The notes: generated from the letters alone by a model not told the origin. 64,000 nt of DNA from Alphaproteobacteria bacterium (GCA_965220745.1 CBDCQT010000006.1:64001-128000); one strand, 5' to 3'; shown: positions 1-64,000, numbered from the stretch's first letter. A program made the numbers and translations.

Positions 1-2
1 CG

Positions 3-3000
3 GGCGCCGGGGCCATCGTGCTGAACGGACGCCGCCCGCCCGACACGGAAACCGAGGCGCTGATCGCGGAGCTCCGGCAGGGCAGCGCCGAGGTGCGCGT
101 CGAGATCGCCGACGTCACGGACGAGGAGGCGGTGGCGGGGATGCTCGCGCGGATCGACGCCGAGCTGCCGCCGCTGGCGGGCGTGATCCACAGCGTGGGC
201 GCGCTCGCCGACGGGGCATTGACGAACCAAGACTGGGAGCGCTTCGAGCGGGTGCTGGGACCCAAGGCGCTGGGGGCCTGGCGGCTGCACCGGGCGACGC
301 TCGACCGGCAGCTCGACCTGTTCGTCCTCTTCTCCAGCCTGGCGGGCGTGGTCGGAAACCGCGGGCAGGCCAACCACGCGGCGGCCAACGCCTTCCTAGA
401 CCAACTGGCGCGGCACCGCAGGGCGCTGGGCCTGCCGGGCCAGGCCATTGCCTGGGGCGCGTGGTCAGGCATCGGCGAGGCCGAGGAGCAGCGCGAGCGC
501 ATCGCGCCGCGGCTGGCCGACTCGGCCGAGGAGTGGATGTCTCCCGAGCAGGGCATCGGCGCCTTGGCGCGGCTCGTGCGCGAGGATGTCGGGACCAGCG
601 TGGCGGCGTTTGTCGACTGGGCGGCGCTTCCGTCGCGGGCACCCTGGTTCGCAGAAGTGGCGGGGCGCGAAGAGGGCCGCTCTTCCGCCGTGCCGGACGA
701 TCTCCTCAAGCGGCTCGCGGGGCTCGCCCCCGGGCAGCGCCGGGAAGAACTGATGCGGTTCCTCGGGGAACAGCTGGTCGAGATTCTGCGACTGCGCTCC
801 GTGCCTCTGCCCTCGGCGGGATTCTTCGAGCTGGGCATGGACTCGCTGATGGCGGTGGAGCTTCGCAACCGCCTGAACCGGGCCTTCCGCGGCGCGTTCG
901 TCGTCTCCAACACCGCGGTGTTCGACCATCCCGACATCGCCCGCCTGGCGGAACACCTTGCCGGCAAGCTAGCCGGCGCGGTGCCGGAGGTGCCGCGGCT
1001 GCAAGCCTTGCCCGCCGTCCGGACCCGCGGCGACGAACGCATCGCGATCGTGGGCATGGCCTGCCGCTTCCCCGGGGCGGAAGATGCCGAGGCGTTCTGG
1101 GCGCAGCTTCGCTCCGGCGCCGACTTGGTAACGAGGGGGCGTCCGGACGGGCTCTTCGTGGATGCGGAGACGGAGGCAGCGCGGCCCTTCGGCGCCTACG
1201 TGGAAGGCCTCGACCGCTTCGACGCGGGCTTTTTCCGGATCGCCCCGGTCGAGGCGGAGCTGCTGGATCCCCAGCAGCGGATGCTGCTAGAGACCAGCTG
1301 GGCGGCGCTAGAGGACGCCGGGATCGCCCCGGACGGGCTGCGCGGCAGCCGGACCGGGGTGTACGGCGGGGTCTCGATGATCGACTACCAGACCCTCGTC
1401 GCCGGACGGCGGGGCGATCCGGGGACGGACATTTTCAGGGCCACCGGCGCTACCCCGTCGGCTGCGGTCGGCCGGGTCGCCTTCGCGCTCGGCCTCGAGG
1501 GTCCGGCCATCACGGTGGACACCGCGTGTTCGTCGTCGCTGGTCGCTCTGCACCAAGCCGCAGCGGCGCTACGCGCGGGTGAAGCAGACCTAGCGCTGGC
1601 GGGAGGCGTGAACGCGATCTTGAGAGCAGAGCCCACCAAGCTCATGACCGACGCCGGCATGCTCGCAGCGGATGGACGCTGCAAGACCTTCGACTCTGCG
1701 GCCGACGGCTTCGTAAGGGGCGAGGGATGCGGGATCGTTGTGCTCAAGCGCCTTGCGGACGCAGAGGCGGCAGGAGACCGAATCTTGGCGATTGTGCTCG
1801 GATCGGCGGTGAACCAAGACGGCGCGAGCGCCGGCTTCACAGTTCCAAACGGCCCGGCCCAGGAGCGGGTGATCGAAGAGGCGCTCGCGCGGACGGGTGT
1901 GGAGGCCGCCTCGGTCGACTACCTAGAGGCGCACGGCACGGGCACCGAGCTGGGTGATCCCGTCGAAGTGGCGGCGGCGGCAGCGGTGTACGGCCGCGGC
2001 CGGAGCGCGGACCGCCCGCTGCTGGTTGGGTCGGTGAAGACAAACGTGGGCCACCTCGAGGCGGCGGCGGGCGTGGCCGGGCTGATCAAGACGGTGCTCG
2101 CGATCCGTTCCGGGGTGATTCCGCGCCACCTGCACTTCAAGCGGCCCAACCCGCGGACGGACTGGGAGAACCTTCCGGTCCGAGTGACATCGGAGCCGAC
2201 TCCTTGGCCGGAGGCGGAGCGGCCGCGGCGAGCCGCCGTCAGTTCGTTCGGATACTCGGGCACCAACGCCCACGTCGTGATCGAGGGATACGCCGAGGAG
2301 CGCGAACCGCCGCGCATCGAGCTGCCCGCGCCGCCGGAGTCGGGTGCGGATGACCGCGTCCCGCAGGCCGAGGCTCCCCGCCAGCATCGCCTGCTCCCGC
2401 TGTCCGCCAAATCCGAGGGAGCGCTTCGTCAGCTGGCCGGCCGCTACCAAGCCGCCCTCTCGGAAGACATGCCGCTCGCCGACATGGCGTGGACGGCGGG
2501 GGTGGGGCGGAGCCATTTCCGCTACCGCGCCGGCCTCGTGTTCCAAGACCGGGCCTCGCTGGCGGAGCAGCTGGAGGTGGTGAGGCAGGGTGCCGCGGTG
2601 TCGCCTCCCGCTGGAAAGATCGCCTTCCTTTACACCGGCCAGGGCAGCCAGTGGGCGGGCATGGGTCGGGACCTCTATGAGACCGAGCCGGTCTTCCGGG
2701 CAGTTCTGGAGCGGTGCGAGGAGGTCTTCCGAGCAGAGCGCGGCAGATCGCTTCTAACAGTGATCTTCGAGGATGCCGGGCGGCTGGACTGCACCGAGTG
2801 GACGCAGCCTGCGCTCTACGCGCTGGAGAGCGGGCTGACGGCGTTGTGGGCCAGCGTGGGAGTGCGGCCCGATGTCGTGTTCGGGCACAGCGTGGGAGAG
2901 ATCGCGGCCGCCGCGGCCGCCGGTGCCTTTGATCTCGAGAGCGGGATGCGGTTCGCCACGCGCCGGGGGGCGCTGATGGGTTCGCTTCCCGATGGAGGTG

Positions 3001-6000
3001 CGATGGCGGCAGTGTTCGCCTCGCGCGACCGCGTCACAGCCGCGCTGGAAGGTGCGGTGTCGCTGGCAGCGGACAACGGCGCGCACCAAGTCGTGAGCGG
3101 GCCGGAGGCCGACATCGAGGCGCTCCTGAAGCGCTTCGAAGAGGACGGACTGCGAGTGGAGCGTCTGCGGACCAGCCACGCCTTCCACAGCGAACTGATG
3201 GAGCCGGTGCTGGCGGAACTGGAAGCAACGGCCCCCAGTGCCTCGGCACCGTCGGTGCGGTTAGTGAGCAATCTGAGCGGGAGGACGCTGGAAGGCGTCC
3301 CCGACGGAGCCTACTGGCGGCGGCAGGCGCGCGAGCCAGTACAGTTCGCGACGGCGGTGGGGACGCTGGCGGAACTGGAGACAGCGCTTCTGCTGGAGAT
3401 CGGGCCGCATGGCGTGCTGGGGCCGATGGCGGCGCTCGCTTGGCCACAGGCCAAGGTACCCTCCATGGTTCCGAGCCAACGGCGCGACGGGAATGGGGAC
3501 TTTGCCCGCGCGGTGGCAGCTGCATACGAGGCGGGTCTCGACATTGCCTTCGATGGCCTGTTTGTCGGGGAGCGGCGGCGGCGGGTCTCGCTGCCCGCCT
3601 ATCCCTTCCAGCGGGAGCGTTACTGGACCTCGGCTTCCCCGCAGCGGCAGTTGGAGGCGGGGCATGCGCTGCTCGGCGTGCAGCGAGATTTCCCGGATGG
3701 CGAGCACTCCTTCGAGCGGCAGCTGCACAGCCGGGATCCGGCTTGGCTGGCAGACCACCGGGTGTTCGGAAACGTTGTAGCGCCGAGTGCGCTTTACGTC
3801 GCGCAGGTGGCCGAGGCGCTTCGCGAAACGCACCACGAACTTCCGATCGTCCTCGAGGAGACCACGCTCACGCGACCGCTGGTGCTGTCGGGCGAGGAGG
3901 GCCGACTGACTCAGGTGATGCTCGGCGGGGACGGCGCTTGGAAGGTCGTCAGCAGGGATGCGGGCGGGCGATGGGAAAAGCACGCCGAAGGCCGCTGGGC
4001 ACCGCTCACCGCAGCCGCGTCCGCGGCAACGGACCTCGGCGCGCTACGGGACGGCCTCGCCCAGGCGGATGTGGAAGAGGGATACCTCAAGCTGGGTGCT
4101 GCCGGCCTCGAATACGGTCCGGCCTTCCGCGGTCTGACCCGGCTCTGGTCGGGCTCCGGCGAGGTGCTGGGCGAGGTGCTGCTGCCAGCGGGAATGGAAA
4201 TTCAGGACCTGCTCGCGCATCCGGCTCTGCTCGACGCCTGTTTCCGGGTGCTGGGTACCACGACCACGGAACTGCACGGAGCCGGGGACACATGGCTGCC
4301 GATCGGCTGGGAGCGCTTCGTCCTGCGCGACGCGCTGCCGGAGCGCGTCTTCTGCCGGGCACTCGACCGCGGCAAGGGCGAGCAGCCACGCACACGCAAG
4401 GCAGACCTCTGGCTTTATGCCGAGACCGGCGAGGAGCTGGCGCGTATCGAGGGCTTCGCGCTCAGACAGGCGAGCCAGTCGGCGCTGTCGGGTGACCCGG
4501 TAGAGGAGGTGCTGCACGAGGTGGTGTGGCGCGAGGGGGCAGAGGCCGGACTTCGGGAGGCGGAATTCCTCGCCGGACCGGAAGAGATCGCTTCCGGTCT
4601 GGGAGGGTTGGACAGATACCTCGACGCGGAAGGTCGCAACGGTGCGTCTCTCTTCTCCCTAGGACACGAGCTGGAGCGTGCGTCGCAGTGGCAGCTGCTG
4701 AGCGGATTCCGGGAGCTGGGATGGGAGCCTAAGCCGGGAGACCGTTTCGAGACCGACGAGTTGCGCCGCCAGCTGAGGGTGACGGAGGATCACGCGCGGC
4801 TGTTCGTCCGGTTGCTATCGGTGCTGGAGGAGATGGGGCTCCTCGACCGGGAGCCGACTGGCGGCTGGCGCGTGGCAGCGGCACCGGACACGCCTTCCGA
4901 GCCCGAGGCGGGACTGGCCGATTCCATCGAGCTGGGCTTGCTCCGCCGCTGCGGGGAATCGCTCGCCGACGTGCTCCGCGGGCGCGCCGATGCGCTGGAC
5001 TTGCTCTTCGGCGGCGAGCCCGGAGCGGCGAGCCTGTACCGCGACTCGCCCGCCATGCGGGCGCTGAACCGCATGGCCGCCGACGCCGTGCGCGCGGCGG
5101 TCGCCGCGCTGCCGGAAGGCCGGTCGCTGCGGGTGATCGAGGTCGGTGCAGGGACGGGCGCGACCACCTCCGCCGTCCTAGACATCCTGCCGTCCGACCG
5201 AACCGAATACACCTTCACGGACATCTCGACCGGCTTCTTCCCGGACGCGGAGCGGAAGTTCGGCGAGCGGGGCGTGGACCTTCGCCTCCTAGCGCTTGAC
5301 ATCGAACGGGATCCGGCGGATCAGGGGTTCGCGCACCACGGCTACGACCTCGTAATTGCCGCGAACGTCCTGCACGCGACCCGCGACTTAGCTGAAACGC
5401 TCACCCACTGTCGGCGGCTCTTGGCCCCGTCGGGCGTACTGGTGGCCGTCGAGGAAACCGTCCGGAAGCAATGGCTGGACCTGACCTTCGGACTGCTGCC
5501 CGGCTGGTGGCGCTTCCGGGACGAGTATCGCTCCGACTACGCACTGGTCCCAGCCCCTGTCTGGCACCAAGCCCTCGCCGACACCGGATTCGTCGGGATG
5601 TCTCACGTCGAGCTTCCGTCAGGGGCGCTCCTGCTCTTGGCGCGGGGGCCGTCGGAGGTGCAGGCTAGACCGGGTCGTTTTGTGCTGGCTGGAGCGGGAG
5701 CATTCCCCGAAGCACTCGAGAGAGAACTCCGCGAGCGGGGACAGGATGTGGTGCCGGGCCCGGCGGATGGGCGACGGACGTCATGGCGATCGTTCTTCAG
5801 GACGCTGGACGGCGAGGTGCCGCTGTGGGGCGTGGTGCATTTGGAAGGCATGCGGCGAGATGCGGCGAAGCTTTCGACCGCAGATCTGGCAGGGGACGCG
5901 GAGGAGATCGGGGCGAGCGCTCTGGCGCTGGTCCAAGGCATGTCGGACGCCGGCGCGGCACCCGTGAACGGCACTTGGTTCGTGACCCGAGGTGGTCAGG

Positions 6001-9000
6001 TGATCGACCGGGAGCGCTCCGGCGCCCTCCCCGGAGCCATGCTCTGGGGCTTCGCGAGCGTGGTGGACTTGGAGCATGGGGATCTGACCCCCCGCCTGCT
6101 GGACCTGGACCCCGAGGCCCCCCCGTCCGCCAGCGCGCTGGCCGACGAGTTGCTCTTCCCGGACCGGGAGACGCGCGTCGCCCGACGGGGCGGAGCCCGA
6201 CTGGTCGCTCGGCTCACGCGCGTCGCCCGACGGGGCGAACTCCCGGAGGACAATGCGTGGCGCTGGGCGGCCGATCCGGATGGAGTACTCGACGCGGTGC
6301 GAATGGAGGATGCCTCGGAGGAGCCTGGTCCAGGCGAGGTTCGGGTGCGGCTCGAGGCGGCCGGGGTGAACTTCCACGACGTAATGGTGGGGATGCAGGT
6401 CGTGGACGCCGATCAGCGGCTTGGCAGCGAGTTGTGTGGCCGGGTGGTGGAGGCAGGTGAAGGTGTGCGCGAATTCCAAGCAGGGGACCGGGTGGTGGGA
6501 TTCGCCGGCGGAGCGTTCGGGCCCGAGGTGATCACCCGCGCCGAACACGTGGTGCCGTCACCGCCAAGGCATTCGGCGGCGGAGTTGGCAACCATCCCGG
6601 TGGCATTCGTGACCGCAGCACTTGCCTTCGAGCATTCGGGTCTCGGAACGGGCGCACGGATTCTGATCCATGCGGGAACGGGAGGCGTGGGTCACGCGGC
6701 GATCCGGCTGGCACGAGCTGCGGGACTCGAGGTGTACGCGACTGCCAGCGCACCGAAGCAGGAGTACCTGCGCTCGCTCGGTGTGCAGGCGGTGTTCGAC
6801 AGCCGCTCCACCGCCTTCGGCAAGCAGATCTTGGAAGCGACCGGAGGAGCCGGAGTGGCGATGGTGCTGAACAGCCTCTCCGGGGAGGGTTTCATTGAGG
6901 CCAGCCTGTCGTGTCTCGCGCCAGGCGGATGCTTCGTCGAACTCGGGAAGCGCAACATCCGCAGCGCAGGCGAGATGGCGGCCGACCGCCCGGACGTCCG
7001 TTACCTCGTCGTGGCGCTGGACCGGCTCCTGCGGGAGGAACCGGAGCGGCTCGGGACAGTTCTGAAGGGCGTGATGGAGCGCGTCGCGTCGGGGGAGATC
7101 GAACCGCTGCCAGTCACCCGCTGGCCGCTCGCGGAGGCGGGCAGCGCGCTCACCGAGTTGCAGGCGGCTCGCCATATCGGGAAGGTCGTGCTCGTGCCCT
7201 CGGCGCTGGCTGCGGGCCGGCTGCGCGGGGACCGGAGCTATCTGATCACGGGGGGGCTCGGAGGGCTCGGGCTGGAGGTGGCGCGCTGGCTTGCCGCAGC
7301 CGGAGCGGGGAGCATTGTCCTGAACGGACGCCGTCCGCCGGACACGGCAGCCGCAGGTGCCGTTGCGAAGCTGCGTGAGGGCGGTGCCGAGGTGCGCGTG
7401 GAGATCGCCGACGTGACGGACGAGGAGGCGGTGGCGGAGATGCTCGCGCGGATCGACGCCGAGCTGCCGCCGCTGGCGGGCGTGATCCACAGCGTGGGAG
7501 CGCTCGCCGACGCGGCCTTGACGAACCAAGACTGGGAGCGCTTCGAACGCGTGCTCGGGCCCAAAGCACTGGGGGCTTGGCGACTGCACCGCGCGACGCT
7601 CGACCGGGAGCTCGATCTGTTCGTCCTCTTCTCCAGCCTGGCGGGCGTGGTCGGGAGCCCGGGCCAAGCCAATCACGCGGCAGCCAACGCCTTCCTCGAC
7701 CAGCTGGCGCGGCACCGAAGGGCGCTGGGCCTGCCGGGTCAGGCCGTTGCGTGGGGACCGTGGTCGGGCATCGGCGAGGCCGAGGAGCAGCGCGAACGGA
7801 TCGCGGCGGGGCTCCCCCTCCACGGCGAGGAGTGGATCGCTCCCGAGCAGGGCATCCTCGCTTTGGCACGGCTCGTGCGCGAGGACGTCGGAACCAGTGT
7901 GGTGGCGTCCGTCGATTGGCCCACGCTCTCGGCGCGAGCACCTTGGCTCGCAGAAGTGCAGGGATCCTCGGAGATCCGCTCCTCCGGAGATCCGGAGGAC
8001 CTGATACGCCAGCTCCGGGGACTCGCGCCCGGGGAACGCCGGGAAGAACTGATCCGGTTCCTGCAAGAACAACTGGTCCAGATCCTGCGCCTGCGCTCGG
8101 CCCCGTCGCCCTCGGCGGGATTCTTCGAGCTGGGCATGGACTCGCTGATGGCGGTCGAGCTTCGCAACCGCCTGAACCGGGCCTTCCGCGGCGCGTTCGT
8201 CGTCTCCAACACCGCGGTCTTCGATCATCCCGACATCGCCCGTCTGGCCGAACACCTTGCAGGCAAGCTTCCCGGTGCGTCACCGGAGCCAGCGCGGGTG
8301 CGGGCCTTGCCCGCCGTCCGCCACCAACACGACAAACGTATCGCGATCATCGGCATGGCCTGCCGCTTCCCCGGGGCACCGGATGCCGAGGCGTTCTGGA
8401 AGCAGCTTCGCGCCGGAGCTGATTTGGTGACGAGGGGGCGTCCAGACGGGCTTTTCGTGGATGCCGAGACAGAAGCGGCCCGCCACTTCGGCGCGTATGT
8501 GGAGGGTCTCGACCGCTTCGACGCGGGGTTTTTCCGGATCGCCCCGGTCGAGGTGGAACTGCTAGACCCCCAGCAGCGGATGCTGCTCGAGACAAGCTGG
8601 ACGGCACTTGAGGACGCCGGGATCGCGCCGGACGGTCTGCGCGGCAGCCGAACGGGGGTCTACGGCGGGATCTCGACAAACGATTTTCACGCGCTCGTCA
8701 GCCAGACGGTTGGTGATCCGTCGACGATCCTCTACAGGTCCACCGGTGTCTCCTTCTCGACCGCGATCGGCCGGATCGCCTTCGCGCTCGGCCTCGAGGG
8801 TCCTGCCATCACGGTGGACACCGCGTGCTCGTCGTCGCTGGTCGCGCTGCATCAGGCGGCGGCGGCGCTCCGCGCAGGCGAGGCGGATCTCGCGCTGGCA
8901 GGCGGAGTGAACGCGATCCTGACGTCGAGCGCCACCAGGATCTTCACTGAGGCCGGCATGCTCGCCGCGGATGGACGTTGCAAGACCTTCGACGCGGCGG

Positions 9001-10925
9001 CCGACGGCTTTGTGCGCGGCGAGGGATGCGGCATGGTTGTGCTGAAGCGCCTTGCAGACGCGGAGGCGGCGGGAGACCGGATCCTCGCGGTTGTGCTCGG
9101 ATCGGCTGTGAACCAAGACGGCGCGAGTGCCGGCCTGACCGTGCCGAACGGCCCGGCCCAGGAGCGGGTGATCGAGGAGGCGCTTGTGCGGGCGGGCATC
9201 GAGGCCTCCTCGGTGGACTATCTGGAGGCGCACGGCACGGGCACCGAACTGGGCGATCCGATCGAGGTGGAGGCGGCGGCTGCCGTGTACGGCCGCGACC
9301 GGGATCTGAACCGCCCCCTGCTGATCGGGTCCGTGAAGACGAACGTGGGCCACTTGGAGGCTGCGTCCGGCGTGGCCGGGCTGATCAAGACGGTGCTCGC
9401 GATCCGCTCTGGCCTGATTCCGCGACACCTACACTTCGAGCGGCCCAACCCCCAGATGGACTGGGAGCAACTTCCTGTCCGGGTGACGTCGGAACCGACC
9501 CCCTGGCCGGAGGCCGAGCGGCTGCGGCGGGCCGCCGTCAGCTCCTTCGGGTACTCGGGCACCAACGCCCATGTCGTGATCGAGGGATACGCCGAAGAGC
9601 GCGAGCCGCCCCGCATCGAGCTGCCCGCGCTGCCGGAGTCGGGTGCAGATGACCGCGTCCCGCAGGCCGACGCGCCCCGCCAGCATCGGCTGCTCCCGCT
9701 CTCGGCGAAGTCCGAGGGCGCGCTTCGTCAGCTGGCCGGCCGCTATCGAGCCGCCCTCTCGGAAGACATGCCGCTCGCCGACATGGCCTGGACAGCGGGG
9801 GTGGGGCGGAGCCATTTCCGCTACCGCTCCGGCCTCGTATTCCAAGACCGGGCCTCGCTGGCAGAGCAGCTGGAAGTGGTGAGCCAGGGGGCCGCGGCGT
9901 CGCCCAGCGCGGGAAGGGTCGCCTTCCTTTACACCGGCCAGGGCAGCCAGTGGGCGGGCATGGGCCGGGAGCTTTATGCGACCGAGCCGGTCTTCCGAGC
10001 GGTTCTAGACCGGTGCGAAGAGGTCTTCCGAGCAGAGCGCGGCAGATCTCTTCTCACCGTGATCTTCGAGGATTCCGAGCGGCTGGAGCGGACCGAATGG
10101 ACGCAGCCGGCACTCTACGCGCTGGAGAGCGGGCTTACGGCTTTGTGGGCCAGCGTCGGGGTGCAGCCCGATGTCGTGTTCGGGCACAGCGTGGGAGAGA
10201 TCGCGGCGGCCGCGGCCGCCGGTGCCTTTGACCTCGAGACCGGGATGCGGTTCGCCACGCGCCGGAGCGCGCTGATGGGTTCGCTTCCCGATGGAGGTGC
10301 GATGGCGGCGGTGTTCGCCACGCGCGACCGCGTCACAGCCGCGCTGGAAGGTGCGGTGTCGCTGGCAGCGGACAACGGCGCGCACCAAGTCGTGAGCGGG
10401 CCGGCGGCCGACATCGAGGCGCTCCTGAAGCGCTTCGAAAAGGACGGTCTGCGAGTGGAGCGACTGCGGACCAGCCACGCCTTCCACAGCGCGCTGATGG
10501 AGCCAGTGCTGGCGGATCTGGAAGCGGCGACCCCCAAGGCCTCGGCCCCATCGGTGCGGTTGGTGAGCGATGTGAGCGGGCGCGTGCTGGAAGGCGCACC
10601 CGACGGAGCGTACTGGCGGCGTCAGGCGCGCGAGCCGGTCGCCTTCGCCGCCTCGACCGCAACGCTGGCGGAACTCGGAGCCCGGATCTTGGTTGAGATC
10701 GGCCCCGACGCCGTGCTTGGGCCGATGGCGGCGATGACGTGGCCCGAGGGCGAATCCCCAACGGTGGTGCGGAGCCTGCGACGGGATGGCAGCGGGGACT
10801 TCACTGCCGCGGCGGGCGCGATGTTTGAGGCCGGAGTCGACCTTTCCTTCGAGGGACTGTTCGCCGGAGAACGCCGCCGCCGAGTGGCACTCCCAACCTA
10901 TCCCTTCCAGCGCAGGCGCTACTGG
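3..10925 (+). repeat. Intragenic duplication of the KR-ACP-KS-AT block (~3-3630 vs ~7302-10925)
   Basis: Long near-identical DNA stretches at an offset of 7299 nt wherever checked, e.g. 375/7674, 2344/9643 and 3756/11055. Confidence 0.9.
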
Positions 10926-13900
10926 TTGACAACGCCGTCCCGCCGCCGGATCGACGACGGTCATCCGCTGTTGGGTGTGCGCCGGGATTCGCGAAGCGGC
11001 GAGGTCTCCTTCGAGACCCAGATGTCCGCCGGGAACCCCGCCTGGCTGGCGGACTACGTAGTCGTGGGCGAAGTGATCGCGCCGGCAGCCCTGTTCGCTG
11101 GGCAGGTGATCGAAGCACTCGGAGAGACCGGGAATGACTCGGCGGTCTTCCTGGAACAGGTTCAGATCCATCATCCCCTGGTGCTGGAGCCGGGCGACGG
11201 GCGCGGCGTCCAGGTCTTCATCGGGCCGGACGGCCGCTGGGAAGTGGCCAGCCGGGAACCTCGAGGCGGGACTTGGCAGCTTCACGCTGACGGGAGCCTA
11301 GGGAGGAGCACGGTTGAAGAGGACCGCCTAGACCTCCAGACCGTGGAGCGGCGGCTATCCGCCTCGAGCGCGGCCGACTTCCGCAACGGGATGGCACAGC
11401 AGGGCATCGTCCTGGGACCGGCCTTCGGGGGACTCTCCGCCTTCGCGGCGGACGACAAGAGCGCTTGGGGCCGGGTTACGCGCCCCGCGCAACTGGCCGG
11501 AGACCGCCTGCGGGCCCATCCGGCGCAGCTGGACGCCTGTTTTCAGGTCGTGGCGGGACTCTTGGCCGGGCGGGTCGGCAACCGCCACTATCTCCCAATC
11601 GGGTGGAGCCGCCTCTGGCTCGCCGCACCGCTGCCCGAGCAGATCTTCTGCTACGCAAGGCTCGAAGAGGTCGGGGAGGAGACGGCCACGGCGGATCTCG
11701 CCCTTTACACTCCCGATGGCGTGCGCTGCGGTCACGTGGCCGGCTTCGCGCTCAAGCGCGCCACCCGGGCAGCGATGCTGGGCGGTCGGGTGGATCACCT
11801 GCTGCACAGCGTCGTTTGGCGGCGAAGCCCCAGCCTCCCAGGCCCCCGGGAAGCGTCGACCGCGGCCGATCCAGATGCGCCCGCGACGGGTGCGCGCCCG
11901 ATGGTGCCGGCGGAGGCAGAACCGCACCGCGGCGTGTTCGTCGTGTCCGGAAACGGGGCCGTCACGGAGGAGCTCGTGCGCGAGCTTGCGGACCGGCGGC
12001 AGACCGTCGTACCCGGCCCCTCCGAAAGCGGGAATCGGCAGGCTTGGCGCGCACTCTTCGAGGCGCTTCCATCTTCAGCTCCGCTCCGCGGCGTGGCTTA
12101 CCTCGCGGGGCTCAGGGGCGACGGACAGTACCTCGGAACCGAGGAACTCCGGCAGGAGCTTGAGGCCGCCGCGTCTGGAGCTCTGGCCTTGGCGCAGGGG
12201 ATGTGGGACGCAGGAGCGCGGGCGGTGAACGGGGTCACGTTGGCAACCCGTGGAGGCCAGGTCCTAGGGGGAGAGCGCACCGGCTCCCTAGCGGGTGCCG
12301 CGCTCTGGGGCCTGGGCGGTGTGGTCGGAGTCGAGAATGCGGACCTTCGTCCTCGCTTAGTGGACTTCGATCCGGACGCGTCGATCCCGGCCGCGATCCT
12401 GGCAGACGAACTGATGTTCCCGGACCGGGAGAACCGGATTGCGTGGCGAAACGGGGTGCGCCAAGTGGCCCGTCTGGTTCGGACCGACGGACCGGGAGAC
12501 AAGGCCCAGAGTGCCCGCGGGGCGCCCCAGCCGCCGGCAAGTCGCCTGAGGCCGGACCGGAGTTACCTCGTGACTGGAGGTCACGGGGGCATCGGCCTGC
12601 AAGTGGCTGGCTGGCTGGCGGATGCAGGAGTCGGCGAGATCGTTCTAAACGGACGGCGGGAGCCGACGCGGCGGGCCCGAACGGTGATAGGGGAGTTGCG
12701 TCGGCGCGGCGTGACGGTCCGTGTGGAGGTCGCAGACCTCACCGACACGAATGCGGTTGACGCCATGCTCGCACGGGTTGACGCCGAGATGCCCCCGCTC
12801 GGCGGCATTTTCCACTGCGCGGGCGTGCTCGCCGAGGCGGCGCTCAGCGACCAAGACTGGGCACGTTTTGAGACCGCGCTAGGTCCGAAGGCTCTGTCAG
12901 CGTGGCATCTTCACCGAGCGACGCTGGATCGCGAACTTGAGCTCTTCGTGCTCTTCTCGAGCCTCTCCGGGGTGGTCGGCAGCCTCGGCCTAGCGAATTA
13001 CGCCGCGGCGAACGCGTTCCTGGACCAGCTGGCGAATCATCGCCGTGCCCTTGGGCTTGCAGGACAGGCGATCGCTTGGGGTCGTTGGTCTGAGGTCGGC
13101 ATGGCGGAGAAGCAGCGCGGCCAGAGCGAAGCGCGGCTGAACGCACTCGGAGGCAGCTGGATCGCGCCCGAACAGGGTCTCCGGATCCTCGACCGCGTGG
13201 TTCGGGACGACTTGGGGGCACGGGTCGTCGCCGACATGGGCCGATCGACGCTGCCCCGCCTTCCGCTTTTTCCGCTGCTTGACGAGATCCGTGCGTCTGA
13301 ACGGTCCCTAGTGGACACTGTGCCTGCAAAGTCTGCCGCCGCCCTCGGGCGCCTTGAGAAAGCGGCACCCGCGCAACGCGAGAAGCTCGTGGCCGATTTT
13401 CTGGGGAATGAGGTGCGGTCCCTGCTGGGACTTGATGCGCCGCCGGACCATGACGTTGCCTTCTCGGAACTCGGCATGGACTCTCTGATGGCCGTAAATC
13501 TCCGCCAACGCCTGAATGCGGCGCTGCCGCGCGAAGTGGTCTCGCCCACCGCCCTTTTCGAGCATCCCGATGTCGGCCGACTGACGGGCCACCTGATCTC
13601 CGAACTCTTCCCGGCCGGTGATTCACCGTCACCGACCCCGACCGTCTCGGAGCGACCGGATTCCGCGCATGTGTCGAGTTCCCTCCCGCGCACGCCAGGC
13701 TTAGCCCTTGCGCACGAAGGTGGTGACCGAGTCGCGAGCCCCCCACGTGCGTCGAGACCCAATATCGACGACGACCGCGTTGCAGTCGTAGGCATGGCCT
13801 GCCGACTTCCCGGCGGCACCGACCTCGCGGAATTCTGGCGCACGCTCCGCGAGGGCCGGAGCGCCGTGACCGACGGTCGGCCCGAGAAGCTCGGCGGCAC

Positions 13901-16169
13901 CGGCGACACCCGTCACGCTGGAGCCTACGTTCCGGAGATCGACACGCTGGACGCCGAATTCTTCGGTGTCGCTGCCGCCGAAGCCCGCTGCATGGACCCG
14001 CAGCAGCGGATGCTGCTCGAGGTTAGCTGGACGGCTCTGGAACATGCGGGGATCGATCCGCGCTCGCTGAAGGGCAGCCGCAGCGGCGTTTTTGCGGGAG
14101 TGGCTTTCAGCGAGTACCAAGCCTTGATCGCCAGTGCCAAGGAGGACGTTTTTCGGCCCTATGTATACCTTGGGACCAGCCCTAGCGGCTCTGTGGGCCG
14201 GGTTTCCCAGTTCTTCGGCATGGAGGGTCCGGCGCTCGGATTGGACACGGCCTGTTCCTCGGGGATGGTGGCCGTCCATCACGCGATGACGGCTCTACAG
14301 CGGGGAGAGGTGGACCTAGCGCTTGCGGGCGGGGTCAACACAATCCTCGGAATCAGCTTCGATGCGGTGTGGGAGACGGGCATGCTGTCTCCCGACGGAC
14401 GCAGCCGGGCGTTCGATGCCTCCGCCAACGGCTTCGGGCTTGGCGAGGGATGCGCAATGCTGGTCCTTAGACGGCTAGCCGATGCGGAGGTCGACGGCGA
14501 CGGAATTCTGGCCGTTCTGAGCGGGTCCGCGGTCCGACAGACCGGCACTGCCGCCGGCCTGACGGTGCCGAGCCGATCAGTGCAGCAAGGGATGCTTGTA
14601 GAGGCTCTCGGGCGCGCCGGCATCGCTGCGGCCGAGGTGGACTACCTAGAAGCCAGCGCGGGCGGTTCGCTGGTCGGCGACGCGGTCGAGGTAGCGGCGG
14701 CGGCGGCGGTGTACGGCCCGGGCCGGGACCCCACCCACCCCCTACTGCTGGGCTCGGTCAAGCCCAACGTCTCCAACTTGGTTGCGGCGAGCGGGGCGGC
14801 CAGTCTCATCAAGGTCGTCGAGTCCATGCGGCACCGGTGGATTCCGCAGCAGATCCACTTCGAGGAGCCGAATCCCGACGTGGACTGGGAGAAACTTCCC
14901 GTGAGGGTCGTCTCAGAAGGCGTTCCGTGGCCAACTCTTGCCGATCGTCCCATGCGCGCCGGCGTGAGCGCGTTCGGTTTCTCCGGCACGATTGCGCATG
15001 TCGTCGTCGAACAGTACCGGGTGCCGGACCGGCAGGCTGACAGGCGAGTGGACCCGCCTTCAAGCCTCGAGAACCTTGTCCCGCAGGACGCCGGGGCATC
15101 CAAGCACCGCGCGGTCCGGTTCCTGCCGCTGTCCGGAAAGAACCCGACCGCGCTGGCGGAGCTGGCAGAACGGTACCGCGCATGGCTCGCGGGTCGGCCC
15201 GACGAATCGCTGGCCGACTTGGCATGGACCGCCGGGGAGGGACGGGCTCATTTCCCATGCCGGGCCGGCTTGGTGGCGCGGGATCTGAAAAGCTTGGAAG
15301 AACAGCTCGCGGCCGTCGCGGACGGGGTGCGGGGCGTGCATTCCGGGCCTCGGCAAACGGTTGCATTCCTGTTCGGCGGGGTGCCCGCGGCCGGCATGGG
15401 GAGGGATCTCTACGCGACTGAGCCGGTTGCACGGGCGGTGCTGGATCGTTGCGAGCAAGTCTTCAGCGAGGAGCGGAACGCTTCCCTGCTGGAGGTGATC
15501 TTCGGCGACGCGGCGGACACGCCGGACGATCTCGGCTGGGCGGAGCCTGCGCTGGTGGCGCTCGGGGGAGCCCTCTGCGCACTGTGGGAAAGCCTCGGGG
15601 TGCGGCCCGACATTGTCGCAGGGAAGGGCGCGGGTGCAGTGGCTGCTGCTGCTGCGGCGGGAGTCCTCGGACTCGAGGACGCGATGCGATTCGCGGCCCG
15701 CAGGGCCGGCCACCCGGATCGGACGGCGACAGGTCCGGTGCAGGCGGCGCTTGAGGGTCTCCAAGCGAAGGTGCCGGAACTGCCGCTCGTGAATGCCACG
15801 ACGGGCGAAATGGCGGAACAGAGAATCCCGGGGGCCAAATACTGGAACCAGTCAGCTCCCCGCCGGGCGGCCGGGCGCCGGCTGCTCTCCGCCCTTGCCG
15901 CTCACGGAGCGGATGTGCTCGTCGAGGCCGGTCCTGCGGTGATCTCCGGGCGCGCGGTCTCGCGAGCCTTCGGCGCTCGGAAACCACTGCTGCTCGCCAG
16001 TCCCCTGGAGTCGGAAGGCGAGGAAGCTGCCGCCATCACGGCAGGTGTGGCGGCTGCATACGAAGCTGGCCTCGACCTGTCGTTCGCTGGCCTCTTCACC
16101 GGTGAACGCCGACGTCGGCTGCGTATCCCAACGTACCCTTTCCAGAGGGAACGACACTGGATCAGCTGA
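3..16169 (+). CDS. Multimodular type I polyketide synthase, SupA-like (5'-partial, runs in from upstream of the window)
   Basis: Frame open from base 3 (GAGAIVLNGR, mid-KR). Domains by motif: KR, ACP (GMDSL), KS ~1038-2290 (DTACSS, EAHGTGT, GHLE), AT (GHSVG, HAFH), DH (HRVFGNVVAP), cMT (EVGAGTG), ER (LIHAGTGGVG), KR, ACP, KS ~8337-9590, AT, DH with His>Tyr, KR, ACP, degenerate KS (EASAGGS) and degenerate AT (GKGAG). No TE domain. Confidence 0.95.
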   Translation, partial: GAGAIVLNGRRPPDTETEALIAELRQGSAEVRVEIADVTDEEAVAGMLARIDAELPPLAGVIHSVGALADGALTNQDWERFERVLGPKALGAWRLHRATLDRQLDLFVLFSSLAGVVGNRGQANHAAANAFLDQLARHRRALGLPGQAIAWGAWSGIGEAEEQRERIAPRLADSAEEWMSPEQGIGALARLVREDVGTSVAAFVDWAALPSRAPWFAEVAGREEGRSSAVPDDLLKRLAGLAPGQRREELMRFLGEQLVEILRLRSVPLPSAGFFELGMDSLMAVELRNRLNRAFRGAFVVSNTAVFDHPDIARLAEHLAGKLAGAVPEVPRLQALPAVRTRGDERIAIVGMACRFPGAEDAEAFWAQLRSGADLVTRGRPDGLFVDAETEAARPFGAYVEGLDRFDAGFFRIAPVEAELLDPQQRMLLETSWAALEDAGIAPDGLRGSRTGVYGGVSMIDYQTLVAGRRGDPGTDIFRATGATPSAAVGRVAFALGLEGPAITVDTACSSSLVALHQAAAALRAGEADLALAGGVNAILRAEPTKLMTDAGMLAADGRCKTFDSAADGFVRGEGCGIVVLKRLADAEAAGDRILAIVLGSAVNQDGASAGFTVPNGPAQERVIEEALARTGVEAASVDYLEAHGTGTELGDPVEVAAAAAVYGRGRSADRPLLVGSVKTNVGHLEAAAGVAGLIKTVLAIRSGVIPRHLHFKRPNPRTDWENLPVRVTSEPTPWPEAERPRRAAVSSFGYSGTNAHVVIEGYAEEREPPRIELPAPPESGADDRVPQAEAPRQHRLLPLSAKSEGALRQLAGRYQAALSEDMPLADMAWTAGVGRSHFRYRAGLVFQDRASLAEQLEVVRQGAAVSPPAGKIAFLYTGQGSQWAGMGRDLYETEPVFRAVLERCEEVFRAERGRSLLTVIFEDAGRLDCTEWTQPALYALESGLTALWASVGVRPDVVFGHSVGEIAAAAAAGAFDLESGMRFATRRGALMGSLPDGGAMAAVFASRDRVTAALEGAVSLAADNGAHQVVSGPEADIEALLKRFEEDGLRVERLRTSHAFHSELMEPVLAELEATAPSASAPSVRLVSNLSGRTLEGVPDGAYWRRQAREPVQFATAVGTLAELETALLLEIGPHGVLGPMAALAWPQAKVPSMVPSQRRDGNGDFARAVAAAYEAGLDIAFDGLFVGERRRRVSLPAYPFQRERYWTSASPQRQLEAGHALLGVQRDFPDGEHSFERQLHSRDPAWLADHRVFGNVVAPSALYVAQVAEALRETHHELPIVLEETTLTRPLVLSGEEGRLTQVMLGGDGAWKVVSRDAGGRWEKHAEGRWAPLTAAASAATDLGALRDGLAQADVEEGYLKLGAAGLEYGPAFRGLTRLWSGSGEVLGEVLLPAGMEIQDLLAHPALLDACFRVLGTTTTELHGAGDTWLPIGWERFVLRDALPERVFCRALDRGKGEQPRTRKADLWLYAETGEELARIEGFALRQASQSALSGDPVEEVLHEVVWREGAEAGLREAEFLAGPEEIASGLGGLDRYLDAEGRNGASLFSLGHELERASQWQLLSGFRELGWEPKPGDRFETDELRRQLRVTEDHARLFVRLLSVLEEMGLLDREPTGGWRVAAAPDTPSEPEAGLADSIELGLLRRCGESLADVLRGRADALDLLFGGEPGAASLYRDSPAMRALNRMAADAVRAAVAALPEGRSLRVIEVGAGTGATTSAVLDILPSDRTEYTFTDISTGFFPDAERKFGERGVDLRLLALDIERDPADQGFAHHGYDLVIAANVLHATRDLAETLTHCRRLLAPSGVLVAVEETVRKQWLDLTFGLLPGWWRFRDEYRSDYALVPAPVWHQALADTGFVGMSHVELPSGALLLLARGPSEVQARPGRFVLAGAGAFPEALERELRERGQDVVPGPADGRRTSWRSFFRTLDGEVPLWGVVHLEGMRRDAAKLSTADLAGDAEEIGASALALVQGMSDAGAAPVNGTWFVTRGGQVIDRERSGALPGAMLWGFASVVDLEHGDLTPRLLDLDPEAPPSASALADELLFPDRETRVARRGGARLVARLTRVARRGELPEDNAWRWAADPDGVLDAVRMEDASEEPGPGEVRVRLEAAGVNFHDVMVGMQVVDADQRLGSELCGRVVEAGEGVREFQAGDRVVGFAGGAFGPEVITRAEHVVPSPPRHSAAELATIPVAFVTAALAFEHSGLGTGARILIHAGTGGVGHAAIRLARAAGLEVYATASAPKQEYLRSLGVQAVFDSRSTAFGKQILEATGGAGVAMVLNSLSGEGFIEASLSCLAPGGCFVELGKRNIRSAGEMAADRPDVRYLVVALDRLLREEPERLGTVLKGVMERVASGEIEPLPVTRWPLAEAGSALTELQAARHIGKVVLVPSALAAGRLRGDRSYLITGGLGGLGLEVARWLAAAGAGSIVLNGRRPPDTAAAGAVAKLREGGAEVRVEIADVTDEEAVAEMLARIDAELPPLAGVIHSVGALADAALTNQDWERFERVLGPKALGAWRLHRATLDRELDLFVLFSSLAGVVGSPGQANHAAANAFLDQLARHRRALGLPGQAVAWGPWSGIGEAEEQRERIAAGLPLHGEEWIAPEQGILALARLVREDVGTSVVASVDWPTLSARAPWLAEVQGSSEIRSSGDPEDLIRQLRGLAPGERREELIRFLQEQLVQILRLRSAPSPSAGFFELGMDSLMAVELRNRLNRAFRGAFVVSNTAVFDHPDIARLAEHLAGKLPGASPEPARVRALPAVRHQHDKRIAIIGMACRFPGAPDAEAFWKQLRAGADLVTRGRPDGLFVDAETEAARHFGAYVEGLDRFDAGFFRIAPVEVELLDPQQRMLLETSWTALEDAGIAPDGLRGSRTGVYGGISTNDFHALVSQTVGDPSTILYRSTGVSFSTAIGRIAFALGLEGPAITVDTACSSSLVALHQAAAALRAGEADLALAGGVNAILTSSATRIFTEAGMLAADGRCKTFDAAADGFVRGEGCGMVVLKRLADAEAAGDRILAVVLGSAVNQDGASAGLTVPNGPAQERVIEEALVRAGIEASSVDYLEAHGTGTELGDPIEVEAAAAVYGRDRDLNRPLLIGSVKTNVGHLEAASGVAGLIKTVLAIRSGLIPRHLHFERPNPQMDWEQLPVRVTSEPTPWPEAERLRRAAVSSFGYSGTNAHVVIEGYAEEREPPRIELPALPESGADDRVPQADAPRQHRLLPLSAKSEGALRQLAGRYRAALSEDMPLADMAWTAGVGRSHFRYRSGLVFQDRASLAEQLEVVSQGAAASPSAGRVAFLYTGQGSQWAGMGRELYATEPVFRAVLDRCEEVFRAERGRSLLTVIFEDSERLERTEWTQPALYALESGLTALWASVGVQPDVVFGHSVGEIAAAAAAGAFDLETGMRFATRRSALMGSLPDGGAMAAVFATRDRVTAALEGAVSLAADNGAHQVVSGPAADIEALLKRFEKDGLRVERLRTSHAFHSALMEPVLADLEAATPKASAPSVRLVSDVSGRVLEGAPDGAYWRRQAREPVAFAASTATLAELGARILVEIGPDAVLGPMAAMTWPEGESPTVVRSLRRDGSGDFTAAAGAMFEAGVDLSFEGLFAGERRRRVALPTYPFQRRRYWLTTPSRRRIDDGHPLLGVRRDSRSGEVSFETQMSAGNPAWLADYVVVGEVIAPAALFAGQVIEALGETGNDSAVFLEQVQIHHPLVLEPGDGRGVQVFIGPDGRWEVASREPRGGTWQLHADGSLGRSTVEEDRLDLQTVERRLSASSAADFRNGMAQQGIVLGPAFGGLSAFAADDKSAWGRVTRPAQLAGDRLRAHPAQLDACFQVVAGLLAGRVGNRHYLPIGWSRLWLAAPLPEQIFCYARLEEVGEETATADLALYTPDGVRCGHVAGFALKRATRAAMLGGRVDHLLHSVVWRRSPSLPGPREASTAADPDAPATGARPMVPAEAEPHRGVFVVSGNGAVTEELVRELADRRQTVVPGPSESGNRQAWRALFEALPSSAPLRGVAYLAGLRGDGQYLGTEELRQELEAAASGALALAQGMWDAGARAVNGVTLATRGGQVLGGERTGSLAGAALWGLGGVVGVENADLRPRLVDFDPDASIPAAILADELMFPDRENRIAWRNGVRQVARLVRTDGPGDKAQSARGAPQPPASRLRPDRSYLVTGGHGGIGLQVAGWLADAGVGEIVLNGRREPTRRARTVIGELRRRGVTVRVEVADLTDTNAVDAMLARVDAEMPPLGGIFHCAGVLAEAALSDQDWARFETALGPKALSAWHLHRATLDRELELFVLFSSLSGVVGSLGLANYAAANAFLDQLANHRRALGLAGQAIAWGRWSEVGMAEKQRGQSEARLNALGGSWIAPEQGLRILDRVVRDDLGARVVADMGRSTLPRLPLFPLLDEIRASERSLVDTVPAKSAAALGRLEKAAPAQREKLVADFLGNEVRSLLGLDAPPDHDVAFSELGMDSLMAVNLRQRLNAALPREVVSPTALFEHPDVGRLTGHLISELFPAGDSPSPTPTVSERPDSAHVSSSLPRTPGLALAHEGGDRVASPPRASRPNIDDDRVAVVGMACRLPGGTDLAEFWRTLREGRSAVTDGRPEKLGGTGDTRHAGAYVPEIDTLDAEFFGVAAAEARCMDPQQRMLLEVSWTALEHAGIDPRSLKGSRSGVFAGVAFSEYQALIASAKEDVFRPYVYLGTSPSGSVGRVSQFFGMEGPALGLDTACSSGMVAVHHAMTALQRGEVDLALAGGVNTILGISFDAVWETGMLSPDGRSRAFDASANGFGLGEGCAMLVLRRLADAEVDGDGILAVLSGSAVRQTGTAAGLTVPSRSVQQGMLVEALGRAGIAAAEVDYLEASAGGSLVGDAVEVAAAAAVYGPGRDPTHPLLLGSVKPNVSNLVAASGAASLIKVVESMRHRWIPQQIHFEEPNPDVDWEKLPVRVVSEGVPWPTLADRPMRAGVSAFGFSGTIAHVVVEQYRVPDRQADRRVDPPSSLENLVPQDAGASKHRAVRFLPLSGKNPTALAELAERYRAWLAGRPDESLADLAWTAGEGRAHFPCRAGLVARDLKSLEEQLAAVADGVRGVHSGPRQTVAFLFGGVPAAGMGRDLYATEPVARAVLDRCEQVFSEERNASLLEVIFGDAADTPDDLGWAEPALVALGGALCALWESLGVRPDIVAGKGAGAVAAAAAAGVLGLEDAMRFAARRAGHPDRTATGPVQAALEGLQAKVPELPLVNATTGEMAEQRIPGAKYWNQSAPRRAAGRRLLSALAAHGADVLVEAGPAVISGRAVSRAFGARKPLLLASPLESEGEEAAAITAGVAAAYEAGLDLSFAGLFTGERRRRLRIPTYPFQRERHWIS

Positions 16170-16651
16170 GCGGAGTGCCTGCACAAGAAAGACCCCGGGG
16201 ATTCGAGCGCTTCGCACGCGCCAACCCGCCTCCGTCACCATCCGCGGGGACGCCATCGAGATCCGGCTCGGCTACCGAGTTCACGATTTCCTCCTCCGCG
16301 CCGACGGGTTCGACCGCAAGCAGTCCCGCACCCCGGCTCGGAACCCGCAAGCTCCGTTTGGTCGTCCGATACCACGCCCGCTGGCAGTCTCCGTCAGCCA
16401 CCTCCGCGCCCCGGACTCCGCCTGTCGACTCCACCCGCTCCCTGGCGCTAGAATGTCACTTCACGAACTCACCGTGGGTGTTCAGGCTGGACTCCAGCGT
16501 CTCCATTCGGAACGCGTGGACGCCCTGCCGGCGGCTCGCGCTGCTTGCATGTCAGGCAGCTGTGCGGCACACTGCCCGTCGAGCGCAGGGTGGGACCAAC
16601 GACCAGCGGTCGCCCCGCTGCACCCACCGAGATCCGGGGACGAGCCCAACG

Positions 16652-17674
16652 ATGAGTTCCAAGCGTGCCGGACCACCGCCAGCCTCGAACTCGGTCGAGG
16701 CATCCAGTGAGCAGAAGACGGGACTCGCAGCAGTGGGGCAGACGATAGATGCGCGCGGCCACCAGTCTTCCGACCTAGACGTTCCCCGACCCGCATCCGT
16801 CGTCCGTGCCAAGCTCGAGGACGGCGTGTCCGTGCCGGTTCGGCGTTACGGAAATCCAGAAGGTCCGCGCCTTCTGATGAGCCACGGAAACGGGCTCGCG
16901 ATCGACCTCTACTATCCGTACTGGTCACTCCTGCTAGAGCAGTTCGACCTGCTGCTCTTCGATCTGCGCGGTCACGGCCGCAATCCTCCGGGACCGATGG
17001 CCGGGCACACCATACCGGCATTCTCGAGAGACTTGGAGACGATCGGCCAGACGGTGGACCGCTGCTTCGGTGTAAGGCCGAGGGCCGGTGTATTCCATTC
17101 CGTGTCGTGTCTGGCGGCCGCACTGTCACCTTCCCTGGGGGCCTCCTATTCGGCACTCGTGCTGTTCGACCCGCCGCTCTACCCGGCGGGGATGGGGATC
17201 GCTCACCGGATTCTCGAATCCAGCTGCAGCCGCGCTGCGGCCAGAACCCGGATCCGAGTTCACCGGTTTCGCAGCGAGCGGGACTTCGTCGATCTGATGA
17301 AGGTGCAGCCGGCGATGGCGCGGCTCCTTCCAGGCGTGCCCGAGCTCATGGCCCGCACGACACTTCGAGCGGATGGGCAAGGGAGCTATGTATTGCGGTG
17401 TCAGCCCGAGTTCGAAGCGAGAATTCTCGATTCGGTACCGAGGTTCTCGCGCTTGGTGGATCCCGATTTGCTGCCGCTGCCGGTGAAAGTGATCGCAGCG
17501 GACCCGCATCTCCAGCACCATTTCTTCCCCCCGTGCAACTTGGAGGGCACCAAGCTCGTTGACTTCGATTCGCTTTCGGACACGACTCATCTCGCACAGC
17601 TCGAGAGGCCGGAAGAGTGTGCGCGGCTCACGATCGACTTCCTCGGGCGAATCGGCCTCTGCAAGACCGCCTGA
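16652..17674 (+). CDS. Alpha/beta-fold hydrolase (SupD/E-like), candidate PKS release enzyme
   Basis: SHGNG oxyanion motif, FDLRGHG, GVFHS nucleophile elbow and C-terminal His (TTHLAQLERP). Start placed at ATG 16652; the upstream extension to 16175 is low-complexity. True start uncertain. Confidence 0.85.
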   Translation: MSSKRAGPPPASNSVEASSEQKTGLAAVGQTIDARGHQSSDLDVPRPASVVRAKLEDGVSVPVRRYGNPEGPRLLMSHGNGLAIDLYYPYWSLLLEQFDLLLFDLRGHGRNPPGPMAGHTIPAFSRDLETIGQTVDRCFGVRPRAGVFHSVSCLAAALSPSLGASYSALVLFDPPLYPAGMGIAHRILESSCSRAAARTRIRVHRFRSERDFVDLMKVQPAMARLLPGVPELMARTTLRADGQGSYVLRCQPEFEARILDSVPRFSRLVDPDLLPLPVKVIAADPHLQHHFFPPCNLEGTKLVDFDSLSDTTHLAQLERPEECARLTIDFLGRIGLCKTA

Positions 17675-17829
17675 GACTCTACCCCGATTGCGTCACTCGC
17701 AACGGTGATTTCGACCGAAGTCTGGCTCTCCCGGCGAGTCTGATGCTGTAATTACTTGCAAGGTCCCTCTCCATCTGCAGTCCCAATCGCACGCCCGAGC
17801 GCTTGCTGAACAGCGTGCGCCCCCCGCAG

Positions 17830-18295
17830 GCGGCCTTGGACGGCCTGTCTGTGATCCGCACCAGCCAAGGTGATCTGTCGGCGGAAGATGTTGTGCGCAG
17901 CTACAAGCAGCTGACCCGGGTCGAGAGCACCTTCCGCCACCTCAAGACTGTCGACTTGCAGGTGCGCCCGATCCGCCACCACAGCGAGCGCGTGCGGGCA
18001 CACCTGCTGCTGTGCCTGCTGGCGTGCTACGTGGAATGGCGCCTGCGCCAAGCTTTGGCTGAGCTGCTGTTTGAAGACGAAGACTTAGCGGGCTGGCGGG
18101 CGCGGTAAGCAGTGCAAGCAAAGAAGCACCGCCGTCGCACGGCGGAGGGCCTGGAACTGCACAGCTTCCCGAAATTGCTGCAGATGCTGGGCACGCGCTG
18201 TCGCCATCAATGCCGCCCGCAGGGCGACGCCAACGGCGTCACGATGGAGCGGCTGACGGAGGCGAGCGCCTTGCAGGAGCGTGTGCTAGCGCGTC
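17830..18295 (+). pseudogene. IS1634-family transposase C-terminal fragment
   Basis: LDGLSVIRTS...YKQLTRVESTFRHLKTVDLQVRPIRH...VRAHLLLCLLACYVEW, in-frame stop at 18106-18108, then KK...GLELHSF..LL..LGT. N-terminus absent. Confidence 0.85.
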
Positions 18296-18315
18296 AGGAT
18301 TCGGTTAGAGATTGA

Positions 18316-18391
18316 GCATCTGTTGATTTAAACGGTAAGACGCATTCCCCGCACGGATGAATTGCCGGTTCGACTCCGGCCCGTGGCTCCA
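18316..18391 (+). pseudogene. tRNA-like relic (76 nt) with a perfect T-arm and CCA end but a mispaired acceptor stem; pseudo-tRNA or att remnant
   Basis: GCCGG-TTCGACT-CCGGC T-arm, CCGTGGC-T-CCA end, CATTC/GGATG stem with a 7-nt loop, D-loop-like AACGGTA. The 5' acceptor strand pairs at only 4/7 positions. Confidence 0.6.
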
Positions 18392-18410
18392 AAGTCATTC
18401 AGGCCAACGC

Positions 18411-18650
18411 CTAATCCTCCCGCTCCACGAACACGTTCACCAGCGTGTCCACCCGACCCTCCAAACGGGCCATGCGCTCGCGGAGGTCGGCAATGTCGGA
18501 GCGAATCTCCCCGATGTCTTTCCAGTTGGTTTCGATGGAAGCGGCCAGCTGGTCCTGACCGCTCAGGATCATACCGCCGAGCGCGGCGGTAAGGGAGCCT
18601 AGGCCGACTCCCACGCCGACAATCGCGATTATCGTTCCCCGGCCGTTCAT
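18411..18650 (-). CDS. Small TM + coiled-coil protein (LRERMARLEG family, copy 1), 79 aa
   Basis: MNGRGTIIAIVGVGVGLG... hydrophobic N-terminus then a heptad helix. Clear paralogs at 31285 and 46234. Confidence 0.75.
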   Translation of the reverse strand: MNGRGTIIAIVGVGVGLGSLTAALGGMILSGQDQLAASIETNWKDIGEIRSDIADLRERMARLEGRVDTLVNVFVERED

Positions 18651-18655
18651 CGTTT

Positions 18656-18668
18656 GGGAATTATGTAC
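18656..18668 (+). repeat. Orphan terminal-inverted-repeat-like motif GGGAATTATGTAC
   Basis: Identical to the first 13 nt of the MITE left end at 59998; lies 5 nt upstream of the ATG at 18650. Confidence 0.5.
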
Positions 18669-18703
18669 CAAAATCAGCAGGCCCGGCGCTAGAGGGGCGG
18701 CAA

Positions 18704-18952
18704 CTACCCCCGCTTGAACACCTTCCCGCGCTTGGGGCATCGCGAGAGCTTGGAGCCCGCCAGCGTTCCGACGACGCCTCCGATGATCGCGCCGGGGATC
18801 GTTCCGGCCGCGGCTCCAAGCGGGCCGGCCACTATTCCGATTTTCGCCCCGATCAGAGCGCCCGCGGCCGCAAGGCTTCCGCACCCCACGACCGCGCCGG
18901 CCGCCGTGGGCTTGAAAGACTCGCCGCACTGCGGGCACACGACCTCGCTCAT
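18704..18952 (-). CDS. Small glycine-zipper membrane protein flanked by Zn-ribbon-like Cys motifs
   Basis: CPQCG...GAVVG..AAAGALIGAKIGIVAGPLGAAAGTIPGAIIGGVVG...CPKRG; GGAGG RBS upstream. Confidence 0.75.
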   Translation of the reverse strand: MSEVVCPQCGESFKPTAAGAVVGCGSLAAAGALIGAKIGIVAGPLGAAAGTIPGAIIGGVVGTLAGSKLSRCPKRGKVFKRG

Positions 18953-18967
18953 GGTTCGATTCCTCCG

Positions 18968-19339
18968 CTAGAGTGGGTCGGCGGGCTGTTCGGGCGTCGG
19001 CGCAGGCCGCTCAGCGGCGGGAGGAGCCGAGGCGGGGCGGCCGCGTTCCAATACGCCGCAGTCGTGGAGCATTAGCAGCGCAACGCCTACGAGAATCCCG
19101 ACACCCACGTTCCGCACCACCCGCGAGCGCTCTTCAAGGCGGGCTATGTCGGGCCGTACGTCGGGCATCGAATCGATCTTCTTTTCGAGGCTCTCCTGTT
19201 TCGCCTCGACCCTGCCCAGCGACTTCATGATCGTGAGCAGGGCGCCGAACACATCCCGCCCGTTCCCGCCTCCGGGAGGGGCGGGCGGCTCTGGCGGCCG
19301 GGTTATAGGCTCCTGATCGTGGCCGTTCGTCCTATCCAT
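18968..19339 (-). CDS. Hypothetical protein, coiled-coil plus C-terminal TM helix
   Basis: LGRVEAKQESLEKKID...IARLEER followed by a hydrophobic helix. Start overlaps the stop of the upstream gene, consistent with an operon. Confidence 0.7.
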   Translation of the reverse strand: MDRTNGHDQEPITRPPEPPAPPGGGNGRDVFGALLTIMKSLGRVEAKQESLEKKIDSMPDVRPDIARLEERSRVVRNVGVGILVGVALLMLHDCGVLERGRPASAPPAAERPAPTPEQPADPL

Positions 19340-19607
19340 CTTGCGCGTCCTTGACTTCGAGCCATTGCCACACCGATGCGTTGGCGCGGCCGTAGTACCC
19401 CGCCATCGGAACTATGATGATCTGAGGCCGAAGGAGCGGGTCAGGTTGGGTCAGGGCCTTCCAAACCTCAAAGCTCGACCGGAGTCCCGATCGGCTGACC
19501 ACCCAAGTACTACTGTTGACCTCGAAACTCTCATCGGGCTCGAATGCGGAACTGACGAGTTCTGTTAGGTCGTCCCCCGCAGCAGCCACCACTAGGAATG
19601 CAGTCAT
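19332..19607 (-). CDS. Hypothetical 91-aa protein, possible small ferredoxin-like fold
   Basis: Natural-looking beta-alpha-beta pattern (FLVV...STWVV...IIIVPMAGYYG...VWQWL); first gene of a 3-gene operon. Confidence 0.7.
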   Translation of the reverse strand: MTAFLVVAAAGDDLTELVSSAFEPDESFEVNSSTWVVSRSGLRSSFEVWKALTQPDPLLRPQIIIVPMAGYYGRANASVWQWLEVKDAQDG

Positions 19608-19677
19608 CTTCTTAGCCAGCTCTCAGCGTAGCATCGCGGCAGTGTACCACCTTCCGGCCGCTTATTACAGAAAATCG

Positions 19678-20394
19678 GTAACTGCCCAGGTCCGGGGTTT
19701 GGCATTTGCTGACGAGTTGGGCTGTCCGTTTGCCAGAAAGAATGCGGAATTGGGCGGTGAAAATAGAGAATCGGCTTGCTCCGGTGCTGTGAGAATTGCT
19801 CCGCCCGCCTGCCCAGCCCCGGAAATCCCCGGCTGCGCAGCTCACGCCGTCGCGTTCAGTACCGCAGCGCGGCCAGCGCTGCCTCCGGCCCGCGCAGCAA
19901 CGTCTCGAAGCGGTTCCAGCCCTGCTTGCCGGCCGTGGACAGCACGCTGCGCAGCGTGGCGAAGTCGCGCGCCCACTGCTCGGACCGGAAACAGCCCGAG
20001 ATCTTCATGCGCAATTTCATCATGCGCAGATCTTGCTCTGCCAAATTTCGTGAACGGCACGTCGGGCTCGTGCAGGAAGCGCAGCACCGACTCCCGGCGC
20101 TTCTCCAGCCGCAACGCCAGGTTGTGTCCCGGCCGCCGCTTCTTGCGCCCCCGCCGCCCACGCTGCGGTGCCCGCAGCGCAGGCTGGGACTCGTGATAAT
20201 CCAGCGCCTTGCGCAGCAACTTGTCATAGCGCGCCTCGATGCTCGCCACCAGCCACGGCGGCAACGGCAGGTCCCGACCCCGGGCTCGCCGCACCACCCG
20301 ATGCGCCAGCCGCAGCAACTGTTGCAGCTGCCCGGCCCAGACTTCCTTGTCGATCTCCACCAGCGCCTGTAACTCGCGCAAATGATGCGCGTTG
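19678..20394 (-). mobile_element. Truncated IS66-family element: right end plus frameshifted transposase C-terminus
   Basis: NAHHLREL...RFLHEPDVPFT[NN]LAEQDLRMMKLRMKISGCFRS, split across two frames by an apparent 2-nt loss near 20046. IS66-type terminus GTAACTGCCCAGG at 19678. Sequence breaks off at 20394. Confidence 0.85.
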
Positions 20395-20461
20395 TTCTTA
20401 TAATTCCCTATTTTGATACAGTACTATTCACTTGCGACAATAAATGTTATATAGTATCATT

Positions 20462-21187
20462 ATGCCTCGGCGCTCCCCCGCTTTGCTCGTCCCGCTGCTC
20501 GCTGCCAGTTCCCCCGTCACGCTCGAACAACTCCAGAGAGCCCTCGGCCATGCCTCCCGCGCCACCACCTTCCGCTACCTCCGCCAAGTCCGCCATATGC
20601 GTAGCTATAACCACAACGGCCGCTTCTACACCGACCCCGCTCGCCAGCGCTTCGACCGCTTCGGCCTGTTCTCCCTCGGCGGCGTCCACTTCTCCCGGGA
20701 CGGTTCCCTCAGCGCCACCGTGCTGCGCTTGCTGGGCGAATCCGACGACGGCTACACCGACCGCGAACTCGGCGACCTGCTGCACGTCGCCGTTTACCCC
20801 TGCCTGCGCGCCGCCGTCCGCCAGCAGCGTGCCCACCGCGAGCGCCTCGGTGGCGTCTATGTCTACTTCTCGGCCGATCCGCCGACCGCCGAGCAGCAGC
20901 GGCGCGCCCGCCAGACGCGCCTCCACGCCCGCCCGGCCGACACGCTGGAGCCGGCCGTCATCATCGCGGTGCTGCTGGCGCTGATCCGCCATCCCGGCTC
21001 CCCGCCCGGACAGCTGGCGCGCCACCTGCAGGGGCACTCCCCGCCGATCCCGCTGGTGCAGGTCCAGGCCGTGTTCGAGCGCTTCGAGCTGCACGGGATC
21101 GGCGAAAAAGGGGGGCTACCGCCTGCTGACGCTGCTGAGCGTGTGCTTGAACTGGGCCGAACGCTCCCAGCGCAGGACAAGTCCTAA
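20462..21187 (+). CDS. HTH-type ORF, probably ORF1 of an unclassified IS-like element whose transposase is missing
   Basis: HTH-like LEQLQRALGHASRATTFRYL, SYNHNGRFY, HFSRDGSL motifs; AT-rich promoter-like leader at 20395-20461; GAAAAAGGGGGG run at 21104-21115. Abuts the truncated IS66. Confidence 0.6.
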   Translation: MPRRSPALLVPLLAASSPVTLEQLQRALGHASRATTFRYLRQVRHMRSYNHNGRFYTDPARQRFDRFGLFSLGGVHFSRDGSLSATVLRLLGESDDGYTDRELGDLLHVAVYPCLRAAVRQQRAHRERLGGVYVYFSADPPTAEQQRRARQTRLHARPADTLEPAVIIAVLLALIRHPGSPPGQLARHLQGHSPPIPLVQVQAVFERFELHGIGEKGGLPPADAAERVLELGRTLPAQDKS

Positions 21188-21445
21188 TCCATCTAAGCCA
21201 ATTCATTACAAGGACTTTCCCTCGATTCTGGCCCGCAACGTCGGTCTACATCACAGGCCGCAAGCCTGCTGACCTTGCTGGATCGGTCTATGGTGGAGCT
21301 TGCGGTTCGGGACGCCACACGCGGGCAATCCCGGGCATTCATTCTGGATTCTCGTCGTTTCGGCCCGTCCTGCTTGCGAGGGGGTAGCGGCTCGACCCAG
21401 TCGCCGGTGTCGGCTAGCTATAGTGGTCATCGTCAAGTCGGGGGA

Positions 21446-21601
21446 ATGATGGACGCTTTTCGGGAGTGGCTGCAATCCAGCCTAGGGCTCGGGCCTGTGA
21501 TCCAGGATGTGCTCCTTTTTCCCTTCCTTGCCGTCTTTCTCGTATGGGCGATCGGTAGCGCCGTCCTCGCGATTCTCTTCTTGAAGGTCAAGGCAGCGGA
21601 G
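21446..21601 (+). CDS. MscS-family mechanosensitive channel, exon 1 (52 codons)
   Basis: GGGGGA RBS, then MMDAFREWLQ...TM helix...LKVKAAE ending exactly at the intron 5' GTGCG. Confidence 0.85.
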
Positions 21602-23518
21602 GTGCGCCAGGCAAACTGGCCAATGTTAGGAGGTGAAAGTCCTCTGCGGTAAAGGATGAGCTGATCCATACTGCTCCCCGAGCCGTGCGGTCGCTCCCGT
21701 GAGGGAGCGGGCGAAGCGTCGGCAGGGGCGCATGCGGGCAGGGCTATCGAGCGTCGAAATCCTTGACATCTGGAGAGCCGAGGCTGTCTTTGCGGTCGAA
21801 GGCAATACCTCACGGTGCGCTATAGCTAGTGCCGGGAGGGCTCCACGGCGTCGAAGAACCCAGGCACGTATGTACGACAGAGGTTGGGACCTGGGAGGCC
21901 TTCGGGTCGTCCCGGCGGGTCGTCGCCGGGACCGTGAAGGGAAGGACAGGAGTCCAGACTGGAGATGCACGACCTGAAGGAGTCAGACTCGGCCATAGTA
22001 GCGACGAGTCCCGGGAACAAGGCGGCGGGAGCCGTGGCGGACTGGGAGGAGCGAAGGGCCGGGACCAACGAGAATCCGGGAGGCCGAAGCACGGTCCGCA
22101 CGCAGGGGCGGGCAGCCGTGTCACAGGGGGCCGAGCGGATACGGCAATGCATGACGAGGAATCCAAAGGAGAAGCTCACTGCGCTGCTGCACCACGTGAC
22201 GCCGGAGACGCTGCGAGCCGCCTATGACGCGCTGAAGCGCGAGGCGGCACCGGGCGTGGATGGCATGACGTGGGACAGGTACGGGGAAGGGTTGGACGAG
22301 CGGCTGCTCGAACTGCACGACCGCGTGCATGCAGGAACGTACCGAGCGACGCCGTCACGGCGGGTGAACATTCCGAAGCCGGACGGCGGCACGCGACCGC
22401 TGGGGGTGGCCGCACTGGAAGACAAGATCGTCCAGAAGGCCGTTGTGGACAATATCCTGACGCCGATTTACGAGGCGCAATTCCTCGGGTTCAGCTACGG
22501 GTTCCGGCCCGGGCGGGGCGCGCACGACGCGCTAGACGCCTTGGCATACGGGATCGAGAAGCGCAAGGTCAACTGGATACTGGATGCCGACATCGCCAAG
22601 TTCTTCGACCGCATCGACAGGGACTGGATGCTCCGGTTTTTGGGCGCGCGGATCGGAGACCAGCGGCTGATCAGGCTGATAGGAAAGTGGCTGCGCATGG
22701 GTGCCATGGAAGACGGCCAACTGGTCGACACGGGCAAGGGGACGCCGCAGGGGTCGGTGATTTCACCGGTCCTCGCCAACATCTACCTGCATTACGTACT
22801 CGATCAGTGGGTCGGGCGGAAGTGGCGACCGCGGGAAGCACGCGGCGAAATGATCTTCGTGCGGTATGCCGACGATTACGTGGCGGGCTTCCAGCATCGG
22901 AAGGACGCGGAACGGTTCCTGAGGGACCTGAAGGAGAGGCTCGGCCAGTTCGGACTGGAACTGCACCCGGACAAGACCCGCCTGATCGAGTTCGGACGGT
23001 TCGCGATGGCGGACCGGAAGAAGCGCGGGCAGGGACGCCCGGAAACGTTCGATTTCCTCGGCATGACGCACTATTGCCGACAGACGAGGAAGGGACATTT
23101 CGGGCTGGGGCGCAAGCCGGTGGCGAAACGCATGAGCCGGACCCTGAATGCCATCCGGGCCAAATTGCGACGTCGCATGCATGCGGACACGCTGGAGACC
23201 GGGAGATGGCTGGGACAGGTGCTGCGAGGCTGGTACAACTACTTCGCGGTGCCGACCAGCTACCCGTACCTGGCCAGATTCGAGCAGCGCGTAAAGCGGG
23301 AATGGCTAACCATTCTGCGGAAACGGTCGCAAAAGGACCGGTACCCGAGGGAGCGACAGGACCGGCTGTGCCAAGCCCTGTGGCCGCCCGTACAAGTGCT
23401 TCACCCGTGGCCAGACCAGAGATTTGCCGTCAAGCATCGGAGGTAGGAGCCGAGTGCGTTAACGCGCCTGCTCGGATCTGTGCGGGGGGAGCTGGGTAAC
23501 CGGCTTCCCTACCGCGAT
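21602..23518 (+). mobile_element. Complete group II intron (1917 nt), probably IIB / bacterial class E-like
   Basis: 5' GTGCG; domain V GAGCCGAGTGCGTTAACGCGCCTGCTCGGATC at ~23447-23478 with AGC triad; domain VI with bulged A; 3' end ...CCGCGAT. EBS1/EBS2 candidates pair with the exon 1 end. Confidence 0.92.
21965..23446 (+). CDS. ltrA: Group II intron reverse transcriptase/maturase without an endonuclease domain
   Basis: LTALLHH, APGVDG, IPKPDGGTRPLG, SYGFRPGR, GTPQGSVISP, RYADD, FDFLG, X domain ending HPWP. Start may be slightly downstream. Confidence 0.95.
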   Translation: MHDLKESDSAIVATSPGNKAAGAVADWEERRAGTNENPGGRSTVRTQGRAAVSQGAERIRQCMTRNPKEKLTALLHHVTPETLRAAYDALKREAAPGVDGMTWDRYGEGLDERLLELHDRVHAGTYRATPSRRVNIPKPDGGTRPLGVAALEDKIVQKAVVDNILTPIYEAQFLGFSYGFRPGRGAHDALDALAYGIEKRKVNWILDADIAKFFDRIDRDWMLRFLGARIGDQRLIRLIGKWLRMGAMEDGQLVDTGKGTPQGSVISPVLANIYLHYVLDQWVGRKWRPREARGEMIFVRYADDYVAGFQHRKDAERFLRDLKERLGQFGLELHPDKTRLIEFGRFAMADRKKRGQGRPETFDFLGMTHYCRQTRKGHFGLGRKPVAKRMSRTLNAIRAKLRRRMHADTLETGRWLGQVLRGWYNYFAVPTSYPYLARFEQRVKREWLTILRKRSQKDRYPRERQDRLCQALWPPVQVLHPWPDQRFAVKHRR

Positions 23519-24895
23519 CGCAGGGCCCGCTTGCGCACCGTGTCGATCTATGTGGCGGTCATGCTGGGCGCAGCGCTCTTCAGCAGCGTTTGGCTAGCCA
23601 GCATTCGCCAGATGGCAGGGCTGTTCGGCGATCGAACCCCCGACGAGATCGAGCGCATTCAGGCCCACATTAACGGTCTCTTCTATGCGATTGTCGCCAC
23701 CGCTGCCTTGGTCCTGCTGCTGCGATTTCTTCGCAAGCTGCTGGAAGTCTTCGTCGAGCGCGCGAAGAGCTGGGCCCACGGGGGCCAACCCGTCCGCTTT
23801 CGCGGGCTGGACTTGATCAGCCGTGACCGCATCCGCGACTCGGTCTTGCTAGTCGCCCGAGCAGCGAGAGTCCTCTTGGCGCTCTTGCTGCTCTACATCT
23901 ACGTGCCGCTCGTCTTGAGTTTTTTCCCCGTCACGGCGCCATTCGGCGACCAACTGTTGCACTACGTCTTGCGGCCGGCCACCGAAATCGCTAGGGCCGC
24001 AATCGGCTACCTGCCCAAGCTGTTCTACCTCGTTGTATTGGTGCTTGTCGCACGGTATTCCCTCAAAGCGTTGCGGTTCCTGCTGAACGCAGTCGGCAGG
24101 GGCGATCTAGTGGTCGGCGGCTTCGACCAGGAATGGGCCGATCCAACCTACAAGCTGATCCGGATCCTGATGGTAGTGTTCACCCTGATGATCGGATACC
24201 CCTACCTTCCGGGTGCGGAATCCGAGTTCTTCAAGGGATTCTCGCTGTTTGTCGGCGCTCTCGTCACACTCGGCTCCACGGCTGCAATCGGAAACATGGT
24301 TTCCGGGGTGATTCTCACCTATACGCGGGCCTTTCGCATCGGGGACCGGGTGCGCATCGGGGACGCCGAAGGTGACGTCTTGGCGAAGTCGCTCTTCGTG
24401 ACCCGGCTGCGAACCATCAAGAACGAGGAAATCACCGTTCCGAACGGCTTGGTTCTGGGCGGAATGGTGGTCAACTACAGCAATGCTGCGAAACGAAGCG
24501 AACTCGTCCTCACGACCGAGGTAGGCATTGGCTACGGTGTCCATTGGCGCCAAGTCGAGGAATTGCTCAAGGCGGCTGCAGCGAAGACTCCCGGAATCCT
24601 CTCCGATCCCGAACCCTTCGTCTGGCCAAACGCCCTCGGGGATTTCGCGGTGACGTATGAACTCCACGCGTACACTGATCGTGCCGAGCAGATGGGCGGC
24701 ACCTACGCCGCGCTGCGCCGCAACACGCTTGATGCGCTGCATGACGCCGGCGTGGAGATCATGACGCCCGACGTCCAGGCGCTTCGGGACGCGAGCCGAT
24801 CCGCGGTTCCCACCGAAAACACTCCCGGCGGCATTGATGCCGGTCGCAGCATTCGAGTCGATGTCTCGGGCCGAACGCGTTCCGAAGACAACTGA
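23519..24895 (+). CDS. MscS-family mechanosensitive channel, exon 2
   Basis: Multiple TM helices, GNMVSGVILTYTRAFRIGDRVRIG, TRLRT..NEEITVPN, GIGY. In frame with exon 1 after splicing. Confidence 0.9.
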   Translation, partial: RRARLRTVSIYVAVMLGAALFSSVWLASIRQMAGLFGDRTPDEIERIQAHINGLFYAIVATAALVLLLRFLRKLLEVFVERAKSWAHGGQPVRFRGLDLISRDRIRDSVLLVARAARVLLALLLLYIYVPLVLSFFPVTAPFGDQLLHYVLRPATEIARAAIGYLPKLFYLVVLVLVARYSLKALRFLLNAVGRGDLVVGGFDQEWADPTYKLIRILMVVFTLMIGYPYLPGAESEFFKGFSLFVGALVTLGSTAAIGNMVSGVILTYTRAFRIGDRVRIGDAEGDVLAKSLFVTRLRTIKNEEITVPNGLVLGGMVVNYSNAAKRSELVLTTEVGIGYGVHWRQVEELLKAAAAKTPGILSDPEPFVWPNALGDFAVTYELHAYTDRAEQMGGTYAALRRNTLDALHDAGVEIMTPDVQALRDASRSAVPTENTPGGIDAGRSIRVDVSGRTRSEDN

Positions 24896-25116
24896 GCGGT
24901 AGTCAGCGTTCCCGATCGGCCGCCGGACCACCGGGCATCAAGCCACGGTTGATTGGTTTGGGGTTATCCAGAAAGCTTGTCAAAACCACGGCAACCGCCT
25001 GTTTCCTCGGCCCGCGATTCGGTATGCTCTCGCTGGCCGCTTCCTCCCGAAGAACACTCGTTGTTCCTCGGCAGTCAGACGGGTGAACCGCCGCCTAAGC
25101 CGGAGGCTGCTTCGGT

Positions 25117-25177
25117 CGCCTGTCACTTCCCGTTTCGCGGCAATTGCGCCAGACCGCCGGTCGGGAAGTGACAGGCG
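25117..25177. repeat. 16-bp perfect inverted repeat CGCCTGTCACTTCCCG/CGGGAAGTGACAGGCG
   Basis: Arms at 25117-25132 and 25162-25177 in a ~580-nt intergenic region. Confidence 0.7.
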
Positions 25178-25477
25178 GCAGGCGCGTCGAGCCGCCCCCG
25201 AGCCCTCGCCGGCGCAACCACGCCCGCGGCGCCGGCAGCGGCGTTCGCGGGGGGTCTGCGCGGGCAACAAGGAGGCACACCCCTCCGTGCCATCGGCAGT
25301 TGGTGAGGCGGGCGCGACGGTGCGCACTCGCAACTCGGTCCAGACCGCGCTAAGCCGAAATCTCCGTGGGCACATACGCGGGCGTATTTCGCGCTTGCCC
25401 TCGGCGCTCGCGATAATGGGCTCGGTCGCTGCGGCCCAATCCGGTCGTGGTTTCTGGCGGACAGATCAAGATCATCG

Positions 25478-28400
25478 ATGGCAATCCAGCGCTGGCGTGA
25501 TGGGGAGGGTGTAGGGAAGCGTCTGGCGGCGCATGGCCTTCCCGGCCTTCTGTCAATTGACGTCGAGGGCACAGAGAACATCGGCGCGGTCGGAGCGATA
25601 CGCACGGACCGCTCGACCGTCTTCACCTGGCGCGGCCGCAACGGCCGATTGCGCACGGCCCTCGCAGCCCTCGATGAATTCGCCGCAGGTGCCTCGTATC
25701 TGGTCGGCCACAACATCATCGAGCATGACCTCGAACTCCTCGCCCGCCACGCGCCGAATCTGAAGCTGCTCGACCTGCCCGCCATCGACACGCTGTACCT
25801 GAGCCCGCTGGCGTTTCCGGAAAACCCCTACCATCGCCTCGTCAAGCAGTATCAGGAACCGGCGCTCGCGAGAGTGCAGGTCAACGATCCTCTGCTGGAC
25901 TCGGAGCTGACGCTCGAGCTCCTCGCCGATGTCGCCGATGCACTGCGATCAAAGGACGCGGACCTGCTGCTGGCTTGGCACGCGCTGCTCGCCACGGGCG
26001 TCAAGGGGCACGCCTTCGACCATCTCTTTCGCACGATCCGGGGCACCGAATTGACGCCGCTTGTCGAGGACTCGATTCCCGCGATCGCGAAGCGCCTCGG
26101 GGCGCGCGGGTGTCCGAACCAAGCGGCCCGCCTCGCCCGCGACGCGCTCTCTCACCCCCTCGCGCTCGCCTATGTGCTGGCGTGGCTGCCGGCGGCCGGA
26201 GGCAATTCCATCATCCCTCCCTACGTCGAGCACCGGTTCGCACCCGGGGCGCTCGCAACGAAGCTCCGCGACGCCCATTGCAGCAACCGCAACTGCTCAT
26301 GGTGCTCGGAGCATCTCGACGCTGAAACAGCACTCAAGCACTGGTTCGGTTTCTCGGGCTTCCGGGAGCAGCCCCGCAGTCAGGACGGCAAGAGCCTTCA
26401 GCGCTCAATCGTCGAGAAACACCTTGCCCGCGAGCACGTCCTCGGGATCCTTCCCACCGGGACCGGCAAGTCCCTGTGCTATCAGCTCCCGGCGTTGATG
26501 CGCTACGAGGCGACAGCGGCGATCACCGTCGTCATTTCGCCGTTGGTTGCGCTGATGGCCGATCAGGTCGCGGCCATGCGGCGCCAGCGCATCACTTGCG
26601 CCACCACCATCAACGGCCTCATCTCGATGCCGGAACGGGCCGAAGCGCTTGCCCACATCCGACTCGGCGACGCAGGGATCGTGCTGGTCGCTCCCGAGCA
26701 GCTCCGCAACCGTTCGTTCCGAAGGGCGATCGCGGGACGCCGGATCGGCGCCTGGGTCGTGGACGAGGCGCACTGCCTTTCGAAGTGGGGCCACGACTTC
26801 CGTCCCGACTACCGCTACGTCGCGCGCTACATCGCCGAGCATCACGGGGCGGACTCCGCGCCGATCCTGTGCCTCACCGCGACCGCAAAGCACGATGTCA
26901 TCGAAGACATCCGCCAGCACTTCGAGCAGACCCTTCAGGCGCAGCTCGAGGTCATCGACGGCGGGGCGGAACGCCGGAACCTGGAGTTCGTCGTCATGCC
27001 GACTTCGGCATCGCAGCGGATCGAGCACATCCATGGTGCGGTCGAGGACGCGCTCGGGCGCGCGGGCTCGGGCGGGGCCATCGTCTACTGCACGACCAAG
27101 CGAAGCACCGAGGAGACCGCCCAGGCGCTCGCCGACCGGGGGCTCTCCGCCCAGCACTTTCACTCCGGCCTATCGCCGGAGCGTAAACGCGAGATACAGC
27201 GTGGCTTCCACGACGGCGAGATTGACGTTGTGGTCGCCACGAACGCGTTCGGGATGGGCATCGACAAGTCCGACGTTCGCGGGGTCGTGCATTCCGAGAT
27301 TCCGGGCTCTCTGGAGAGCTATCTTCAGGAAGCCGGGCGGGCGGGGAGAGACGGAGCCCCCGCGCATTGCCTGCTGCTGTTCGAGCCCGGAGACGCCGAG
27401 CAGCAATTCTCGCTCACCGCGCGTTCGCGCCTTGAGCGGCGCGACATCCAAGCGGTGCTGCGTGCGATTCGCCGCCTGGACTCGCGCCGCCGGCGCCACC
27501 ACGCCGACAGCGGGGATTCCGTCATCGCGACCGCGGGAGAGATTCTTCTCGAAGACGATGACGGTGAGTTCGCGCGCGACAGCGCGACCGACGACGACCG
27601 GGTGCGCACCGCGATCGCGTGGCTGGAGGAATCGAAGCTCGCGCGGCGCGACGAAAACCACACGTCCGTCTTCCCCTCGTCGCTGCGCGTCTCGAATTTG
27701 GCCGCCGCACGAGAACGCATCGAGAGGGAGGGCCGCAGACGGAACATTCGAAGCGCCACGCGCACGCAGATGCTGCGCGTCGTGCAAACCCTGACGCATG
27801 CGGAACCGGACATCGGTGTCTCCACCGACGAGCTGATGAACGAGTGCGGTTGCTCGATGGGACAGCTCCGAAGGGTGTTCAGCACGCTACAGGAGATCGG
27901 GGTTGCGTCGAACGACATGCGCATCACCGTCTATGTCCACGCCGGCGTCGAGAACGCCTCGCCCCGGCGCCTGACGTTGGCCCGTGAGCTGGAGCAGGCC
28001 CTCATCGCGGAGCTACGCGAGGAGGCGCCCGACCAAGACATCGACACCTGGACGCGCCTTGCGCTTCGCCCTCTCGCCCAGCGCCTTCGCGAGAAGGACA
28101 TCGAGAACCCGCTGCCCGAACGGCTGGTACGGCTCCTTCGCAGCATTTCCGGGGACGGCCGCGACGAGCCCGATGCCAAGCGCAGCATCGAGATCCGCGC
28201 CCGCGACATGGAGACCATCGGAGTGCGGCTGCGCCGGAACTGGGCCTCCATCGATCGCATCGCGCGGCTTCGCCGCGACGGCGCGGCCCGGCTGCTCGAA
28301 CATCTCCTCGGCAAGGTGCCTGACGGTGTCCGCGGGGTCGATTTGCTGGTGGAAACGACCTACGGGGCGCTGGAGCGGGCCATCAAGGACGACCTGGTAC

Positions 28401-30739
28401 TGAAGTCGGAGTTGAAGGACCAGGCGACCCAGCCGCTCGTCGACCGTGCGCTGCTCTGGATGCACGAGCAGGAGGTCGTCACTCTCAACCGCGGCCTCAC
28501 CGTGTTTCGTCCGGCGATGACGTTGAAGGTCACGCGAGACGGAAAGACCTTCACGGTCGCGGACTTCAAGCCGCTGAAAGAGCACTACGCCGAGCAGACC
28601 GCACAGATCCACGTCGTCGCCGAGTACGCGAAGCTTGGCGTGGACGACATCCAGCTGGCGCTGCGCCTCGCGGCGGACTACTTCAAGCTCGAAAGCCAAG
28701 AGTTCGTCCACAAGTGGTTCAAGGGCAAGGAGACGACGCTCGGGCGCGACACCCTCCCCGAGCACTATGAGGCGATTGTCAGGAAGCTCGGCAACCGGAC
28801 CCAGGAGCGAATCGTCGCCGACGACCGGGAGCGCACCAACGTGCTGGTGCTCGCGGGCCCGGGCTCAGGCAAGACACGGGTCCTGGTACACCGCATCGCC
28901 TACCTCATCCGCGTGCGGCGCGAGAACCCGGGAAGCATCCTGGCGCTCACCTACAACCGCCACGCGGCGGTCGAGGCGCGGCGGCGTCTCGACGAGTTGG
29001 TCGGGAAGGACGCGCGCGGCCTAAACGTGATGACCTGCCATGCGCTCGCGATGCGGATTCTCGGGATCTCTTTCGCGCAGGCCGCCGCGAATCCGAGCGA
29101 CGAAACGTTCAACCTCATTCTTCGCGACGCCGCCCGGCTCCTGAAGAAGAGCGACGAGGCGAACGCCTTCGTCACCCGGGAGCAGATGCTCGGGCGCCTC
29201 AACTGGATTCTGGTCGACGAGTATCAGGACATCGGCGAGCCCGAGTACGAGCTGATCGCCGCGCTCGCCGGGAAGACCCTCGCCGAGGACGACGCGAGGC
29301 TGAACCTGTTCGCGGTGGGAGACGACGACCAGAACATCTACGCGTGGAAGGGCGCGTCAGTGCGCTTCATCCGCCGCTTCGCCCGCGAATACCACGCGAA
29401 GGAGGAGTATCTCGTCGAGAACTACCGCTCGAGCCGCTGCATTATCGACGCGGCGAGCCAGTGCATCGATGGCGCGGCCGGGCGTCTCAAGCGTGACCAC
29501 AGGCTGCGAATCGACGGCCACCGGCACGCCGAACCGCCGGGAGGGGCCTGGACCGCCCGCGACGAGGTCGCGCGAGGCAAGGTCCAGATTCTGCGCCTCG
29601 AGGGCGGCCAACTCTCGCAGGCCGTGGCCGCGGTCGAGGAACTCAAACGTCTCGCCGCACTCGACCCGGACTGGCAGTGGCGGCGGTGCGCCATCGTAGC
29701 CAGGAACTGGGCCGACCTCGATCCGGCAAGAAGCGCCTGCATGGTCCACGGCATACCGGTGCAGAGCGCGCGCGAGGAGCTTTCCTCGTTCTGGCGCGCT
29801 CGTGAGACGCAGCGGCTTCTACGCACTCTCGACTCGCGCGATTCGACGGCCATCGAAACACAGGAGCTCCGGCGCCATCGCGCGGATGTCGGCGAAGGTC
29901 CGTGGGCCGACCTGCTCGCTCAGGCGCTCGACGAGCTGCTCCTCGAGGAAGGCGAGGCGGCGGTGCTGCCGATCGCATTCGTGCGGAACTGGCTTGGCGA
30001 GTGGAGCAAGGAGATACGGCGCAGGCAGCAGGGGCTGCTCCTGACCAGCGCCCACCGGGCAAAGGGCCTTGAGTTCGATCACGTCGTCATCCTCGACGGA
30101 CGATGGAACGCTACGAGCGATTCGGACGACCCCGATACCGCACGCCGTCTGTACTACGTGTCGATGACCCGCGCCCGCGAGACCCTGGCACTGGTGCGGC
30201 TCGACGATGCCGGGCGCCCGGATGTCCGGGACACGCCGCTTCGGGCAAAGCCGCAGGAACGCGCCTCGTCACTGCTTCAGCCGCTCGGGAACGACCCCTC
30301 GGTGCTGGAGCGCGAGGTTCCGCGTCCGGACATCTCCGACGCACGGTTGGACATCCGGATCGCCGAATGCACCATGAAGGACGTCGTACTGTCTTTCGCT
30401 GGTTGGAGGGCGGCGCATAGCAGGACGCACCGCGCCATCGCCGCACTTGCGCCAGGGGACCCGTTGTCCATGTCGCATGAGCAGGGCCAGTGGAAGATCC
30501 TCGACCGCGAGGGACGCCAAGTCGGCCGCATGGCGAAGAGTTGGACCCTTCCGCACGGCATGGCCATTGTCCGCGCGTCGGTGCAGGGAATCTTCACCCG
30601 CTGGGCCGACGACGGGGAAGACGAAGAACGCAAAGGGACTCTACGCTCGGAGACTTGGGAGGTGGTCGTGCCTCAATTCTTGCTGTCGCGCGAGCTATCT
30701 CCGACGATGGACAAACCCCGCAGCGGCCCTGCCGGTTGA
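25478..30739 (+). CDS. Large RecQ-family helicase fused to an N-terminal DEDD-like exonuclease and a C-terminal UvrD-like SF1 helicase
   Basis: IDVE...GHNII.HD...IDTL; LPTGTGKSLCYQLP, DEAHCLSKWGHDFRPDY, ATNAFGMGIDK, QEAGRAGRDG; LAGPGSGKT, LVDEYQD, VGDDDQNIY, NYRS, HRAKGLEFD, YVSMTRARE. Confidence 0.93.
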   Translation: MAIQRWRDGEGVGKRLAAHGLPGLLSIDVEGTENIGAVGAIRTDRSTVFTWRGRNGRLRTALAALDEFAAGASYLVGHNIIEHDLELLARHAPNLKLLDLPAIDTLYLSPLAFPENPYHRLVKQYQEPALARVQVNDPLLDSELTLELLADVADALRSKDADLLLAWHALLATGVKGHAFDHLFRTIRGTELTPLVEDSIPAIAKRLGARGCPNQAARLARDALSHPLALAYVLAWLPAAGGNSIIPPYVEHRFAPGALATKLRDAHCSNRNCSWCSEHLDAETALKHWFGFSGFREQPRSQDGKSLQRSIVEKHLAREHVLGILPTGTGKSLCYQLPALMRYEATAAITVVISPLVALMADQVAAMRRQRITCATTINGLISMPERAEALAHIRLGDAGIVLVAPEQLRNRSFRRAIAGRRIGAWVVDEAHCLSKWGHDFRPDYRYVARYIAEHHGADSAPILCLTATAKHDVIEDIRQHFEQTLQAQLEVIDGGAERRNLEFVVMPTSASQRIEHIHGAVEDALGRAGSGGAIVYCTTKRSTEETAQALADRGLSAQHFHSGLSPERKREIQRGFHDGEIDVVVATNAFGMGIDKSDVRGVVHSEIPGSLESYLQEAGRAGRDGAPAHCLLLFEPGDAEQQFSLTARSRLERRDIQAVLRAIRRLDSRRRRHHADSGDSVIATAGEILLEDDDGEFARDSATDDDRVRTAIAWLEESKLARRDENHTSVFPSSLRVSNLAAARERIEREGRRRNIRSATRTQMLRVVQTLTHAEPDIGVSTDELMNECGCSMGQLRRVFSTLQEIGVASNDMRITVYVHAGVENASPRRLTLARELEQALIAELREEAPDQDIDTWTRLALRPLAQRLREKDIENPLPERLVRLLRSISGDGRDEPDAKRSIEIRARDMETIGVRLRRNWASIDRIARLRRDGAARLLEHLLGKVPDGVRGVDLLVETTYGALERAIKDDLVLKSELKDQATQPLVDRALLWMHEQEVVTLNRGLTVFRPAMTLKVTRDGKTFTVADFKPLKEHYAEQTAQIHVVAEYAKLGVDDIQLALRLAADYFKLESQEFVHKWFKGKETTLGRDTLPEHYEAIVRKLGNRTQERIVADDRERTNVLVLAGPGSGKTRVLVHRIAYLIRVRRENPGSILALTYNRHAAVEARRRLDELVGKDARGLNVMTCHALAMRILGISFAQAAANPSDETFNLILRDAARLLKKSDEANAFVTREQMLGRLNWILVDEYQDIGEPEYELIAALAGKTLAEDDARLNLFAVGDDDQNIYAWKGASVRFIRRFAREYHAKEEYLVENYRSSRCIIDAASQCIDGAAGRLKRDHRLRIDGHRHAEPPGGAWTARDEVARGKVQILRLEGGQLSQAVAAVEELKRLAALDPDWQWRRCAIVARNWADLDPARSACMVHGIPVQSAREELSSFWRARETQRLLRTLDSRDSTAIETQELRRHRADVGEGPWADLLAQALDELLLEEGEAAVLPIAFVRNWLGEWSKEIRRRQQGLLLTSAHRAKGLEFDHVVILDGRWNATSDSDDPDTARRLYYVSMTRARETLALVRLDDAGRPDVRDTPLRAKPQERASSLLQPLGNDPSVLEREVPRPDISDARLDIRIAECTMKDVVLSFAGWRAAHSRTHRAIAALAPGDPLSMSHEQGQWKILDREGRQVGRMAKSWTLPHGMAIVRASVQGIFTRWADDGEDEERKGTLRSETWEVVVPQFLLSRELSPTMDKPRSGPAG

Positions 30740-30952
30740 GCGCGTCTGTCTGTGCGGGATTTCCGCAAGCCGAGCCCACCCGGCTCTCCCCGCCGTGCCG
30801 CCTACCGGCCAGCCCGCCGCCCGTGCCCCGCCTTCCGTGCAGAACCAGCGCTCGCCCCCTATCATCTGGCGAGGCCACAAAACGACCTCCGCCGCCGGCG
30901 TATGCGCACTGGCGTACAGGACCGCCGCCAGCAGGATCAGAACTTGTCGCAT
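30695..30952 (-). pseudogene. Probable 5' remnant of a secreted-protein gene
   Basis: GGAGG RBS and a clean signal peptide (MRQVLILLAAVLYASAHTPAA), then low-complexity sequence overlapping the helicase 3' end. Confidence 0.35.
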
Positions 30953-31200
30953 GAGTGCCTCCGTGCGTCACGGTACCGGCCCCGTGGAGCCGGGCCGTGG
31001 ATACGCCACGCGAGTTTCTCTGTGTGATGTCCTGCCTGTTCGCCGCGGCCCCGGTAGCTACTCCGTTGCCGAACGCGGCTCTTGTATTCAGCAAGCGACC
31101 CGACACGGGCACTCGCTGGCGTGTCCGCAAGCACAGCAGCACACTTGATCGTGTATGATCAGGACTGGGCGCAACGGGCGAAACACCGAATCGACCGACA

Positions 31201-31223
31201 TTCCCCATCCTATGGATGGGGAA
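31201..31223. repeat. Perfect hairpin TTCCCCATCC-TAT-GGATGGGGAA
   Basis: 10-bp arms with a 3-nt loop, ~60 nt upstream of the small gene at 31285. Confidence 0.6.
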
Positions 31224-31284
31224 ATTTCGGGCGTCCGAAGGCGTGAAGAAAGATGCCGGACAGCGCAAAGGGAAGGCGAAAGCG

Positions 31285-31503
31285 ATGAACGGCAAGGGAA
31301 CGATAATCACGATTATCAGCGTAGGTATCGCCCTGAGCGGCCTGATTCTGAACGGACAGCGCACGACCAACAGGGCGATCGAGAACTTGCGCTCTCAGGT
31401 CAATCGGGACTTCGCCGAGGTCCGCACCAATATCACGGACCTCCGCGAGCGTATGGCCCGGCTGGAGGGCCTGTTCGAAGGCCACTTGGAAAGGGACGAC
31501 TGA
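31285..31503 (+). CDS. Small TM + coiled-coil protein (LRERMARLEG family, copy 2), 72 aa
   Basis: MNGKGTIITIISVGIALSGLIL...ITDLRERMARLEGLFEG; GGGAAGG RBS-like sequence upstream; paralog of 18411-18650. Confidence 0.78.
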   Translation: MNGKGTIITIISVGIALSGLILNGQRTTNRAIENLRSQVNRDFAEVRTNITDLRERMARLEGLFEGHLERDD

Positions 31504-32001
31504 AGGTGCGACCGATGCTAGACCCTGAGAGGGACCTCAAGGGCGCTACGCCTGAGAAGCTGGCCCGCACGCTGTATTGTGGTTGCTAGAGTCGTGATTC
31601 TCGGCTCGCCTACTGTCCGCAGCGCACTGCGAACGAAGCCCTGCGAGTCCGGTTTCTCCGGCTTGCCTCCCACGATCGAACGGTAAGGGGTCGTTTCAAT
31701 GGCCGCCGCCTGCTGAACCAGCCTGTTGCGGGCAGCGGAAACCCTCCGGTCAGCGTTGCTGCGCCAAGTATTTTCGGCAGGCTTGCTCGCTGGCGAACCG
31801 GGTCTCGAATTCCAGCTGATTTCGCGGGTAATCCTCCACCGCCTCAAACACTACATGTAGTAGCTGCCTGACTCAAGTGCATACCCGCATGAGCCCAAGT
31901 CTTGGCGGCAACCGGCACTTTTGGTCGAGCACACCACGAATCGCACCGGCTTGCGTCCGGCTCAGGCGTTATGATGGCGTTGCCTTGCGGGCAGGGAGGG
32001 T

Positions 32002-33921
32002 GTGCCAGTGCAGCAGTTGATCCAGCGATTCCTCAACAAGGAGCTTACGCGGCGAGGTCTTTCTCGAAAGCTGGCCGGACTCGGGCTCTCGGCCGCCGCC
32101 GCGCAATCGCTCATCGAGAGTCTCGATGCCACCGAGAGCGCCAGCCTCGCCTTGCCTCCGTCCAAGCGATCGACGGGAAGCGGCGGGAAGTTGGTCATGG
32201 AGCAGGCTAAAGCCGCAGGATCGGAGTACCTGTTTACGAATCCCGGATCTTTCGAGGTCGGTCTGTTCGACGCGCAGGTCGGTTCCGGCGTGCCGCTGAT
32301 CATGGGCTTGCACGAGGGCATTGTCGTCGCCATGGCGGACGGCTACCACCGTGCCAGCCTCAAGCCGGCCTTCGTCAATGTCCATGTCATCGCAGGCACG
32401 GCCCAAATGGGCGGGCAGCTCTACAACGCCAGCAGGGACGGGGCCGCGTTGGTCGTCACGGCGGGCATGCTGGACAACGAGCTGTGGAGTGACGAGGGCA
32501 TCCTCGCGCCCCGCCCGGGCTATGACCAAAAGGATATCCCCAGACAGTTCACCAAGTTCTGCTGGGAGGCCCGCAACGCGCAGAGCCTGACGATGATGCT
32601 GCGACGGGCCTACAAAGTCGCCACAACTCCGCCGGGCGGTCCGGTGTATCTGGCTATGACCAACGGCGCGCTGGAAACGAAGGACGTCACATCGGAGATC
32701 GTACCGGCGGAGCGCTTCCTGATGTCCGCACGGCCGCGCCCCGAAGCTGCGGCGGTCGACAAGACCGCCGACTGGCTGTTACAGGCAAAGCGGCCGCTGA
32801 TCGTAGTCGGCGACGAGGTCTGGAAGTCCGGCGCCCAGGCGGATTTGGTCAGCTTTGCGGACAAGTACAACGTCCCCGTTACGTCCGGGACAGGAGGCTA
32901 TTTCAACTTCCCGGCTCGCCACCCGCTCCACCTCGGCCGCTTCAGCATGCGCTCGGACTATGCGCAGGGCGGCGTCGATCTTGCCCTGATGGTCGGTGCC
33001 CGCGACTTCGGCATCTGGCGCTTGCCGACCGGCCCGGAAGCCCCGATGGACGCCCGAATCGTGCGGATCGGCCTGAACGCGGGGAACATGGGCCGCAACT
33101 ACCCGACCGATCTCGCGCTGCTCGCGGACGTGAAGGCGTCTTTGGCGGATCTCGATGCGGCGCTGGAGGGCCGGATCCCTCAGCAGCGCCTCAGCGCGTT
33201 CGGGCGAGACCGCGGGGATCAAGCGCGCGGCCTGTCGGCGCAGATGTGGAACGATTTCGACAGCCGGGTGCGCGGCAACTTCGGCCTGAGCCCCATGCAT
33301 CCGGATGAGATGACATACGTCATGGCCAAGACGCTGGACCGCAACGCCGTGGTCGTGGGCGAGGTGCATTCCGGCTACAACCAGCACAACAACTTCCACT
33401 GGGGCTACGGCGACGACGAGCAGATCTGGATCGGCTACACGGGCAATTCGCTCGGCTGGGGTCTCGGCGCGGCCACGGGCGCCAAGCTGGCCCTTCCAGA
33501 CCGGCAAGTCGTGTGCTCGATCGGCGACGGGGCGGTCATGTACCAGTCCAGCGCTTTCTGGTCGCAGGCGCGCTACGGAGTGCCTGTCCTGACCGTGGTT
33601 TGGAACAACCTCAACTACCAGACGGTGCGAGGCGGATTTCACCGCTACGGCGGCACGATGGCGGCGACCGGAAAATACACCGGCATGTATTTGGGCGCTC
33701 CAGACATTGACTTCGTGCAGCTTGCGGCGAGCCAAGGAGTCAAGGGCGAGCGGGCGACGACACCTGCCGAGCTGGCAGCGGCACTCAAGCGCGGCATGGA
33801 GGTGTGCGGGGCCGGCGAGCCCTATATGGTGGAGGCCATGATCCGCCGAATCGGACCAGGGGCGGACTCGACTTGGCACGAGGGCTTCAAGCTGAGCGAG
33901 CGCATGAAGGCGACGGGCTAG
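32002..33921 (+). CDS. Thiamine pyrophosphate-dependent enzyme (benzoylformate decarboxylase/acetolactate synthase family) with a twin-arginine-like N-terminus
   Basis: GGAGG plus GTG start; FTNPGSFE, LHEGIVVAMADGY (catalytic Glu), GDG...NN TPP-binding motif. Confidence 0.92.
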   Translation: MPVQQLIQRFLNKELTRRGLSRKLAGLGLSAAAAQSLIESLDATESASLALPPSKRSTGSGGKLVMEQAKAAGSEYLFTNPGSFEVGLFDAQVGSGVPLIMGLHEGIVVAMADGYHRASLKPAFVNVHVIAGTAQMGGQLYNASRDGAALVVTAGMLDNELWSDEGILAPRPGYDQKDIPRQFTKFCWEARNAQSLTMMLRRAYKVATTPPGGPVYLAMTNGALETKDVTSEIVPAERFLMSARPRPEAAAVDKTADWLLQAKRPLIVVGDEVWKSGAQADLVSFADKYNVPVTSGTGGYFNFPARHPLHLGRFSMRSDYAQGGVDLALMVGARDFGIWRLPTGPEAPMDARIVRIGLNAGNMGRNYPTDLALLADVKASLADLDAALEGRIPQQRLSAFGRDRGDQARGLSAQMWNDFDSRVRGNFGLSPMHPDEMTYVMAKTLDRNAVVVGEVHSGYNQHNNFHWGYGDDEQIWIGYTGNSLGWGLGAATGAKLALPDRQVVCSIGDGAVMYQSSAFWSQARYGVPVLTVVWNNLNYQTVRGGFHRYGGTMAATGKYTGMYLGAPDIDFVQLAASQGVKGERATTPAELAAALKRGMEVCGAGEPYMVEAMIRRIGPGADSTWHEGFKLSERMKATG

Positions 33922-34111
33922 CGAGGCGCAGACCAACATAAAAGGTGTCGAGGTCCCGAATCCTGATTCAAGCGCCTACGGAGCATCTATAGCGAAACCG
34001 GCCATTGCGGGCCTGTTAAGGGGTTCAAGGGAATGAGCCGACGCGCAATCCAGCGCCAATCCCCAGCCTCGTGGCGGGCGGATGGAATCGCCGGGTGTCT
34101 CGGACTGGCAA

Positions 34112-35008
34112 TTAGCGGTCGCGCTCGGCTGGAGCGGTATCGGCCGTGAGGGCGCGGAGTTGCTCCTCCAGTGCCCGCACTCGCTCGTCCGCTGCGCTTG
34201 CCTCCTGCTTCGCCGCAATCGCCTCCTGCTTCGCCGCGCTTGTTTCCTGCTCTGCGGCGCTCGCCCGCTCCTCTGCGGCGCTCGCCCGCTGCTTGGCTGC
34301 AATTACCTCCTGCTTTGCTGCCCGCGAATCACGCTCCGCGATCCGCCTCCGCCGCTCGGCTTCTTCCAGCGCGCCGTCGGTCTCTTCCCCGGTGCGCGGA
34401 TCCCGGAACACCAGCACCGTCGCCCGGGCCTGCCTTTGGCTGCGCAGTTCCAGCCCCAGCACCTGGCTCCGGTACCGCCGCTCCCGGTCGCTGCTCGCCA
34501 CTGGCTGCACCGGGTCATACTTCCCCCCGCTGGCCTCGTAGCCCTCCAACGCTGACCCCATCAAGGTCCCGTCCGGGTCCAGCCGCCAGTACTCCCGAAC
34601 ACCTATCCGGGCGTACTCCCGCGCCTTGTGCTCGGCGTCATTCTCCGCCGTCGACGGCGACGCCACCTCCAGCACGAAATCCGGGGCTTTGCCTTCCTCC
34701 CAGATCCGGTACGAACTGCGATTCTCAGGGCTCACCCCGAACACCACCTGCACGTCCGGCTGGAGCCAGAGATTGTTATCGTCACGCCGGTAGTACACCG
34801 CCAGTTCCATGGCCACCAGCACGTCCGTGCGCTCCCGGAAGTGGTTTCGCAAGGCCGCCGAGGCTTGCAAGACAGCATCGCCGTGCGCGATGCTCTGCGC
34901 GATCCAATTGCGTTCCGGGTAATCGACTTCGTCCAGCTTCGCAGAGGCGTCGGCAATGGCGGTGGCCCGCCCGGCAAGTTCGGTGTCTGTAGCCGTCGTG
35001 AAGGGCAT
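34112..35008 (-). CDS. Uma2-family endonuclease (copy 1) with coiled-coil tail
   Basis: QPDVQVVFGV, PDFVLEVASPST, HKAREYARIGVREYWRLDP. Confidence 0.93.
   Translation of the reverse strand: MPFTTATDTELAGRATAIADASAKLDEVDYPERNWIAQSIAHGDAVLQASAALRNHFRERTDVLVAMELAVYYRRDDNNLWLQPDVQVVFGVSPENRSSYRIWEEGKAPDFVLEVASPSTAENDAEHKAREYARIGVREYWRLDPDGTLMGSALEGYEASGGKYDPVQPVASSDRERRYRSQVLGLELRSQRQARATVLVFRDPRTGEETDGALEEAERRRRIAERDSRAAKQEVIAAKQRASAAEERASAAEQETSAAKQEAIAAKQEASAADERVRALEEQLRALTADTAPAERDR
34180..34326 (-). repeat. 21-nt (heptad) tandem repeats in the Uma2 copy 1 tail
   Basis: RAAKQEV IAAKQRA SAAEERA SAAEQET SAAKQEA IAAKQEA SAADERV. Confidence 0.8.
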
Positions 35009-35796
35009 CTTGCAACGAGCGGCGTGCGAATGCGCCGCCTTGGGTTGATCCTAGCACCGTGCCAGAGCTCGTCCCCCGACCCGTCGCTGTCGTGACGCGA
35101 GCTTGATTGCCCGCGCTGCTCGCGCTTAGAGCGACGCGGTGCTCAGCTTGCGACAGAGGTCTCGCCGGCGCGCCCCCTGTGCGCCTAGCTCAGCCTGCAA
35201 CCATACGCGGCGCGAGTGGATCTGCGCTCTGGAGGCATGTGCAAGCAAGCGTGCTTGCGCTGGTTTGTGCGCGCGGCTCCACTGAGCGAACGGCGGTGCT
35301 TGGGGGAGCCAGACGGCGGCCCCTGCAGGCCAACTTGGGCGGCTCTCCGGGCACCGGGTCGGGAGCGGAAGTCGACATGCCGGCCAAGGGAGGGTGTTGC
35401 GGGGGTTGGCCGCGGGCCACCGCCCGCAGTTGTGCCTGCATTCCCCCTACGCCGACGTGCTGAGCCCGCCCCTAGCGGTCCGATTCGAGCACAGCGAGGC
35501 ACTTTGTGGCGGGCGATGCAGCACTTCGATCGGGAGATCGAACGCCCCTGGGAAGGCGAGCCAATCCCACCGTAAACTTGACTCGCTTGTAAACGCTACG
35601 CCTAGCGAGGCAAGCCTCAGACCAACAAGGAAAGACGTGGAATCATCGGAATCCGACGTTGATCATCAACGCCATGGTCACGAGATTTGTGGGTTGCGGG
35701 TCCAGGTGGGAGGGTAAGGGTACGAGCCGAGGCACATTGAGGCACGGAGCCTCATCCCCCGATAGGTGGACGATTTTGCGGGACGGTCCCTCGACT

Positions 35797-36648
35797 CTAG
35801 GGGTCGCGTTCCGGCGGAGAGCCATGGGCCGTCAGAGCCCGGAGTCGCTCCTCCAGTGCCCGCGCTCTCTCCTCCGCTGCGGTGACTCGCTGCTGTAATG
35901 TCTGCTTCTCGCGCACTGCTGCTTGCTTTTCACGCACTGCTACTTGCTTTTCACGCACTGCTGCTTGCTTGTCGCGCTCCGCGATCCGCCGCTGCCGCTC
36001 GGCTCCTTCCAGCCTGCCATCGAACTCCTCGCCCGTGCGAGGGTCAGTGAACACCAGGACCGTCACCCCGGCCTGCCTCCGGCTGCGCAGCTCCAGCCCC
36101 AGCACGCGGCTCCGCAACGCACCGCTCCGGCCCGCGCCCTCGACCGGCTGCACCTGCTCGTACTGCTCCGCGCTGGCCACGTAGCCCTCCAGGGAAGTCT
36201 CCATCAAGGTCCCGGCCGGATCCAGCCGCCAGTGCTCGCGCACGCCTATCCTGGCGTATTCCCGCGCCTTGTGCTCGGCATCGTTCTCCGCCGTCGACGG
36301 CGACGCCACCTCCAGCACGAAGTCCGGCGCCTTGCCTTCTTCCCAGATTCGGAACGAACCGCGACTGCCGCAGTGCTCCACCCCGAACACCACTTGCACA
36401 TCCGGCTGCAGTCGAAGCTTGCTGTTGCCGCGCTGGTAGTACACGACCAGCTCCATGGCCACCAGCACGTCCGCACGCTCACGGAAGTAGTAGTCCAGGG
36501 CCGTGGCGGCCTGCCGCACGGCGTCCCCGTGCCCCACGCTCTGGGCGATCCAATGCCCTTCCGGGTACTCGACCTCGTCGGGCTCCGGCGCCACTGCGGG
36601 GGCGCCGGGCGATGTCAGTGCGGGAAGTTCTGTCTGCGTGGTAGCCAT
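35797..36648 (-). CDS. Uma2-family endonuclease (copy 2)
   Basis: Same motifs. ATG 36648 aligns with the starts of copies 1 and 3; TATAAT at 36694-36699 (minus strand). Confidence 0.92.
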   Translation of the reverse strand: MATTQTELPALTSPGAPAVAPEPDEVEYPEGHWIAQSVGHGDAVRQAATALDYYFRERADVLVAMELVVYYQRGNSKLRLQPDVQVVFGVEHCGSRGSFRIWEEGKAPDFVLEVASPSTAENDAEHKAREYARIGVREHWRLDPAGTLMETSLEGYVASAEQYEQVQPVEGAGRSGALRSRVLGLELRSRRQAGVTVLVFTDPRTGEEFDGRLEGAERQRRIAERDKQAAVREKQVAVREKQAAVREKQTLQQRVTAAEERARALEERLRALTAHGSPPERDP

Positions 36649-37119
36649 CGTCGCCCTGCAGTATGCAAATGCGCGTGAACGCCAATGCTCTTGATTATAG
36701 AGCCGCCGTAGTAGGCCGGGACCGCCCAGCAAGTGACAGGATGGTGTTGCCGGCAATGGTCGGCCTCGCCCGGACGCGGGCGGCGCCAGCGGCACCGAGA
36801 CCTGCAGCAACAGTCCACGTTGCAGGGCAGCAAGGGGTCTAGCCACGCTTCGCCTCAACCGGGCGAGAGCGGCACTTCGGCGTCGAGACTTGACCTAATC
36901 GTCAGCCTTACGCCGAGACAAGGCGTCTAGCGAGGCGCGCCTCAGACCAACGAGCCGCTGAGATCCCGGATCCTAACTCACGCGCCTACGCAGCATCGAT
37001 AGCGAGACCGGCGATCGCGGGTCTGATCGAGAGTTCAAGGAACGAGTCGACGCGTAATCCAGCGCCAATCCACAGATCGTGGCCGGCGGATGGTATCGCC
37101 GAGTGCCTTGGCATGCCAG

Positions 37120-37974
37120 CTAGCGGTCGCGCTGCCCTGGAGTGGTACGGGTCGTGAGGGCGCGCAGTTGCTCCTCCAGTGCTCGCACTCGCTCGTCCGC
37201 CACGCTTGCCGCCTGCTTCGCCGCGCTTGCCTCCTGCTGTGCTGCGTTCGCCCGCTCCTCCGCCGCGTTCGCCCGCTGATTGGCTGCCCGCGAATCTCGC
37301 TCCGCGATCCGCCTCCGCCGCTCGGCTTCTTCCAGCGCGCCGTCGGTCTCTTCACCCGTGCGCGGGTCCCGCAACACCAGTACCGTCCCGCGAGCCTGCC
37401 TCCGGCTGCGCAGTTCCAACCCCAACACCCGGCTCCGATGCCACTGACCCGCATTGCTGCTCGCCACCGGCTGCACCGGGTCATACTTCCCCCCGCCGGC
37501 CTCGTAGCCCTCTAACGACGACCCCATCAAGGTTCCATCCGGGTCCAGCCGCCAGTATTCCCGGACCCCGATCCTGACGTACTCCCGCGCCTTGTGCTCG
37601 GCGTCATTCTTCGCCGTCGACGGCGACGCCACCTCCAGCACGAAATCCGGGGCTTTGCCTTCCTCCCAGATCCGGTACGAACTGCGGTTCTCAGGGCTCA
37701 CCCCGAACACCACCTGCACGTCTGGTTGCAGCCAGAGATTGTTGTCCTCTCGCCGGTAGTACACCGCCAATTCCATGGCCACCAGCACGTCCGTGCGCTC
37801 CCGGAAGTGGTTCCGCAAGGCTGCCGTCGCCTGCAACACAGCATCGCCGTGCGCGATGCTCTGAGCGATCCAATTCCGTTCCGGGTATTCGACCTCGTCC
37901 GGCTTCGCAGATGCCTCGGCAGCGGCTGTGGCCCGCCCGGAAAGTGCGGTGTCCTTGGCGGTCGTGAAGGGCAT
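37120..37974 (-). CDS. Uma2-family endonuclease (copy 3)
   Basis: Close paralog of copy 1, two heptads shorter. Confidence 0.93.
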   Translation of the reverse strand: MPFTTAKDTALSGRATAAAEASAKPDEVEYPERNWIAQSIAHGDAVLQATAALRNHFRERTDVLVAMELAVYYRREDNNLWLQPDVQVVFGVSPENRSSYRIWEEGKAPDFVLEVASPSTAKNDAEHKAREYVRIGVREYWRLDPDGTLMGSSLEGYEAGGGKYDPVQPVASSNAGQWHRSRVLGLELRSRRQARGTVLVLRDPRTGEETDGALEEAERRRRIAERDSRAANQRANAAEERANAAQQEASAAKQAASVADERVRALEEQLRALTTRTTPGQRDR

Positions 37975-38275
37975 GTCGCAACGGGTAGCGCACGAACGCG
38001 CCGCCTAGAGATGATGCTAGCACCGTGCCACTGCGGTCTGAGCGGGGCGCCCGCTGTGCCGCGAACTCAGCCTGTCACCACACACGACTTGGCATGCCTG
38101 CTAGGCCCGCCTGCTGAGCCCGTCCGTAGCGTTCCGGCGCGAGTGCGGCAACGCCCCTTGCAGCGGGCGCTGCAACACTTCGCTCGGAAGATCGAGCGCC
38201 TCTGAGAAGGCGAGTCAATCTCACCGGAAACTTGACTCGCTTGTAAACGCTACGCTTAGACAAGGAATCTAGCGC

Positions 38276-38316
38276 GCCCACAGCTTCGGCGGAGCGAAGC
38301 CGGGTTTCCGGTGGGC
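38276..38316. terminator. GC-rich hairpin downstream of the sulfatase gene, possible terminator
   Basis: GCCCAC...GTGGGC outer stem with an inner GCTTCG/CGAAGC stem; no clear U-tract. Confidence 0.35.
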
Positions 38317-38327
38317 CGGGCCGTGCG

Positions 38328-39782
38328 CTAGTACCGCGAGACGCGGTTGGGCCCGACATCCGTCGCTGTGGCCAGCGCGTCGAAATTCATAACCATGTGA
38401 TCGTGACGCACCTGCGCTAGGCGCGGGTCGTCCCAGAGATTGTCAAACTCGCCCGGATCGGCTTCTAGGTCGAAGAGCTCGCCCAAGCCGTGACCGTGGT
38501 AGGTGACCTGCTTGAAGCGCTCGCTGCGCACCATCGTGCCGAAGCTCTGCACTCCCGCCAAGGCGCGGTAGTACTCGCTGCGCACGAACTCTCGGTGATG
38601 TCCGGGTGCTGCCTTGCCTTCCAGCACGGAAGCCAGCGACTTGCCGTGCATCGTGCTCGGCACGCTGAGCCCGGCCGCCTCCAGCAGCGTCGGAGCGAGA
38701 TCCGTCAGTTCCACCAGCGCTTCGCTGCGCAGCCCTTGCCGGAAACGCCCCGGCCACGAAATCACGAGCGGGACGTGCACCAAGCTCTCGTAGAAGCGGC
38801 AGCCCTTCAGCAAGAGGCCGTGATCTCCGAGCGTCTCGCCGTGGTCGCTGGTGAAGATGACCATCGTGTTGGCCAGTTGGCCGCTGTCCTGCAAGGCGTC
38901 CAGCATTCTGCCAACGTTGTGATCGATCAGTTCGATCATGGCGAAGTATTTCGCTTGGTACGACCTTGCGTTGAAGTCCTCCGGCCGCCGCGCCGGTGTC
39001 TGGAAGTTGACAGCCTCGAGCCGTTGCTGGGCCTCCAGATCCGACTCGCGGAACAGCGGGCCGGGCATGTCCGCTGCAGGGTAGTGCTCCAGCCACTCCT
39101 GTGGCGGGTCGAACGGCGAGTGCGGGTCGAAGCAGTTCAGGCTGAACAGCCAAGGCCCGGAGCGCTCTTCGCGCATGAAGTCGATGGCTCGGTCGGCGCA
39201 CCAGGTAGTTTGGTGAAACTCGCTGGGAATGTAGCCGAGCCGCCCGTAAATCGAATCGTAGTCCTTGCCCAGCGAGCGCAGCCACTCGATATAGGCGTGC
39301 CCCTCGGGCCAGTCGTCGCTGGGATGATGGCTCCAGTCAAACACTCGGTATCCGTCATCAACGCGCGGCTCGATCCGGCCTTGTGCGCCGGAGAGGTGAA
39401 ACTTGCCGGCCAGGGCGCAGTCGTATCCGGCGTCAGCGAGCGACTTGGTGACCAAGGGCGCTGCGTCGTCCCAGGTCTCGTTCCCGTTCATGCAGCCATG
39501 CACCGCAGATGGATACATGCCGGTCAGGAAGCTCGCCCGGCTGGGCGTGCAGATCGGAGATTGGCAATATGCGTTCTCGAACGCGACGCCGCTCGCGACC
39601 AAGCGGTCGATTTGCGGAGTGCGGACGTGCCCGTTTCCGAGAGAGCGGATCGTGTCCCAGCGCTGTTGGTCGGTGCATATCCAAAGGATGTTGGGGCGGC
39701 TGTCTGCGGAACGGGCCTTGGGGCTGGCCAAGGCGGCCCCGCTGGCGCCCAGAAAGCCCCTTCTGGTGACGGTGGAACCCAT
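38328..39782 (-). CDS. Sulfatase (formylglycine-dependent), Tat-exported
   Basis: TRRGFLG signal, PNILWICTDQQR, CTPSRASFLTG, GKFH, PH, FTSDHG, ELFDLEADPGE. Confidence 0.95.
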   Translation of the reverse strand: MGSTVTRRGFLGASGAALASPKARSADSRPNILWICTDQQRWDTIRSLGNGHVRTPQIDRLVASGVAFENAYCQSPICTPSRASFLTGMYPSAVHGCMNGNETWDDAAPLVTKSLADAGYDCALAGKFHLSGAQGRIEPRVDDGYRVFDWSHHPSDDWPEGHAYIEWLRSLGKDYDSIYGRLGYIPSEFHQTTWCADRAIDFMREERSGPWLFSLNCFDPHSPFDPPQEWLEHYPAADMPGPLFRESDLEAQQRLEAVNFQTPARRPEDFNARSYQAKYFAMIELIDHNVGRMLDALQDSGQLANTMVIFTSDHGETLGDHGLLLKGCRFYESLVHVPLVISWPGRFRQGLRSEALVELTDLAPTLLEAAGLSVPSTMHGKSLASVLEGKAAPGHHREFVRSEYYRALAGVQSFGTMVRSERFKQVTYHGHGLGELFDLEADPGEFDNLWDDPRLAQVRHDHMVMNFDALATATDVGPNRVSRY

Positions 39783-39875
39783 AGTGCCCGAAATTAAGGC
39801 ATTAGAGGCGCGCCAAGCGGCAACTGGCTGGCAAGCACAGAGCGCAGTCAGAAGATCAGTGGTAAAATCCCGAAC

Positions 39876-42800
39876 ATGATGAGCGTCTTCAATAAGCCAT
39901 GTCAGTGTGTAGTTTGGATTCGCGCTGGAATACTGTTTCTATCGACACTCTTTCTGGCACCGGTCTTGTTCGGGCAATCGAGCGGTCTGAGCGGAGTGGT
40001 CACTGACGAGACCGGCGGCGTTATCCCTGGCGCAGAGATCGACATCATGAACGAAGCCAATGGCTTCCAGCGTTCAGTGGAGTCCAACGAAGAGGGGAAC
40101 TACACGTTCGCCCAGTTGCCGCCAGGGTCGTATACCCTATCGGCGGTCCAAGAGGGTTTCGCGCCGGTGATTATCGAGGGTGTTTCGCTGCTGGTCAACA
40201 CCAACGTGACCCTCCCGGTCGTCTTCGGCACCGTCGAGGCGGTCGAGGAAGCGGTCACGGTTTCCGCCTCTGCGGCGCAGCTGAACACGACTGACGCTTC
40301 GGTCGGGAACGCCTTCGGCACAAAGCCGATCGTGCAGCTCCCGCTGAACGCCCGCAACCCGGCGGGATTGCTCTCGCTGCAGGCAGGCGTCACCTTCCTG
40401 AGCGCCGATCCGCTGGATTCGAAAAAGGTGGGCGACATCCGAAACGGCACCGTGAACGGCGCTCGTAGCGACCAGTCGAACGTGACGCTTGATGGCGTCG
40501 ATGTGAACGACCAGAACGGGCGCCTGCCCTTCACCAGCGTGCTGCGCAACACCTTGGACTCGATCCAGGAATTCCGGGTCGTCACAACCACCGCGAACGC
40601 AGATCAGGGTCGGTCAGCGGGCGCGCAGGTCGCATTGGTAACCCGCAGCGGGACCAATGAGGTCCACGGCTCGTTATACGAATTCCACCGCAACACAGCT
40701 ACCGCGGCCAACGACTTCTTCAACAACAGCGCGGGCGTCGACCGGGCGAAGCTGATCCGCAACGTTTTCGGGGCCTCCATTGGCGGTCCAATCAAGCAAA
40801 GCCGCCTGTTCTACTTCGCCAACTACGAAGGCCGCAGGGACGCTAGCGAGGGCGGCGTGGTGCGCACGGTGCCCAGCGACTCCCTGCGCCAAGGCTTCGT
40901 CAAGTACAGGGGAGTCGGGGGAGCGGTGCAGGAACTCGACCCGGCATTTATCCAGTCCCAGATCGATCCTCTGAAAATGGGTCCCAGCCCGGCCGCGCTC
41001 CAGTACTTCAGTGACTTCCCGGCCCCGAACGACTCCACCGTCGGCGACGGGCTGAACACTTCCGGCTACAGGTTCACCGCATCGACCCCGCTGGTCTGGA
41101 ACACAGTCATTTCGAAGGTGGATTGGAACGCCGACGAGAACGGGGCCCACCGCATCTTCGTGCGCGGCAATTTTCAGCACGATCACATCGGGGGCTTGCC
41201 CCAGTTTCCTGGCCAGGACCCGAACAGGGAAACCGATGACAGGAGCCGCGGCTTGGCAATTGGGTACACCGGGTTGATCGGACCGGGCATCGTCAGCAAC
41301 TTCCGCTACGGTTTCACGGGCCAAGATGTGATGCTGTCCGGAGTCCAGAACGAGTCCCGGGTGAGATTGGGGGACAGCCTCTTCGATGACTCCTTCGGCA
41401 GCACGACGCCGGAGTCGAACTACCTGCCGGTGCATACTGTGGCCGAAGATATCTCGATTGTGCGCGGCCAGCACTCTTGGCAATTCGGCGGAGTCTTCCG
41501 ATCCATCCGCAACCGCCGCATGAACTCCAGCAACAGCTTTCACTTCGCCAAGCAGGCCGCGTGGGCATTGACGGACGGCCCGGCCTTGTTCGACACGCCA
41601 CTCGCCGTCGCCCCCGCGAACCCGGGGACCTACCGCGAGACCATGGCAACGGTGCTTGGCCTGGTCAACTTCTACGACGCGAACTACAACTACGACATCC
41701 AGGGCAATCCGCTAGCGGCGGGAGACCCGGTCAGCCGCACGTTCGGCATGGAAGAGCTGGAGCTGTACTTCCAGGACACTTGGCGCGCCAAGCCGGGTTT
41801 GACAATCACGGCGGGACTGCGCTGGTCGTTCATGCCGCCCGTGAGAGAAGTCAACGGGGTGCAGGTCCGCATCACCCCGAGGCTGGACAACTACATCGCG
41901 ACCCGCGTGGACCTGGCCGAGAGCGGCCGGCCTACCCATGAGGCGGGACCCATCGGTTTCGTGGGGATCGACGACCCCAACGGCGGACCGCTGTGGGCGA
42001 CGCACTCGAGGAACTTCTCGCCGCGGCTCGCCGTCGCGTTCTCGCCGCAGGCTCGCGACGGTTTTCTGGGCAAGCTTTTCGGCGGTCCCGGCAAGACATC
42101 GATCCGGGCGGGCGCGGGGCTGTTCTACGACATTTTCGGCATGGGCATGATCCAGATGCTCGACCGCAACGCGTTCGGCCTGACGAGCAGGGTGACTACC
42201 CAGAACTTCACGGTTTCGAACTCGCCCCGCTTCGAAGGGCAGACGAATATTCCCTCCCGCGGGATCGCGCCGCCGCCGCCAGGCGGCCCCGGCACGCCCA
42301 ACCCCATGGGACTGGCTTGGAGCCAGGGCGTCGATTCGAGCGTGCTGCCGCCGTACAGCATCAACCCCACCGTGACCGTTTCCCGCGAGCTCGGAGGCGG
42401 CTTCATGATGGAGGTTGGCTATATCGGAAGGCTCAGCCGCAGGCAGCTGATCAACGACACTGCCGTTGCCCAGTACACCAACTTCAAGGATCCGGCATCC
42501 GGCCAGTACCTGCTTGACGCCCTCCAAGAGCTCGAGCTGATGGCGCGCGGCGGCTGGTCGACCCGGTCCGTGCCGACGGTCGCGTTCTTCGAAAACCAGT
42601 TTTCCGCTTCTGCGACGCGGGACTTTACCGCGACCCAGCGAGTGTACGACGTCATCAGATCGAACAGCCCCGACACCGGTACCGCGATGTACTACCTAGA
42701 CTACGCCTGCGCCCCTGTCTGCAGCGACGCGGGTCCGGGCCTTTCGATGAATCCGCAGTTCTGGGGCTTCGACGCGTTGCGATCCTACGGGACGGCGACC

Positions 42801-43610
42801 TACCACTCGATGCAGGTTTCGCTGCGCAAGGGATTCAGCAAAGGGTACCAGTTTGACCTGAACTACACCCTGTCCGAATCCACGGACTTGACCTCGGTTG
42901 GCACGCGACGCAGCCAGGGAGAGCGGTTCGGCCAGATCCCGGGCGACACCTACTGGTCCGCGTTCGGTGTCATCAACTCCTGGGACAGAGAGGCGCAGCG
43001 GGCATTCTCGGATTTCGACATGCGCCACCAGTTCAATGCGAACTGGGTCGTGGAACTGCCCTTCGGGCGCGGCAAACCGTACCTGGCGGACATGGGGCCG
43101 GCCGGGCAGGCAGTGCTTGGCGGCTGGCAGGTCAGCGGCTTGGGGCGCTACACGTCGGGCATGCCACTCAGCATCCTGAACGGTCTGGCCTGGCCGACCT
43201 GTTACTGCTACCAGCACTTCGCCGAGCCGATCGGGCCGATACCGGCACAGACCAACACGGCCAGCGCGGCGCTGATCGGAGGCGGCACGGGACCGAACGT
43301 GTTCAGCAACCCGGCCGCCGCTCTGTCGTCGTTCCGGCAGGTCGTGGTCGGCGGAATCGGGCAGCGGAACAACCTGCGCGGCCACGGGATCTTCTCGATT
43401 GACATGGCTGTCGGAAAACGCTTCCAGCTGCCCATGGAAGGGCACAGCCTGCAATTCCGGGCCGAGGCGTTCAATCTGACGAACAGCGTGCGCTTCAACG
43501 CAGACGCTTGGGAGACGCTGTCCTATACCTTCACCGGGAGCTTCGGAAACTACTCTAGGGTGCTGATTCCGCCCAGGGTCCTGCAATTCGGATTGCGGTA
43601 CGAGTTCTAG
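39876..43610 (+). CDS. TonB-dependent receptor, Oar-like / acidobacterial type with carboxypeptidase-regulatory N-domain
   Basis: Signal peptide, GVVTDETGGVIPGA, LPLNARN, LDGVD, RSGTNEVHGSLYEFHRN, FRAEAFN, C-terminal PRVLQFGLRYEF. Confidence 0.95.
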   Translation: MMSVFNKPCQCVVWIRAGILFLSTLFLAPVLFGQSSGLSGVVTDETGGVIPGAEIDIMNEANGFQRSVESNEEGNYTFAQLPPGSYTLSAVQEGFAPVIIEGVSLLVNTNVTLPVVFGTVEAVEEAVTVSASAAQLNTTDASVGNAFGTKPIVQLPLNARNPAGLLSLQAGVTFLSADPLDSKKVGDIRNGTVNGARSDQSNVTLDGVDVNDQNGRLPFTSVLRNTLDSIQEFRVVTTTANADQGRSAGAQVALVTRSGTNEVHGSLYEFHRNTATAANDFFNNSAGVDRAKLIRNVFGASIGGPIKQSRLFYFANYEGRRDASEGGVVRTVPSDSLRQGFVKYRGVGGAVQELDPAFIQSQIDPLKMGPSPAALQYFSDFPAPNDSTVGDGLNTSGYRFTASTPLVWNTVISKVDWNADENGAHRIFVRGNFQHDHIGGLPQFPGQDPNRETDDRSRGLAIGYTGLIGPGIVSNFRYGFTGQDVMLSGVQNESRVRLGDSLFDDSFGSTTPESNYLPVHTVAEDISIVRGQHSWQFGGVFRSIRNRRMNSSNSFHFAKQAAWALTDGPALFDTPLAVAPANPGTYRETMATVLGLVNFYDANYNYDIQGNPLAAGDPVSRTFGMEELELYFQDTWRAKPGLTITAGLRWSFMPPVREVNGVQVRITPRLDNYIATRVDLAESGRPTHEAGPIGFVGIDDPNGGPLWATHSRNFSPRLAVAFSPQARDGFLGKLFGGPGKTSIRAGAGLFYDIFGMGMIQMLDRNAFGLTSRVTTQNFTVSNSPRFEGQTNIPSRGIAPPPPGGPGTPNPMGLAWSQGVDSSVLPPYSINPTVTVSRELGGGFMMEVGYIGRLSRRQLINDTAVAQYTNFKDPASGQYLLDALQELELMARGGWSTRSVPTVAFFENQFSASATRDFTATQRVYDVIRSNSPDTGTAMYYLDYACAPVCSDAGPGLSMNPQFWGFDALRSYGTATYHSMQVSLRKGFSKGYQFDLNYTLSESTDLTSVGTRRSQGERFGQIPGDTYWSAFGVINSWDREAQRAFSDFDMRHQFNANWVVELPFGRGKPYLADMGPAGQAVLGGWQVSGLGRYTSGMPLSILNGLAWPTCYCYQHFAEPIGPIPAQTNTASAALIGGGTGPNVFSNPAAALSSFRQVVVGGIGQRNNLRGHGIFSIDMAVGKRFQLPMEGHSLQFRAEAFNLTNSVRFNADAWETLSYTFTGSFGNYSRVLIPPRVLQFGLRYEF

Positions 43611-45756
43611 CCTGAATTCCCAACAGAGGCCCGAACTGTGACGACCCCGGGAGAGGCCTATGGGTTCTAAACCATACAGTTCGCGAGTAATTGCGACAGA
43701 CGGGCTGCAAGAGTGTCAGGCTCATCGTGAATACATGAACGTATAATCGTATTTCTACTATCATCCGCCTGGAGGCGCGCCGCCCGCCCCCGAGCAAGTC
43801 CGATCCGCCTCGCTCCCGGCCTGATTTCCACGAAACTCCCGCGAGTTCTGCCATTTGCGGCCTGTTTTCGCCGAAAAACGACCTGGGTTTGGCCAAATCC
43901 CCCTCCCCGCCGTGATTTCCCGCTTGACACAAACATTCTATTATGATATTGTTCTATTGTGTTCATGGGTTCATGACGAAAATGACTGATCTGGCCGACC
44001 GCTTCCTCCAGCCCGCCTCCCCCCGCCAACGCCGCTACGAGGCCCTCCGCGCCCGCTTCGTCGACGGCTGCTCCACGGCCGAGGCCGCCGAACTCTTTGG
44101 CTACGCGCCCGGCAGCTTCCGCAATCTCTGCTCCCAGTTCCTGCACAGCGAGGATCCGGATTTCCTGTTCCCTGCCGAGCGGCCCGCTGCCGCTGCCGCC
44201 AGCCCCGCCTCCGACGACGCCCCCGCCAGAGCCCGCCTGCGGATCCTGGCACTGCGCCAAGAGCAGCTCTCTGTCCACGACATCGCGGCCCGCCTGCTGC
44301 AAGAAGGCCTGCCCCACAGTGTCGGCTTTGTCCACAAGGTCCTCAGCGCACAGGGCCTGCCCAAGCTCGCCCGCCGCGCCCGCGAGCAGCAGCCCGCCGT
44401 GCTCAACGCCCCGCTGGCCGACTGCCGCTCCCTCGATCTGGCCCCGCGCCGCTTGCGCACCGACTTCGGCGGCCTGTTCCTGTTCGCCCCGGACCTAGCC
44501 CGGCTCGGCCTGGGCCGCCTCGCAGACGGCCTGCCCGGCTCGCAAATGATCCCGGCCGAGAACGCCCTGCTGGCCCTGCTGGCCCTCAAGCTGTGGGGCA
44601 TCGGCCGGCCCGCCCGCATCATGCCCTCCGTGCTCGACGACGGCATCGCGCTGTTCGCCGGCCTCAACGCCATCCCCAAGCGCTCCACCCTCACCGAGTA
44701 CTCCTGCCGCTTCGACCCACGCCTGCTCGAGCCCTTCACTCAGCGCTGGCACCACGCCCTGCAGCAGTTCGACGAGGGCCTCGGCGCGGGCCGCTCTTTC
44801 GACCTCGACTTCCATGCCATCCCCTACCACGGCGACGACGCGCTGGTGGAGAAAAACTACGTCTCAAAGCGCTCCCGCAGCCAGCAGGCGATCCTCTGCT
44901 TCCTGGCCCGCGACGCCGACCAGCGCACCTTCGCCTGGGCCAGCGCCCGCCCCAGCAAGGCCACCCAGAATGACCAGGTGCTGCGCTTCGTCGAGGTCTG
45001 GCAGCAGCGCACCGGCAGCCAGCCCGCCGAACTCGTCTTCGACTCCCGCCTGACCACTTACGCCAACCTAGCCGAGCTCGAGCACCGCGGCATCGCCTTC
45101 CTGACGCTGCGCCGCCGCAGCGCCAAGCTGGTCGAGCAATTGCTCGCTCTGCCGCGCCAGCGCTGGCGCACCATCCGGCTCAGCAATGTCGGCCGCCGCT
45201 ACCGCAACCCGCGCATCGTCGACCAGACCGTGCGCCTGCGGCACTACCCCCAGCAGATTCGCCAGATCGCGATCCGCGACCTGGGCCACGACCAGCCCAC
45301 CCTGCTGCTGACCAACCAACTCAAAGCCCCCGCGGCGGAGCTGATCGACCGCTATGCCCGCCGCATGCTGATCGAGAACACGATCGCCGATGCCGTCCAA
45401 TTCTTCCACCTCGACGCGCTTTCAGCCGCCGTGCCGCTGCGCATCGATTTCGACGTGCAACTCACCCTGATGGCCTCCGCACTGTACCGCCTGCTGGCCA
45501 ACGGGCTCGGCCAACGCTTCCGCAACTGCGAACCCGACAGCCTGTTCCACAAGTGCGTGCAGGCCAGCGCCACGATCGACATCCAGCCGCACCAGATTGA
45601 GGTCAAGTTCGGTCGGCGGGCCTACAACCCGCACCTGATCGAGGCCGGCTATGCCGACTCCACGACCGCCATCCCCTGGCTCCAAGATCGCGCCCTGAAA
45701 ATCACCTTCGCCTGACCTCCAAATGTCACATGCTCCTGCTCTGTTGGGAATTCAGG
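43611..45756 (+). mobile_element. Intact insertion sequence (2146 bp) with 18-bp perfect TIRs and CTAG target duplication
   Basis: CCTGAATTCCCAACAGAG at 43611-43628 and its reverse complement at 45739-45756; CTAG at 43607-43610 and 45757-45760. Confidence 0.92.
43973..45715 (+). CDS. DDE transposase with N-terminal HTH domains (IS4-superfamily-like Y-x2-R-x3-E motif)
   Basis: QRRYEALRA HTH; DLDFH, LVFDSR, RYARRMLIEN. Start at ATG 43973 or 43982. Confidence 0.9.
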   Translation: MTKMTDLADRFLQPASPRQRRYEALRARFVDGCSTAEAAELFGYAPGSFRNLCSQFLHSEDPDFLFPAERPAAAAASPASDDAPARARLRILALRQEQLSVHDIAARLLQEGLPHSVGFVHKVLSAQGLPKLARRAREQQPAVLNAPLADCRSLDLAPRRLRTDFGGLFLFAPDLARLGLGRLADGLPGSQMIPAENALLALLALKLWGIGRPARIMPSVLDDGIALFAGLNAIPKRSTLTEYSCRFDPRLLEPFTQRWHHALQQFDEGLGAGRSFDLDFHAIPYHGDDALVEKNYVSKRSRSQQAILCFLARDADQRTFAWASARPSKATQNDQVLRFVEVWQQRTGSQPAELVFDSRLTTYANLAELEHRGIAFLTLRRRSAKLVEQLLALPRQRWRTIRLSNVGRRYRNPRIVDQTVRLRHYPQQIRQIAIRDLGHDQPTLLLTNQLKAPAAELIDRYARRMLIENTIADAVQFFHLDALSAAVPLRIDFDVQLTLMASALYRLLANGLGQRFRNCEPDSLFHKCVQASATIDIQPHQIEVKFGRRAYNPHLIEAGYADSTTAIPWLQDRALKITFA

Positions 45757-46233
45757 CTAGGCTCGGGCGTTCCGTGTGGCACCCGGGGCAGCCTTCCATA
45801 AGCGCTAGCTTCTGAATCCCCGCTTAAGCTGCGGATCGGCAAAGGCAGGCTGATTTCGGGGCCGAATGCGAGCGGACGATGAACTTTCGGCAGTTGAAGG
45901 GCCAACTTTCCATGGCGGGCCGCGGCTGTAGCCTGCCGCTAGATGGTGCCGGAAGCGGGAATGGGATTCCGCGGCGCACGATTCGCACTCAGGAGCTGCT
46001 AGCGGGCCAGAGTCAGAGTGATACGCTGCGCCGCCAATTTGGGGTACGCCGGTAAACTCCTGATGCCGCCGATAGCGCGTGTACGAAGCACAGGCACCAC
46101 GGACGAAACTCAGTGCCTATGAATAGCCGCGGTCGATGCCGCGATCCTGCCGCCATAGGACAGGAAGCAATCATTGCGAAGATCGAAAGCAGCTATCGGA
46201 TGCCAATTCTGCTTCGTCGGTTCACTGTCGCCG

Positions 46234-46449
46234 TCAGTCTCCGGAAGCGGTCGCGTCCGCCGGGCGGAACAGGCCCGAGCCCTCGATCAGGCCCTCCAGC
46301 CGCGCCACCCGCTCCCCGAGTCGCCGCAACTCGGCTTCGAGCAAGTCGAGCCGCTTGTCAGTCCGGGCTTGCAAGACAAGCACTAAGCTGCCTAGGCCAA
46401 CCAGCAGCGTCGCGCCCACAGCCAAGATGCCGATCAGTTCTGCGCTCAT
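46234..46449 (-). CDS. Small TM + coiled-coil protein (ERVARLEG family, copy 3), 71 aa
   Basis: MSAELIGILAVGATLLVGLGSLVLVL...LGERVARLEGLIEG; TATACT -10-like hexamer upstream. Confidence 0.75.
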   Translation of the reverse strand: MSAELIGILAVGATLLVGLGSLVLVLQARTDKRLDLLEAELRRLGERVARLEGLIEGSGLFRPADATASGD

Positions 46450-46762
46450 GGTCGCAGTCGCAGTATAGCACCGAGATAGTAAGTAGCATGGCAGACTCTG
46501 GCAGCGCTTATGGGCGGAATGCCCTCAGTGTGGCCGCCGGGTCTTGCTCCCAGTTCGGCGAGAAATTCCGCGAAGCTTCCGAACGTCTGCTCCGAGATCG
46601 TCCAGGCGGAGCGCTCGCTGAAGTGCGCCCGGCCGCTGATCGTGGTCGGTGGCGAAGACTGGACCGCAAGCGCCCCGCCTCGACCGGCGAGGCTGCATCC
46701 GCCGCCGGATGTCTGCACCAGCCATTCACAGCTCGCAGACAGACTCGTGCCGACTGGCCCCT

Positions 46763-49700
46763 CTAGTCGCCCGTCGCAACACTGGCGGGGGCCGTCGGGT
46801 AGCTCTCCCGTCGCAAGAGCCAGCGGACGCCGTGCCGAAGATCCTCCACGATCATGTACAGCGACGGCATCAGCACCAGCGTCACGCCTGTTGCGAAGAG
46901 CACGCCGGCGGCCAGCGCCACTGCCATGGGAATCAGGAACTGCGCCTGCAGGCTCGATTCGAGCATGAGCGGCGTCACCCCGGCCGCGGTGGTCAGCGAA
47001 GTCAGGATAATCGGGCGGAAGCGAGCCTCACCCGCCAGTTGCACAGCCTGGGAGAGGCTTCCTGTCTTGCGGCCGTACGAGCTGATGAATGACGCCAGCA
47101 CCAGCCCGTCGTTGACCACGACCCCCGCCAGCGCGACCATCCCGCACATGGACAGGAAGCTGACTGGAAGCCCCAACAGCCAGTGGCCCCAGATCGCGCC
47201 CACCATGCCGAAGGGCACGGAACTGAGGATGATGAACGGACGCACGTAGCTCTTGAGCGGAATCGCCAGCATCGCGTACATGACGAACAGCGCCGCTCCA
47301 AAGCCTTGGAACAGGCCGTCCATGGATTCCGCGAACTGGACCTCTTCGCCTTCGAACGAGTACGTGAGACCGGGATAGCGCTCGACGAGCGCGGGCAAAA
47401 AGTCGGCCTCCAGTGCATCGACCAGAGTCTCGCTGGTGGTGACGCTCTCGTCGATGTCGGCTTGGACATTGATCGCACGCCGGCGGTCGACCCGCCTGAT
47501 CGCGGCCGCGCCGCGGCCCATGGTGGCAACCGCAACCGTCGAGAAGGGAACTTCGTCCCCGGCCGGAGTGCGCACGCGCATTTGCTCGAGGCTTGCGAGA
47601 GAGCGGCGATCCTGTGACGGGTAGCGCACCATCACGCGGACGTCGTCCCGGCCTCGCTGGATCCGCTGCGATTCCTCGCCGAAGAAGGCTTGGCGCACCT
47701 GTCTGCCCAGGTCTTGCAGGGTAAAGCCCAGATTGGCCCCCTCCTCGGTCAGGGCGAGCTGGATCTCGGGCTTGCCGCCGCGATGGGTGTCGGTGACGCC
47801 AACCACTCCCGGGTAGCCCGCCAGCTGGGCGCTCGTCAGTTCGACGATCTCCACCAGCGTGTCCGTGTCGGGATAGCTGTACTGCAGGTCGATCGCCTTG
47901 CCGCCGCCGAGCAGGTCGTGGGTGATCGTCACTTCCACCGCGCCCGGGATCTGGCCGATCTCTTCCCGCCAGCGGTTCGCCACTTCCGCGGCGGAGATCA
48001 GCCGATTCTCCGACTTCACCAGTTCCAGGTTGATCTCGCCTAGGTGTTCGTCTCGAGCGTTCTGAACATCAGCCATCGGGCCCGATTGCATCCTCCGGAA
48101 GGGCTGCTCTCCGATCGAGCTGACGATGTGTCTGATCTGATCTTGGCCCAGCTCGGCCGCTACCTCGCTCCGCACGGCCACTGCGCCCTCCAAGATGCGA
48201 TCCAAGGCCCTGGCCGTGACCTCCGCCGGCGAATCTTGCGGCATTGTCAGATAGGCCACCACGTTGTCCGCGTCAACATCGGGAAAGAGGACCATGCGGA
48301 TCTTTCCCGCGCCGGCCATGCCCGCGGTCAGCAGCACCGCGAACAGCCCGATCGACGCGGTTGCGTAGCGCCATTGCACGGCCCTGCGGATCACGGGCCG
48401 GTAGATCGCCCGGATGAACCACTCCATCGATCCGGAGAAGGCCCCGAAGAAGGCATCGACGGAGCGTTGGAAGGCATTCTTGGCTGCTCGCGGCGGCGCG
48501 GGCTTGGAGTGCGAAAGATGTCGCGGCAGGATAAGATTGGACTCCACGAGCGAGAAGAACAGGGTCGGCAGGATGATCATCGGGAAACCGACCGTAATCT
48601 TGCCCATGACGCCGGGCACGAACAGCATCGGCGCGAACGCAGCCATGGTCGTCAACACGCCGAACGTGACCGGCACCAGCACTTGAAGCGTTCCGCGCAC
48701 GGCGGCGCTGGTCCGCTTGCCCGTGCGCACCTGCGTGGTGTGGATGTTCTCGCCCACCACGATGGCGTCATCCACCACGATGCCGAGCACCAAGATGAAT
48801 GAAAACAGCGAGATCATGTTGATCGACTGGTCGAACAGCCCCATGCAGGCGATCGCGCCCAGGAACGAGACCGGAATGCCGAGCGTGACCCAGAACGCCA
48901 GGCGCAGGCGCAGAAACAGGGCCAGCACGACGAAGACCAGCACCAGCCCGGAAAAACCGTTCTTGACCAGCAGGTTGATGCGGCTCTCAAGCAGCGCCGC
49001 GCTGTCCTGCCAAGTGTCCATCGTGATGCCGTCGGGCATCGTCTGCGCCGCTCGCGCCACGTAGTCCTGGACCGCTTTCGAAACGGAGATCGCGCTTTGG
49101 TCGCCGATGCGATAGACCTGCACCTCGACCTTGGGCAGGCCGTCGAGCTTGCCCGCGACGGTCACGTCTTCAAACCCATCTACGACCGTTGCCACGTCGC
49201 TCAGCAGGATGCTGGTACCGTCGGGGCGCGTCAGCAGGGGCAGCCGCGCGTACTCGTCGCCGGAGTAGGCTTGCCCCTCGGTGCGCAGCAGCACCTCGCC
49301 AATCTCGGTCTTGACAGATCCGCCGGGAAGGTCGACCGAGTACCGGCGCACCGCGTTGGCGATGTCGTCGAAAGTCAGGCCCCAGCGTCGCAATGCCTCT
49401 TCGGACACCTCGATCGAGATCTCGTACGGCGGCGCGTTGAACAGCTCGGCCTGCGAGATCTCAGGCAGCGCGATGAGTTCGTCTCTGACCCTCTCGCCGA
49501 GCCTCTTCAGCATGGCGAGCTCCGCGTTGCCCGCTATGGCCACGTTGATGACTTGGAAGCGTGACGTGAGTTCACTGATGACCGGCTTCTCGACATCCTC
49601 TGGAAACGTGTCTATCGCGTCGACCTTGGTCTTCACATCCGTGAGGACTTCGCGCACGTCGTAGCCGGCGTGGACTTCGATCGTGACGGACCCGCGGCCT

Positions 49701-49960
49701 TCCATGGCCCGGGAACTGATCTCCTTGATGCCTTCGAGGTCTTGGACTGCCTCTTCCACCCGGACGCAGATCGCCTCTTCCACTTCCTGGGGCGCTGCAC
49801 CGCGATAGTCGGCGGTCACCGAGACGATGTCGAGCGAGAATTCAGGAAAGACCTCTTGCTTGAGATTTCCCACCGTGAGCAGGCCGGCCGCCGCGATGAC
49901 GACCAGCAGCAGGTTCGCGACAACGCCGTTGCGGGCGAACCAATATATGATGCCCCTCAT
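46763..49960 (-). CDS. RND efflux permease (AcrB/AcrD/AcrF family)
   Basis: GIVVDDAIVVGEN, GVVVNDGLVL, RFRPIILTSLTT; 1065 aa. Confidence 0.96.
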   Translation of the reverse strand: MRGIIYWFARNGVVANLLLVVIAAAGLLTVGNLKQEVFPEFSLDIVSVTADYRGAAPQEVEEAICVRVEEAVQDLEGIKEISSRAMEGRGSVTIEVHAGYDVREVLTDVKTKVDAIDTFPEDVEKPVISELTSRFQVINVAIAGNAELAMLKRLGERVRDELIALPEISQAELFNAPPYEISIEVSEEALRRWGLTFDDIANAVRRYSVDLPGGSVKTEIGEVLLRTEGQAYSGDEYARLPLLTRPDGTSILLSDVATVVDGFEDVTVAGKLDGLPKVEVQVYRIGDQSAISVSKAVQDYVARAAQTMPDGITMDTWQDSAALLESRINLLVKNGFSGLVLVFVVLALFLRLRLAFWVTLGIPVSFLGAIACMGLFDQSINMISLFSFILVLGIVVDDAIVVGENIHTTQVRTGKRTSAAVRGTLQVLVPVTFGVLTTMAAFAPMLFVPGVMGKITVGFPMIILPTLFFSLVESNLILPRHLSHSKPAPPRAAKNAFQRSVDAFFGAFSGSMEWFIRAIYRPVIRRAVQWRYATASIGLFAVLLTAGMAGAGKIRMVLFPDVDADNVVAYLTMPQDSPAEVTARALDRILEGAVAVRSEVAAELGQDQIRHIVSSIGEQPFRRMQSGPMADVQNARDEHLGEINLELVKSENRLISAAEVANRWREEIGQIPGAVEVTITHDLLGGGKAIDLQYSYPDTDTLVEIVELTSAQLAGYPGVVGVTDTHRGGKPEIQLALTEEGANLGFTLQDLGRQVRQAFFGEESQRIQRGRDDVRVMVRYPSQDRRSLASLEQMRVRTPAGDEVPFSTVAVATMGRGAAAIRRVDRRRAINVQADIDESVTTSETLVDALEADFLPALVERYPGLTYSFEGEEVQFAESMDGLFQGFGAALFVMYAMLAIPLKSYVRPFIILSSVPFGMVGAIWGHWLLGLPVSFLSMCGMVALAGVVVNDGLVLASFISSYGRKTGSLSQAVQLAGEARFRPIILTSLTTAAGVTPLMLESSLQAQFLIPMAVALAAGVLFATGVTLVLMPSLYMIVEDLRHGVRWLLRRESYPTAPASVATGD

Positions 49961-51147
49961 GCGCCGCCCGTCAGGCTCTCGTCCATGATGCGGACTCTCA
50001 TGCCGTCCACCGCGGCTTCTAGCGGGGAAGTGCAGACCCGCTCGCCGGACTCAAGCCCGTCGCGGATCAATACGGTCTCGCGCTCGCTCCGGAACACGTC
50101 GATCGTCCGGAAGCGCAGCGTGCCGTCGCCTTCAACGACGTACACGGTGTCCTCGCCGCGCAGCACGGAGCGCGGCAGGCGCACCATGTCGCGCACGCGC
50201 TTGCCTTGGATCTCTGCGCGGACGAACATGCCCACCGCCAGCGGCGGCTGCGCGGAACCCCGCTCCCGCCCGTACGGATCCTTCACCTGCGCGATGGCAT
50301 TGATCATGCGGGTGCGTGCGTCGATCTCGCCTTCGGTCCGCACGATGCGTCCGTCCCACGCGTAGTCTGCGCCCCCGAAACGCGCCGTGAGGCGCACTCG
50401 CGGCCCGGACGGGGCGGAGTCCGCGTCCCGGAATCCCAGGGGCAGGTTGCAATACTGCAGCTCCGCGTTCGGGATCGGCAGCCGCACTTCGGCCACGTCC
50501 ACCGGGTAGACCTGCCCCAGGTTCATGCCGCGCTGCACGAACTGGCCGAGATCGACCTGCTTGGACCTCACGCGGCCTGCGAACGGCGCCCGCAGGGCCG
50601 TGCGTTCCAAGTTGTCCCGTGCCTGCTCGAGCACCGCTTCGGCCGCGACGAGACTGGCCTTCGCTTCGGCGATCTGCGGCTCGCGAAAAAGTAGCGGGGA
50701 CGGCTCTCCCTCGCCAGCCTCTTCCCACTCGCTCTTGGCGACTTCAGCTTGCTGTTGCTCCAGTGCCACTCGCAGCTTGCCTTGCTCTACGGCGGCCAGG
50801 GCTTGCGTGATCGCCAGTTCATAGTCGCGAGGGTCTACCCGCAGCAGCACCTCGTCCTTGGAGAAGAATCCTCCTGGCACCAGCGCGGTCGATATCTCGA
50901 CGACCTTGCCGGAGACTTCCGGGATCAGCTGTGCCTCGGAACGCGGCGCGACCGTGCCCTCGGTGGTCACGACCAGCGTCATGGACGCCGGCTCCGCCGG
51001 GATCACCCGCACGAGCGGCGGCTCGACAACCAGCGGCTGGGGCGTCGGTTCCTCGTACGAATCGATCAGGGCCTTGGCAATCAGGCCCCCAAGCGCGAGG
51101 ATGGCGACAGGCAGGATGCCCATCAGGGCTGTTCGTGGATTGATCAT
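49957..51147 (-). CDS. RND periplasmic adaptor (membrane fusion protein)
   Basis: N-terminal TM, EVSGKVV, LRAPFAGRV, GMFVRAEIQG; 4-nt overlap with the permease gene. Confidence 0.95.
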   Translation of the reverse strand: MINPRTALMGILPVAILALGGLIAKALIDSYEEPTPQPLVVEPPLVRVIPAEPASMTLVVTTEGTVAPRSEAQLIPEVSGKVVEISTALVPGGFFSKDEVLLRVDPRDYELAITQALAAVEQGKLRVALEQQQAEVAKSEWEEAGEGEPSPLLFREPQIAEAKASLVAAEAVLEQARDNLERTALRAPFAGRVRSKQVDLGQFVQRGMNLGQVYPVDVAEVRLPIPNAELQYCNLPLGFRDADSAPSGPRVRLTARFGGADYAWDGRIVRTEGEIDARTRMINAIAQVKDPYGRERGSAQPPLAVGMFVRAEIQGKRVRDMVRLPRSVLRGEDTVYVVEGDGTLRFRTIDVFRSERETVLIRDGLESGERVCTSPLEAAVDGMRVRIMDESLTGGA

Positions 51148-51158
51148 CAGCTTGTCCG

Positions 51159-52604
51159 TCAGGGTGTTGGCTGCGCGTACGCCGGGCCGGCATTGGCGGG
51201 ATCGCCGTCAAAGCCGCCCCCCAGCGCGAGGTGGAGGTCGACGCGGTTGTCGATCTGCGCGCGCTGCAGCCCGAGCATCACGCTCTCGTTTTCCAAGGTC
51301 GCCCGGCGCAGATTGAGCACCGAGAAGACCTCTCCCAAGGCTGCTCGGTAGCGCCGTTCGGCGACCTTGACCGCCGTGCGCGTCTTGGCGTGGGACGCGC
51401 GCAGGGACATCTCTTGGTCGCGCAGCGCCGCTTCCGCGGCCAAGGCGGTCTCGATCTCCCTGTAGGCGGTCCAGACGCGCGCTTGGTAGAGCGCTTCCTG
51501 CTCGATCGCCCGCTCTTCGGTGATCCTTACGTTGGCCTTGAGCCGGCCGCGGTTGAAGATCGGCTGGGCCAGGCCGAGGGCGTAGTTCCAGACTTGCAGG
51601 TTGGGATTGACCAGGTCGGCCAGGGTGTTGCTCGACGTGCCGAGGCCTGAAGTCAGCGCGAAGCTCGGGCGCAAGGTCGCCCGGGCCTGCACGATGCGGG
51701 CGTCAGCTGCCAGCAAGGCCTGTTCGGCGGCGATCAGATCCGGGCGGCGGTGGACGAGTTCGGACGGCAATCCGGCGGGCACCTGTTCCGGCAAGGCGGC
51801 CAGTTCGGCGGTCACCGAGAGTTCGCCGGCCGGATATTGGCAGGTCAGTGTCTCGGTCTGGCGCACGAAGGCGTCGCGCGCCTGCCGGCGCTGCCGCAGC
51901 GCCGAGCTGGCCCGGGCAACGTCAGCCTCGGCCAGCCGCACGTCCGTGAGCGAGCCGGTGCCGGCTTGGAAGCGGGCCTGCCGCCGCTCGGCGATAGTCT
52001 CGAGATTCGCGAGCACCTGCTCGGCGATGGCGATCTGGCGCTGGGCCTCGACCGCGGCGAACCAAGCCTTCGCCACCTGCGCGCTCAGGGACAGGCGCGC
52101 ACCGAGCAGTTCCGCTTCGCGCATGCGGGCGTTGGCCTCGGCGGCGAGCTTGTCCGCCGCGATGCGGTTCCAAATGTCAGCCTCCCAAGCGACGTTGAAC
52201 GACAGCCCGGCATTGCTGAACGTGTTGCTCAGCACGCGGTCCCTAAGGCCTGGAAATGGCAGGCCGACAAAATTCTGTCGCTGGCGGATGCGGTTGATCC
52301 CGAGGCTCAGTTCAGGCCTGTCAGCGGCGCCGGCGATGACTCGCTCCTGGGACGCCACCCGGATCCGCGCCGACGCTGCTCGCAGGTCCTCGCTGCACGC
52401 CAAGGCCCGCTCGATGGCTGCGTCCAGTCCCGGGTCGCCGAAGTATGCCCACCATTTCGCGGAGGCGGCCGGGGCGGTCGTCTCGGCCGCGTGCCAGTGG
52501 TCCGGCACCGGCACCCGCAGGTCGTGCACGGGGATCGGCACCGGCTTGGAGCATGCGCCCAGCGCCAGCCCGACGGCCACGAATAGGTGCGGAGCGCGCG
52601 TCAT
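51159..52604 (-). CDS. Outer-membrane efflux lipoprotein (TolC/OprM family)
   Basis: Lipobox LALGAC, WEADIW, PSELVHRRPDLIAAE, LHLALGGG. Confidence 0.95.
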   Translation of the reverse strand: MTRAPHLFVAVGLALGACSKPVPIPVHDLRVPVPDHWHAAETTAPAASAKWWAYFGDPGLDAAIERALACSEDLRAASARIRVASQERVIAGAADRPELSLGINRIRQRQNFVGLPFPGLRDRVLSNTFSNAGLSFNVAWEADIWNRIAADKLAAEANARMREAELLGARLSLSAQVAKAWFAAVEAQRQIAIAEQVLANLETIAERRQARFQAGTGSLTDVRLAEADVARASSALRQRRQARDAFVRQTETLTCQYPAGELSVTAELAALPEQVPAGLPSELVHRRPDLIAAEQALLAADARIVQARATLRPSFALTSGLGTSSNTLADLVNPNLQVWNYALGLAQPIFNRGRLKANVRITEERAIEQEALYQARVWTAYREIETALAAEAALRDQEMSLRASHAKTRTAVKVAERRYRAALGEVFSVLNLRRATLENESVMLGLQRAQIDNRVDLHLALGGGFDGDPANAGPAYAQPTP

Positions 52605-53284
52605 TGGGCGACCTCCGCATGAGCGGAAAGTCCCGCGATCGCACCCGCGGGGAACTGCGCTGCGGGCGCGCTTCGCATTCCGGCTGCCACGAATCGCACC
52701 ATGGCATCCAGCGTAGCCTTGTCGCTGTCGCTGGCCTCGGGACCAAGTCTGGGCAAGCAGGTTCTCGTCGGATTGAGCAAGGTATGCACCATCACGCCGA
52801 TCGCGAAGTGCAGCCGCAGGCCCACCTCCTCCTCGCCGAGTTCGGGCAAGGCGCGCTGGAACGCCTCGTGGAAGCGGGACAGGACTTGCGAGAACTCCTC
52901 GCGGAATGTCGACTCCAGATATTCCGCCGGTTCGGAGTAGAACCGAGCGCAGAGGCGCATGAAATCATAGCCGCGCTGGGGCTCTCGCGCCAGCCGCAGG
53001 GCGGGCGCGAACAAGGCCGTGAGCAGCTCTTCCACGGATGGCTGCCCGCGTTCTTGGTACGTGTCCAGAAGCTGGATGCGTTCCCGGTTGACAGGCCGGA
53101 TGCGCCGAGCGAAGACCGCCTTGGTGACCTCCTCCTTGGAGCCGAAATGGTAGTGTGCCGCGGCGATGTTCACGCCCGCCTCCGCCGTTAGCGAACGCAG
53201 GGACACGCCATCGACGCCCTTCTCGCTGAAGAGCCTCTCGGCAGTGTCAAGGATCAGTTCCTTGGTCTCCTTGGCGTTCGGCAT
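52601..53284 (-). CDS. TetR-family transcriptional regulator
   Basis: TKELILDTAERLFSEKGVDGVSLRSLTAEAGVNIAAAHYHFGSKE; ATG at 53284 preferred over TTG at 53296. Confidence 0.95.
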   Translation of the reverse strand: MPNAKETKELILDTAERLFSEKGVDGVSLRSLTAEAGVNIAAAHYHFGSKEEVTKAVFARRIRPVNRERIQLLDTYQERGQPSVEELLTALFAPALRLAREPQRGYDFMRLCARFYSEPAEYLESTFREEFSQVLSRFHEAFQRALPELGEEEVGLRLHFAIGVMVHTLLNPTRTCLPRLGPEASDSDKATLDAMVRFVAAGMRSAPAAQFPAGAIAGLSAHAEVAQ

Positions 53285-53290
53285 GGATTC

Positions 53291-53307
53291 AATCAAACGT
53301 TTGAATT
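53291..53307. promoter_or_regulatory. Palindromic putative TetR operator AATCAAACGTTTGAATT
   Basis: Perfect 12-bp core TCAAACGTTTGA at 53293-53304, just upstream of the TetR ATG and adjacent to a TAGAAT -10-like hexamer (minus strand). Confidence 0.65.
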
Positions 53308-53562
53308 AATTCTACGCACAGAAGACAGCGACTGTCAAGCGCTACCGCCTGAAGGGCGAAAGAATGATGCGTACGGCCCGCGTGGCGGGGATTGTTGTTG
53401 ATGGATCTCGCCCGTCAACGCAGAGATGGTGTAGACGGATTCGGGGCGCTTGCTCGCCGCTTTAGGTGTGTGCGGATCTCAACGGATCGCCTACATTCGG
53501 TGGGGCCTCAGCGGGCATTCGAAGGACGCTTGAACGGCACCGATGACGAAATGGCCAGAACG

Positions 53563-53904
53563 CTAGCGCCGCAGGTATTCGGTGAGGATTGAGGGGGGCG
53601 GGGGTGGGGGGCCCGGCATCTCGACCGGGCCAATCGTCCTAATGGTCCTGACGGCCTCGTTCGCCCCATCGATCCAGAACCACGCAGTGATCCAGATTGC
53701 CGAAGCGGCCAACAAGATTGCGGCCCGGAGCCGGGTCGTCAGCCAAAGGAAGCGCATCGGGCGGAATAGCGCAACGATGCACGGAATCACCACGACAGCC
53801 AAGACCAACCCGTCCGATAGCTGCTTGGCGACCACGAGCAGGACAATGCTCTCGGGGGACAGGGAGATCACCCACTTCTCGAACGCAGTCAGGTTGTCGT
53901 ACAT
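53563..53904 (-). CDS. Hypothetical membrane protein with a C-terminal poly-Pro stretch
   Basis: Two or three hydrophobic helices; GPPPPPP. Confidence 0.55.
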   Translation of the reverse strand: MYDNLTAFEKWVISLSPESIVLLVVAKQLSDGLVLAVVVIPCIVALFRPMRFLWLTTRLRAAILLAASAIWITAWFWIDGANEAVRTIRTIGPVEMPGPPPPPPSILTEYLRR

Positions 53905-54273
53905 CGGGCTAACAGCTTACACGCCAGAATCACCCCCATATCCATCCGCAAAATTTCTGCATTGCTATACGCAGAAGTTCCGCAGCCTACAGTCAGCCTG
54001 CGCCGCAGAACGGTCATAGGGCGGAGGAGTGCTCGCATGTCAGCCATCCCGCGCTCTGTCAGCCAGTCGAGCCTAGATCTCGCGGGTGCGGGCGCCCAAA
54101 AAGCCCCCGCAGCTTCGTCCGAACGATCGTTGGGCGGATCTGAGGATGTCCCGGGACCTGCCTGTTTCCGGACGCGAGCGGGGAAGCGGCAAGTCTCGGC
54201 CTTGCCGGCTCGTTCGGGGAAAGGACCGCCAAGGGACTGACTGGAGGGATTGCCACTAGCGCAGCGGACCGTC

Positions 54274-54708
54274 TCAGCTTCCGGATAGATCGTGGTTGAT
54301 TTGCCAGTTCACGCCGAACCTGTCGGTGAGAGATCCGAAATAGGAGCCCCAGAAAGTGTCCTGCAGGGGCATCGTCACCGATCCGCCGTCCGACAGCCTC
54401 GCGAACGTGCTGTCGGCCTCTTCCCGGCTGCCCGCGTGGACAGTGATGGAAAAATTGTTGCCGATCACGGCGGGCGGCCCGAAGGTCGGGGCAGTGTCGC
54501 TGCCCATCAGGACGCTGGAGCCGACAGGCAGCGAAACGTGCATGATGCGGTCCAGATATTCCTCCGGCACGCCCATCTCCGGCGGACCGTCCCTAAACGT
54601 CTGGACTATCCGGAAGTCGCCCCCGAGGGCCGAGCGATAGAACTCGAAGGCCTCGCGGCAATTGCCGTCGAACTTGAGATAAGTGTCGAGCTTCATGGTT
54701 GCTTCCAT
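54274..54708 (-). CDS. VOC/PhnB-family (glyoxalase-like) protein
   Basis: YLKFDGNCREAFEFY, IMH, LMGSD, MPLQDTFWGSYFGSLTDRFGVNW. Start at 54708 or 54696. Confidence 0.93.
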   Translation of the reverse strand: MEATMKLDTYLKFDGNCREAFEFYRSALGGDFRIVQTFRDGPPEMGVPEEYLDRIMHVSLPVGSSVLMGSDTAPTFGPPAVIGNNFSITVHAGSREEADSTFARLSDGGSVTMPLQDTFWGSYFGSLTDRFGVNWQINHDLSGS

Positions 54709-54953
54709 CGTCGCATGAGCCGCTCTCGCCTTTTGTGCGGGCCACGGGCGTCGTGCCGATTCTTGCTTCGGGGGGGCAGCCCGGGATGGGCCGGAATTCG
54801 TTCCGGCATCGAACCGGAGGAACCCACGAACGTCTCGGGTGCCCGATTACGCGCGGCTACCTAGCCTTCTTGTGCTTCGACGGCAGGCCCGCGAGCGGCT
54901 GAGATCCCTGCTTCCGGAATTGGACTACGCGTGCGCGGCGCTGGGGCGGGGCA

Positions 54954-55955
54954 TCACTCCGCGCGCGCATCCGCCCTGTCCTCAGCCCGGGCGCCGCTGA
55001 GAGCGTTGACCATCGCGTAGTTCCCCTCGTGACAGGCGTACTCGTAAATCTTGTAGTCGGTCAGGCGCGGCATGGACCGCACGGCGCTCCAAGGCTGCGT
55101 ATAGGTCGCAGGATCATCGATGGAGAATTCGTTGAGGATCGTGTCTTCAGCGACCCGCGTGAAGCGTTCCACCGCTCGCAGGTCCTTGGACGACGGGAAC
55201 CGGTGGTGCGTCTTGTCGCTGAAGTTGCCGGTCTCTACAACCAGCGTGTCACCCTCCCAGCGACCGCGCGAATCGCCGTTCCACTGGCGGATGTGTTCGC
55301 CCAGGCGCGGCCGCCCGTCGAGCGGGATGATGCGCACGTCGTGGATGTTCTCGACCAAGATCGCCACGTAGTCTGGCGTCTGGACGATCAGATAGGTGTT
55401 GTTGTATCCGGTGGACACCGGCGGTACGCCGTGGTACGTGATGCACCGCATCCAAGGGGTGAAGTTGAGCCACGAGTCGGGCCGCCCGCTATAGCGACGC
55501 GACCTGTCGGCGGCTCGCGCCTTCCCTTGCGGCGTTAGCGGGGGCAGGCGTCCGTTGGGCGGATCGACGATCAGCGAGGTCCGCGAACTCGGGTCCACGC
55601 GCCCCTTGTCGAACCAGTGCGCGTTGTAGGAACCGATCACTCCAGGGACATGCGGGCGCTCCGCATGGGCCGCCTCGTTGCGGGCGACGGCCTCTTCCGC
55701 GGTAAAGAACTCCCGCTCGCGAAACTGGGTCGGCCGCTGGAGCGGCGTGAGCGAGGCGTAGGACCAAGTGCCTCGCAGGTCCGGGTCGCCCCACGCAGTG
55801 CGCGGCATCTCCCATGCCTCGCGGCTTGCCTGATCTCCGGCTGCGGGCGCCGGCTCGGCCGCGGCGGATTGAGCGCCTAGCGGCGCGGCCGCCAGCCAAG
55901 TCGCCAAGACGGGCAGCAAGAAGGCGCGGTGTGCGGCAGAGGGAAGGCTGTTCAT
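54954..55955 (-). CDS. Conserved hypothetical secreted protein
   Basis: Signal peptide, PRTAWGDPDLRGTW, TSLIVDPPNGRLP, GDSRGRWEGDTLVVET, YEYACHEGN. Start placed at ATG 55955. Confidence 0.85.
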   Translation of the reverse strand: MNSLPSAAHRAFLLPVLATWLAAAPLGAQSAAAEPAPAAGDQASREAWEMPRTAWGDPDLRGTWSYASLTPLQRPTQFREREFFTAEEAVARNEAAHAERPHVPGVIGSYNAHWFDKGRVDPSSRTSLIVDPPNGRLPPLTPQGKARAADRSRRYSGRPDSWLNFTPWMRCITYHGVPPVSTGYNNTYLIVQTPDYVAILVENIHDVRIIPLDGRPRLGEHIRQWNGDSRGRWEGDTLVVETGNFSDKTHHRFPSSKDLRAVERFTRVAEDTILNEFSIDDPATYTQPWSAVRSMPRLTDYKIYEYACHEGNYAMVNALSGARAEDRADARAE

Positions 55956-56103
55956 GAGATCCTGCCAGATTGCATCCAGAGTTTCGCACCAGCGGAGGCG
56001 GGTTTGCAAGGGCTTGAGAGCAACCCAGCAAGATCGAACTGTCCGCGCCGGGCCACTGCCACGATGTTGGAATGATGGCAGCCGATCGGCTGTCCCGGCG
56101 ATG

Positions 56104-56883
56104 CTACGCGGCCGGAGCCGCTGGCGGGGCTGCCTTGGTACTGCGACTGCCGGACGCTGCCCGATCGTCCGTGGGCCCGATGACCAGCACGAATTCGCCC
56201 TTTTGTGACGGCCGGGCCGACAGCGCCTCGAGAACGGAGTTGGCCGGCCCGCGCAGGACTTCCTCGTGCAGCTTGGTCAGTTCCCGGGCTATGGCGATCC
56301 TGCGCGAGCCCCCCAGCAGCTCGCAGGTGTCGGCCACCGCCGCGAGGATGCGGTGCGGTGCTTCGTAGAAGACGGTCGAGCTGTCGGATCGTTCTAGCGA
56401 TCGGATCGCCGCTCTGCGCTTCGCGCTCTTCGATGGCAGAAAGCCCTTGAACGCGAAGTCGTGAGAGGGCAGCCCCGAGACGGACAGCGCCGCCACGGCG
56501 GCGCTGGGACCTGGAACGGGCACGACCCGGACCCCGCGATCGATGGCGGCCCGAACTACCCGAAAACCCGGATCCGCGATCAGGGGCGTGCCCGCGTCGC
56601 TGACCAGCGCGATGGATTCTCCGGCCGCGGCGCGTTCGGCCAATTCGGTCGCGCGCCGGGCCTCGTTGTGATCGTGGCAGCTGACCAGCGGCTTGCTGAT
56701 CTGGAAGTGCTTCAACAGGCGGCCGGTGCGGCGCGTGTCCTCGCAGGCGACGAGGCTGACTTCGCCCAGGATCCGCAACGCGCGCAAGGTGATGTCTTCT
56801 AGGTTGCCGAGCGGCGTGGCGACCAAATAGATCACGCCCGCTGCGGCGGCTCCCCCGCTCTGCCCTGCGTCAAGATTGCTCAC
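56104..56883 (-). CDS. rsmI: 16S rRNA (cytidine1402-2'-O)-methyltransferase
   Basis: YLVATPLGNLEDITLRA, CEDTRRT, LVSDAGTPLIADPG, FYEAPHRI, ARELTKLHEE. GTG start overlaps the upstream TGA. Confidence 0.95.
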   Translation of the reverse strand: MSNLDAGQSGGAAAAGVIYLVATPLGNLEDITLRALRILGEVSLVACEDTRRTGRLLKHFQISKPLVSCHDHNEARRATELAERAAAGESIALVSDAGTPLIADPGFRVVRAAIDRGVRVVPVPGPSAAVAALSVSGLPSHDFAFKGFLPSKSAKRRAAIRSLERSDSSTVFYEAPHRILAAVADTCELLGGSRRIAIARELTKLHEEVLRGPANSVLEALSARPSQKGEFVLVIGPTDDRAASGSRSTKAAPPAAPAA

Positions 56884-57692
56884 GGCCGTGCGGACAGCGA
56901 GTTGGAGAAGAGCCACTGCAGCATCTCGGGCTCTGTGTCGCAGCGGTCGCTGCTGCACTTGGTGCTGCCGTTGTCGCCGCCGGAGACCATCTTTCCTCCC
57001 ACGCTATGGGCATCCCCGACCCAGGTTGTCAGCTTGAAGTTGCCGCCGAGCTGCGTCATCGTGGCGAACAGCTTCTCCGCGCGTTCGTACGGGGCAACGG
57101 TGTCACCGTCCCCGTGAAACGCCCAGATCGGCACGTCCTTAATCAGGGACGCGTCGATGAATTCGTCGTGCTCACCGCGGCCTGTCCCCGCCGAAGGTGA
57201 CGCCGCGGCGAAGTAGGCGGGATCGAGCTGCAGCAGGATAAACGATCCGTGCCCGCCCATCGAATGCCCCAGCAGGTAGATCCTGTCTAGATCGGCAGCA
57301 GGCAGCGAGGCGACGATCGCCTTGATCTTCTCCAGGTGCGCGGCATCCCAGATTCGCGTTGACTGCGGTGCAAGCACATAGCTCGGGTATTGCTTCCGCC
57401 TTGCCTCGTCGGCTAGGAGCCCGGTCCAGGCCCGCAGCTGTCTGCGGTTGTCCGTGCCCCTGCCGGCGCCGCCGTGCAACGACACGATGACCGGATAGAG
57501 CTTGCCGTCGTCGACCGTGAGTGGCCGCATGAGGCGGTACGGCATCTCCTCGTCAGCGTGAGGCTCGTAATTGTCGATCCAAGCCGCCGCGCCCGCGTCC
57601 TCCGGTGCCTGCGCGCTCGCTAGCGAGGCGCTCGCTGCGAGAAAGGCGGCTGCCGCAGCCGAGAAGATTCGGATCAGAATCTGATTGTGCAT
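56880..57692 (-). CDS. Secreted alpha/beta hydrolase (predicted peptidase/esterase)
   Basis: Signal peptide, YPVIVSLHG, VLAPQ, RIYLLGHSMGG, PIWAFHGDGD, C-terminal His. Confidence 0.9.
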   Translation of the reverse strand: MHNQILIRIFSAAAAAFLAASASLASAQAPEDAGAAAWIDNYEPHADEEMPYRLMRPLTVDDGKLYPVIVSLHGGAGRGTDNRRQLRAWTGLLADEARRKQYPSYVLAPQSTRIWDAAHLEKIKAIVASLPAADLDRIYLLGHSMGGHGSFILLQLDPAYFAAASPSAGTGRGEHDEFIDASLIKDVPIWAFHGDGDTVAPYERAEKLFATMTQLGGNFKLTTWVGDAHSVGGKMVSGGDNGSTKCSSDRCDTEPEMLQWLFSNSLSARP

Positions 57693-57861
57693 GTGGGGCT
57701 CCTAGACGCGCTTGGCCCAATCATACGCTTGGTCGGGGCCTTTGACCTCTACATATATGGCGGGCGGCCGCGGTGACTGTGGGCGCTGCCGGCAAGTCCG
57801 GCGGGCGTTTCCGCTGCGCGGCTGCACCGGCCGACCATGCCGGATCGGCCCCGTCCCGGGC

Positions 57862-59310
57862 CTACCCTTCGAATCCCCCGGCCTGCTCGAATGCGTGGCC
57901 GAGGTTCAGCATCGTCTGCTCTTGGAAGTGGTTGGTCAGGATCTGCATGCCGACCGGCAGCCCTTCCCGGGTCGTGCCGCAAGGCACGCTCATCCCGGCG
58001 ATGCCTGCCAAGCTGCCCGTGATGGTATAGATGTCCGACAGGTACATTTGCAGCGGGTCGCTGGCCTTCTCGCCGAGCTTGAACGCGGGAAACGGTGAGA
58101 CCGGCGTGATGATCGCGTCGACTGTCTCGAACGCTTCCGCAAAATCCCGCGCGATCAGCGCGCGAACTTCCTGCGCCTTGCGGTAGTAGGCGTCGTAGTA
58201 GCCGGAACTGAGCACGTACGTGCCGAGAATGATCCGGCGCGTCACCTCCGGGCCAAAGCCCTCGGCCCGGGAGTTGCGGTACATCTCGCGCAGCGTGCCG
58301 GAGCCCTCCGAACGGCGCGAGTACCGCACGCCGTCGTACCGCGCCAGGTTGGAACTCGCCTCGGCCGTGCAAATCAGGTAATAGCTCGCGATCGCGTACC
58401 GAGTGTGGGGCAGGCTGATCTCTACGGGCTCGCAGCCCAGGCCTCGCAGCAGGTCCACGCCAGCCTGCACCTTGGTCCCCACCGCGTGCTCTAGGCCTTC
58501 GCCGTAGTACTCCTTCGGAATGCCGATCTTCAGCCCCCGCACCTGCGTGTTCAGTTCGCCCGCGTAATCAGGCACCGGCGCGCTGGCTGCCGTCGAATCC
58601 AAGGGGTCCGGGCCGGCAATGGTCCCCAGCAGCAGGGCCGAGTCCTTGACGGTCCGGGAAAACGGGCCGATGTGGTCCAGCGAGCTTGCGAACGCCACCA
58701 AGCCATAGCGCGACACGCGGCCGTAGGTGGGCATGATGCCCACGGCTCCGCAGAACGATGCCGGCTGGCGGATCGAGCCGCCGGTGTCGGAGCCGAGCGA
58801 GATCGGCGCGTAGCCGCCCGCGACAGCGGCCGCCGACCCGCCGCTCGAACCGCCCGGAACCCGATCCGGCGCAGCCGGATTGCGCACGGGGAAGAATGCC
58901 GAGTTCTCATTCGACGAGCCCATTGCGAATTCGTCGCAGTTTGTCTTGCCGACGATCACGGCCCCGGCTCGCTCGACCCGTTCGATGGCCGTGGCGTCGT
59001 AGGGCGCCACAAATCGCTCCAGCGCGCGCGACGCACAGGTGGTCTTCTCGCCCCGGGTCATGATCACGTCCTTGACCGCCAGCGGCACGCCGGCCAGGGG
59101 ACCGATCTCCGCTCCGGCGGAAAGCTCGGCGTCGACCCTGTCAGCGGCTGCCAGGGCACGCTCCGGGGTGAAGCTGAGGTACACGCCCGAGGCCCGGTTC
59201 TCGGCTTCGGCCACGCGCAGGGCCTCTCGCGCCAGCTCGCGCGCGCTGAAGCGCTTGGCCCGCAGCCCGGCCCCGATCGAGTCGACGGTCAGTTGCTTGA
59301 AGTCGTCCAT
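57862..59310 (-). CDS. gatA: Asp/Glu-tRNA amidotransferase subunit A
   Basis: PLAGVPLAVKD, GKTNCDEFAMGSS, PGGSSGGSAAAVA, GSDTGGSIRQPA, SSNLARYDGVRY, GYYDAYY. ATG at 59310. Confidence 0.97.
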   Translation of the reverse strand: MDDFKQLTVDSIGAGLRAKRFSARELAREALRVAEAENRASGVYLSFTPERALAAADRVDAELSAGAEIGPLAGVPLAVKDVIMTRGEKTTCASRALERFVAPYDATAIERVERAGAVIVGKTNCDEFAMGSSNENSAFFPVRNPAAPDRVPGGSSGGSAAAVAGGYAPISLGSDTGGSIRQPASFCGAVGIMPTYGRVSRYGLVAFASSLDHIGPFSRTVKDSALLLGTIAGPDPLDSTAASAPVPDYAGELNTQVRGLKIGIPKEYYGEGLEHAVGTKVQAGVDLLRGLGCEPVEISLPHTRYAIASYYLICTAEASSNLARYDGVRYSRRSEGSGTLREMYRNSRAEGFGPEVTRRIILGTYVLSSGYYDAYYRKAQEVRALIARDFAEAFETVDAIITPVSPFPAFKLGEKASDPLQMYLSDIYTITGSLAGIAGMSVPCGTTREGLPVGMQILTNHFQEQTMLNLGHAFEQAGGFEG

Positions 59311-59318
59311 CTCGTCCC

Positions 59319-59615
59319 TCAGCGCTCGATCACGCGCGGCACCTTGAAGTGGCCCTCGCCCGGCAGGGGCGCGCACCGCAGGGCGGTCTGTTGGTCAAAG
59401 CTCCGGCCTTGCTCGTCCGTCCGCAGTTGCGCGGCGTTGCCCTCGTGCAGGACTTGGGCCATCGGCTCGACTCCGCTGGTGTCCAGCTCGTTGAGCTGGT
59501 CGACGTACGAGAGGATCTCTTCGAGGTCCCGGGTGTAGCGCTCGATGTCGGCCCCGCTGAGGCGCAGGTTGGCCAGCGCGGCGATGTGTTGGACTTCTTC
59601 CGGTGTGATCTTCAT
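59319..59615 (-). CDS. gatC: Asp/Glu-tRNA amidotransferase subunit C
   Basis: ITPEEVQHIAALANL...LNELDTSGVEP...FKVPRVIE; directly upstream of gatA. Confidence 0.96.
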   Translation of the reverse strand: MKITPEEVQHIAALANLRLSGADIERYTRDLEEILSYVDQLNELDTSGVEPMAQVLHEGNAAQLRTDEQGRSFDQQTALRCAPLPGEGHFKVPRVIER

Positions 59616-59974
59616 GACTTGCGTCGGCGCCCCGCTGTGCCCTTCGGCGGACGCCGGGAGATTGGCTTGCGCGGGCGCGCGGGCTCTTCGGGCGCCTCCA
59701 GCTGGAACTCGATCCGGGTCACTGCCCTGGATCCCGTTTCCTGCTGGAGCAGCGAAACGATCTGCCGCTGCATCGGTCCGAACTCTTCCAGCCAGGCCGC
59801 GTCCGAGACCTGCACGAACAGGGTGGGGGGCCGCACTCGGACCGGCTCGGAGTGGCTCGCCAGCAGCGGGCCGACCGCCTCGGGCCAGTAGGCCCTGATC
59901 AAGTCCAGCTGCCAGCGGACGGTGTCGGGCGTGCCTTGGAACAATCGGGGAAGGATGCTCTTGGCCTGCTCCAT
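59612..59974 (-). CDS. DUF721 / DciA-like protein
   Basis: WPEAVGPLLASHSEP....LFVQVSDAAW; overlaps the gatC start. Confidence 0.85.
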   Translation of the reverse strand: MEQAKSILPRLFQGTPDTVRWQLDLIRAYWPEAVGPLLASHSEPVRVRPPTLFVQVSDAAWLEEFGPMQRQIVSLLQQETGSRAVTRIEFQLEAPEEPARPRKPISRRPPKGTAGRRRKS

Positions 59975-59997
59975 CCGCGCCTGCTAGGCCATTCTAT

Positions 59998-60179
59998 GGG
60001 AATTATGTACGAAAGTGGCGAAACACCATCGCACACGGTTCTGGCACAACGCACGGCGCAACCGCCCGCGTTAGCGTGCCGCCGGGAACGGTCTTCACCG
60101 CATTTCCCGCCCGACATTCACCGTTTGGCTTCATGACTACAGGATAACATCCCTAGCGCCACTTTCGTACATGATTCCG
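59998..60179. mobile_element. 182-bp MITE with 23-bp TIRs and an 8-bp target duplication (IS1595-like)
   Basis: GGGAATTATGTACGAAAGTGGCG vs the right-end reverse complement CGGAATCATGTACGAAAGTGGCG (21/23). Flanks CATTCTAT (59990-59997) and CACTCTAT (60180-60187). Confidence 0.78.
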
Positions 60180-60310
60180 CACTCTATCGCAGCCTTTGCC
60201 GCGCCGCCTCGAAGGCCGCGGGGCGCGGAGCGGATTCTGCGCGCCGGGCGACTTCCGTATAATGAAAGGGCCAGCCGGGCGAAACCATCGGTTTTGCTTG
60301 GCCGTTCGCC

Positions 60311-60670
60311 ATGAAACTGCATTCTTGGAGTCAGGTTGCGTCGGAGGATCTCAGCGCGACGGTCGCGCGGCGCGTTATCCACAGCGAGCGCATGACCACC
60401 GCGCGGATCCGTTTGAAGAAAGGTGCCGTGGTGCCGCGTCACAGCCACGAGAACGAGCAGATCAGCCATGTCCTCGAGGGATCGGTGCTGTTCCAGTTCG
60501 ACGATCGCGAGATCACTGCCAGGGCCGGAGACTTGGTGGAGATCGCTTCTCACGAGCCTCACCGCGTGGAGGCCCTCGAGGACTCGCTGGCGATGGATGT
60601 CTTCCAGCCCGTGCGGCAGGACTGGATCCAAGGCGACGATGGCTACCTCAGGAATCCCTCAGGTTCCTGA
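60311..60670 (+). CDS. Cupin-domain protein
   Basis: GAVVPRHSHENEQ...G.....IASHEPH.V.ALED...DVFQPVRQDW. Confidence 0.93.
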   Translation: MKLHSWSQVASEDLSATVARRVIHSERMTTARIRLKKGAVVPRHSHENEQISHVLEGSVLFQFDDREITARAGDLVEIASHEPHRVEALEDSLAMDVFQPVRQDWIQGDDGYLRNPSGS

Positions 60671-60762
60671 TCGCGTAATTCAGTAAGGACTGCGGAAACT
60701 CAGCGCCCCTGCCGCCTCAGTCGCGGCCGCATAGATCGCGCGGCGATTGCAACAACGAAGCT

Positions 60763-61551
60763 ATGGACTTGGGAATTCAGGATCGGGTGGCGATCGTCAC
60801 CGCCGCCAGCCGCGGCATGGGCAAGGCGATCGCGGAAGCGCTGGCGGCCGAGGGCTGCAAGTTGGCCATCTGCTCGCGCGATTCGAGCGCCATCGCCGCA
60901 GCCGCCGAGGAGATTCGCGGCGGGCACGGGACGGCGGTCTTCCACAAGGCCGTAGACGTGAGCGACATCGATGCCCTGCGGGCCTTCGTGGCAGAGGCGC
61001 GCGCAGCCCTGGGGCCGGTCAGCATTGCCGTCGCCAATGCCGGCGGCCCGCCCGGCGGCCGCTTCGAGAATTTCGGCGCCGAGGACTGGCAGGCCGCTTT
61101 CCGCCTCAATTTCCTGAGCACCTGGGCCCTGATCGAGTCCGTCCTGCCCGACATGCGGGCCCAGCGCTGGGGACGCGTGGTCTCGCTGACCTCGACGTCG
61201 GTGCGGCAGCCGATCGAGGGCTTGATCCTGTCCAACGGAGTGCGCGCCAGCGTGGTCGGCATGCTCAAGACACTTGCCGCTGAATACGGGCCGGAGAACA
61301 TCCTCTTCAACAACGCCGGTCCCGGATTGATCGCGACCGACCGCCTGCTCAGCATCGCGCAGCGGCGGGCTGACGCCGCCGGGATCGGCCGGGACGAGAT
61401 GATCGAGCGGCTCGCCAGCCAGACGGCGCTGCGCAGGGTCGGCCAGCCGCAAGAGTTCGCCGCCGCGGTGGCGTTCCTGTGCTCCGAGCGGGCGAGCTAC
61501 GTCACGGGCTCGTCCTTGATGATCGATGGCGGCTTGGTGAAGGCAGTCTGA
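60763..61551 (+). CDS. SDR-family oxidoreductase
   Basis: VTAASRGMGKA, VANAGGP, LILSNGVR, PGLIATDR, ASYVTGSSLMIDGG. Confidence 0.95.
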   Translation: MDLGIQDRVAIVTAASRGMGKAIAEALAAEGCKLAICSRDSSAIAAAAEEIRGGHGTAVFHKAVDVSDIDALRAFVAEARAALGPVSIAVANAGGPPGGRFENFGAEDWQAAFRLNFLSTWALIESVLPDMRAQRWGRVVSLTSTSVRQPIEGLILSNGVRASVVGMLKTLAAEYGPENILFNNAGPGLIATDRLLSIAQRRADAAGIGRDEMIERLASQTALRRVGQPQEFAAAVAFLCSERASYVTGSSLMIDGGLVKAV

Positions 61552-61562
61552 AACGGGGCGGG

Positions 61563-64000
61563 ATGAGCGTGGAGCGATTCAAGGTGCGGGTCTTGGCTGC
61601 GCTGGCGGGCGCCCTGGCGCTGGCACTGGCTTTGGCGCCGGGTCAGGTTCCGGTCCAGATCAGCGCCAGCGGGCCGCAGTGGGTGAACAACCACGGCGCG
61701 CGGCTGATCATCGGCCAGAAGAGCTTCACCCGCCAGGATCCGATCTCCAGCCGCGAGGTGCTTGGGGCGGCGCAAGGCGTCGCGTACGTGGGCAACCGGC
61801 TCTTCGTGGCCGATGGCAACCGGCTCGGCGCGCGCCCGGTCAACAACCGCATCCTGATCTACAACAACGTCGACGGCTTCGTGCCGGAGCCCGACCTGCT
61901 GCTGCCCCAAGACTCGCTCTGCCCGGCTTGCGTCGGGCTCCCGGACATCGTGCTGGGGCAGCCCGACTTCGACACCACCGCGTCTTCGGACTTGCCCGAC
62001 GTGGCCGGCCTCAACAATCCATCCGCCGTGCACAGCGACGGAGTCGTCTTGGCGGTCGCCGACACCAACAACAACCGCGTCCTGCTGTGGAACCCGATCC
62101 CGGCTGTCAATGGCGCGCCTCCGGACGTCGTGCTCGGCCAGTCCGATTTCAGCGGTTTCTCTCCAGAGACCTCGGCCACCGGCATGCGCGGGCCGCAGGG
62201 CGTTTGGCTCGATGGCGGCCGCCTGTTCGTGGCCGACACCCAAAACAGCCGGATCCTGATCTGGAACACGATCCCGACCTCGAACGGCCAGGCGCCGGAC
62301 CTCGTCCTGGGCCAGCCCGACCTGGACACGCGGCACGAGGCGGACCTGACCCAGGGCGTCTACGATCCGGACGACAAGCACCTGCTCGACCCGGTCAGCG
62401 TGACAGTCTCGCAGGGGCGCCTGTTCGTCGCCGATCTGGGCTTCAACCGGATCATGATCTATCACGCGGTGCCGACGCAGAGCTTTGCCAGCGCGGACGT
62501 GGTGATCGGGCAGCCCGACTTCGCCTCCAGCGAGCCCAACAACGCCGCTGCGCTCTGCGATCCGATCGGGCCGCTCGACGACGACGGAAGTCGCAGCGAG
62601 AACGAGACCCCCCCGACCAACGTACCGCTGGTGATCCCGCTGCCTCCCCAGCGCCCGGAGCTGGATCCCGACGAGGTGCGCTACCCGCGCCGGTGCGCCG
62701 GGACGCTGAACTTCCCGCGCTTCGCGCTGGTCGTGGACGAGCGTCTGTTCGTGGCCGACGCGGGCAACGACCGCATCTTGGTCTACAACCAGATCCCGAC
62801 TGCGCACGGCGCCAAGGCCGACTTGGTGATCGGCCAGCCGAACTTCGTGCAGCTCACCGAGTCCGAGGGGCCGGGGAGCATCCGCTCGCCGGCGGCCATG
62901 GCCTATGACGGCCAGAATCTTTTCGTCGCCGATCCCTTCACGCGCCGCGTCTTGGTCTTCACGCCGGGCGGGGACATGATCGATCTCAACGGTGTTCGCA
63001 ACTCCGCGGCCGTCAGCATCCGCAGCCGCGGGCACCTGGAGTTCGACCAGAACCTGCCGGTGGACATTTCCGACACGCCCGAGGACGAATCCCGGCAGGC
63101 GCCCGTGCTGCCAGGCGGCGAGGAGATCAAGATCACCCTGGACGGCTCGGAGCTTTTCTATACGACTGTCGAAGGCGAGACGGCCGAGAATGTCCGCGAC
63201 AAGGTCGTGAGCATGATCAACGCCGACCCGAACCTGGCGGTGACGGCAGCGCCCGGGCTGGGCGTCGGACGCCATGCCACGGGCGAGATCCGCTTCGGGG
63301 GCGAGGCGCGCGCTGGCGACGAGGTGACGCTGGACATCAACGGTCGCAAGTACTCCTACGTCGTGCCCGAGGGCGACATCCCGGAGCGATTCGTCGACCG
63401 GCTGAATTTCTTGGTGGATAACGCGGACGACCCCGAGGTGATCGTCGAGCGTCGGATCGACCAGATCGAGACGCTCGAGATCGTCCATCGGGAGGTGGGC
63501 CCGATCGGCAACAGCCTGCCGTTCTCGATCAGCATCACTCCCGGCTCGCCCACGACGGCCGAGGTGACCGGTCCCACGCTTTCTCGCGGCACGGTCAGCT
63601 ATCGTGCAAGCCTGCGCGCCAAGCGCGAGGGTCCGACCGGCAACTGGATCAGCGTGGAGGTGCGCAACGCCGGCAGCGAGCTGCAGACCAGCACCTCGGG
63701 GTCCCGGCTGACCGGCGGATCGGACGCCCGGGACATGCCGCCCGGGACGATTGCGTCGATCTTCGGAAGAGACTTGGCGAGCGAGACCGCCAGCGTCTGG
63801 GAGCGCACCTCGCTGCCAGCCCGGCCCGAAGAGGGCCTTCCGACCGATCTCGCAGGCGTGCAGGTACTCGCCAACGGCCGCCTGGCGCCGCTGCTGATGG
63901 TCTCGCCGACGCAGATCAATTTCCAGATTCCGTGGGAACTCGAGGGCACGGGCCACAGCTTCTACGTGCGGCGCGCCATGCCCGACGGCAGCGTGCGCGT
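61563..64000 (+). CDS. Secreted NHL-repeat protein with TIGR03437-like C-terminal domain (3'-partial; absent from the ORF track because it runs off the window)
   Basis: Signal peptide MSVERFKVRVLAALAGALALALALA; repeats of LFVAD.NNRILI(W/Y)N..P......D.V(L/I)GQPDF; later PGTIASIFG...LPTDLAGVQVLANGRLAPLLMVSPTQINFQIPWE. Confidence 0.92.
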   Translation, partial: MSVERFKVRVLAALAGALALALALAPGQVPVQISASGPQWVNNHGARLIIGQKSFTRQDPISSREVLGAAQGVAYVGNRLFVADGNRLGARPVNNRILIYNNVDGFVPEPDLLLPQDSLCPACVGLPDIVLGQPDFDTTASSDLPDVAGLNNPSAVHSDGVVLAVADTNNNRVLLWNPIPAVNGAPPDVVLGQSDFSGFSPETSATGMRGPQGVWLDGGRLFVADTQNSRILIWNTIPTSNGQAPDLVLGQPDLDTRHEADLTQGVYDPDDKHLLDPVSVTVSQGRLFVADLGFNRIMIYHAVPTQSFASADVVIGQPDFASSEPNNAAALCDPIGPLDDDGSRSENETPPTNVPLVIPLPPQRPELDPDEVRYPRRCAGTLNFPRFALVVDERLFVADAGNDRILVYNQIPTAHGAKADLVIGQPNFVQLTESEGPGSIRSPAAMAYDGQNLFVADPFTRRVLVFTPGGDMIDLNGVRNSAAVSIRSRGHLEFDQNLPVDISDTPEDESRQAPVLPGGEEIKITLDGSELFYTTVEGETAENVRDKVVSMINADPNLAVTAAPGLGVGRHATGEIRFGGEARAGDEVTLDINGRKYSYVVPEGDIPERFVDRLNFLVDNADDPEVIVERRIDQIETLEIVHREVGPIGNSLPFSISITPGSPTTAEVTGPTLSRGTVSYRASLRAKREGPTGNWISVEVRNAGSELQTSTSGSRLTGGSDARDMPPGTIASIFGRDLASETASVWERTSLPARPEEGLPTDLAGVQVLANGRLAPLLMVSPTQINFQIPWELEGTGHSFYVRRAMPDGSVR

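Follow-up and report, generated by a model that had tools for sequence, protein, structure and literature searches.

We detected three single-gene Uma2 (PF05685) units, with a CTAG at every border and all arranged head to tail on the minus strand, at positions 33918-38272 of a window of 64,000 nucleotides (the whole stretch of DNA that was analysed). These units are very probably discrete elements that duplicate CTAG, occupy many sites and have spread recently, and it is likely that they became stacked through repeated insertion. The element kind is apparently undescribed. For the explanation as a whole, namely that the array represents three independent insertions of one small mobile-element family and that Uma2 moves the elements, we consider the case for and against to be evenly balanced. 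The features of the locus are the following:

32002-33921, plus strand: host gene for a thiamine-pyrophosphate (TPP) enzyme (Pfam TPP_enzyme_N/M/C)
33918-33921, no strand: boundary CTAG 1, between the host flank and the 3' end of unit 1
33922-35601, minus strand: unit 1, 1680 nt between CTAGs, ortholog of the sole unit of the related locus L019
34112-35008, minus strand: Uma2 gene of unit 1, 298 aa, stop codon TAA, PF05685 E=4.3e-20
35602-35605, no strand: boundary CTAG 2, between unit 1 and unit 2
35606-36926, minus strand: unit 2, 1321 nt, of another cassette clade
35797-36648, minus strand: Uma2 gene of unit 2, 283 aa from ATG, PF05685 E=9e-18
36694-36699, minus strand: TATAAT box of unit 2, ~46 nt upstream of the start codon
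36843-36926, minus strand: first module of the unit 2 5' region, 84 nt, with CTAGs at 36839 and 36927
36927-36930, no strand: boundary CTAG 3, between unit 2 and unit 3
36931-38268, minus strand: unit 3, 1338 nt between CTAGs
37120-37974, minus strand: Uma2 gene of unit 3, 284 aa, PF05685 E=6e-20
38269-38272, no strand: boundary CTAG 4, between the 5' end of unit 3 and the host flank
38328-39782, minus strand: sulfatase host gene, convergent with the TPP gene (Pfam Sulfatase E=1.4e-47), with orthologs in L019 and in the related locus L071

The coordinates and the Pfam matches bear out the sequence-only reading of this DNA, which had described three units with one Uma2 gene each; the three genes score 72.3, 64.8 and 71.9 bits against the PF05685 profile, for which the curated cut-off is 27. 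Stop codons repeatedly lie within a CTAG, i.e., that of the TPP gene (TAG, 33919-33921) in the left boundary and those of the Uma2 genes of units 2 and 3 in CTAGs at 35797-35800 and 37120-37123. Compared with unit 3, unit 1 has ~330 nt extra between its 5' end and the promoter. Elsewhere in the window, an insertion sequence (IS) of the DDE type at 43611-45756 likewise duplicates CTAG.

The locus was found in three states, with no unit in L071, which belongs to a related genome, one unit in L019 and three in the window. At the empty site the TPP ortholog terminates in the single CTAG, which is followed by 59 nt and then the sulfatase gene, while L019 has the ortholog of unit 1 between two CTAGs. 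These alleles agree with the earlier proposal that removal of the array would leave one CTAG near the sulfatase gene. It is the only fully clean empty site found for a cassette, as two other sites examined yielded no further one (a deletion remnant and a cassette with an adjacent deletion).

The core had been proposed to be CTAGCG. All four CTAGs (33918, 35602, 36927 and 38269) indeed have CG directly 3', but at the first three boundaries this CG represents the first bases of the element itself, and at the fourth it is coincidental flank DNA, the orthologous flanks reading CTAGTG in L019 and L071, so that the real core is CTAG. Since the frequency of CTAG is 1.31 per kb in the contig and 1.46 per kb in related loci, the four boundaries cannot be attributed to chance. 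Of 29 complete 5' termini, 22 begin with CTAG, and 22 of 27 complete 3' termini finish with it; counted by distinct site, homology stops exactly at a CTAG in 18 of 22 cases for the 5' end and in 18 of 21 for the 3' end. All termini without CTAG, at either end, have one-base variants of it.

The 5' end (in the sense of Uma2) starts with CTAGACTCCTTGTCT and the 3' end closes with GGTCTGAGGCGCGCCTCGCTAG. Both are conserved and they are unlike each other, a short direct motif being their only common feature. The end motifs previously described were confirmed, as were the identity of 28 nt between 35574-35601 and 38228-38255, which is exact, and the absence in unit 1 of the second arm of a mini-hairpin, which is seen in the alignment; the unit 1 5' end lacks its first 13 nt because unit 2 abuts an inner CTAG. 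The statement that the ends are not inverted repeats also held, since a scan of two whole elements revealed no terminal inverted repeats: the termini of the mini-element L138 gave 0 pairs, and the 25 longest of the 67 pairs in unit 3 included no pairing of its termini. Only one inverted pair, which is internal, was present in the region of L101, another mini-element, that was scanned. When 20 copies per end were folded with RNAalifold, the consensus energies were -0.03 and -4.43 kcal/mol, double changes were seen in 1 and 2 pairs, and no attC-like structure was supported in these folded alignments. A 5-bp mini-hairpin beside the 3' CTAG is kept in most copies, not all, and no Rfam family matched the array in the window (33500-38700). 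A TGn-TAnnnT box is present ~45 nt upstream of the start, at the positions earlier named as -10 boxes, and recurs in most Uma2 subfamilies among the listed matches of at least 54%, and the TATAAT-type box is kept in eight of nine unit-2-type copies; a simple sigma-70 scan, on the other hand, called 0 promoter-like sites, not even the TATAAT box of unit 2.

Both conserved ends extend beyond this locus and recur at many unrelated sites in Bryobacterales-like genomes, with 79 matches for the 5' end and 33 for the 3' end in five carrier genomes. The flanks represent 22 distinct 5' and 21 distinct 3' contexts that have only CTAG in common. Within one genome, L024 and L034 are 95.4% identical within the cassette and 46% in the flanks, and L062 and L033, also from one genome, are 96.3% identical within the cassette and 37-41% in the flanks. 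In the binned genome of the window no end motifs were detected outside the array locus, because the contig appears to be foreign to its bin; it has probably been mis-binned. The smallest members of the family are gene-less mini-elements of ~90-165 nt, with both ends and a CTAG on either side, and the largest are cassettes of 1.3-1.7 kb. Some of the mini-elements measure 84-87 nt between their tetramers, and one of them (L101) is absent from the orthologous place in the genome G041, thus providing an empty site for a mini-element. Besides, in an alignment of nine unit-2-type copies, the first module of the unit 2 5' region has the size and sequence layout of a complete gene-less mini-element. 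The suggestion that such cassettes could explain Uma2 expansions stands only in part: 51 of the 141 Uma2 genes in the five carrier genomes have this 5' end, but 90 do not, and across the order the end is present in 13 of 101 genomes (1-19 copies each) versus 77 of 101 for Uma2. One genome (G062) has the 5' end without any Uma2 match at E<=1e-10.

The sole gene of the cassette has its own promoter and encodes a PD-(D/E)xK nuclease of the Uma2 family that has a long coiled coil at its C terminus. A same-strand Uma2 gene lies 119-635 nt downstream of 56 of the 79 5'-end matches, and 21 of the 33 3'-end matches are situated 339-492 nt past the Uma2 domain match, which leaves no room for a second gene. 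Neither a known transposase or recombinase gene nor any second gene was found inside any copy examined, and of the 23 gene-less 5'-end sites the 13 inspected contained no cargo other than Uma2. In 42 Uma2 sequences, D85, D110 and E114 are invariant and E68 and K128 are at least 90% conserved; we infer that these residues form the PD-(D/E)xK catalytic motif. Uma2 dN/dS ratios were 0.17-0.39 for nine pairs (0.17 for unit 1 and L019) and 0.51 for unit 3 and L028, a pair with a dS of only 0.012, and judged from these ratios the gene is under purifying selection. The structural model (pLDDT 74.9) had its best matches in the DUF820 structures 9y1l, 6okh, 1wdj and 3ot2. The homodimer model scored 0.45, versus 0.00 for the best control. 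A score of 0.45 is reached by 20 out of 30 solved pairs and by 1 out of 23 single chains; at least 86% of the contacts agreed between runs, with a partner pLDDT of at least 79. This result may partly reflect solved DUF820 entries that contain two chains.

We consider Uma2 to be the best candidate for the mover of these elements. That it is itself the mobility enzyme is an unproven inference, which we hold with a little less than even confidence, as there is no evidence that Uma2 cuts CTAG or moves DNA. Related genomes contain 976 CTAGs versus 1158 expected from a Markov model, so that CTAG is not avoided and Uma2 cannot be an unrestrained CTAG cutter. Hypothetically, Uma2 as a dimer or higher oligomer would bind the end sequences and cleave both the flanking CTAGs and a CTAG at the target with a 4-nt stagger, and host ligation or repair would complete the insertion. 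A broader and slightly more doubtful hypothesis is that Uma2 proteins (PF05685/DUF820) drive a new class of transposable elements that do without a DDE, HUH, serine or tyrosine enzyme, an oligomeric nuclease recognising the two unlike ends and moving the elements by 'restriction-and-ligation' transposition.

The serious rival is that the elements are non-autonomous and are moved by an unlinked enzyme (an unidentified transposase, a site-specific recombinase or a non-Y1 HUH enzyme), with Uma2 as a passenger, a possibility that we also hold only tentatively. As a passenger, the nuclease might serve addiction or defence, or it might ensure retention or homing by cutting the CTAG again once the site has been emptied, as TnpB does in IS200/IS605. 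Mini-elements do proliferate without a nearby Uma2 gene, since none of the 19 in genome G115 and none of the 11 in G133 is within 20 kb of one (as read by eye from match coordinates), 90 of the 141 Uma2 genes do not have these ends, and the DDE IS at 43611-45756 also duplicates CTAG, which means that CTAG targeting is not unique to Uma2. Moreover, in genome G043 the units that carry one Uma2 subfamily end in inverted repeats of 17 bp and have repeats of 5-6 bp in their flanks, and the left part of these units is common to an IS encoding a Transposase_29 protein; this relationship implies that Uma2 can be cargo. However, no candidate enzyme was found, the copies examined have no second gene, and the inspected gene-less sites gave no cargo but Uma2. 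The ends do not have the inverted repeats that DDE enzymes use, nor a supported hairpin such as attC or IS200-type ends need. Mobilisation in trans by an HUH enzyme had been suggested; for an enzyme of the Y1 type it is disfavoured, since PF01797 was found in three of the five carrier genomes and not in the other two, G041 and G044, both rich in copies.

Comparison with known systems revealed partial likenesses only. CTAG-duplicating DDE IS (IS5-like, e.g., the one at 43611-45756) and MITEs resemble the Uma2 elements in their CTAG target with a 4-bp duplication, their many dispersed copies, their gene-less miniature derivatives and their frequent insertion at gene ends. Target duplication and multicopy distribution are thus present in the Uma2 elements, whereas terminal inverted repeats and a DDE transposase gene are absent, and the two ends are different. 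IS200/IS605 elements and their TnpB-only or gene-less (PATE) derivatives are also small, have asymmetric, non-inverted ends and short gene-less derivatives, and most copies carry only a nuclease gene and not a classical transposase; the tetranucleotide at both borders could equally be read as a target and cleavage site of this kind. In contrast to them, two of the five carrier genomes yielded no Y1 TnpA gene, subterminal hairpins lack clear support, and Uma2 is a PD-(D/E)xK and not a RuvC-like TnpB protein, with no sign of a guide RNA.

Integron gene cassettes are likewise single-gene units, head to tail in one orientation, whose junctions regenerate a short core. Integron arrays lie next to an integrase gene and attI and their cassettes are mostly promoterless, whereas each Uma2 unit has a conserved promoter box, no attC-like structure was found, most copies are solitary and dispersed, and the array neighbours TPP and sulfatase genes and not an integrase. 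Free-standing homing endonuclease genes resemble the cassettes in being selfish single nuclease genes with their own promoter, located between host genes. In homing, the gene is copied into the same locus through flank homology, unlike the Uma2 copies, which occupy many distinct contexts with a within-genome flank identity of 37-46%, and homing does not explain the gene-less mini-elements. Rolling-circle elements of the IS91/ISCR/Helitron type have a Y2 HUH or Rep-helicase gene, distinct ori and ter ends and no duplication; a whole mini-element together with a distant second 3' end would fit read-through past the first terminus. The PD-(D/E)xK nuclease fold of Uma2 is also found in TnsA of Tn7 and in the Rpn/YhgA 'putative transposases', which are tied to recombination or transposition. 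TnsA works with a DDE partner in an element having inverted-repeat ends and, to our knowledge, no defined element with ends and target duplication exists for Rpn. Uma2 constitutes a Pfam family of its own. In some cyanobacteria, both Rpn and Uma2 genes have expanded and occur in arrays (PMC9403480).

The relationships among the copies bear on how the array arose. Unit 1 is 91.7% identical to L019 over 1689 nt (79-99% per 100-nt window, and 94-99% in 13 of 17 windows). The closest relatives of the other two units are at other sites in other genomes, with unit 2 being 93.2% identical to L040 over the full 1331 nt and unit 3 94.8% identical to L028 over the 911 nt present there, or 98-100% per 100-nt window when gaps are left out. 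In the tree, units 1, 2 and 3 pair with L019, L040 and L028 with SH-aLRT support of 94, 97 and 100. The dS between unit 3 and L028 is 0.012, versus 0.108 for the orthologous pair of unit 1 and L019. Identity among the three units is 66-88%, and unit 2 is the most distant of them (dS 0.61 and 0.76, versus 0.28 between units 1 and 3), as had been noticed from the sequence.

Since the closest relative of each unit is outside the array, in another genome, the units are not the product of local duplication. Tandem duplication in place between short CTAG repeats, with later divergence or gene conversion, would predict n units with n+1 repeat copies, as seen, and a single orientation, and other Uma2 gene arrays do exist (G000 contig C4 and G102). 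It is nevertheless very improbable, because unit 2 belongs to another clade, the model requires at least one ancestral unit where a zero-unit allele exists, and the same ends delimit solitary copies elsewhere, at another 20 distinct 5' sites and another 18 distinct 3' sites. The empty site, the recurring ends and the tree together substantiate the earlier inference that the cassettes were inserted independently. An assembly artefact, in which the assembler merged or concatenated reads from a multi-copy repeat family to give a chimeric metagenome contig, is the least credible explanation, since, even though the window derives from a metagenome bin, its contig appears mis-binned and summed contig depth is raised over the Uma2 core in the sequencing runs compared, the units are different enough for separate assembly and contigs from other runs bridge the junctions of the TPP gene with unit 1 (runs X1, X4 and X6), unit 1 with unit 2 (X1 and X6), unit 2 with unit 3 (X6) and unit 3 with the sulfatase gene (X4 and X6), although one of these runs may be the source sample and would not be independent support.

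We therefore favor repeated insertion. Insertion into the palindrome CTAG leaves a CTAG on either side, and the CTAG regenerated at both borders allows later copies to land beside earlier ones, which would produce both the head-to-tail stack and the CTAG-bounded modules within cassettes. Unit 1, being common to a relative (L019), inserted first, and units 2 and 3 afterwards. If Uma2 is indeed the enzyme that moves these cassettes, this would provide a function for a large orphan family and would account for unexplained Uma2 expansions, at least in the Acidobacteriota. Overall, Uma2 cassettes inserting at CTAG may help to explain the multiplication of Uma2 in some bacteria.

The array between the gene of a thiamine-pyrophosphate (TPP) enzyme and a sulfatase gene comprises three units with inner lengths of 1680, 1321 and 1338 nt (units 1, 2 and 3), all on the minus strand and with one Uma2 gene (PF05685) each, which are bounded by four CTAG tetramers, the first of them containing the stop codon of the TPP gene:

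32002-33921, plus strand: TPP enzyme gene, left flank of the array
33918, 35602, 36927 and 38269: boundary CTAGs
34112-35008, minus strand: Uma2 gene of unit 1 (PF05685, E=4e-20)
35797-36648, minus strand: Uma2 gene of unit 2 (PF05685, E=9e-18)
37120-37974, minus strand: Uma2 gene of unit 3 (PF05685, E=6e-20)
38328-39782, minus strand: sulfatase gene, right flank, convergent with the TPP gene

The units can be aligned end to end over their whole length, with 83-88% identity in long blocks between units 1 and 3 and 66-85% between unit 2 and both others. The end motifs described in the sequence-only reading are correct, the 28-nt identity being exact and the hairpin arm being absent in unit 1. 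A promoter and terminator scan returned no promoter-like sites and three terminator-like sites against 2.0 expected, and no Rfam match was obtained on 33500-38700 at E<=1. Compared with unit 3, unit 1 contains about 330 nt of extra sequence between its 5' end (in the sense of Uma2, as throughout) and the promoter (35100-35440). The related locus L019 carries additional sequence in the corresponding position, with 610 nt between the 5' end and the start codon, and the 5' region is also long in the loci L034 and L070, where the 5' end lies 521 nt ahead of the start.

A single genomic site was found in three states. In a complete chromosome (L071), window positions 31946-33921 (91% identity) and 38327-39830 (88%) are separated by 59 nt alone, and the junction is a single CTAG, the TPP stop; the empty-site allele that the sequence-only reading proposed to look for thus exists in a relative. 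L019 aligns at 95-96% with 30556-35605 and 38092-43613 and contains one unit with CTAG on both sides, so that the site between the TPP and sulfatase genes holds no unit in L071, one in L019 and three in the window. Immediately to the right of the last CTAG, L071 and L019 have a T and the window a C, which reduces the CTAGCG core of the earlier reading to a conserved CTAG, the longer match at the fourth boundary being coincidental. At the 5' end of the L019 unit, two CTAGs are spaced 13 nt apart, and in the window unit 2 abuts the inner of the two, leaving unit 1 without its first 13 nt. In total, one fully clean empty site was found for a cassette and one for a gene-less mini-element. At the L029 site, genome G045 retains 39 nt of the 5' end as a deletion remnant, and G043 has diverged too far for judgement. 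At the L021 site, the cassette is absent in G041 and G045 and the 3' junction is clean, while the copy itself is 5'-truncated and about 620 nt of host DNA are missing (L021:5900-7091 compared with G041:C1:5821767-5822398). On the host side the break coincides precisely with a CTAG of the host, the 3' junction is a clean CTAG, and the adjacent deletion may be a product of the same machinery as the insertion.

The units were not born in place. Unit 1 is the ortholog of the L019 unit (91.7% over 1689 nt; 79-99% per 100-nt window, and 94-99% in 13 of 17), while the closest copies of the other two lie in loci whose flanks are unrelated to those of the window units: unit 2 is 93.2% identical to L040 across its full 1331 nt, and unit 3 is 98-100% identical per window to L028 across the 911 nt present there. 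A quick maximum-likelihood tree of 47 proteins, for which the thorough search was unfinished and from which 19 of 66 gene segments were left out (internal stop or under 230 aa), recovered the sister pairs unit 3-L028 (SH-aLRT 100), unit 2-L040 (97) and unit 1-L019 (94), with unit 2 in a clade other than that of units 1 and 3. Since each unit pairs with a copy from another genome, units 2 and 3 with copies from unrelated flanks, these data support the independent insertion inferred earlier rather than duplication in place. The dS value of 0.012 between unit 3 and L028, compared with 0.108 for the orthologous pair of unit 1 and L019, further implies that the unit-3 type moved, or was exchanged, after these genomes diverged.

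Considering that end motifs confined to this locus were among the refuting conditions of the sequence-only reading, the origin of the contig matters. Uma2 matches number only six in the binned genome (G000), half of them in the window array on contig C6 and half at the beginning of contig C4, and the genome has no end motifs outside the array. None of its 40 nominal relatives has a Uma2 homolog at E<=1e-10 or an ortholog of the TPP gene (best match 34% identical). The flanks on C6 match records of metagenome-assembled genomes (MAGs) labelled 'Bryobacterales bacterium' at 88-96%, and C12, the only other contig with matches, hits loci from gammaproteobacterial MAGs. In tetranucleotide usage, C6 and C4 correlate with the six largest contigs at 0.966 and 0.962, respectively, compared with at least 0.995 for 28 equal-sized control pieces, and CTAG occurs 1.31 and 1.23 times per kb in C6 and C4, respectively, 0.30-0.47 times in seven large contigs and 0.14-0.26 times in four small ones. 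To judge from composition and matches, C6 is probably mis-binned and derived from a Bryobacterales-like acidobacterium, and C4 is probably mis-binned as well. The motifs thus seem confined to the locus inside the bin because C6 probably does not belong there, and they are not confined to it among the true relatives.

The arrangement itself is supported by contigs of three DNA sequencing runs from three studies (X1, X4 and X6), one of which is possibly the source sample. These contigs bridge the junctions between the TPP gene and unit 1 (all three runs), units 1 and 2 (X1, X6), units 2 and 3 (X6), and unit 3 and the sulfatase gene (X4, X6). The samples known to contain the locus are sponge-associated. 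In the terminal part of the 5' end of unit 2, the X1 and X6 contigs carry a 13-nt insertion behind 36913 that repeats the preceding 13 nt; the two CTAGs at the 5' end of the L019 unit are spaced by 13 nt as well. A second array on C4 (1-5400) comprises three Uma2 genes from a different subfamily, with about 41% identity to the window genes, in units of about 920 bp that are not bounded by CTAG in the same way, one of them being split from the other two by an IS-like insert with 9-bp direct repeat flanks.

Profiles of the first 89-90 nt and last 89 nt, searched through all collected loci, showed that CTAG starts 22 of 29 complete 5' termini (18 of 22 distinct flank contexts) and closes 22 of 27 complete 3' termini (18 of 21 contexts), the background frequency of CTAG in these loci being 1.46 per kb. 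The remaining boundary tetramers are CTCG, CTTG, CCAG, TTAG and CTGG, and homology among copies breaks off at the boundary tetramers. No target preference beyond CTAG was visible by eye in the flanks of the listed termini. The two ends do not form an inverted pair and have only a short direct motif in common, and RNAalifold on alignments of both ends gave no supported consensus fold in either.

In five carrier genomes, the 5'-end model matched 21, 16, 1, 20 and 21 places, the 3'-end model 9, 7, 0, 6 and 11, and Uma2 31, 37, 25, 19 and 29. A same-strand Uma2 domain match lies 119-635 nt downstream of 56 of the 79 5'-end places, Uma2 lies upstream of 21 of the 33 3'-end places, and 51 of the 141 Uma2 genes have a 5' end upstream. 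Within a single genome, copies have 95-96% identity over the element and 37-46% over the sequence outside it. Across 101 genomes sampled from the order, the 5' end was present in 13 (1-19 copies each) and Uma2 in 77; with Uma2 in 12 of the 13 end-bearing genomes, co-occurrence is uninformative. All of this evidence is comparative, the genomes are mostly MAGs, and adjacency counts in G099, G102, G104, G115 and G133 were made by eye. One of these genomes, G102, has 68 Uma2 matches, with runs of at least 11 adjacent same-strand genes (C5:5406420-5417492 and C5:2471466-2487185), arrays far longer than that of the window, and none of its four 5'-end matches adjoins them.

The ends also occur without a gene. 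Thirteen of the 23 Uma2-less 5'-end places in the carrier genomes were inspected, and five proved to be gene-less elements of about 90-165 nt with both ends (L101, L102, L104, L107 and L108), three lay just past a neighbouring distant Uma2 gene, and five were fragments. The L101 mini-element has CTAG on each side; at the same site in G041 the flanks are adjacent, with CCCG in place of the CTAG of G044, in a stretch that is 73-75% identical. In G115 and G133, 5' ends were found at 19 and 11 places, respectively, none within 20 kb of Uma2 (coordinates read by eye), and 12 of 16 inspected places fit a pattern of 84-87 nt between tetramers, with CTAG at both ends in seven of these 12 (or eight of the 16 by eye); two pairs have common flanks and are hence not independent.

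In the unit-2-type 5' region, the initial module of 84 nt (window 36843-36926), enclosed by two CTAGs, is also such a mini-element, and as these 5' regions differ by indels of 1 and 4 nt, they were treated as non-coding. At the other end, CTAG overlaps the stop codon of 33 among 60 Uma2 genes with 54% or more identity to those of units 1-3; for long open frames of these loci, spurious ones included, the background figure is 61 of 368. A 3' module of about 195 nt is thus delimited by two CTAGs, like the 5' mini-element. We infer that the cassettes may be composites that arose by repeated insertion at regenerated CTAGs and were afterwards mobile as a whole. Among listed homologs at 36-42% identity, mostly from other phyla, a stop-codon CTAG was seen only in a second gene, 37% identical, that occurs in two orthologous Bryobacterales loci, and on these sequences the generality outside this acidobacterial clade looks poor.

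Regarding what moves the elements, we tentatively place first, at less than even confidence, the explanation that Uma2 is itself the mobility enzyme. No gene but Uma2 has been seen between the ends; Uma2 evolves under purifying selection, with dN/dS of 0.17-0.39 for nine pairs and 0.51 for the barely diverged unit 3-L028, and its core acidic residues are invariant. The predicted structure combines a nuclease core, spanning residues 34-205, with one C-terminal helix of 76 residues, and a fold search with this structure returned uncharacterised DUF820 structures only. A symmetric homodimer model passed with a score of 0.45, compared with 0.00 for the best control. Of the solved pairs, 20 of 30 attain this score, as does 1 of 23 single chains; agreement between runs covered at least 86% of the contacts, with pLDDT of at least 79. 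The pass may be partly due to memory of two-chain DUF820 entries, and such a modelled dimer would suit a palindromic target. The helix consists of 7-residue repeats encoded by 21-nt DNA repeats (window 34200-34330 and 37190-37290), and close homologs differ in length by multiples of 7 aa (263, 270, ... 319), so that the repeat number varies between copies.

The alternative, given only slightly less confidence, is that an unlinked enzyme moves the elements and that Uma2 is cargo or a retention nuclease. Against Uma2 as the enzyme stand the mini-elements of G115 and G133 without Uma2 nearby, the many Uma2 genes without these ends, and the lack of CTAG avoidance in these genomes. A further point against it is found in G043, where a Uma2 subfamily lies inside near-identical units of 1.7-1.9 kb at four loci (L030, L037, L052 and L058). 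These units end in imperfect inverted repeats of 17 bp (CACAGTTCCGGTCATGG) and are flanked by repeats of 5-6 bp. Their left part, 300-390 nt long, is common to an IS encoding HTH and Transposase_29 domains and occurs 19 times in G043, some copies leading into the HTH/Transposase_29 gene (L125-L137). The right inverted repeat was not found within 4 kb of L137, leaving the full parent IS undefined, and from its sequence context Uma2 in G043 looks like cargo of an IS derivative. As to known enzymes, those of the DDE type need inverted ends and do not fit elements that lack them, and no Y1 HUH gene turned up in either G041 or G044.

A 2146-bp IS in the window (43611-45756) was rejected as the mobiliser, its termini having no terminal bases in common with the cassette ends. 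It has 18-bp terminal inverted repeats (CCTGAATTCCCAACAGAG), CTAG duplicated on both sides, so that the whole covers 43607-45760, and a gene for a 590-aa DDE_Tnp_1 transposase (43943-45715). L019 represents its empty site, at the stop codon of an outer-membrane protein gene (39876-43610), and another copy lies inside the 3' module of the L023 Uma2 cassette.

No contig of four runs joins the TPP and sulfatase genes directly or skips a whole unit, and because contigs drop rare variants, these data are silent on excision; besides, circle junctions are indistinguishable from array junctions within an array. Contigs of an RNA library (X19) cover parts of units 1 and 2 (33867-34065, 34788-35031, 35616-35818 and 36258-36632), which is no proof of transcription, since DNA can occur in an RNA library.

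In behaviour the elements resemble insertion sequences, with MITE-like derivatives and CTAG duplication, although the inverted repeats and transposase gene that define DDE elements are absent. They also fail the tests for integron cassettes (attC, a neighbouring integrase and lack of a promoter) and for homing endonuclease genes (spread at the same locus); among the IS200/IS605 criteria, it is that of Y1 which they clearly fail. No description of such an element was found among the listed titles and abstracts of the searchable literature, which does not cover subscription journals and supplements.

Uma2/DUF820 expansions have been noted in genome comparisons of Thermus-Deinococcus and Thermosynechococcus (PMC1274311, PMC9403480), one of the two giving the function as unknown. 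Within the same searchable literature, subscription journals and supplements again not covered, the expansions are treated as unexplained (PMC1274311, PMC9403480). Cassettes and mini-elements also break metagenome assemblies, and several related loci terminate inside them. Overall, this large family now has a testable context consisting of ends, a 4-bp target, empty and filled sites, miniature derivatives and recent copies. If Uma2 is the enzyme, this would represent a new way of DNA movement and a compact system for insertion directed to CTAG. Otherwise, the elements would still form a new family without inverted repeats whose enzyme awaits identification, and the role of a recurrent nuclease cargo would call for an explanation.
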